Shown here: in pieces, positions 1 to 37,707 of the stretch
How positions within the stretch are numbered: the first letter of the stretch is position 1
How the letters are laid out: every line of letters begins with the position of its first letter
DNA from: Trichomonas gallinae
Taxonomy: Eukaryota
NCBI GenBank assembly: GCA_008369845.1
Contig: MRSU01000033.1
Span: 1-37,707 of the forward strand
Direction: 5' to 3'
DNA length: 37,707 nt
The notes under the pieces: model-generated
Seen by the model: the letters and a program-made list of their open reading frames with translations, nothing else
Told to the model about the DNA's origin: nothing
Database searches by the model: none
Made by a program: the position numbers and the translations under genes

Positions 1-508
1 GTTATTAATAAATACATTCCGTTATTTGATTTGCATATAAAACGCCCTCTTTCTTAGAAAAAATGAAAAAGTTTTTTTTTTTTTTTTTGTTCATAATTAG
101 GTAAATATTCAATGGAAATTTTATATATTTAATATCTCAGAAAACGTGTGTACAAATCTTGCGTCTTCGCGTCCATAAGCCCCTTATGAGCCATATAACA
201 CATGGTGCAACTTTCAGCCAAAAATTAAGTGTAGATTTTATATATTGTACCTTTTACAGGGTCTAACGTGACACTTTTAAGTAATGCTGAAATAATTCTA
301 TAAATTTGCAGTGAAATTGATTCGCTCTAAGTTATAATATATAATATGAAGGATGCATTTATTGAGGGGAAATTCTTATTAAAGAGAGGTATAAATGCTG
401 AGAAAGGAGTTTAATGTAGCTAAAATAGGGGAATAACTAAATAAAAAGGGGTTTGTTTAGTCCAGCAAATCTGATGTTAATTATAGTAAAGAAGAAGGAG
501 ATAATTTT

Positions 509-825
509 TCTGAATTTAATGGCTTTGCTCTATCATCGATAACAGATCCTTAATTGATGGATCTCCAAGCGTTTTAAAAGATTGGTGGTATGAAATAGGT
601 GCATATAGAGATTATATAGATTTGAATCACTTTCCTGGACCATTCACAGTCCTATAGATCCAAAAATACAGCTGCAAGAGTCCAACAAGTCGATCTTTGG
701 ATTGAATTGATTCATTGAAATTTTTAGGTCCATTATTTATGTGTAAAACCTGTTGTTACCAATCCTACCAAAGCTTACATCAATTAACACTTGTATTATA
801 TGTAATTATCAATTCAGAAATTTGA
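509..825 (+). pseudogene. Frameshifted relic of a Trichomonas multigene-family protein (3' part)
   Basis: Hand translation across frameshifts and stops gives SEFNGFALSS / IDGSPSVLKDWWYEIGAYRDYIDLNHFPGPF / RVQQVDLWIEL / FMCKTCCYQSYQSLHQLTLVLYVIINSEI* (TGA 823-825). The C-terminus matches the Cys plus hydrophobic tail of other genes in this window. Family resemblance is from recall only. Confidence 0.45.
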
Positions 826-1904
826 ATGATTATTCAAATTATAAATTTTACTTCATTTAGTTATTTTTTTTACTAAAATAATTGTAGATATATCATGTAT
901 ATGAATATTTTGTTGATGTAATACTGATTTGCGATTTGATATAATTTTGAAATTAAAAAACTGTTCATTGATAATTATTATCACAAAGTATGTGTAAATA
1001 TTGAATCATTATTGATAAATATGAATTTGTTTAATATGATTATTCGTAACAATTGTTTGAAAAATTAGAAAATAACGAAAATATGGGTTTGATCGATTAT
1101 TGTGTGATTCCTTTTTGTATATGGAGGATTAGATGATGGTTATTATATTCAAATCTCTTAAAAACGAGTTTTGAAGTAATAATAATATTCTCGTTACTAG
1201 TTAAAAACGAATCGCAGATGATAATTTCGTTCTTGTTTTTTAAATAGTATTGACATATCTGCATCTATTGCTCGGATAATTTTATTGTAGATGGGGAAAA
1301 AAATCAGAACTTTACATTTTCTGAAGTTTACATACAATTTTCTATGTTTCATCAGAAATATTTTCTACACAATTTTGAGAAACCAATTAAAAATAAAGAT
1401 AATATATTTCATTTTTAAAATCTATTTTTCAAGTTTCTTGATATTTTAAACGTGCATCAATTTTATTTTTATGAAACTTTTCTATAAGATATAAAGATTC
1501 ACAACTTACACATCAGAATGTGCTTCTCTTGTTGTTACTAGGGAACCAATATAATCATGAAATTATTGTTATAAAGGTCATTTTTGCGATGTTTTTATCA
1601 ACTGGAAAATTAAAATTTATTTTTGGGTGAAACTTAAAATATAAACTTTATATTGTATATAGATTTAATATTTTGGTTCAAATTAGAAAAATGAGTTTAA
1701 AAACGGATTTATTCCGATTTTATCGATTAATCATGATATAGATGTTATTAGCATTCTAATATTTGAGTAAAAAGCTTTTTTATATTTTTTATTAATTTGT
1801 AAACCATTCAAAATAGTCCATGATAAACATGCTCATTTTAAACAAATAATCCAAAATAAAAGAAAATTGGCCAAAATTTACACGGTTTTTGTAAAATGTT
1901 TGTG

Positions 1905-1911
1905 TCATTTT
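1905..1911 (+). promoter_or_regulatory. Initiator (Inr) element TCATTTT of the Myb gene
   Basis: TCATTTT starts 30 nt upstream of ATG 1935 and matches the Trichomonas Inr consensus. It also argues against the ORF-track start at 1896. Confidence 0.6.
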
Positions 1912-1934
1912 TTTGGTATTATTTTCAAACACAT

Positions 1935-2678
1935 ATGGGCAAAAACTGGACTGCTTCAGAAGACACCGAGTTAATGAGGCTTGTCCGGAAGTATGGCCGC
2001 CAGTGGAATGTTATTGCCTCGCATATGAAGGATAGGACAGCGAGTCAGGTTTTAGCCAGATGGGAAAAGTGCCTCGACCCTGTTATTGTCAAAGGTCCTT
2101 TCACAGAGGCTGAAGATGACCTCATTAGAGAGTACGTCAAGGAGCATGGACCACAAAACTGGCCAAGAATTACTCAATTTCTACCGAACAGAAGTCCAAA
2201 GCAATGCAGAGAACGCTGGTTCAATCACTTGGACCCATCGGTTGTAAAACATGCCTGGACACCAGAAGAAGATGAGCTTATCTTTCAAAATTACTTGAAA
2301 CTTGGATCTAAGTGGTCTGTTATTGCCAAGTTAATCCCTGGTCGCACTGACAACGCCATCAAAAACAGATGGAACTCGTCGATTTCAAAGAGGATTTCGA
2401 CTAATTCCCTCCACAAAGAAATTCTTCTTCCCGACAGATCGAAGAAGCGCAGGAATGTTGACATTCCGAAGAAAATTATTACAAAGTTCGAAACACCTGC
2501 TGATGTTTCCTTCGAACCTTTCTCGGAGAATAATTTGCTTTCTCCAAGCAGGTTGAATTCGCCAGCGCCGCCGATCCCTGGCTTCAATTCAACACCCGGT
2601 GCATTTGGGGGCTTGATCTCTCCCAATGTCTCCGACATTTCGCCAATTGCTACCTTACAATGCGTAGCCTTCAACTAA
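1935..2678 (+). CDS. R1R2R3 Myb DNA-binding transcription factor, close paralog or ortholog of TvMyb3 (247 aa)
   Basis: Three Myb repeats (NWTASED..W..RT..Q..RW; GPFTEAED..W..RSPKQCRERWFNHLDP; AWTPEED..W..GRTDNAIKNRWN), then KRISTNSLHKEILLPDRSKKRR, resembling the Myb3 C-terminal hairpin and basic region. Ser/Pro-rich tail. Start placed at MGKNW, downstream of the Inr. Confidence 0.93.
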   Translation: MGKNWTASEDTELMRLVRKYGRQWNVIASHMKDRTASQVLARWEKCLDPVIVKGPFTEAEDDLIREYVKEHGPQNWPRITQFLPNRSPKQCRERWFNHLDPSVVKHAWTPEEDELIFQNYLKLGSKWSVIAKLIPGRTDNAIKNRWNSSISKRISTNSLHKEILLPDRSKKRRNVDIPKKIITKFETPADVSFEPFSENNLLSPSRLNSPAPPIPGFNSTPGAFGGLISPNVSDISPIATLQCVAFN

Positions 2679-3085
2679 ATTCCAATAAACTCCTACTAAT
2701 TTTACTACATTTTTACGGTTCTTGTTGACAAAGCTATACTTTAATTCGACCAATATTTGGACATTTTGTTATTACTTCATGTTATATCAATTCTATGAGA
2801 AAATTTCGCAGTTTTTATACGTTTTTATCAATCAATTAAGCGTTTTTGTTCGCTTCAAAGGAAATATATTTTTGAAATATATTTTTATCCAAAATCGTCA
2901 ACTTTGTGACTAAATATACAATTTAATTCTGCGATATAATTGAAATATAAAATATTAGCGGTTCATTGTGAAAAAATATTTTTGAAATAATAAAAATATA
3001 AAATTTATAACAAACATTCATAGGAAAAATCGATTTTTGAATGGAACAAAATGCTCTGATGAACTGAAGAGAAATTAATTGTTTT

Positions 3086-4786
3086 TCATTTTTTGATCTC
3101 TTTAACTGGGATGTCAACCATATTTAGTAGAGCCTCATGTTGCTTAGATAATGTAGATTTCATCTGCAAAATCGAATTTGAGACAATATTTGATAATTGC
3201 ATAATTTGTTGAGAATTTTTAGAACTTTCGCTTGCAGAAAATTGAGACTTTGATTTTATCGATTCTAGAATCTCTGTTTTCATTGTATTAAATTCTGATC
3301 GACGAATACAATGACAATGAGGGTCATTTAGCTCTTTAATCTCCTTTTCATAGTTTTCTATCTTGATTTTCAGCTGAACAATTATGTTATTAAGGTTTTC
3401 TTTCTCTGATTCAAGATTTTTCACTTCATTTGTTTTATCTGTTAAATTCTTTTCGACTTCTCCTATTTTATTCATGTAATCATCTATTTCTGCAATCATA
3501 TGATCGTTTTCCGTTGACAAATCAGATATTTTTGTTTCTAATATCGGAATCTGTTTGATTTTCTCTTGCAGCACATTAATAGTTTCGGCCTTTAGCTCAT
3601 TTTCTTTGTTGGAAACTGTCAATTGGCCGGAAATATCTGTTACTTGCTGAGTTAGATTTTTGTTCTTTTCTGTAGCTTTAGAAAGCTTGTGTTTTAGCTT
3701 CTGCAGCGAGTTGATGTACTCATTTATCTGGTCTTGCTGTATTTTGCTTTGGGACTGCAATTCGCTGTTCTTGTCGTTTGTTACTTCGACTTCTTTCTTT
3801 AATTTTTCGATTTCATTTTCTTTTTCTGTTGTTTTCTGTTCCATGCGTTTCTGTTGTATTCCTATACGTTTCTGAGCATCTGTGAGTTTGTTTTCTAGCG
3901 CTTTTTGGTCATCATTTTGATCTGAGATTTTTTCTTGCAATTGCTTGATCAAATCCTGGTAATCCAGTGCCTGCTTTGTAATTCTGTCGATTTCAGCCTT
4001 CTGTTGTGCAATTGTATCTGTTCCATCAACAACAGTTTGATTTAGAGCTGAAAGTTCTCTTTCTCTTGTATTATTCAACTCCTCGTATTTCCTGTTTAAT
4101 ATTTGGATGGTAATTTCGTATTTGGAATTGTTTTGTTGAATCTGATCCCTTAAACTTTCGATAGTTTTGTAAGCTTGGTTTAATTTGTCCTGCAATGTAT
4201 CAATATCTTGGCATTTACGTGAATATTGATCATTGGATGATCGTAATTTGTCAATTTCATCGTTTGCTGATGAAAATTTGGCTTGCAATGAAAAATATCT
4301 TTGTATTAAATCATTTAAGAACAATTTCGTACCATCAGGAAGTGAAATAGGAGCTCCATTGCGTAAATCATTTCTTTTTGCGTCATCAAGAGCATCTTCA
4401 AGCTTTACTTTATCTCTACTTAAGTCATCATTGCTCTTTTGAAGATTTTGGATTTTGATCATTAACTCTTTGTTCCTCTTGTCTGCACTTATCTTTAAAT
4501 TTTCGAATTGTAGCTTTAAACTGGCATTTTCAGATATTGCTTCGCGCAACTGAGTGTTATCTTTCTTTAAATCGACAATTCTTACCTTATATAGTTCATA
4601 TTCCTCTTCAATTTGTTTGTATTTCATTTTAAGATCGAATAATTCCTTCTGTGTTTTCGTTAATAAGACTTGGTATTCTCTAACCAATATAAACGGATCC
4701 TGTTTAGCAGTTGCTGCATCGTCAATTGTTGATATATCGTGAAGAAATGAAGTTTCGTCAAGAACAGCAGAATCTAATTCGGTCAT
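3086..4786 (-). CDS. Long coiled-coil protein (566 aa), function unknown
   Basis: Open frame rich in K/E/Q/L/N with heptad character throughout. First ATG is at 4786 (MTELD); the ORF track start at 4816 is TTG. Confidence 0.85.
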   Translation of the reverse strand: MTELDSAVLDETSFLHDISTIDDAATAKQDPFILVREYQVLLTKTQKELFDLKMKYKQIEEEYELYKVRIVDLKKDNTQLREAISENASLKLQFENLKISADKRNKELMIKIQNLQKSNDDLSRDKVKLEDALDDAKRNDLRNGAPISLPDGTKLFLNDLIQRYFSLQAKFSSANDEIDKLRSSNDQYSRKCQDIDTLQDKLNQAYKTIESLRDQIQQNNSKYEITIQILNRKYEELNNTRERELSALNQTVVDGTDTIAQQKAEIDRITKQALDYQDLIKQLQEKISDQNDDQKALENKLTDAQKRIGIQQKRMEQKTTEKENEIEKLKKEVEVTNDKNSELQSQSKIQQDQINEYINSLQKLKHKLSKATEKNKNLTQQVTDISGQLTVSNKENELKAETINVLQEKIKQIPILETKISDLSTENDHMIAEIDDYMNKIGEVEKNLTDKTNEVKNLESEKENLNNIIVQLKIKIENYEKEIKELNDPHCHCIRRSEFNTMKTEILESIKSKSQFSASESSKNSQQIMQLSNIVSNSILQMKSTLSKQHEALLNMVDIPVKEIKK

Positions 4787-5414
4787 CTTTTGATTTTGAA
4801 TCGAAATTTTGAGCAAAAACTTATTTATATACTATGAAAACGCTATTTATTTAATCAAAAGAATTTTTAACATAAAATGGCCGTTTATAATTTTTTGGAA
4901 ATTTTATTTTTTCAAAATCTAACCATGAACTGCATGTATATTGACTATAATTAGCTAAATCTTAATGAAAATATCATAAATATGCAATATTTAGAATTTT
5001 TCAAAAATATATTTTTGTTTTTATTTCTTCTAACATCATGTATTTATTTAAATAGATTCTATACTTTCTAATACATAACTTGATTTTTACTTAATTCATT
5101 AATAAATTTTTCAATAAAAATTCAAAAGCATAATATATAATTCTGATCTAATAAAACAAACTTCTATAACTTTTATAGTTTTATTTTATATTCATTATTG
5201 ATTTAAACTAATTATTTTCTAAATATTAAAAATATTTTCAATTTTTTATTAGTGTTGCTCAAATATTTTCTTGTCAAATATAATTGATTTCCATAATAGA
5301 AGTCAAATGATTAGTAATTTAAGATAATTTTCTAATCAATATATTTTTGCTGTAAAATCATCATATGAATGATAGTTTTGTAAAAATATGAATAATAACT
5401 ATATAGTCTATTAT

Positions 5415-6587
5415 TTACAACATTCCTGCACGAATTTGGAAGTTCCCTGAATATCCTTGATATTTTACAGTTGGTGCTTGTTTGAATTCAGGTGCATCCA
5501 TGACAGAGATATCGGCTATTTCGCATGATGATATTGCATTTGGGATTGAAAATCCGACTTTAAATGTTGTGCATTTGCAAATTTCTGCGCATTCTATTGT
5601 TCCTTGGAGTTCTTGTGTTTTTCCAGCCTTTAACTTACCAATATTCCAATTCATTTGGTCATTTAACCCTGTAAACGTTCCCTGTGTTGGAATTAATGTG
5701 TGTTCTAAAGATTTAGGAATAACAAACGATATTATGACATCATTTGCTGGAGTATTGGCTGTAACAGTAATTTTGAGTTCAACTTTAGTCAAATGAGGAG
5801 TGAAACTAACGTTTATATTAACTGGAGATTTGAATTGTCCTTGAAGTCTGTAATTAAGAAGAGTAAACTTGCCATGCGGTGGAATGAACTCTATTCTTTT
5901 AGAAATGAAATATAATTTTTGATCAACGCAACGATGGAATGAGATATCATCAAAAACAGGTGAATTTCGAAAAGTAAAGCTGCAACGTGGTGTTCCGTTG
6001 ACTTGAGCATCAACAAAAACATCTCCTCGAATCTGTAGATTGTTAATTTTTCCGTTCATAGCCATATTATAATCGAAATATTCATCAACGCTGAAATTAA
6101 AATATTGTGACTTGTAGGTAAGATTATTTGCTCTCCATGGATAAATTCCGCTTAATTGTGGTTTATCGTCATCCTTTTTCGGTATAAACTGTAAAATATT
6201 ATTATAATCTTCGGCCAAAGGAAAGTTTGAGTCCATAAAAACATCTAGAACGCGATAAACTGTTGTAAAATTATCTTTGACGCCGAATTCAGTCAATGGA
6301 TCTTCAACAAACAAATGAAGAATTTCTTCTATTTTTTCTAAGTATGAAACGTAAAGAATTGCTGAAGTATCACCTTCTATAACAAGAATTATTGTAACTT
6401 CGCCTGAATTTTTGATACAATAGAAATATTTTCCGTGCTGTACTAAAGGTTTAAATGAATTTGGGTCCTGTGAATATTCTGCGATACTCAATACGCTATT
6501 CATGATATCACTATCCTCAGGAGGCTTCATGTACTGAGAAAGAATCGACTGAGGGTCTTTTGTAGTAATGAAAATTCCCCGAAGCAT
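5415..6587 (-). CDS. Adaptor protein complex medium (mu) subunit, most like AP-3 mu, divergent
   Basis: N-terminal longin-like region (VKDNFTTVYRVLDVFMDSNFP), then PWR, FDDISFHRCV, FIPPHGKFTLLNYR, WNIGKL and terminal VKYQGYSGNFQIR, all mu-homology motifs. ATG at 6587. Confidence 0.88.
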   Translation of the reverse strand: MLRGIFITTKDPQSILSQYMKPPEDSDIMNSVLSIAEYSQDPNSFKPLVQHGKYFYCIKNSGEVTIILVIEGDTSAILYVSYLEKIEEILHLFVEDPLTEFGVKDNFTTVYRVLDVFMDSNFPLAEDYNNILQFIPKKDDDKPQLSGIYPWRANNLTYKSQYFNFSVDEYFDYNMAMNGKINNLQIRGDVFVDAQVNGTPRCSFTFRNSPVFDDISFHRCVDQKLYFISKRIEFIPPHGKFTLLNYRLQGQFKSPVNINVSFTPHLTKVELKITVTANTPANDVIISFVIPKSLEHTLIPTQGTFTGLNDQMNWNIGKLKAGKTQELQGTIECAEICKCTTFKVGFSIPNAISSCEIADISVMDAPEFKQAPTVKYQGYSGNFQIRAGML

Positions 6588-7330
6588 TTTTGTCAAATTT
6601 GACAATTTTTTAATTTGCAAAATTTTGATGTAAATAGATGCGCAATAATATATATTCTAATTCTTCAATTTCTTTTTTCCGAATCATTCATTTTTAGCTA
6701 AATTTTTAAGAAAATATATTCGAAACCACATAAAACAATTCGTCTAATGATTATAAACATTTATACAGCATCAAAATTTCAAAAAGTTGAAAAAATAAAT
6801 TATTCGAAAATATAAACTAAAAATTAGGGCACAATTTTCATAATTTAAAATGTTAGTCCTATATAGATAACAATATTAAGAAGATAAATAAAATGTGCAT
6901 GAAAATCATAAAATCAAATAATGATTATATATTTTTTTTAGAATAAAACTATTGATTTTTAATTCTTTTCGTTAAAAAAGCATTAAACTTTAATAATAAA
7001 CACTAAAACAGATTTTATATTAGTTAAATATTATTTTTATCCAGATAATTTATGCAAAATAGCGTGTTTTTAAAAATTCGTATTGGATGAGACATATATC
7101 TATGAGTAATTAAACTTGTCCACAGAAATGGTATAATACACGATAGAAGTTGAGTAAGAAAACAATTATTTTATGTATAGATTTAGAAGATTAGGTTATT
7201 AAAAATTATTCGTTAGTTGAATTTAATTAATTTATTTTATCGAAACTGTTTACTCGTATATGGGTAAATAGATTTCCAATCATGTTTTTCACTATAACAA
7301 AAAAATAATAAAAATCAAAATAATTGGGTT

Positions 7331-7825
7331 TCAAACATTCCATGAGAGGTCAATTGTACTCTGATGAGCATTCCTGAAACTTTCTGTTGGCTTCGCTGTC
7401 AACTCTCTTTGCGAACGAATGAGCTCGAATTCTGGTTTATTGTAACTTTTCTGGTATACAGTCTTATAGCGTGTCTTGTTTGGATCGTAGAACCTTGTGT
7501 TGAGCATATCGAATGTTTTAGAATTATCGAGGCTCCTTGTTGCTGTCGGGGTAGAACCCATCATTAATTTTCTCTTTTCGGTCTGTTCGACGCGTTTTTT
7601 AAGCTGTTTCATTTGGGCAATTTTTTCTTGATCAGTGTCCAATTTGTATGTAGAAGCCATTGGCGTTTTATCATCGTAAATTAAATCTGGATTTTTATGA
7701 CGTGCTGAAACGTGTAAATCAACAGTCATATCTTTGATTTCTACTGTCTTGTTTGTATATGCGTCAAGGTTCTGGCGCTCTTCCCACCAATTTCCAACGA
7801 GTGTTCTCGTACCGTAATTCTTCAT
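7331..7825 (-). CDS. 164-aa protein with N-terminal NWE motif (CFAP107/CFAP95/CFAP68-like microtubule inner protein candidate)
   Basis: N-terminus YGTRTLVGNWWEER matches the Y..xxLxGNWxEER motif of axonemal MIPs. Later short motifs ASTYKLD and KTVYQKSY resemble tubulin-binding repeats. Confidence 0.7.
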   Translation of the reverse strand: MKNYGTRTLVGNWWEERQNLDAYTNKTVEIKDMTVDLHVSARHKNPDLIYDDKTPMASTYKLDTDQEKIAQMKQLKKRVEQTEKRKLMMGSTPTATRSLDNSKTFDMLNTRFYDPNKTRYKTVYQKSYNKPEFELIRSQRELTAKPTESFRNAHQSTIDLSWNV

Positions 7826-8485
7826 CTATATTTGTACGTTAATCGTTGGATGTCAATTTTTGCTCGTTATTAACAATTTATTCCAGGGGCTGTTTCTTTA
7901 TAACAGGGGGTATCAAAATCATAATTAATATTACTTAAGTATATTTTATATATTGATATTGTTGTTTATCATATATTTATAATTTTATATTATTTTGTCA
8001 ATTTGTTATTATTTCAACGAATATCATATTGAATAATCTCATTTTCATGTGAATAATAGATATTTTCTCGTTCAACACGATTTTAAAATTTTTAAAAGGC
8101 TTTTATACGTAGTTAGATAGCTTATATATTAATAAAAAAGCTAAAATATTGATCATTATCTATATACCAGCAGATACTTGAGAATTATCTTATATATTAA
8201 TATCATTAGAATAATTTTAGTGATTCGATGGTTATGATTTTGCTCACTAAACAAATTCGTTATTAACTTTTTAAATAATCAATAATTTAGCATCAATATT
8301 AGTAATAGATTAATATTATGCAATTAATTTTGGAGTATTTTGATTTCTTATCAAGAATTCGCACAAAAATTGAAAAATAAGTTGATAAATATGGTATATA
8401 TCATTATTTATATCTAAAAATCACATTTAAATCGAAATTCATTTTTTTACAATTTTTTTTTCAACGATTTTGTAAACTTTTTTCA

Positions 8486-11400
8486 ATGACTGATGGTGAA
8501 CAGTATCTTGATCGAATAAACAGGATCAAAAGATACAAGGAACACTGTGCACGCATCGCATCGGATAAACACGCTGTTAATGATCGAGCTGAGCCAGCAA
8601 TACATTTTATGCAAACAACAGCTCGTAAAAATCAAATCAGAAAACATAAATTAGATCATGAATCTGAGCTAATAAATGAAGTGTTGCAGTTCGGATATCA
8701 AAGAGAAATGAAAAAACGGAAATTACAAGATCGCCTAAAATCTCCACGTAGATCTACAAGACATCCATTCAAAACAGCATCATTATCCTCTAGTCAAAAC
8801 AGTGATTCAATATTTTTGCCAGGGATTCAACTAGAAGATGATATGGAATATGAAGAAGAGCCATTATGCTATGCAGAATCAATGGTCAAACATACACAAG
8901 TAAGCACAACGTCTAATCTACTTTTTGGCGAAACTGGTGATGATCCATATATTTCTCGCGATTTAATCAACCAAATTATCCATGAAAATGGCATGAAACA
9001 AATTACTGCACAGCCTTTATCATTACGCCAAAGAAAGCCAAAGCCAGAACTCATTGCTCCAAAACCAAATACAATTAGAAGGCTTCCAAGGACAAAGAAC
9101 GTCGCTGAGCCAACATCATCGAAGAAGACACCAAGGAAGAAACCAACACAGGATCCTCTCAAGTCAATGAGGATCAAAGATGAAAATGAAGTCCTCGATG
9201 ACTTAAAGCGTCAACTCGATGCCGAAAACGAAAGAAAGGAGCAAAGAGAACAAGCAAGACAGAGACGTCTGGAGCAGGAGAGGAAGTGGCGAGAAGATTT
9301 CGCAAAGAGAATGCGAGAGAACCAAGAGAATCATTTGCAGTATTACAACTTGAAATTGGAAGATGATAATGATGAAGAACATCAACAGCAGCAACAAGAA
9401 GAAGAACATGAAGTTCACGAGCCAGAACACATCATTGTTGCAAAGCCAATCACAATTCCAATTAAGGAGCCACTGCCGAGAAACAACGCTAGTTCAAACT
9501 TCAATGAAAATGATGAAGAAGATCTCGATAAAAGATTCGGCGAAGAGGAAGAAGAAACAATATTGTCTGATTATGTCCGTAAGTTGAAGCCGATCGAAGA
9601 TGAACTCAACGAAGAGAAGAATGAAGAAGAAGAAGCAGCTTCTGACAAAGAATTCGAAGAAATCGAAAAGTCAGCCAATGAAGAAGAAGATCAAAATCAA
9701 GAAGAAGAGCAAAAGAATGAGAACCTTGAAAATGAAGACGAAAATATTGAACATGCAAACAATGAAGAAGATGATCAGCAGCAAAAAGAAGAAGAGGAAG
9801 AAGAAAATGTTTCTCTCAAAGGTGCTCTTCTTGGACATCTTCAGATGCACGACGAAAAACATAAAGATGAAGAAGAAACATCTCTTAAGGAGTCTCTCAT
9901 TGATCAATTCGAAGAAAAGGATGATGAAGATCAAAACAAGGAACAAAGTTTGTCTCTCAAAGAAGAAATCATTGAACAAATTGAAGAAAACGTCGAAAAG
10001 ACCGAAGAAGAGGAACCTAAAGAAATTTCTCAAGACATAGCTGAAGAAGAGGAAGAACAAAAAGAAAAAACTCTCCGGCAAACTGAAGAAGAACACAAAG
10101 AAGACAATCAATCTCATGAAGAAGAGAAAGCTCAAGATGAAGAAGTCAAATCTCTATCGCTTCATGATGCTCTTCTTGGACATCTTCAGATGCACCATGA
10201 AGAAAAGAAAGAAGAAGAGAAATCTCTTAAGGAGGCTCTCATTGATCAACTTGAAGAAAAGAATGACCAAGATCAAAACAAGAAACAAAGTTTGTCTCTC
10301 AAAGAAGAAATTGTTGAACAAATCGAAAAACCAATTCAAGAAAGCATTGAAAAGACTGAAGAAGATGAACACAAAGAAATTTCTCAAGACAAAGCAGAAG
10401 AAATCAAGAATGATGCTGATGAAGAGAAGTTTGATGAGTTGAAACAGGATGAAGACGAAGAAGTCAAAACTCCATCGCTTCATGACGCTCTTCTCAACCA
10501 TTTAGAACCAGCTGTCTTCGATGAAAAAGAAAAGTTCGAGGAACTCGAGAAAAGTGATGATGATAAGGAAGAAACTCAACAAACCGAAGAAAATCAACAA
10601 AAACAGGAAGAGGAAGAGAAACATGAAGCCCATGAACCAATCGCAAAGATTCCACTTCTCAAACTTGGAGGATTCTCAACTGAAAAGAAACAAGATGAAT
10701 CCAAGGAAAGAGAATTCCATCTTCCAATCCAAGAAACAGCTCATGAAGTTGAAGAGAAAATCAATGAAGAAGAGAAACCAGATGGTGACATGCCTCTCTT
10801 AGCACATGCGCTTGGATTTTCATCATTTGGAAGCAACAAAGAAGAAAACAATGAGGAGGAAGATACTCATATGGAAGTAGAAAAGACATCTTTATCTGGT
10901 TCTTTGTTCAAAGGACTCAGCGATAAAATTATCAGCAGAGAAATCGACACAAATTATGAGCAACTATCAGAGAATGTTGAAAACACTGAAGAAGAAACAA
11001 GAAATAAAGAAAATGTCGATGTCCAGATAAAGGAAGAAGAAAAACCAGAATCTTCTGATAAAGCTCTTGATTCAAATGAGCCAAAACAATCTCTCAATGA
11101 AGAAAAGACTTCTGAAGAACCAAAACTTTCATTGATGGGTGCAATTGCTGATAAACTTAATCTCGATGAAAAGGCAAACGATGAAGAAGATAAAGCTGAA
11201 GTTTCTTATAAAGTTCTCGATGAAATAGAACCAGAGAAACCTGAAGAAAAATCAGTTGATAAAGAAAAGACAGAAACTTCTGATCAAACTCTTAATGAAG
11301 AAAAAACAGAAAAATCAGTAGATGAAGAAAAATCTGAAGCTTCTGAAGATAAAGCCGAGGAACCCAAATTATCTTTGATGGATGCATTTGCTGACAAACT

Positions 11401-14400
11401 TAATCTCGATGAAAAGACATATCCTGAACAAGAAAAGCCACAATCTTCTGATAAAGCTCTTGATGAAGTAAAATCTGAATCAATTCACGAATCGGTTGAT
11501 GTTAAAACGCCAAATACCTCTGAAGAAAAAGCTGAACAACCAAAACTTTCTTTAATGGGCGAATTTGCAGATAAACTCAATCTCGATGAGAATGAAGAAG
11601 CCAAACCACAAGATGAAAATATACTAGCAAATGATGGCCAGCAAGATGCTGGAGCTCACGAAGAAGAAAAGCCAGAAGCTGAAGAAATCAACGAACAGCC
11701 AAAACTTTCTTTGATGGGAGCTTTAGCTGACAAGCTTAATCTCAATGAACAGGCACTGAATGAGCAAGAGAAAGCTCATGAAATTGCTGAAGAAAAACAG
11801 CCAGAAACTGATGATAAAGCTGATGAGTCAAAGATTTCTTTGATGGGAGCAATTGCTGACAAACTTCATATCAATGAGCTTCCAAAGGAAGAACCAAATG
11901 CACCAGAGGTTAAGGAAACTCAAGATGAAGAAACGAAACAAGAAGAAACTCGTGAAATACCTCCAGAAGAAAATGTTGAAAAAGATAAAACAAAGGAAAC
12001 TCTTTCTCTTACTGATGCCATCGGTGAAAACCTCAACTCAATTGTCGAGGAACACAAAGAAGAACCAAAGCCAGAAATTCAAGAAGAGAAAATAGAATCA
12101 GCTAAGCCAGATGAAGAAACAGCTAAATCTCTTTCTCTTGTTGAAGCAATTGGTGATCAACTCAATACAACTGTTGAACCATCACCAGGATCAGGGCAGA
12201 AGGAAGAGTCTATTGAAGAAAAAGAAGGACCTAAAGAAGAAAATGAAGAAGAATCAAAAGAACAAGGACAAGAAGAAGTTTGTGATGCACAACATCCAGA
12301 AGAAATAGATACTAAAATTTCACCACTTTCACTTGTTGGTGCAATCTGCGACAAACTTGAATCACAAGAAAATCAAGCAGAAGAAAGAGAAGTTTCAGAA
12401 GTCAACACAGATAAAGCAGATGAAACAACAGAAAACAAATCTGACAACATTCAAGAATCCGAAAACTCACCGAAAGAAAAAGAAAAATCAGAACCCAAAC
12501 AAGAAACACTTTCTGCGCTCTCACTTGTTGGTGCAATTAGCGACAAACTTGAATCATCAGAACCGAAAGGCGAAACAACAACAACAGAACAAACACCAAT
12601 TGAAACAAAACAAGAAGAAAATTCTGCTCAAAATGAAGAAGAAACAAAACCAGATGAGTCAATTTCTCTTTCTCTTGTTGAATCAATTAGTGATAAACTT
12701 CAACAAACAACTCAAGAAGATGAGAATAAAGATTCAGAACCACAGCAAAAATCAACAGCTGAAGAAAAACCACCAGTTCTCTCATTAACATCTGCTCTTT
12801 CAGATCAACTCTCTGCTATTGACGTACTAAATTCAAATGGAAAAGAAGATAATGAAGCAGAATCAAGAGATTTACCAGAATCTACTGATGCATCTGCTGA
12901 AGAGCCACCCAAGCTTTCTTTAGCAAATGCATTAGATGGACAGCTTTCAATGCAAGAAGAACCAAAACATGATGAAATAAATGAACAGCAAAATGATACT
13001 GCAGAAGAAAATAAACCAAAACTATCCTTAACTTCTGCTTTAACAGAACAACTCACCCTTGAACAAAAACCAGCTGAAGAAACTGAAATGCCTGCAGAAA
13101 ATCCTCCTGAACATATCGAGGAAATTCAAGAAGAAAATCCAAAGGAAGTAACCAAAGAAGAAACATCCAGAGAAGAAAAACATAGACCTCTTTCATTGCT
13201 TGGTGCCATTGCTGAAAAGCTCACCATACCTGAAGAAAAGAAGGAGGATGAAGTCGCACCAGAAGAAAATCAAGAAGAGTTGCAACCAAGTGATGAGCAA
13301 GAGAACAAAGAAGAAAAGCCAGATCTATCATTGATGATATCAATCACCGAAAAACTTACAGAAGGAGAAAATGTTCCAGAAGAAGAAAAAGCTGATGATA
13401 AACAAGCTACCAATGATGAAAATGAACAAGAAAACAACGAAATACGGCCAGAATCTCTCCTATTAGCTGGTACCATTAATAATAAGCTTGACAACATCGT
13501 TGAAGAAAAACCAGACGATGAATCAGCTGATCGTGAAATGCCGGAACAAAATGTTGAACCTTCACCACAACCTGAGCCGCAAGAAGAATCTATTGAAGAA
13601 AGAGAAGCAGCCGAATTCAAGTCAGATGAGCAGCATACTGAAGAGCATCAAACTCTTTCTCCCACAAATGCGATTGGTGACCAACTCAATTCGATTGTCG
13701 AAGCACATAAAGAAGAAGAAGCAAAGAAAGAGTCAGAAGATCATAATGAAGAAGCCACAACTGAAGAAGTTCATGAAGAAGGACCTAAAGAAGAAAATGA
13801 AGAAGAATCAAAAGAACAAGAAGAAGTTTGTGATGCACAACATCCAGAAGAAGTAGATACTAAAATTTCACAACTTTCACTTGTTGGTGCAATTAGCGAC
13901 AAGCTTGGATCATCAGAACCGAAAGGCGAAGCAACAACAGATAACACTGAAACAACCGAACAAACACATCAGCCAGAAAAGAGAGAAATTGAAGAACCAC
14001 CAATTGAAACAAAACCAGAAGAAAACTCTGCTCAAAATGAAGAAGAAACAAAACCTCATGAATCAACTCTCTCGTTAACGTCTGCTCTTTCAGATCAACT
14101 CACAGCAATTGGTGAAAATAAACCTTCCGAAGAAGAGAACAAAGATCGAATTAATTCTGAACAGCCACAGTCGACTCCAGAAGGAAAACCGCAGATTTCC
14201 ATCGCCGAAGCAGATAAAGAAAATCAAAATCCAAGTGAGGACGAAAATCAAGAAAAATTCTGCTTGAATGATGCTGTTTCTAAAGCTTTGGAGAATTCAG
14301 AAGATTCTTCCGTTGAAGTTCTGCATGAGAAATCTGCGGAACCAAGCGTTTCTCTTCTCTCAGCTATAAGCGAAGCAGCAAATATGCCTTCAGATTCAGA

Positions 14401-14551
14401 AAAAGGACTTTCGTTATTTGGTGCATTAAAGATCGCTGAACCTGTTAGACCACCTTCTGGCGCAAGAAACTCAATCAATTCAAGACGAAAGTTACATTAC
14501 TTCGAAGATCCTCCATCAGACCTCGAAGAGTTAGATAATCAGTCCCCATAA
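8486..14551 (+). CDS. 2021-aa Glu-rich disordered protein with basic N-terminal region, short coiled coil and about 30 LSLxxAIxDKL-type repeats
   Basis: Uninterrupted 6-kb frame with strong GAA bias. TCATTTT Inr-like element near 8438-8444. Internal nucleotide-level duplications. Confidence 0.9.
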   Translation: MTDGEQYLDRINRIKRYKEHCARIASDKHAVNDRAEPAIHFMQTTARKNQIRKHKLDHESELINEVLQFGYQREMKKRKLQDRLKSPRRSTRHPFKTASLSSSQNSDSIFLPGIQLEDDMEYEEEPLCYAESMVKHTQVSTTSNLLFGETGDDPYISRDLINQIIHENGMKQITAQPLSLRQRKPKPELIAPKPNTIRRLPRTKNVAEPTSSKKTPRKKPTQDPLKSMRIKDENEVLDDLKRQLDAENERKEQREQARQRRLEQERKWREDFAKRMRENQENHLQYYNLKLEDDNDEEHQQQQQEEEHEVHEPEHIIVAKPITIPIKEPLPRNNASSNFNENDEEDLDKRFGEEEEETILSDYVRKLKPIEDELNEEKNEEEEAASDKEFEEIEKSANEEEDQNQEEEQKNENLENEDENIEHANNEEDDQQQKEEEEEENVSLKGALLGHLQMHDEKHKDEEETSLKESLIDQFEEKDDEDQNKEQSLSLKEEIIEQIEENVEKTEEEEPKEISQDIAEEEEEQKEKTLRQTEEEHKEDNQSHEEEKAQDEEVKSLSLHDALLGHLQMHHEEKKEEEKSLKEALIDQLEEKNDQDQNKKQSLSLKEEIVEQIEKPIQESIEKTEEDEHKEISQDKAEEIKNDADEEKFDELKQDEDEEVKTPSLHDALLNHLEPAVFDEKEKFEELEKSDDDKEETQQTEENQQKQEEEEKHEAHEPIAKIPLLKLGGFSTEKKQDESKEREFHLPIQETAHEVEEKINEEEKPDGDMPLLAHALGFSSFGSNKEENNEEEDTHMEVEKTSLSGSLFKGLSDKIISREIDTNYEQLSENVENTEEETRNKENVDVQIKEEEKPESSDKALDSNEPKQSLNEEKTSEEPKLSLMGAIADKLNLDEKANDEEDKAEVSYKVLDEIEPEKPEEKSVDKEKTETSDQTLNEEKTEKSVDEEKSEASEDKAEEPKLSLMDAFADKLNLDEKTYPEQEKPQSSDKALDEVKSESIHESVDVKTPNTSEEKAEQPKLSLMGEFADKLNLDENEEAKPQDENILANDGQQDAGAHEEEKPEAEEINEQPKLSLMGALADKLNLNEQALNEQEKAHEIAEEKQPETDDKADESKISLMGAIADKLHINELPKEEPNAPEVKETQDEETKQEETREIPPEENVEKDKTKETLSLTDAIGENLNSIVEEHKEEPKPEIQEEKIESAKPDEETAKSLSLVEAIGDQLNTTVEPSPGSGQKEESIEEKEGPKEENEEESKEQGQEEVCDAQHPEEIDTKISPLSLVGAICDKLESQENQAEEREVSEVNTDKADETTENKSDNIQESENSPKEKEKSEPKQETLSALSLVGAISDKLESSEPKGETTTTEQTPIETKQEENSAQNEEETKPDESISLSLVESISDKLQQTTQEDENKDSEPQQKSTAEEKPPVLSLTSALSDQLSAIDVLNSNGKEDNEAESRDLPESTDASAEEPPKLSLANALDGQLSMQEEPKHDEINEQQNDTAEENKPKLSLTSALTEQLTLEQKPAEETEMPAENPPEHIEEIQEENPKEVTKEETSREEKHRPLSLLGAIAEKLTIPEEKKEDEVAPEENQEELQPSDEQENKEEKPDLSLMISITEKLTEGENVPEEEKADDKQATNDENEQENNEIRPESLLLAGTINNKLDNIVEEKPDDESADREMPEQNVEPSPQPEPQEESIEEREAAEFKSDEQHTEEHQTLSPTNAIGDQLNSIVEAHKEEEAKKESEDHNEEATTEEVHEEGPKEENEEESKEQEEVCDAQHPEEVDTKISQLSLVGAISDKLGSSEPKGEATTDNTETTEQTHQPEKREIEEPPIETKPEENSAQNEEETKPHESTLSLTSALSDQLTAIGENKPSEEENKDRINSEQPQSTPEGKPQISIAEADKENQNPSEDENQEKFCLNDAVSKALENSEDSSVEVLHEKSAEPSVSLLSAISEAANMPSDSEKGLSLFGALKIAEPVRPPSGARNSINSRRKLHYFEDPPSDLEELDNQSP
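9808..14430 (+). repeat. Intragenic repeat array in the 2021-aa gene
   Basis: Recurring 11-aa motif (LSLMGAIADKL, LSLVGAISDKL, LSLTSALSDQL and variants). Near-identical blocks at about 9825-10035 vs 10168-10390 and 12224-12345 vs 13778-13893. Confidence 0.85.
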
Positions 14552-14590
14552 TATATTTGTTTATAAAATTTATATTTCGTGTTTTAATTT

Positions 14591-15301
14591 TTAATAAATG
14601 AGTAAGAAAACATAAAGATAATGAGTATTTAAATTGGAATATAAGAAGTGATGAGCATAACATGTGCGAAAACGAATGTTATTATAACAAAAATCATTAA
14701 TGAGATGGATCTTAGGTTTACCAATGATTGGACCTTGATAGATTGATGTAACATAGACACTTGTCATGTTCTCGATTGATGCATCACTTAATGCTTTCTT
14801 ACCACAATATCTCAGAATTGAACCAGTTGAATATTCGAAAGATTGTGATTCTACAATTAAATCGCTAAAACAATAGATAACAAAATCTTTTGTATACCAA
14901 AAAGCAGAATATGTAATAGTCATGACATTAGTTGGCAAATAAATTTCTTTCAATTTGCTACAACTATTTGCCATAACATTTGGCAATTCTGTAACCTGTG
15001 TTGCTGATAAATCAATGACTTCGACTAATGAATTTTCCGCTAAACCATGAGTAACGGATTTGATATTTTTTGAGAAAATTAATTTTTTCATTGAGCATTT
15101 ATAAAAAGCATAAGAATTTGTAGAAACAATAGGATATACAATTCCGTTGATTTCGCAGGTAACAGGAATAATAATTTCTGATGTGAAACTTCGGTCGATG
15201 CATGAAAACCATGGACGAACACCATCACCGAGAATGAAACCTTCCGGTTTTAATATACCAGTATATGTGATTCCATTATCGGTGATGTTATAGACAGTCA
15301 A
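14591..15301 (-). pseudogene. BspA-like leucine-rich repeat gene lacking an ATG start (TTG at 15301)
   Basis: TpLRR-type segments (IDLSATQVTELPNVMANSCSKLKEIYLPTNVMTITYSAF) and a Cys plus hydrophobic C-terminus. An in-frame TAA lies 9 codons upstream of the TTG, and the first ATG is at 15091 (codon 71). Confidence 0.65.
14637..14711 (+). repeat. 75-bp direct repeat, copy 1
   Basis: 71/75 identical to 20478-20552 by hand alignment. Confidence 0.9.
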
Positions 15302-15426
15302 GCTGTCTTCAAGGAAAATGTCAATTTAATAAGGTTTCTGAGATAAAAGACACTTTTATCATAAAATAACCGAATATTGACACTTTTGAATTTTTTTATT
15401 TGGAGAACATCTGATCATAAGTTGTA

Positions 15427-16467
15427 TTGTTTCACAAAGACAAACCAGACGCTTGGTTATGGAATTCTTTCTTTAATCAAGAATTTGTACTTAATAAAAA
15501 CTATATATCGAATAAAAAATTAAAAAGCATATCTCAATCTACTTTTGATCAATATTTCTTACATTTATGCTCATTTTTTGATTTAAATCAAAGAGCAATT
15601 ACAATTGTTAGAAGTAACACAAATTTTCTCCATACGTATTGTAATTTTTTCAAAATTGATCCAGGAATTTCACAAAAAGGTTCTGCGATCTATTTTGAAG
15701 GCATAAATAGCAAAATTGCTGAGTACAAGTTCTATGCCTCGAATCTCACAGTAATGATGAAAGAAATTTCAAACAAAATCGCTGGATACTTGTCCGCAGT
15801 TGGTGAAACAATACAAGTATCAAATCACAATTTGACAGATGGTTCTGTTTCAAATTGTGGCGGAAGAAATCAAGCACATGGAATCATTCATGATCAAAAT
15901 ACTCAAAATTGTGAAATTAAAAGCATAAATATCTCTAAATCTATTGGTTATGCATGTATTGTTTGTTATATTCATTCGATAAATAATATTAATTTCAAAT
16001 ATTGTCACATCAATTCAAATAGAATTGAATTTGATGGAATTACAGAACATCCTGGATTTATAGGTTTTGAAAGTAATTCTAGCATTGAATATTGTAATTT
16101 TCTCAATCAAACAGATGAAAGTTGTTCACCGAGAAAATTTTCGTTATTTTACATTTGGTCAAATATTCAATGCAATTTTTCGTATTGTTCATTTAATCAA
16201 TATTCATCAATTTGTAGTGATGATATATTATTATATAACCATAAAATAGATAATTTAGTAACATTAAACTATTGTCATCTTGTTGCTATTAATATATCAT
16301 CAACCATCAACAAAAATTCAATAATTTCTCATTTCATTAATTACTTAACATTTTATTATCCAAGTACATATCCTTGCCGTTGCATGACGAATATCGTCCA
16401 AAATTTATGCATTATTTCATCAAATAATTTGATCTATATTGTTTCTGTTTTACTGAATGAAGATTAA
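15427..16467 (+). pseudogene. Asn/Ser/Ile/Cys-rich Trichomonas family protein (beta-helix-like), start codon missing
   Basis: 346-codon open frame with repeated I/F-x-Y-C-x-F/I strands and a hydrophobic C-terminus. It begins at TTG after TAA 15418-15420; the first in-frame ATG is at 15754 (codon 110). Confidence 0.55.
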
Positions 16468-16725
16468 TTTTTTTTGTATAAATAGCCTTAATTTGGAAGG
16501 ATTCCGCTGGAAAGGCCAGGTGTCTGCACCTTAAGCTACATAATTCAACTCAATTTTAAGCTACATTTTGTATACATAGGTTATCACATTATAACTTTTA
16601 TTTTTATCATCATAATATTTTCAAGCTTCAAATATTATTAATATATATATTAATGAGTTCTCTAATGGCAAAAATAAATAGTTCTGGTTTGTAGTAATGA
16701 AATAGTTTTTTTATTCATTTGTTTC

Positions 16726-19700
16726 TTATTCTTTTGGAGCTTCATCGGGAACGTTTTGCTCTGGTTGAGACTCACCATGTGGTTCTCCATCAAATGCATC
16801 TTCTTTGGGACCTAATTCACCTTCGAGGAATTCTTCTTCTTCGAAGTTGTACTCTTTCCTCGGCTCGTGCTTTCTGCAATAACAAACAAGTGAAACAATA
16901 GCAACATCAATGATTATAAAGATAATAATAGCAATGACAATACCAGCTATTTGACTTTTAGTGAGTCCACTATCAGGTTGATACTTGATTTCAGCACCAT
17001 CATTTGAGTGCTGAGCAGAGGAACTGATACTATATCCTGCTTTTTCATCAGGAATTGTGAATTCTTCTTCTTTATGGCTAACATCGCCAGAACTAATCAG
17101 TGTATAGCTAACCGTGCTACTTCTACGGAAAAAGAAAGGTCCTGTTGTGAATTGGTTTGAAATCTGTTTGTTTTCGTATGACATAAATTGTAAGGAATTG
17201 GTTCCTATCGTGCAGAATGAATAATTAGTAAATCCTACGAATCCATATTCTGAGGTTGTTATCTGTTTTCCACCACGCTTGAAAACTATTTGACTCATGT
17301 TTTGTGGTCTATATGATATACTGTAGATATAAATTTCGAGTTCGGTATTTCCGCTCAATTCAACATCTAATAAATTATCAAAGTAATATCCCAACAACTT
17401 TTGTGAGAAAATGTTGAACTTTTTGTAACTTTTTGAGTTTTCAATTGTATTTATGACATTTATTTGGATGTCATCGTTCATCGACTTTGGAACGAAGAAC
17501 GCCATTGTATTAGATTGTATTTTAATTTTTTGTGCAGATGATGAGAGCTTGAAATAATAACGTCCTGGGAGAAGCAGCCGGCCATTGAAATCAGATATGG
17601 AATTCCATTCAGGCTTATAGTCTTCTAATGCTGGCATGTTATCATCAAGATTATATATCATCTGTGGACTGTCATCATCTCCATTGATGAAGTCGATGTA
17701 TTGATCACTTTGTGAATCAACGGTGACTAACTTGTAATTGGCATTTCTAGTAATGATGTTAGTGTCACTGATACCACTGTTTTGAGGATAAGAATATATC
17801 TGCTTTGAGTTTAATCCTATGATAATAGCATTTTTGCCTTTTAGTACTACTTTGCGTGTGTATTTTTTAGGGTTGATGATAGCTGTAACACGCTTGACAT
17901 TTTGACTGAGAAGGACAATCCTATATGTTGCGTTGCTTGTTGGTGTGAGAGTCGTTATACCTGACAATTCAATAAGATTTGAACTTGGAGGCTGACCATT
18001 GCTCAATTTGAATTTATTTTTATCTGAGAGCAATACAATATTCTTCTTTGATGGGTTAGATACGATAGTAATTAATTTATTTGCTTCTGCCTGAATTTCC
18101 ATGTTATTATAAACAATAGTTGGATTTGAATATTTTTTATCATTTGGTTTAAAGTTGCCAAATATTTCTTGATTTTGAACACCTGAGTATCCTTTTGAAT
18201 CATAGAAGCCAATTGCATTTTGATTTGGATTATTTTCTTCAATGTATACGGCAAGAGCACCCTCAATTTTATGGTCATTGGAATCTTGTAAACTTGTTGC
18301 TGGAATTATTTGAATTGTTGCCGATGAGCTTGAATAGTAATGCAGGAATTTTGTCACTGGTGTTTCTTCAAGTAAAGAAAGTGATGAAGAAGGTGTATCT
18401 GTTGAGGAAGAGATGAAAAGTACTTTCTTTGTTTGTTTAGTTTCAAATAAAGCTTCAGGATTACCTTGAACAATTGTTGTTTCAGATTTATTAACAGTTA
18501 TGATGTTAAATATACCAGGTGTATTTATAGTTGCTTGAAGAGTTTTATTTGCTTGTTGCAGACCTGTATCTGAGTAAATATAGGAGATATAGCCAGAAGG
18601 TATGATTAACGTACTCGGACTATCGTTACTCTCTACTGTTGTTGCGGTGCTAAATTGTTCAATAAATATGCAATCTCCTTTGTTTATAGTGAAACCATTT
18701 TTACTGTTTTCTATTAAATTTGAATTTACTGATGTTGGCCATCCGACAGTGCAAAGCATGGCTCCTTTACCTTTGTATTGTAAACGAATGATTTGTCCAT
18801 AAACAGTACCTTTTTCTGATTTTAATTGCATATAATTTGACTGAGTAAATGAGTTTGTGAAAGATACATCAACATCTTCAGTTTTTCTATATTCTAGACT
18901 AATTAGTGCATCAGAAACGAGAGTAACAGACAGACTACTTGAATAAGATGTATATTTATCCACAGAGTATGTGTTCCATAAATATTTGACACCGCCATTT
19001 GTTACTACAAGTTCATCTGTGGAAATTTGATTCTTAACTACTAGGAATACAATTTTGTTATTGTCTTTTGCGGATACTTGATTTGAACTGAATGTACAGC
19101 TGACGCATTGAACTGAATATCCGGTCTTAATGTTAACAGTTAACGTAGTTGTACCATTGCTATTGTAAATTCCAAGATGGTTAGCCGCAATATTTGTAGT
19201 AGTTGAATATGAACCTGTTGATTCAGTTAAGGCAGTGTTATTTAACAATTTACTACCTAGTGTTGGTATATCTCCTGGATTCTTAAATGTTATTGTGGCT
19301 GGACTACTGGATGTTCTAATAGCAATCAATTTAGATCCGAGGAAATCTGATTTTGTATCAGTACCTGTCTGCAATGGGAGTTCTTCTGGATTACTAGTTG
19401 TTAAGAGACCAGATCCATCAATATGACATGTAACTGGCTTGGTGTATATAAGAATTACAGTAGTTTCTTTTGGAATTTGATAAGATGCTTTATTAAAGTA
19501 ATTATATCCAAATACGTAATTATCTGGCAATTTGAAAAGTGAATATTGAACTACTTGCGATTTTGAACCGCCAATTAGAGTGTCAGGTTTCTGAGAATTT
19601 AGGATAGATATCGCGTACGAATAAGAATCAGAATCATACTTTATGAAAGCATAGGAAGCTGTTTTGTCAGGAATGGTATATTTTTCAGCATTTGGGCTTT

Positions 19701-19764
19701 CTATAATGTGACTTCCAACTTCTAAATTCTTGGAAGAAGCCAAACATGCAAGAATCGCATGCAT
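16726..19764 (-). CDS. Type I single-pass surface membrane protein (1012 aa)
   Basis: Short hydrophobic N-terminus MHAILACLAS (ATG 19764), S/T/N-rich beta-strand-like ectodomain, TM GLTKSQIAGIVIAIIIFIIIDVAIVSLVCYC followed by RKH, and an acidic cytosolic tail. Confidence 0.88.
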   Translation of the reverse strand: MHAILACLASSKNLEVGSHIIESPNAEKYTIPDKTASYAFIKYDSDSYSYAISILNSQKPDTLIGGSKSQVVQYSLFKLPDNYVFGYNYFNKASYQIPKETTVILIYTKPVTCHIDGSGLLTTSNPEELPLQTGTDTKSDFLGSKLIAIRTSSSPATITFKNPGDIPTLGSKLLNNTALTESTGSYSTTTNIAANHLGIYNSNGTTTLTVNIKTGYSVQCVSCTFSSNQVSAKDNNKIVFLVVKNQISTDELVVTNGGVKYLWNTYSVDKYTSYSSSLSVTLVSDALISLEYRKTEDVDVSFTNSFTQSNYMQLKSEKGTVYGQIIRLQYKGKGAMLCTVGWPTSVNSNLIENSKNGFTINKGDCIFIEQFSTATTVESNDSPSTLIIPSGYISYIYSDTGLQQANKTLQATINTPGIFNIITVNKSETTIVQGNPEALFETKQTKKVLFISSSTDTPSSSLSLLEETPVTKFLHYYSSSSATIQIIPATSLQDSNDHKIEGALAVYIEENNPNQNAIGFYDSKGYSGVQNQEIFGNFKPNDKKYSNPTIVYNNMEIQAEANKLITIVSNPSKKNIVLLSDKNKFKLSNGQPPSSNLIELSGITTLTPTSNATYRIVLLSQNVKRVTAIINPKKYTRKVVLKGKNAIIIGLNSKQIYSYPQNSGISDTNIITRNANYKLVTVDSQSDQYIDFINGDDDSPQMIYNLDDNMPALEDYKPEWNSISDFNGRLLLPGRYYFKLSSSAQKIKIQSNTMAFFVPKSMNDDIQINVINTIENSKSYKKFNIFSQKLLGYYFDNLLDVELSGNTELEIYIYSISYRPQNMSQIVFKRGGKQITTSEYGFVGFTNYSFCTIGTNSLQFMSYENKQISNQFTTGPFFFRRSSTVSYTLISSGDVSHKEEEFTIPDEKAGYSISSSAQHSNDGAEIKYQPDSGLTKSQIAGIVIAIIIFIIIDVAIVSLVCYCRKHEPRKEYNFEEEEFLEGELGPKEDAFDGEPHGESQPEQNVPDEAPKE

Positions 19765-20477
19765 TTTATTCCTGTTTTTGCAACTGATTGAAAAATTGAT
19801 AACGAAAAACATTTTTTTTTTCAAATTTCAATTACAATTTATAAAAATTAAAAAATAATAAATGACATGATAATATATTTATCAAAATAATATGCATTTT
19901 ATTCTCGCTTGAAAATTCAAATGTAAATTCAAAAATATAAAATTTTATTTACTTGTTAATTATAGCTATATCATATATATATATATATAATGTTTTTCTT
20001 GAACATTCGATTTTGAAATGAAATTGTTAAAATTATATCATGAATAAAAGATGCTTAAAATGATTCAAAATTGAAGGTCCAAGCTTCGCTCAAAAAGTGG
20101 CATATATTTTTTATATATTTTCGATTTAAAAAAACAAAAAAAACTTTTTTTTTAATTTAGGTCAAAATTAAAGGTGAAAAATAAATTAGAATGTTAAGCA
20201 TCAATTAAAAATTGAAAAATAAATGCAAAACTAAATAATAAAAATTTAATTTTCGTTTTTGGTCATGAAGCTTCATCTGTATGTAATATAGTTGTATATT
20301 AGATTTATATTGAGAGTAAGTTTATACGACTTTACATATAACCTTATCGTTCCATAAAATCAATTAATTCATAGATATATGAATAGTTACAACTTTACAA
20401 TTAAAATGTGGCATCTAAAGTCATTCTGCCGAATATGAAGCGTCACCTTTTTCAATTATTACAAATTTGAATTATTT

Positions 20478-20552
20478 GAATATAAGAAGTGATGAGCATA
20501 ACATGTGCGTAAACGAATATTATTGTTACAAAAATCATTAATGAGATGGATC
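20478..20552 (+). repeat. 75-bp direct repeat, copy 2 (orphan fragment of the BspA-like 3' end)
   Basis: Minus strand encodes IHLINDFCNNNIRLRTCYAHHFLYS, against IHLINDFCYNNIRFRTCYAHHFLYS in the 14591-15301 gene. Confidence 0.9.
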
Positions 20553-20621
20553 CGTAAAAAAAAGAATAATCAAAACAGAAACTCAAACTAAAATCAAAAT
20601 ATACCGATTTCACATAATGTT

Positions 20622-23600
20622 TTACATATTCGAAATAAGAGGAAGGCTAACGATTTCACCGTCAAGTGTGCCCATGAGCAAGTCTTTGAATTCCTCGCGG
20701 AATGTGATGGACGTGACACGTACAGCGATATTATCAGCCGACCAAACTGTTTCGCCGCGGTCAGCATTGATGATAAGGAGTGGACCATTCTTCAGTGAGA
20801 TCGCTGCGAGGACTGATTTGTGGAACCACTCGAAAACTGATGCGCAAACGAATTCACCTTTAACTTTCAATACATTGATCATGTTGAGGTTGGAGTCGAA
20901 CGATCTGATAGTGAGCATTTCACCATCAGTGAATATTACGACAACTGTGCCGCTTTCTGTGATGTCACAGTACAATGGTGTTCCATCTTCTCCACAATGA
21001 ATTGTGTGAGAAGTTCTACCGTTAACAAGGCTCGTTGCACTGATGAATCCATCATCACCGCATGCGATCATGATATCGGATGGCTCTGAAATGGACAAGC
21101 ATCTGATTGGAGAGCGGTGGAATGGAACGAAAACAGTCTTATCTTCTGTGTGGAGCATGATTGTTGATGCTGAATCGCCAGTTGCCCAGAACTTATCGCT
21201 GACAGAAATTGCTGTGATCTTTCCTGAGTGCTTCCTTGTTGTCAGCAAGCGTTGGAAGTTTAATGGGTTAAAGAATGTGAATGCTCTGTCGTATTCGCTA
21301 GCGACCATGACACGAGATTCGTTAATCTTAACCATTGGCCTTTCAGACGTGAAGCCTGTTGAAATTCCTGATCCAATATATTCTTGTTCTTCGACGCCAT
21401 TCTGGTTGATTCTCAAGATGCTGAGATCCTTTGTGATAGCGACGATATTCTTCTGGATGTATGCGACAGAAACAATTTCTGTCCTGAATGATTGGCTGAG
21501 CAACTTCAATTTAAGAGATGGATTGAGTTGGGCAGAAAGCTCACGAACTTCTGGATGTGGTGCCTCGAAAATTTTCTGCGGAGCCATTCCAAAGCAAGCT
21601 GCGAATTCCTGCGCAAACTTGAATTTGACTGGATCCCTTATGACCTCTTTAGTGATGCAGTCTGTGAAGAAATATGGGCAGAAGTGGTTTTGGCATTCGA
21701 TAGCAAGTTTGCCGCGGCTCTTGATACCGAAAATCAGGTCGATCCACTGAGGAAGTCCTGCAGTAGCAATTGGGCTTTCAAGAGCTTCTCTGTTCTTGCG
21801 AACAAAGTCTGATGGCGATGTGGCCCATGGTGGCAGAACAACGTGGCCGTCGTTTGGAGCAGACTTTCCGAGATCGAAGTTGTTCGAGTTGAGGAGGAAA
21901 TCTGGCAGATAGAAGAACTCTGGGATGAGTTCTCTGAAGTCCATTGTTGTGTGGTTAACACTCTCCCATGCACGAGGAATGGAGTGGAACAATCTGTCAG
22001 AAATATCGAATCTTCCGCTTTGAAGTTCGATGTGAAGTGATGTGAATGGCTCCATGCGGACTAAGAAGCCAATGACGACAGCTGCACTAGAGTAAAGAGA
22101 GCCGAAGAGATATCTTGTATCATCTGAGTCACTCGAATTCGAGCGCTCAACCATGATGGCTAATCTGTCTTGATCGAGAACACCAATTGGCTTTGACAAA
22201 TCTCTGAAAGACTTTGGATTTGTCAAGTCGAGTTCATTTGATGAGTAATCGGACAAAATCCACGGGAAGACTGGATATTGTGACAAATCGTTGTATGTTC
22301 TTCCACTGTAGATGTTGATCCTCATCAAGTAATCGAAGTTCGAAAGCAATCCATCGCACCACATTTCTGTTGCTTTTCTAACCAACTGGTTAATGTCGGA
22401 AGCATTTTGCTGGATGAAGACTTTGCGAGCGAACTTTTGCTTCTTGAGGACATCCAAGAAAGACTTTCGCTTTCCACCTGGGAAGTCCAAGAAAATAGCA
22501 CGCATGGCTGTTGTATAGATTTCAACACTAGTGTCAAGAAGAAGATAATGCCTCAAGAAAACGCTTTCAATTGTCTTTGTTTCGATTCTGATGAATTTGT
22601 TGCTTGACTCGAAGATCAAATATTCTGGTGTGAGTGTAGCACTTCCTGAGTGAACTTTCTTCATTGTGACAAGTCTGGCGTCGATCTTAATTAAAATGTT
22701 CTGTGTGCTGTCTTCGTTCTTAGCTGAGTCTTGTTGAATCTTTTCATCGGAAACTTCTTCACCGAACACAATGTCTTCTTCGCCAGCAAATGTTGCCATA
22801 CGGAGTTGCTTGAGATGGTCAGTGTAAAGCATTTGGGCGTTTGTGATGTTTCCTGTATCTCTCAAGAAGGAAGCATGTTTGTGATCAGTGTACAAAGTGT
22901 TTTCGATCATCTTTCCGCGCCTGAAGTTCTTCTGCATTGTGTCATCGAGCTTAAAGTGGATGTCATGCTTCGAATCTGGAGAATTCCATGGACCACCCTG
23001 CTGGCTCAATGTTCTGATCATTGTCTTGTAGATCTTTGCGCCAACATTCATTTCATTTCTCAATTCAGAAGCGAACTGCATGATTGATGCATTGACTTTC
23101 TGCTTCTTTGTCAAAACTTTCAATGATGTTGCAAGGTCATTGAGTTTAGCGAAGTTAGCAGAAACCTTAGAGCTAGCATTGATGATCTTGTCAACAATCT
23201 TTGGAACATTCTTCTCATATTCCTTGACGAAAAGCAACATATCATTTTCGTAGTTCGAGAATTCCTGCATTGCGTCGTGAGCGAAGTGGTGGCCTCTTGA
23301 CTTGAAGCATCCCTCGAACGAGTCGATGCTTGATCCCCACTGGATCTTCTGCTTCATGTTGAAGATGTGTCTCAAAGCGTGTGAGAAAACTTCAACATCT
23401 TCTGTCATGTAGATGTGGCTGACATGATTTCTGTCAGTCCTGATATAGATGTTGCTGAGGCCAGCAATGTAGCAGATGAATGCTTGTCTTTGTGCTGGGT
23501 TCAAGCCTCTGTCTGATGGAATTTTGTTTGTCAAAAATCTGATGTGGTTGGAGAAAGACATGAAGTTTGGCGCATGGATAAGACCGATTGCCATAGTGAA

Positions 23601-26600
23601 GCCGTACATGAAGTACAATGATTTCTGGCTTCCACTGACAACTTGGTTTGGTGTGAAATAGTCTGGCATTCCTTCAATGCATGACAATAAGCATTCAGCG
23701 AGTTCGGCATCCAACCAGGCACCTTTTTCTGTTGTCCTTGTTGCATATGAGTACTGGAATGTTGTAGCATCGTGGCCCATTCTTATCATAGCAAGTTCCT
23801 GGAAAGACAATTTCTGGACTTTAGGACTATCTTTTTCTGAATATGGGAAGCTGTAGAATTTCGATGTGTTAGGAATAGCGAACAAGAATGTGAAGATTGT
23901 GTTGATGACATCAAGCAACAATTTTTCTGTTGAAAATGCGTGTTCACCTGATAATGAACACTTCATGACTTCAAGGAGAACTGCACGTGGGATGTATGTG
24001 TAGTCAGCTTGGATTCTCTCGCTCAAGATGTCAAACAAGACAATCATCTCATCCAATAAGTTTTTGTCTGCAGAAGAATAAAGTGAAGCAAGAATGTTCA
24101 AAGCGATCTTGCTGGAATTATCGAATCCTGATGCTTCTTCTGGGCAATGTGACATGATGAAGAACAACAGAGCTGTTTCGATTGAGAAGGCCTTGTGAAG
24201 AACTCTGTATTTCTTCTTCAAAGCCTTCTGAAGATTAGAAAGATATACGCAGGCAAGGTCGTCATCGAATGGTGTGATTGCCATGATGCCCAATGCACAG
24301 ACACTTGGCTCTTCGATATTTGGATTGAATTTATCATCATCTTTGAGCTGTGAGATTGCAACTTTGAGAATTCCCTCATCAGACTTTTCGTCGTATAAGC
24401 CAAAGATGTATCCGAAGATGACATCGGCTAGGTTGTGCGAGTTCTTGTTTGTGTTGAGAACTGCGAGAATTGAATCAACCCACTCTTCGAATGTGTATGG
24501 TTTAAGGAATAACTCTCTGTATCTTCTTTCGAGCTTAGAGAACTTAACGAAGATGTGCATGCACAAAATGTGAAGCTCTTCTCTTTCGCTAAGCAATAAC
24601 TGGAAGAAAGAGTCAAAGTTGAGATATTTCGTGATGTTGTCGACGAGTTTCTGGTCTTGTGATTGAATCATTGAGCCCATGAACCTGAGTGTTTCGAATG
24701 TCAAAGCAAGGTCATCGGCATCTGTTGCGAAGTAAACCAAAGCCAATGAGTTGAACTCTGTGAATGAATCTCTAAATATCTTGGCTGAGAGTTTCCACAG
24801 TTCAGCGCGAACTGGACTTAATTCAGCTGGTCTGTGGATTTCAGCTTCCTTTGAGTTCTTCATGATCTTCGGGCCAGCGAAGAGTGACAACTTTGGTGTT
24901 GGCTTGCACCAGTAGCATGTTTTGATGATGAACAAAATCTTGTTGGCTGGCGCTGCGACTCTGAACAAGTATCTGAGATGCTCATCGCCTTTCTCATAGA
25001 TGTCATTCAATGACTGGTAAATTGCGACGTGTACTTTGAGATCTGCGTACATCCAGACTCTGACATCCAAGAAAATGTCTTGAATCATGGAGATAATCAA
25101 ATCATCATTCTTCAATTCCATGAACAAAACTTTGAAGAGTTCAACAGCTTGCAATGTGAGGTGTCTTGTTGATGCGCGAGCAATTAAGTTACCGATCATT
25201 TCGAATCCTTTGATTGATGCGAAGTTCTGCTGGTTGCCTGGATTGTCTCTCAAGAAAGCGATCAACAGTTTGACCAAAATTGCCAGGAATCCTGGATCTG
25301 ATACATCACTCTTTCCTGTTGCCATGTCAAGCTGAGCGAAGAAAGGAATGAGAACACCAGCGCCACCAATAGCTGAGATGACCATAGATGAGTTCGGGTA
25401 GTATCCGAATGTTGTGGCGTTGTTGATGGCAGCTGAAGGTTTTGTGTGTAAATGTGACATGTTGGCAACTTTGTCGTTGTTTGAAATCGAAGCGGACAAA
25501 AGGAATAAGAATGATTCAGCGATTTCTTTTGTGAAGATCGGCTCATACATTTGTGGGAAGTCGCCTTTTTCGACTGGGTCGAATGTTGTCATTGATGATC
25601 TTGGAAGTCTGCCAATTAATTTGACTAGATTTGCTGGGATGCAAATATTTGACAATCCGCAAATGCCAACATTGCAGTTCATGTTGAGGCATATAGGAAC
25701 TTGTTCGAGTTTATCTGTAAATGGTTTGATCTTGATATCATGTTCGATTGCAAGCTTCCCGCTGTTGTAAATGCGCAAAAAGCTGCCGTCATATGTAATG
25801 ATCAAAGTAGTCCATTGGTTCAACTGCATGTCAATATCGAAGTCTTGGTAATCAGCTTTAGAATCATCTCTGTAGCTGTATTTAAGCTTCGTGCCTGCCA
25901 TTGAAAATGTGAGTTGATTCTTGGAAGCCCATGATTCTAAATAAATCAGTTTTCCTTTGTTAGTAGCACTGATTAATTCCAAGTCAACAATGATTGTGAA
26001 ATTAGACAATGGTGATGGAAGATTCATTGGAGAAACAGCAATGCAAGCATCACGCTCAGTCAAGTGGAAGAATGATGATGGAGCTTCGAATGGTGTCTGG
26101 AAGATCAACAAGAGTGACATCAAGAAATCGTTAGTGACAATTGGCTTCTTGCCATTTGGCAAAGCGGTCATGTTCTGGAAGATTGTCATCAAATCATTGG
26201 CCTTGACAGAATATTGCGATAAGAATGTGAATAATCTGCTAGCTTCAGCAAATAACTTGTCAATTTCTTCGACGTTTCTGTAGTTGCATAAGAACTGGAC
26301 CAATGTTGTCGTGAAGCTAGAGTTGTTGATCTGTAGACCTGAATGTGCATTTACTTCGCATGTTTCGTTGAGATAGTTCAAGAATTTGTACTTCTCATCG
26401 TCTGTTTCCATTAAGCTGAAAATCAACGAGAGTGGCTCTGCGTTGTAAATTGTTCTGAACTGATCTGGAAGCTGCTGATCGTCGAAAACAATGTACCAAA
26501 GATTGTCGACGAGTTTCTGCTTGCCGCTGGATTTCGCGATTTCAACGACAAGTGGTTTGATCTTTGAGAACAAATCAAAGCTTGTGAAGAATTCTTTGAA

Positions 26601-28685
26601 CTTGCCTTGTAACTTTGAGCATCTCTGCGCTAACTTGAGCATTGCCAATAAGTCGCTGTCGTCTTTGGTTTCTAAAGCAAGAGAAATCAAAAGATCGACG
26701 AACTTTGGTGACAACATGTTCGATGCGATTGCGATTGAATTGTATTCGATCACATCGTAGATTGTTTCGATGACAGCTCTTGCAAATGGTAAATATTCTT
26801 GGTCAAGCCTAGCCTTTTCGAGTGTCTGGCAGAAAAAGTTATAAATGTAGATAATAACTTTCGAATTTCTGTCAAGAATATACAATGCTTTCTTGATGCA
26901 CGATAATGCGAATGTTGAAACGTTTTCTTCGTAAACGTGCTGAATGATTGACTCTACTAATGGCTCTGATTCGAAACAGAATGCGCAGCAGATTGGATCT
27001 GTCAACAATGTGAAGATAAACTTGAATAATGATATACGGCATTCTTGAACACTTTCGAACTTAGCTCTAATGTTCTCTTTCTGTTCACCTTCTTCAGCTG
27101 TTTCCAGTTGTTTGCTGAACTCGAAGTGAAGGTTCTGGAGGAGGAACATTAAGTTGGCAATTCTCAAGTCGAACTTGTTTTCTTGCAAAGTTATTTGCAG
27201 TTCAATTGGACATGAAACAGCTGCTTGGCAAAGAGCTGTTGTAATCATTTTCGGATTCTGGAGTCTTGTGAAGCATCTCTCGAAACGTGGGAGAATCAAG
27301 GCAAGCATTGAATGGTAGTAGTTGTTTTCAGATTTCATGAGAATTAAATTAAGATTTGAAACAAAAACGAGTAAATCGTCATTTGTGTACTTGACTAAGA
27401 CTTCACCAAGTAACATCTGTATGATGTGTGCTGAAACAAGCTCTTTTTCGTAGTTTTGAATATTCGCAACCATAACTGATCTAACAAATACAGCGGCAAA
27501 TACCAAAACTTCATATGTTCTCTTTCCACGTGATAATTCCATAAATTTCACAAAGAATTTCGAAATATAATCCGATCTGAATTTCGCAAATTGAGTAAGA
27601 GCCGAAACCATGACATTGAGGATTGGATGTTTCATGAAGCATGATGGATTCGGAGGTATATTAAGTTGAGTATTGAATTCTTTAGAGATTTCTTCATTCG
27701 TTAAAACATAATCCTTTTCGAATGTAGCTGAAATTTTTGTCCTGACAGGAACTGTTAATGAAGGAACAAAAAGTTCGTTCTCTTCCTTGAAGACAGCTCC
27801 GCTAAAATCGAGATTAGATATATAATTAAGAACGAATGTTGAAATTTGCTCGATATTTTGATCATCGAAGAAGTAGTCTGTTCCAACTGAATATCTTCCG
27901 CAGATTTTTGTCAATAAAACAAGGATCAAAACTTTTGTTTCTGGTAATATTCCTTTAATATCTGTATTTAGGATCCATTGAAGTTTATCGATGAGAGATG
28001 CGTAGTTGAAGTTGATGTTTTCGGATATATAAAGAGATTTTGATGATAAACTGATGATATCATGAATTAAATCAAAAATTTCTGGGCGGCAATCTGGAGT
28101 GTCATTGAAAGTTTGGATCAAATACAAGAAGTAGGCCTGGAAAACTGGATTCGATCCGTCTGTTGTCTGAACAATTGCCTTATATAATTTCATTGCCACC
28201 AGTGAAATATCGACGAGGTCGTTTGATTCTGGCGCAGAAATATCGTTTGACCTGAGATGTGGCAATATCTGTGTTAAACAGAAGGCCACAGAGCAGGAAA
28301 GAACAGAGCTCATTCCTGGATAAGTGTTTAACTCTCTTGTAACGATTTCGATTAAATATCTGACTTCTCTATAATAAGGAGAACGCTCTTCAATTGGAAT
28401 TTGCATCATAAAGAAGCCCAAAGCGTATAATTTTCTGGCCGCAAGGATTACATTATGAATTGGAACTTCAGTTTTCAACAAACCGTCGAAATTGAATAAA
28501 ATAGAGAATAATTCGAAATAAGAATACTCTGTTTTCGTTGTAATTACGTATGAAGCTAAATTTTGATCGAATAAAGGCAGAGTATTTTCGTTGTCTGAGA
28601 CAGAAAACAATGTTATGCAGTGGAGGACCATGACATCATGGTTCAGTGTTTTTATTGGTCGAAAAAACACTGGAGAAAAACTCAT
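20622..28685 (-). CDS. Beige/BEACH domain protein (neurobeachin/LRBA/LYST-like: helical region, ConA-like, PH, BEACH, WD40), 2687 aa
   Basis: BEACH motifs WCDGLLSNFDYLMRINIYSGRTYNDLSQYPVFPWI, FRDLSKPIG, SGRFDISDRLFHSI, RELIPEFFYLPDFL and WIDLIFG. PH-like RHYLLLDTSVEIY upstream and WD40-like repeats downstream. ATG 28685 follows an Inr. Confidence 0.96.
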   Translation of the reverse strand: MSFSPVFFRPIKTLNHDVMVLHCITLFSVSDNENTLPLFDQNLASYVITTKTEYSYFELFSILFNFDGLLKTEVPIHNVILAARKLYALGFFMMQIPIEERSPYYREVRYLIEIVTRELNTYPGMSSVLSCSVAFCLTQILPHLRSNDISAPESNDLVDISLVAMKLYKAIVQTTDGSNPVFQAYFLYLIQTFNDTPDCRPEIFDLIHDIISLSSKSLYISENINFNYASLIDKLQWILNTDIKGILPETKVLILVLLTKICGRYSVGTDYFFDDQNIEQISTFVLNYISNLDFSGAVFKEENELFVPSLTVPVRTKISATFEKDYVLTNEEISKEFNTQLNIPPNPSCFMKHPILNVMVSALTQFAKFRSDYISKFFVKFMELSRGKRTYEVLVFAAVFVRSVMVANIQNYEKELVSAHIIQMLLGEVLVKYTNDDLLVFVSNLNLILMKSENNYYHSMLALILPRFERCFTRLQNPKMITTALCQAAVSCPIELQITLQENKFDLRIANLMFLLQNLHFEFSKQLETAEEGEQKENIRAKFESVQECRISLFKFIFTLLTDPICCAFCFESEPLVESIIQHVYEENVSTFALSCIKKALYILDRNSKVIIYIYNFFCQTLEKARLDQEYLPFARAVIETIYDVIEYNSIAIASNMLSPKFVDLLISLALETKDDSDLLAMLKLAQRCSKLQGKFKEFFTSFDLFSKIKPLVVEIAKSSGKQKLVDNLWYIVFDDQQLPDQFRTIYNAEPLSLIFSLMETDDEKYKFLNYLNETCEVNAHSGLQINNSSFTTTLVQFLCNYRNVEEIDKLFAEASRLFTFLSQYSVKANDLMTIFQNMTALPNGKKPIVTNDFLMSLLLIFQTPFEAPSSFFHLTERDACIAVSPMNLPSPLSNFTIIVDLELISATNKGKLIYLESWASKNQLTFSMAGTKLKYSYRDDSKADYQDFDIDMQLNQWTTLIITYDGSFLRIYNSGKLAIEHDIKIKPFTDKLEQVPICLNMNCNVGICGLSNICIPANLVKLIGRLPRSSMTTFDPVEKGDFPQMYEPIFTKEIAESFLFLLSASISNNDKVANMSHLHTKPSAAINNATTFGYYPNSSMVISAIGGAGVLIPFFAQLDMATGKSDVSDPGFLAILVKLLIAFLRDNPGNQQNFASIKGFEMIGNLIARASTRHLTLQAVELFKVLFMELKNDDLIISMIQDIFLDVRVWMYADLKVHVAIYQSLNDIYEKGDEHLRYLFRVAAPANKILFIIKTCYWCKPTPKLSLFAGPKIMKNSKEAEIHRPAELSPVRAELWKLSAKIFRDSFTEFNSLALVYFATDADDLALTFETLRFMGSMIQSQDQKLVDNITKYLNFDSFFQLLLSEREELHILCMHIFVKFSKLERRYRELFLKPYTFEEWVDSILAVLNTNKNSHNLADVIFGYIFGLYDEKSDEGILKVAISQLKDDDKFNPNIEEPSVCALGIMAITPFDDDLACVYLSNLQKALKKKYRVLHKAFSIETALLFFIMSHCPEEASGFDNSSKIALNILASLYSSADKNLLDEMIVLFDILSERIQADYTYIPRAVLLEVMKCSLSGEHAFSTEKLLLDVINTIFTFLFAIPNTSKFYSFPYSEKDSPKVQKLSFQELAMIRMGHDATTFQYSYATRTTEKGAWLDAELAECLLSCIEGMPDYFTPNQVVSGSQKSLYFMYGFTMAIGLIHAPNFMSFSNHIRFLTNKIPSDRGLNPAQRQAFICYIAGLSNIYIRTDRNHVSHIYMTEDVEVFSHALRHIFNMKQKIQWGSSIDSFEGCFKSRGHHFAHDAMQEFSNYENDMLLFVKEYEKNVPKIVDKIINASSKVSANFAKLNDLATSLKVLTKKQKVNASIMQFASELRNEMNVGAKIYKTMIRTLSQQGGPWNSPDSKHDIHFKLDDTMQKNFRRGKMIENTLYTDHKHASFLRDTGNITNAQMLYTDHLKQLRMATFAGEEDIVFGEEVSDEKIQQDSAKNEDSTQNILIKIDARLVTMKKVHSGSATLTPEYLIFESSNKFIRIETKTIESVFLRHYLLLDTSVEIYTTAMRAIFLDFPGGKRKSFLDVLKKQKFARKVFIQQNASDINQLVRKATEMWCDGLLSNFDYLMRINIYSGRTYNDLSQYPVFPWILSDYSSNELDLTNPKSFRDLSKPIGVLDQDRLAIMVERSNSSDSDDTRYLFGSLYSSAAVVIGFLVRMEPFTSLHIELQSGRFDISDRLFHSIPRAWESVNHTTMDFRELIPEFFYLPDFLLNSNNFDLGKSAPNDGHVVLPPWATSPSDFVRKNREALESPIATAGLPQWIDLIFGIKSRGKLAIECQNHFCPYFFTDCITKEVIRDPVKFKFAQEFAACFGMAPQKIFEAPHPEVRELSAQLNPSLKLKLLSQSFRTEIVSVAYIQKNIVAITKDLSILRINQNGVEEQEYIGSGISTGFTSERPMVKINESRVMVASEYDRAFTFFNPLNFQRLLTTRKHSGKITAISVSDKFWATGDSASTIMLHTEDKTVFVPFHRSPIRCLSISEPSDIMIACGDDGFISATSLVNGRTSHTIHCGEDGTPLYCDITESGTVVVIFTDGEMLTIRSFDSNLNMINVLKVKGEFVCASVFEWFHKSVLAAISLKNGPLLIINADRGETVWSADNIAVRVTSITFREEFKDLLMGTLDGEIVSLPLISNM

Positions 28686-28702
28686 TCCACAATTTGAATG
28701 AA

Positions 28703-28709
28703 AAAGTGA
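28703..28709 (-). promoter_or_regulatory. Inr element TCACTTT of the BEACH gene
   Basis: Consensus Inr starting 24 nt upstream of ATG 28685. Confidence 0.6.
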
Positions 28710-29538
28710 CAATAATCCTCACTTTTCACAGGCAGAATTAAAAATAAATCATAAATGAGCCATAACAACTATACAGCACATCTCTTTATGATGTGTATAT
28801 CACTGCTGTCGTTGAACAATTCCAAACCTCAACAATTGAATCAAAAGCACAGTAATACTCTCATAAACTGCATATTTTGATGATAAATTAGTGATTGATA
28901 TTAGAATAAGATATTAAATTATAAAGCGTATGGTTTGAAAATGAAATTTTACCAAATTTCGAGTTTTGTTTTATTTATTGGATTTCATAGAATTTGGTCA
29001 AGTGAGTCACTAATTTCACTAACGATGGTACTAAATTCAAAGATAGATTCAATACAATTTATGAATATGACTTTGAAATTGATTCGAAAAAAAAATAATT
29101 ATGTTCTTTTTCGGATAATTTAGATATTCTCACCGCTTTACATGTGATACAGAATGATAAATCCATGTATTTGCGTTGATAATCAACATTTTTGAATTTG
29201 TGCAGGTGATAGTTTAAGGTTAATATTGTCTCACTTTTTTTCTTTTGTTTTTTAGATGTTTAAGCATCACCATATTGTCAACTGTGAGAACTATATGCAA
29301 AATTTAAAAGTAATTCTGTCTATTTCCATTTAATCCTTGTCATGATTTAATTAAAAAAATATCCATTGGATAATCAATAAACATCAGCCAACTAATACAT
29401 ATGGTTTTAAAAAATAGGTATCAAAATTTCAAAGTACATTTGTCTATATAAGAGTTTCAATCTAAAAATGTGAGTCTATAACATCTGAAATGATATTGTG
29501 AATAACAACTGATAAATAGATGATGCAATAAAAAGCAT

Positions 29539-30000
29539 TTATTCCTTAAGTTTAAGATATATTGTATCGGTATTGAAGTCGAAAACATCTGAGAAGATAG
29601 ATTCAGGATTCAAAATGATGGATCTTTTAAATTTGCCGCATTTTTTAACATAACAACTATGATTGTCGAGAGATTTCTTGAGATATTTTTCTAGTCTTTT
29701 CTTGATAGATTGACAATCTTCAATTGTTCTTATATTAAATAAGAAAGGAGCATTTCCATCATACACTGTGATACCATATTCGTCGATTGCCATTCTCAAT
29801 ATAAAATCTCCAGCAAACAATGTCAAATTTGTTGGAATCTTTGATAAAATTGTTTAAGTGTCCATTGCACACAAATGATGATTTTCGGCTTCATTGCATA
29901 ATTTTATTGAGAAGTTTTTACATATTTTTGTCAATCCATTTGCGCTCTGATATTTTCTGTTACAATTAACAACTTGTAATTCATCAATATTTTGTTTTTC
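29539..30000 (-). pseudogene. Interrupted reading frame, unknown product
   Basis: The 95-aa ORF frame continues upstream to about 30000 with a single TAA (..LCAMDT*TILSKIPTNLTLFAG..). No family recognised. Confidence 0.3.
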
Positions 30001-30074
30001 TCATTGAATGAATCAAAAAGAGATGATTTGATTAACATTGCAAAAATACTTCCTCCATAATTTATATAAATTTA

Positions 30075-30748
30075 TTAAATGAACAACAACTGGTCCTACA
30101 TACTCAACTTTCGCTTGAAGATCATCAAGATAACCTTCATTTACATCAATTTTCAATTGCATATCCATGCTCTTCTTATTGAGATCAAACTTGCAGTCTC
30201 CTTCTCTACTAGCATATGGAAATCAGCTTCGTTCATGAAATATCCATGTTGAACGTCCTGGATGAAGTGGTAAACATCGAATGGACGTCTGCCTTTGCAT
30301 CCGTTGTATCATCAGTCAACAATGTTCTGCTCTGATAATTTGTATAGCTTGTTGTATTGAATTGTCCATTATGACTCCATTGCTGGAAAAACAGCGAATG
30401 CATCTGAAACATGACAGTTTCCAAAACCAACTGGTTGGTTAACAACCCCTTTCCTGCGCCAATCCTAGCTAGAAATCGTTGGTCTTGCATCTTTGACTGT
30501 GTTACTTTCTAATTTTCTGATCACAGGCCTGCCGTGGCTGCAAACATAGCTTTCATCTCTTCATCTATCAAGTGCGAGAATCTGTTTAGTGCTAGTGTGA
30601 AACCTAAGTTTGCATTGTTGTGTTTCTGGGCTCCTTTTGCTGTCAATTGTTGTACGTGGAGTAAAACTCTTCTCCGTGGAAGGCAATTGCCTGTATCTCT
30701 CATCAATCTAACGAACTCTTTGTAGCTGTGCAGATTGATATTATTCAT
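30075..30748 (-). pseudogene. Papain-family (C1A, cathepsin L-like) cysteine protease pseudogene
   Basis: Pro-region FVRLMRDTGN..HNNANLGFTLALNRFSHL; mature region *DWRRKGVVNQ (DWR at 30464-30456), AMES*W, LYKLSEQNIVD**YNGCKG, QHGYFMNEAD/PYASREGDCKFD, KVEYVGPV. Multiple stops and frameshifts, and recognisable similarity ends before the catalytic His/Asn. Confidence 0.88.
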
Positions 30749-31384
30749 TATTGAAAAATGACATAAGTTTAGCAATTGGCTCCCGTTCAGGACTTGCTGC
30801 TGATTGTGGTGACTTTTCAGATTTTTCTTCTTTCTTCTCCTCTTTGTTTGCTATCATAGCGTTGGCGAGCTTAGTGTCTATCACAAACAGAGAATCTTCC
30901 GCCAAAATTATTTTTTTCATCCCTGGTTGATTCTAAAGCTCACTATTGTCATCAATGAATTATATATAGCGAAAGGAATCTATTTTTATCTGCAAAGTCT
31001 ACGATAATCGCTCAAAATGCTAAAAATCATTAAATACATAAATTTAAGACACCATAGAGAAAATCAACAACATAAAATATAATTTTTTGCAATTAAACAC
31101 AATATCTATACTATACTTATCTTATCAAATTTTTTAAACTAGAAATCAACCGTTGGAACATGATTAAATTATATATGTTGTTGTACTTCTTAAATTTTCA
31201 AGCAAAATTGACCGCTCTTAGCAGCAAAATTTTTGAGAAATTAAATTAATAGTCGTATTTTGTCTTGGCATCTCATGGTTTACATTCAAGACGCCGAGAA
31301 ATTCCTACACCAAAATATTCATGCCTGATCAATATTTCCTGAATAATTCCTAATCCGATTTACGAGCTCTATTTCGTATAATAT

Positions 31385-31634
31385 GCATCTATTGAGCCAA
31401 TAATATTGTGTTGTATAGCTAATTTATAAGATTTTTGGATTATAAAAATGCTTTCAGGCTTCAATCATGCGGCCAATGTATAGATCATTCCAAAATGCAT
31501 CTACTCGTTATTGATCTAAGCGGACAATTCATCGTGCATTTAGATATTAGCATTTTATTTCGAATCTCTTTCTGTAATAAGCATCTGTTGAGCCAATAAA
31601 GTTGTGTTGTAATGCTATTTTGTATGATTTTTGG
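31385..31634 (+). repeat. Imperfect 54-bp direct repeat (31385-31438 and 31581-31634)
   Basis: 46/54 identical with 196-bp spacing. Confidence 0.75.
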
Positions 31635-31795
31635 TTCTATTGGCGGATTGAACTGAAAAAGGTGGTTAATTTACAATTAAAAAAGATTTTGCTGTAAAAA
31701 CAATTTTCTCATTGAAATGGTTATATTGAATATTAAAAAATTGAATGTTATCGGCACCAATTTTCTGAGGTTCATCAGATTGATTTCATTACTGC

Positions 31796-32509
31796 ATGAA
31801 AGTCTTGATTTTGGTGTCACATGTTGATCCCACGCGTAATGCACACTCATATAGAATAGCAAACGCCGTTGAGCAGTCTTTAAAAGACAATGGCCATGAA
31901 TGCAAATTAATTGATCTCGTGAGAGAAGGATTTGATAAAGTAGGTACAGTTGAAGACTTCAAACAAGTCAAATTAGAACAGTTTGACTATGAAGATAATC
32001 AATTTGAAGGAAATTTGATTGAAAAAATAAAAAACCAACAAGATAATATCAAATGGTGCACGCATATAATCGTAATTGGACCAATATGGTTCGGTAGATT
32101 ACCTGCAAGCTTTTATGCTTACACTGAGCGTGTAATCACATCCGGATTCGCCTGGAATAAGGTAAATAACTTTGAAACAGGATTACTCAAGGATAAGAAA
32201 GTAGCAACAATCATAACTGCTGGCGCTCCAGAGATGTTCTTCACTCCAGAAGGAGATGGTGGATTAGACTCTTTATTATTTACGGTATCTTATGCATTCA
32301 GATACTCTGGTATGAAGATTATTCATGCAGTAGGTATTTTTGATGCAAAATTGCCAGAAAAAGTTGAAGAACATAACGAATGGATTGAGAAACTGAAAAA
32401 AGTTGTCCTCAAGCTTGATCTCTGGAAGACTATACCATTTGGTGACTTTAGGTTACCTATCCTTGCAAATATGAAAACAGAAACCCTTGATACAATAGTT
32501 GATGAATAA
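31796..32509 (+). CDS. Flavodoxin-like fold NAD(P)H:flavin/quinone oxidoreductase (Trichomonas flavin reductase FR-like)
   Basis: MKVLILVSH, LIDLVREGFD, IIVIGPIWFGRLPASF..TERV, LKDKKVATIITAGAP and YSGMK follow the Flavodoxin_2 (NQO/KefF/MdaB) pattern. TCATT Inr near 31786 and TAAA stop. Confidence 0.9.
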   Translation: MKVLILVSHVDPTRNAHSYRIANAVEQSLKDNGHECKLIDLVREGFDKVGTVEDFKQVKLEQFDYEDNQFEGNLIEKIKNQQDNIKWCTHIIVIGPIWFGRLPASFYAYTERVITSGFAWNKVNNFETGLLKDKKVATIITAGAPEMFFTPEGDGGLDSLLFTVSYAFRYSGMKIIHAVGIFDAKLPEKVEEHNEWIEKLKKVVLKLDLWKTIPFGDFRLPILANMKTETLDTIVDE

Positions 32510-33311
32510 AAATTTTGTCTTATTTGTCGCCGTTCCACCTCTGGTGACCTTATTCAAGCCAAAACTCAGCTTCTTGTGGTGGTTCAAGGTTTACAAATTA
32601 AAATATTTATTCGACGATTATTTTCTACTCAAATCAAAAAAATTCTGACACGTAAAATAAATATATCATATAAAATAGTTTTAATCATTTTTATCAAAAG
32701 AAAAATTTTTATGAAGTGCCACTTTTATCGATTTTCGGCAACATTATTTGGAATATAGAAGATGAGGAGTTGTTTTTTCCACAATGCAAAATTTTCGATG
32801 CCGATGAAAAAAGGAATTTGTTCGGTGGTGGATTTATGTCTAATTGACAATGTATAACAATTATAAGTGCAAAGTCATATATGTTCACACAAAAAAATAC
32901 AGAGAAATGTAAAGAATGGCAAGATTTTTTTTTATGACATGTTTTGGCTTTGTAAATTCTAAAATGTTATATATCTATGAATTATAACCAATATTTTATT
33001 TTTTTTTTTTGAACCAAGCATTAAAAATTTTTAGTCTAAAATATTGTAGACAATCAAATGGTATAAAATATTATGATAAATTGGCTTAATAAGAAAACAA
33101 AAATTCAAATTCAATTGTTTATGTAAAAAGAACAAATATTATATAAATATATCGATTATATATAAAGCCAAAAAATAATTTTTAAATCGAAAAAATAAAA
33201 TGGTTAAAATGATTTGTTTTATATAAAAGAATAAAATATATATAAAATAGAATTTTTTTTATTTTACAAATTTTCTGGGTTTATTTTTTTTACATTTTTG
33301 TGAAGTTTACT

Positions 33312-33317
33312 TCATTT
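33312..33317 (+). promoter_or_regulatory. Inr element TCATTT of the actin-fusion gene
   Basis: Starts 20 nt upstream of ATG 33332 and supports the long N-terminus as the real start. Confidence 0.6.
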
Positions 33318-33331
33318 CAGATTAAAAAATC

Positions 33332-35923
33332 ATGACAGCAGCAAGCACCAAGATACAAGACCACACAGAAATATATGTTGAAGGCAAGACTACTGTTAAG
33401 GTAGAGACAACGACCAGTTCTACCGAATACAATTATCTCTATCTTTTGAAAAGTATTGTATTCCACGTAATCGTTTTGTTAACACTCACATTTCTTTATG
33501 TATTCTTGAAGAAGAGGAAATTCGTACTCTTTATACTCATAGAATGGATAATTATTATCATTATCTTACTTAGAGCATGGATAAATACGAAAGTCGGTAC
33601 GAAAGTCACAAGAGAAACAGCAGAAGACGACGAGGAAGGGGAACCACAGGTCAGAACAAGAGATATTGATCTTGAATTCGAACCAGAAGAAGAACCAGCC
33701 AAAAATGAGACAAAAGTCAGCGCTCAGAGCAATGAAACAGCAGTAAATTCATCGGAAAATGCTTCAGCAACGACTGTAAAGAAAACATCTCATTCTCTTC
33801 GCGATTTTGAGAAGTCTTTAGCTGCTTCTTCTAAGTCAGCTTCAGTGTCATCAGTCTCTGCTTCAGCAACATCTGTCTCGGCATCATCAGTTTCTGCTTC
33901 TGCAGTTTCTGCAACATCTGTTTCAGCTTCTTCGACGTCTGTCTCACAATCAACGACATCAGTGTCACAGACAACAGTTCAGAGCAGGACAACAGTCGTT
34001 TCGTCCCAAGTTTCCCAACAATCAGTTTCTTCATCATCAGTTTCAGCTTCTAGCCTTTCTGTCGCCCATAGCAATGCATCATCCCTTCAGGTCGGATCAG
34101 AGCAGGTTAGTGCTGCAATGGTTCAGTCTGAAAAGGAAGCTGTTTCCTATTCAGCATCCGGATCCGCTCAAGGAGGCGATGGAGAATCAGCAACAGTCGT
34201 CCAAGAGACTATTGTCTATACAAAACTTAACCCAGACGGTACAGTCTCCCAATCTGGCTCTACAACAGTTTCTGTTTCAGATAAGGCCGACCAAGACGAT
34301 CTCAGCGCTGCAATGCTCGCCTCATTAAAGAAGGAAGCTCTTGCAATGCAGGGAACAAAAGTTGCCGTAGCATCAAACGAAGCATCAGCAGTTGCAATCA
34401 AAGAAAGAGAAGCTGCAGGCGCAGTCTCAGCATCTGCTGCAGAATTGCACCATGAAGACGAAAACCTTAGTGTTCATGCTAGTGCAAGCAAGGTTGAGGC
34501 AGGTTTCCAAGAAAATAAATTAGATGCAGCAGCCATGCACGCAGAAAGCCACGAAGCCTCAGTCGCTGTCGATCCAGACACCAACAGAATCACAACAACA
34601 CAAAGATCAACAACAGTTACAGCAGCATCTACACATGCTGAACAACACACAGTCAAAGTTACAGCAGAAGCTCTCCAAATGGCTGTCATTGAGCGCCAGA
34701 ACAAGAAGAGCGAGGTTAAATTCCAGCCACAAGAAGAAGAAACACAAATCACACTCGAAAAAAAAGAGATTAGGGAGTTCACCCCACCATCATCCTTCTA
34801 CGGTCAAGACTACACAAACGCCATCGTCTTCGACTGCGGATCAGGAATGATGAAAGTTGGCTTCGGAGGTGGTGAAACTCCTGATTTGATTTTCCCAACA
34901 TATGTCGGCAGACCGAAATACTCCAACCGTATGGGCATGATGTCCGTTCCAGGCACGAAAGACATATATGTTGGTGATGAAGCCACGGCTAAATCAGGGG
35001 TCCTTTTGCTTAAGTACCCGATTGAAGGCGGCCAAGTCAAGGACTGGGATGATATGGACAAGATCATCAACTACGCACTTTACCATGAACTCAAATGCGA
35101 TCCAACAGACAGCGCATTCATTTTCACAGAACCTCCATTGAATCCAATCCAACACCGCGAGAAAATGATGGAGATTATGTTCGATAACTACCACGCCCCA
35201 GCATATTACGTCGGCCTTCAGGGCGTTTTCCAGCTTTATGCAAATGGCCGTTCAAATGGAATCGTCTGTGAGATTGGTGACGGTTTCACACAAGTCGTTC
35301 CAGTTTGGGAAGGCCAGGCTATTAAGCACGCTTGCTCCAGAATAGAGTTCGGAGGAAGAGAATTGACAAACTACTTCATCACATTATTGTCAGCAAGAGG
35401 CTTCGCAATCACAACAACTGCTGAGAAGGAAATCGCTAGACGTGTCAAGGAATCTGTTTGTCAGGTTGCTCTTGACTATAATAGCGTTCAGCCAACTCTC
35501 AAGCACTGCAGACTTCCAGATGGTAACTCCATTTCTGTCGAGAAGGAGGTTTATACAGTCCCAGAAGTTTTGTTCAATCCAGGAATCAACATGTACCAGC
35601 AAGACCCAATCCAGAGCCAGATCAGAGACGCAATTTCTAGATGCGACATGGACAAGCGTTCTGAGATGATTCAGACAATAGTTATTGGCGGTGGCTCAAC
35701 AATGTTCAAGGGCTTTGAGGATAGACTCCTCAAAGAGATGCAGAACTTGATGCCAGGTGTTGCCAATGATGTCAACATTATCGCAAACCCAGAAAGAAAG
35801 TATGGTGCATGGATTGGTGCATCTATCTTCTCTACAACACCATCATTCCCCAAGATGGTCATCTCCGCTGATGAATACGCTGAATATGGTCCAAATATTG
35901 TTCACCATAAATGCGCTTTATAA
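33332..35923 (+). CDS. Actin-like protein fused to an N-terminal two-TM anchor and Ser/Thr/Ala-rich stalk (863 aa)
   Basis: aa ~496-863 form a full actin fold (IVFDCGSGMMKVG, VGRP, YVGDEA, LKYPIE, WDDM, TEPPLNP..REKM, GDG, GGRELT, TTTAEKEIARRVKE, LPDG, GGSTMFKG, PERKY..WIGASI, EYAEYGPNIVHHKC). aa 35-59 and 64-84 are hydrophobic helices. Confidence 0.93.
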   Translation: MTAASTKIQDHTEIYVEGKTTVKVETTTSSTEYNYLYLLKSIVFHVIVLLTLTFLYVFLKKRKFVLFILIEWIIIIIILLRAWINTKVGTKVTRETAEDDEEGEPQVRTRDIDLEFEPEEEPAKNETKVSAQSNETAVNSSENASATTVKKTSHSLRDFEKSLAASSKSASVSSVSASATSVSASSVSASAVSATSVSASSTSVSQSTTSVSQTTVQSRTTVVSSQVSQQSVSSSSVSASSLSVAHSNASSLQVGSEQVSAAMVQSEKEAVSYSASGSAQGGDGESATVVQETIVYTKLNPDGTVSQSGSTTVSVSDKADQDDLSAAMLASLKKEALAMQGTKVAVASNEASAVAIKEREAAGAVSASAAELHHEDENLSVHASASKVEAGFQENKLDAAAMHAESHEASVAVDPDTNRITTTQRSTTVTAASTHAEQHTVKVTAEALQMAVIERQNKKSEVKFQPQEEETQITLEKKEIREFTPPSSFYGQDYTNAIVFDCGSGMMKVGFGGGETPDLIFPTYVGRPKYSNRMGMMSVPGTKDIYVGDEATAKSGVLLLKYPIEGGQVKDWDDMDKIINYALYHELKCDPTDSAFIFTEPPLNPIQHREKMMEIMFDNYHAPAYYVGLQGVFQLYANGRSNGIVCEIGDGFTQVVPVWEGQAIKHACSRIEFGGRELTNYFITLLSARGFAITTTAEKEIARRVKESVCQVALDYNSVQPTLKHCRLPDGNSISVEKEVYTVPEVLFNPGINMYQQDPIQSQIRDAISRCDMDKRSEMIQTIVIGGGSTMFKGFEDRLLKEMQNLMPGVANDVNIIANPERKYGAWIGASIFSTTPSFPKMVISADEYAEYGPNIVHHKCAL

Positions 35924-36110
35924 GTACTTTATTATGATTAAATAATCTCTATACAATTTTTTTAATTTTTTTGTTAAAAAATCATAATATATCATTAATA
36001 TTTGCTTCATTTAATGATCATGAATTGGTTTATTTCTTTCTCATTATTTAGTTCGATTTATTATCATTAAAAATAAATCATTATTTCATGATGGTTTTTT
36101 AGCGCTAATT

Positions 36111-36859
36111 TTATAAATAAATGAATACAGCGATATACAATATATTATAACCTCTATAATATAAATTATTTTGACAGTGTGTTGGAATTTTGCATTCTAA
36201 TTCCATATATTGTGTCATGTTCATGTATTGGATATCTGTTGGTTGGAATTTAGTTACTAAAAAAGCAATATTGTTAATTTCTAACTTAGGTGAAAAATTA
36301 TTTCTCAATACGATAATACTTTTCAAGTTTGGTCCAATATAAGAAAAGCCATATGGGCTGATAATTTTTAATGATTCTGGGAGAACAATTTCTTTAACAT
36401 ACTTTGCGCTATTAAAAGCTGCCATCCCGATAATTTCAACTTCAGATGGGACGATATATTTAGTTATCTTTTTCGAGCCCGGAAACTGAATAAGTGTTGT
36501 CATATTTTTGTTAAACAAAACTCCATCGATTGCCTTAAAGCCAACACAATCTGGAGGAGTATCAAAGTACTCAAACGAAGGAGTATCATCAAATGGATTA
36601 TCATTCGCTACAGATGATAGATTCCTTGGGATTCGTAAATATCTAACTTTTGTCCCATCAAACGCTGCATTATCGATGTATTCAATAGAGTCTGGTAAAT
36701 CAATATCAGTGACCCTTACGAAACCACGGAATATTTGATCTGGTAAAGTTTTGAATCCTGTTTCAACAGTAATTTTTGTATAGTCTGCTTTTGAAATCCC
36801 TGCTGGAATGTAAACAGTATCATTTCCATCATAATGGATAAATAAGTTAATGCATTCAT
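36111..36859 (-). pseudogene. BspA-like LRR gene with a 1-nt frameshift after codon 6 (about 249 aa if restored)
   Basis: The frame is open from about 36866 to 36111 (IDLPDSIEYIDNAAF, IDGVLFNKNMTTLIQFP, IVLPESLKII). ATG 36859 is out of frame by one T; adding it gives MNALTYFIHYDGNDTVYIP. AAAAGTGACA motif upstream at 36891-36900. Confidence 0.75.
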
Positions 36860-37134
36860 CGTGAAATTAAAATCTATAGAATTAATAAAATGTCACTTTT
36901 TGTCGAAAAAAATCTCGAAATAACTTTTTCGAAACAATATAATGGAATGCATCAATAATTGTCTTCGAAATTTTGGACAATTCATTTCCAATTGATATTA
37001 ATTCAAAAAGTCAACACAACAAAATAGCTCAATACTTCAATAAACGTTCAAAAATTGATTTTTATTTTAGTATTAAAAATAAACAAAAACTGCAATTAAA
37101 AAAAATCAAATAAGAAAATACAAACAATCACTGT

Positions 37135-37707
37135 TTATAAATAAATGAGAGCAGATAAATGGATGATGTTGAAATATCGGAAATATGAACCATTTTGGAA
37201 TGCTGTCGGTATTATGCATTTTAATTCTAGATATTGAGTTAAGTTCATATACTGAATATCTGTTTGTTGAAATGCTGCAGATTTAAATGCATTTTTATCT
37301 ATTTCCAATTTAGGTGAATAATCGTTTCGCAAAACAATAATACTTTTCAGATTTGGACCTATATTTAAAAAACTACTACCATAAATATATTTCAATGATT
37401 CTGGAAGAACAATTTCTTGAAGATACATCTGGTTACGGAAAGCTGCCATCCCAATAACTTCAACTTCGGACGGGACAATGTATTTCGTGACTCTTTTCGA
37501 TCGTGGAAACTGTTGGATCTTTGTCATATTTTTGATAAACAAAACTCCATCAATTGTCTTGAAGCCCACGCAGTCTTGAGGAGCATCAAAGTATTCAAAT
37601 AGTGTGTCATCAAATGGATTTCCATCTGAAACAGATGCAAGATTTTTTGGGATTCGCAAATATTTAATTTGCGTATTTCCAAATGCACCATCATCAATAT
37701 ATTCGAT
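37135..37707 (-). CDS. BspA-like LRR protein, tandem paralog of the 36111-36859 gene, 5' end outside the window
   Basis: Open to the window edge (IEYIDDGAFGNTQIKYLRIPKNL..IDGVLFIKNMTKIQQFP..YIVPSEVEVIGMAAF..IVLPESLKYI). Collinear with the neighbour; stops are 1024 bp apart. Confidence 0.88.
   Translation of the reverse strand: MEYIDDGAFGNTQIKYLRIPKNLASVSDGNPFDDTLFEYFDAPQDCVGFKTIDGVLFIKNMTKIQQFPRSKRVTKYIVPSEVEVIGMAAFRNQMYLQEIVLPESLKYIYGSSFLNIGPNLKSIIVLRNDYSPKLEIDKNAFKSAAFQQTDIQYMNLTQYLELKCIIPTAFQNGSYFRYFNIIHLSALIYL

Follow-up and report, generated by a model that had tools for sequence, protein, structure and literature searches.

A divergent actin-like domain behind a predicted two-helix membrane anchor and long stalk in Trichomonas gallinae

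In eukaryotes, actins and Arps are linked to membranes by adaptor proteins. A reading frame in the window (the whole 37,707-nt stretch of T. gallinae DNA that was analysed) raises the question of whether a member of this family could carry a membrane anchor of its own, its product having been described in an earlier note as a directly membrane-anchored actin. That description stands in part: a single gene appears to encode both a predicted anchor and an actin fold, but the domain is actin-like rather than actin, and the KKRK loop between the helices allows it to be exoplasmic. The reading preferred here, with a probability of about 0.5, is that of a cytosol-facing, membrane-tethered protein that anchors filaments or caps their barbed ends, not that of a polymerising actin. 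The window also codes for BspA-type LRR_5 fragments, a Myb gene, a BEACH gene and a type I surface protein. The LRR_5 fragments and the Myb gene, with the long unbroken frames, the TCATT Inr and the signatures of the actin-like domain, fit a parabasalid source. The features of the locus are as follows.

33312..33316, plus strand: Inr-like TCATT, 20 nt 5' of the ATG
33332..35923, plus strand: ORF of 863 aa (two TM helices, stalk and actin-like domain), by translation
33434..33508, plus strand: predicted TM helix 1 (aa 35-59)
33509..33520, plus strand: basic loop KKRK (aa 60-63), whose membrane side sets the topology
33521..33583, plus strand: predicted TM helix 2 (aa 64-84), with one Glu (E71)
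33584..33766, plus strand: juxtamembrane segment, first basic and further on acidic; four N-x-S/T sequons (at N125, N134, N139 and N143)
33827..34171, plus strand: stalk of low complexity (S/T/A/V), predicted to be disordered; its DNA has degenerate 15/21-nt repeats
34193..34351, plus strand: predicted stalk beta-hairpin and helix (aa 288-340), pLDDT about 76-82
34643..34708, plus strand: predicted stalk helix (aa 438-459), pLDDT about 71
34808..35920, plus strand: divergent actin-like domain (aa 493-863), from Pfam, AlphaFold2 and Foldseek
35939..35958, plus strand: polyadenylation-like signal (TAAA ... CAATT, then a T-run), by motif match

The two hydrophobic helices first read from the sequence were borne out. 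Kyte-Doolittle 19-mer hydropathy peaks at 2.45 (aa 41) and 2.84 (aa 64) and never exceeds 1.6 elsewhere in the protein, and the estimated insertion energies (dG) are about -1.5 for helix 1 and -2.3 for helix 2, the best value elsewhere being +6.2. AlphaFold2 gives a helix pair at aa 30-60 and 65-85 in a single-sequence model and at 31-60 and 63-87 in a model built on an alignment. The helices are hydrophobic enough for membrane insertion to be likely on these predictions. A linker of about 410 aa, acidic and then rich in S, T, A and V, had also been described and was found as such (411 aa, at aa 85-495, with 49% S+T at aa 166-280); there is no Cys in aa 1-495, and the only Pfam matches of the 863-aa protein are Actin and a sub-threshold DUF2569. 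Two stalk segments, aa 288-340 and 438-459, gain model confidence in AlphaFold2 once the actin domain is folded, which may reflect local structure or self-docking. A docking prediction for stalk aa 283-345 on the actin domain, made without an alignment, reached scores of 0.00 and 0.01, where the mark is 0.34, and counts neither way. At the C-terminus, which ends in KCAL, a CaaX or PTS1 signal was ruled out by inspection.

Pfam Actin (PF00022) matches aa 493-861 over positions 2-409 of the 410 in the profile (E 1.9e-104; 350 bits against a cut-off of 27), which puts the start of the domain near nt 34808-34817. Going upstream, the first Met is M450, at a distance of 46 aa from aa 496, in line with the claim that none lies at the boundary and that the nearest is about 45 aa upstream. 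In AlphaFold2 with a 100-row alignment the pLDDT of the domain is mostly above 90, the single-sequence model being unusable for this part, and Foldseek aligns the prediction to beta/gamma-actin with a TM-score of 0.94 and an rmsd of 1.6 A. It has the four-subdomain actin fold and the nucleotide-pocket residues of the PF00022 family. The "complete actin domain" that had been placed from about 34817 is thus full-length, but divergent: its identity is 45.6% to T. vaginalis actin and at most 47.3% to any of 370 actin-matching proteins compared, and it has lost actin residues 231-237 (7 aa). The bona fide actins of T. vaginalis are given in the main text of PMC9222396 as about 74% identical to human actin.

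In actin numbering, the substitutions include N12C, H73G, D154E, H161Q and Y169Q, with Q137 kept. The terminal Phe (F375) is missing, the hydrophobic plug is rewritten, and the D-loop is Met-rich, with a 3-residue insertion. The domain departs from conventional actin in identity, in the expected length of about 375 aa without deletion, and at N12, H73, H161, Y169 and F375; judged by its sequence, it is a divergent actin-like domain rather than an actin. Counting positions common to Histomonas and vertebrate-type actin, as throughout, 17 of the 20 sites taken as the ATP pocket are kept, compared with 133 of 256 in the rest of the domain (Fisher p 0.004). This argues that the pocket is under selection, and the domain is likely to bind ATP.

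A parabasalid actin is the likely source of the domain. At 27 diagnostic sites it has the parabasalid residue 10 times and the vertebrate residue four times, and a 22-row mixture-model tree places it with parabasalid actins (support 97/96). This grouping is weak in a 24-row tree. Two further trees, a quick one of 97 rows and an LG+G4 one of 35 rows, put the domain outside the parabasalid actins, among other long branches, with the parabasalid grouping not rejected in the latter (p-AU 0.457). Rows were selected from 319 domains, and the 22- and 24-row trees dropped four chimeric-looking sequences and most long branches. Arp3-type insertions are absent from the domain, which is not grouped with four Arp3-like rows in the 97-row tree; its best 60 PDB sequence matches are all actins, and the trees contained no verified Arp2.

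A search for the same architecture elsewhere, as the earlier note had suggested, brought a single look-alike and no orthologue of the 863-aa protein across protein, cluster-representative, ESM Atlas and metagenome-contig searches. Among proteins of 474-1511 aa, 77 of 2291 candidates matched the actin part, none of them a close relative (the best, parabasalid, at 45-46%); among those of 207-660 aa, the actin domain matched 1013 of 2079, the best 120 all at 47% or less. No match was found for aa 1-500 among 7987 candidates, nor an orthologue among the best 150 of 18418 50%-identity representatives; more relatives of the P0141 kind may rank below the matches listed. The ESM Atlas returned actin clusters only for the whole protein and nothing for aa 1-160, pattern matches in metagenome contigs were confirmed in 0 of 27 and 0 of 302 cases, and an exact sequence look-up of four window proteins found none.

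In 121 proteins the actin domain is preceded by over 100 aa; an upstream hydrophobic peak is present in 12 of them, and two of these 121 long fusions have two peaks in the first 120 aa. By hydropathy, 10 of the 11 other upstream-peak fusions do not share the layout; P0032 was also set aside, with two weak peaks before a near-conventional actin. Several of these fusions, single gene models with near-conventional actin, are probably read-through errors. An unrelated family combines a signal peptide or anchor with a conserved domain that contains Cys, followed by actin and in some cases by a thymosin motif, and is found on 2.2-2.5-kb contigs from three sources (JGI, ENA and Logan).

The look-alike, P0141, is a 480-aa database protein from the 50%-identity representative search, among the matches listed. 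Like the 863-aa protein it has a hydrophilic N-terminus of about 32 aa, two TM helices with a short loop, an acidic linker, and a parabasalid-type actin-like domain from which actin 231-237 are likewise missing; 5 of 280 domains have this spacing. Its first 103 residues are near-colinear with aa 5-111 of the 863-aa protein (score 55; segment-shuffle p 0.013). It differs in the linker (about 45 aa against 411), in the inter-helix loop (KSTNTN against KKRK) and in a shortened D-loop, and the two actin domains are 40% identical; its pointed face is kept at 9 of 11 sites and its barbed face at 11 of 23. P0141 has basic residues before TM1 and a polar loop with one Lys, its actin domain has five sequons, one of them in the phosphate loop, and from these sequences it looks cytosol-facing. 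Since it is not the sister of the 863-aa protein in the best tree (monophyly is not rejected, p-AU 0.22) and their shared substitutions (12 of 49) are mid-range, without excess, the resemblance may reflect either homology or convergence. The earlier note knew of no described eukaryotic protein with the TM-stalk-actin architecture; no description was found in the literature covered, but P0141 has the same layout, and the unrelated family also has a signal peptide or anchor before actin.

Actin-domain fusions are already known, and it is the predicted integral anchor that appears to be new to the literature searched. The actin domain of the primate POTE-actins (POTEE/POTEF) is a near-copy of beta-actin, where the one described here is about 46% identical. 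POTE-actins resemble the 863-aa protein in having a C-terminal actin after a long N-terminal fusion, and the main text of PMC8292509 locates them near the plasma membrane, with CCT binding the actin domain. According to the same text, which does not contain the word "transmembrane", their N-terminus consists of a cysteine-rich domain, ankyrin repeats and helices; here there is a Cys-free stalk with no such Pfam match. Filactin of Dictyostelium discoideum likewise has an actin domain after a long N-terminal extension, but a near-conventional one, unlike the divergent domain here, and the main text of PMC2441452 reports no member of the Dictyostelium actinome with a signal peptide or TM helix. 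The 863-aa protein qualifies neither as a POTE-actin nor as a filactin. The group II actin-likes of T. vaginalis are divergent, long-branch parabasalid actin derivatives, as this domain probably is, but the 29 actin-like segments in the main text of PMC9222396 (369-1131 nt) are too short for two TM helices, a stalk and an actin domain; "transmembrane" occurs nowhere in that main text, and its Table S1 and Fig. S1 may bear on the layout. Tritrichomonas musculus has divergent actins with N-terminal fusions, including the kinase-actins KAK8881506.1 and KAK8871544.1, and those compared have no hydrophobic peak before the actin domain, unlike the 863-aa protein. No integral-membrane actin-family protein was found in the literature covered, mostly open-access main texts (among them PMC6055528, PMC13071381 and PMC12050087).

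The charges flanking the helices give mixed indications of topology: TM2 is followed by four basic residues within 14 aa, and the segment ahead of TM1 carries no net basic charge. Two helices place both termini on the same side of the membrane. The actin-like domain is probably cytosolic, and an exoplasmic position is unlikely though worth weighing. By the positive-inside rule, KKRK in a short loop is normally cytosolic, which would leave the stalk and actin domain outside. With the N-terminus out, the loop in and the C-terminus out, a doubtful arrangement, the stalk would be a mucin-like spacer bearing glycans, with the actin fold lumenal or on the cell surface, where the head could be a nucleotide-binding protein or ecto-ATPase, or could act as a decoy that draws actin-binding proteins of the host or of microbes.

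Besides the loop and the missing basic charge before TM1, such an arrangement could draw on the 49% S+T segment and on the stalk sequons. Four of these fall within 19 residues, whereas at least three occur in 0 of 293 24-aa blocks of four other window proteins; sequons take five of the six Asn of aa 85-262 (local-shuffle p 0.0045, for a segment picked post hoc) and, along the entire stalk, 6 of 12 (p 0.04). The cluster may, however, stem from one short tandem duplication, to judge from its sequence, and sequons are not a validated marker in this genome, the window's type I surface protein being depleted in them (ratio 0.48). None of the 17 Asn of the actin domain is in a sequon, and N12 is replaced, but the lack of sequons there is not significant (p 0.22). 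The basic residues after TM2 and the cytosol-facing look of P0141 also speak against an outward domain, as do the eight Cys of the actin-like domain and the dependence of conventional actin on cytosolic CCT to fold, and on CCT and bound nucleotide to stay folded. The CCT need is mentioned in the main text of PMC8292509. On the other side, actin follows a signal peptide or anchor in the unrelated family, and the E-NTPDases (CD39) are ecto-enzymes with an ASKHA-superfamily nucleotide-binding domain on two TM helices, although the main text of PMC7954995 places their catalytic domain in the extracellular loop between the helices rather than after both, and it is not PF00022; no GDA1_CD39 match was found by Pfam in the 863-aa protein. 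An ecto-actin on a glycosylated stalk, folding without cytosolic CCT at a host/microbe interface and possibly forming a two-TM actin family with P0141, can be put forward only tentatively and is on balance unlikely.

If the protein is instead a cytosol-facing anchor or cap, as preferred here, the two-helix hairpin would hold it in the membrane, and a long, predicted-disordered tether, whose 410 aa would supply reach and slack, would end in a cytosolic, likely ATP-binding actin paralogue. This domain would join the barbed end of a filament through its better-kept pointed face and Met-rich D-loop, and its altered barbed face would then halt further growth. In a filament, a monomer joins the barbed end by its pointed face, and a seed must present its barbed face. 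The pointed face is kept at 10 of 12 sites and the barbed face at 10 of 23 (p 0.034, in a post hoc comparison), the altered barbed residues being Y169Q, I289K, K291S, Y294I, L346F and the missing F375; conservation of the barbed face is nonetheless no poorer than elsewhere in the domain (p 0.28) and is unremarkable when set beside that of 43 other divergent actin-likes, eight of which also have H161Q. In Leishmania actin the D-loop methionines insert into the next subunit, according to the main text of PMC9200798. The kept pointed face, Met-rich D-loop and altered barbed cleft fit a cap or anchor better than a seed, and of the three roles proposed earlier (seed, cap or scaffold) the seed is the least favoured because the templating barbed face is not conserved.

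Filament initiation at the membrane by a cytosolic, tethered seed or copolymerising subunit, in the manner of Arp2/3 or Arp1, is accordingly improbable, even with a full-length fold, Q137 and the ATP pocket kept, a Met-rich D-loop, and 8 of 16 lateral sites retained. The divergent Leishmania actin does still copolymerise with mammalian actin (PMC9200798), but against a seed are, besides the barbed-site count, H161Q, H73G and the rewritten hydrophobic plug. A clade with Arp1, a label assigned provisionally in the trees, from motifs, is absent in four trees and borderline rejected (p-AU 0.047, 22-row mixture-model tree).

The uninterrupted 863-aa frame with an upstream Inr reported by the earlier note was confirmed by translation of 33332-35923 on the plus strand, with an Inr-like TCATT, as in trichomonad promoters, 20 nt before the ATG. 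The other two plus-strand frames have 15 and 24 stops across the first 495 codons, and 495 open codons would be expected by chance at about 3e-13 at the local base composition. GC is 0.42-0.49 throughout stalk and actin domain, and 0.16-0.26 in the intergenic DNA that lies upstream. The polyadenylation-like signal is the only match within 33332-36100, and the frame contains no AT-rich spacer or internal signal of this kind. Three 5'-splice-like hexamers were found, but with no branch/3' motif, and an intron was rejected; nowhere else does the window repeat the N-terminal part.

Synonymous codon bias, in models trained on other genes of the window, climbs once from Met1 (0.01, 0.43, 0.62, 0.84, 0.67, 1.12, 0.83, 1.08, 1.21 and 1.0 in 84-codon blocks), without a restart at M402, M450 or aa 496 (1.07, 1.08 and 0.98). 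The neighbouring BEACH gene has a similar 5' ramp (0.1, 0.42, 0.44, 0.46, 0.11, 0.5, 1.04 ...), although the control is mainly this one gene, with its later blocks inside the training set. A recent fusion marked by a break in codon usage was dropped, the gradient being the same as this ramp. The Inr, the sole 3' signal after the stop, the uniform GC and the single codon ramp argue, at the level of sequence, for one gene. That translation starts mainly within the frame, at M339, M402 or M450, to give a soluble actin-like domain, or that the frame is a two-gene assembly chimera, is improbable: a second TCATT 24 nt 5' of M339 would permit a soluble isoform, and the junction has no matching orthologue in the databases searched, but with seven internal Mets chance alone would place a TCATT close to one of them (about 0.6 matches, an estimate), codons 85-262 are coding-like with M1 as the sole upstream Met, the spacer, internal signal and ramp restart are missing, and P0141 independently has the same layout and deletion.

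Amoeboid adhesion of this lineage to host cells depends on actin. If the protein is anchored as predicted, its built-in membrane anchor would be a new way of fixing filament ends to the membrane; if the domain faces outward, it would challenge the view that actin-family folds need cytosolic CCT. That P0141 shares the layout points to a small family, or to an arrangement invented more than once, and away from a one-off error.

The BEACH gene at 20622-28685 (-) and the gene for the two-TM actin-like protein at 33332-35923 (+) are the two long, strongly biased genes of the window, and a ramp is found in both: synonymous codon bias climbs across some 400-500 codons from the start, which is far longer than usual. 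Further genes and frames of the window include:

8486-14551 (+), Glu-rich protein of 2021 aa
14591-15091 (-), short BspA-type LRR_5 frame
16726-19812 (-), orphan type I membrane protein of 1028 aa, with a hydrophobic N-terminus, a TM helix at about aa 955-980 and an acidic tail
31796-32509 (+), Flavodoxin_2 / NAD(P)H oxidoreductase gene, immediately upstream of the actin-like gene
36111-36853 (-), short BspA-type LRR_5 frame
37135-37707 (-), short BspA-type LRR_5 frame

Neither the Glu-rich protein nor the orphan has a Pfam match. The last two LRR_5 frames, close to the right end of the window, resemble each other in sequence, and the first of this pair appears to be interrupted.

Outside the window, in P0141, an unnamed database protein of 480 aa, an actin-like domain of Trichomonas type follows two TM helices and an acidic linker. 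The deletion of residues 231-237 (actin numbering) is common to this domain and that of the window protein.

Other actin fusions (P0339, P0343, P0021, P0203, P0147, P0211) include kinase-actin and GTPase-like-actin proteins of Tritrichomonas musculus, as well as Ist1-actin and CRAL/TRIO-actin proteins. A family of ten proteins (P0063, P0336, P0178, P0337, P0024, P0028, P0370, P0049, P0111, P0023), from contigs of full-length size (sources JGI, ENA and Logan), has a signal peptide or signal anchor, a Cys-containing domain of about 230 aa without a Pfam match, and an actin domain at 62-81% to vertebrate-type actin; some members carry a thymosin motif at the C-terminus. This family looks not to have been described previously, and its layout suggests that actin domains are sent into the secretory pathway.
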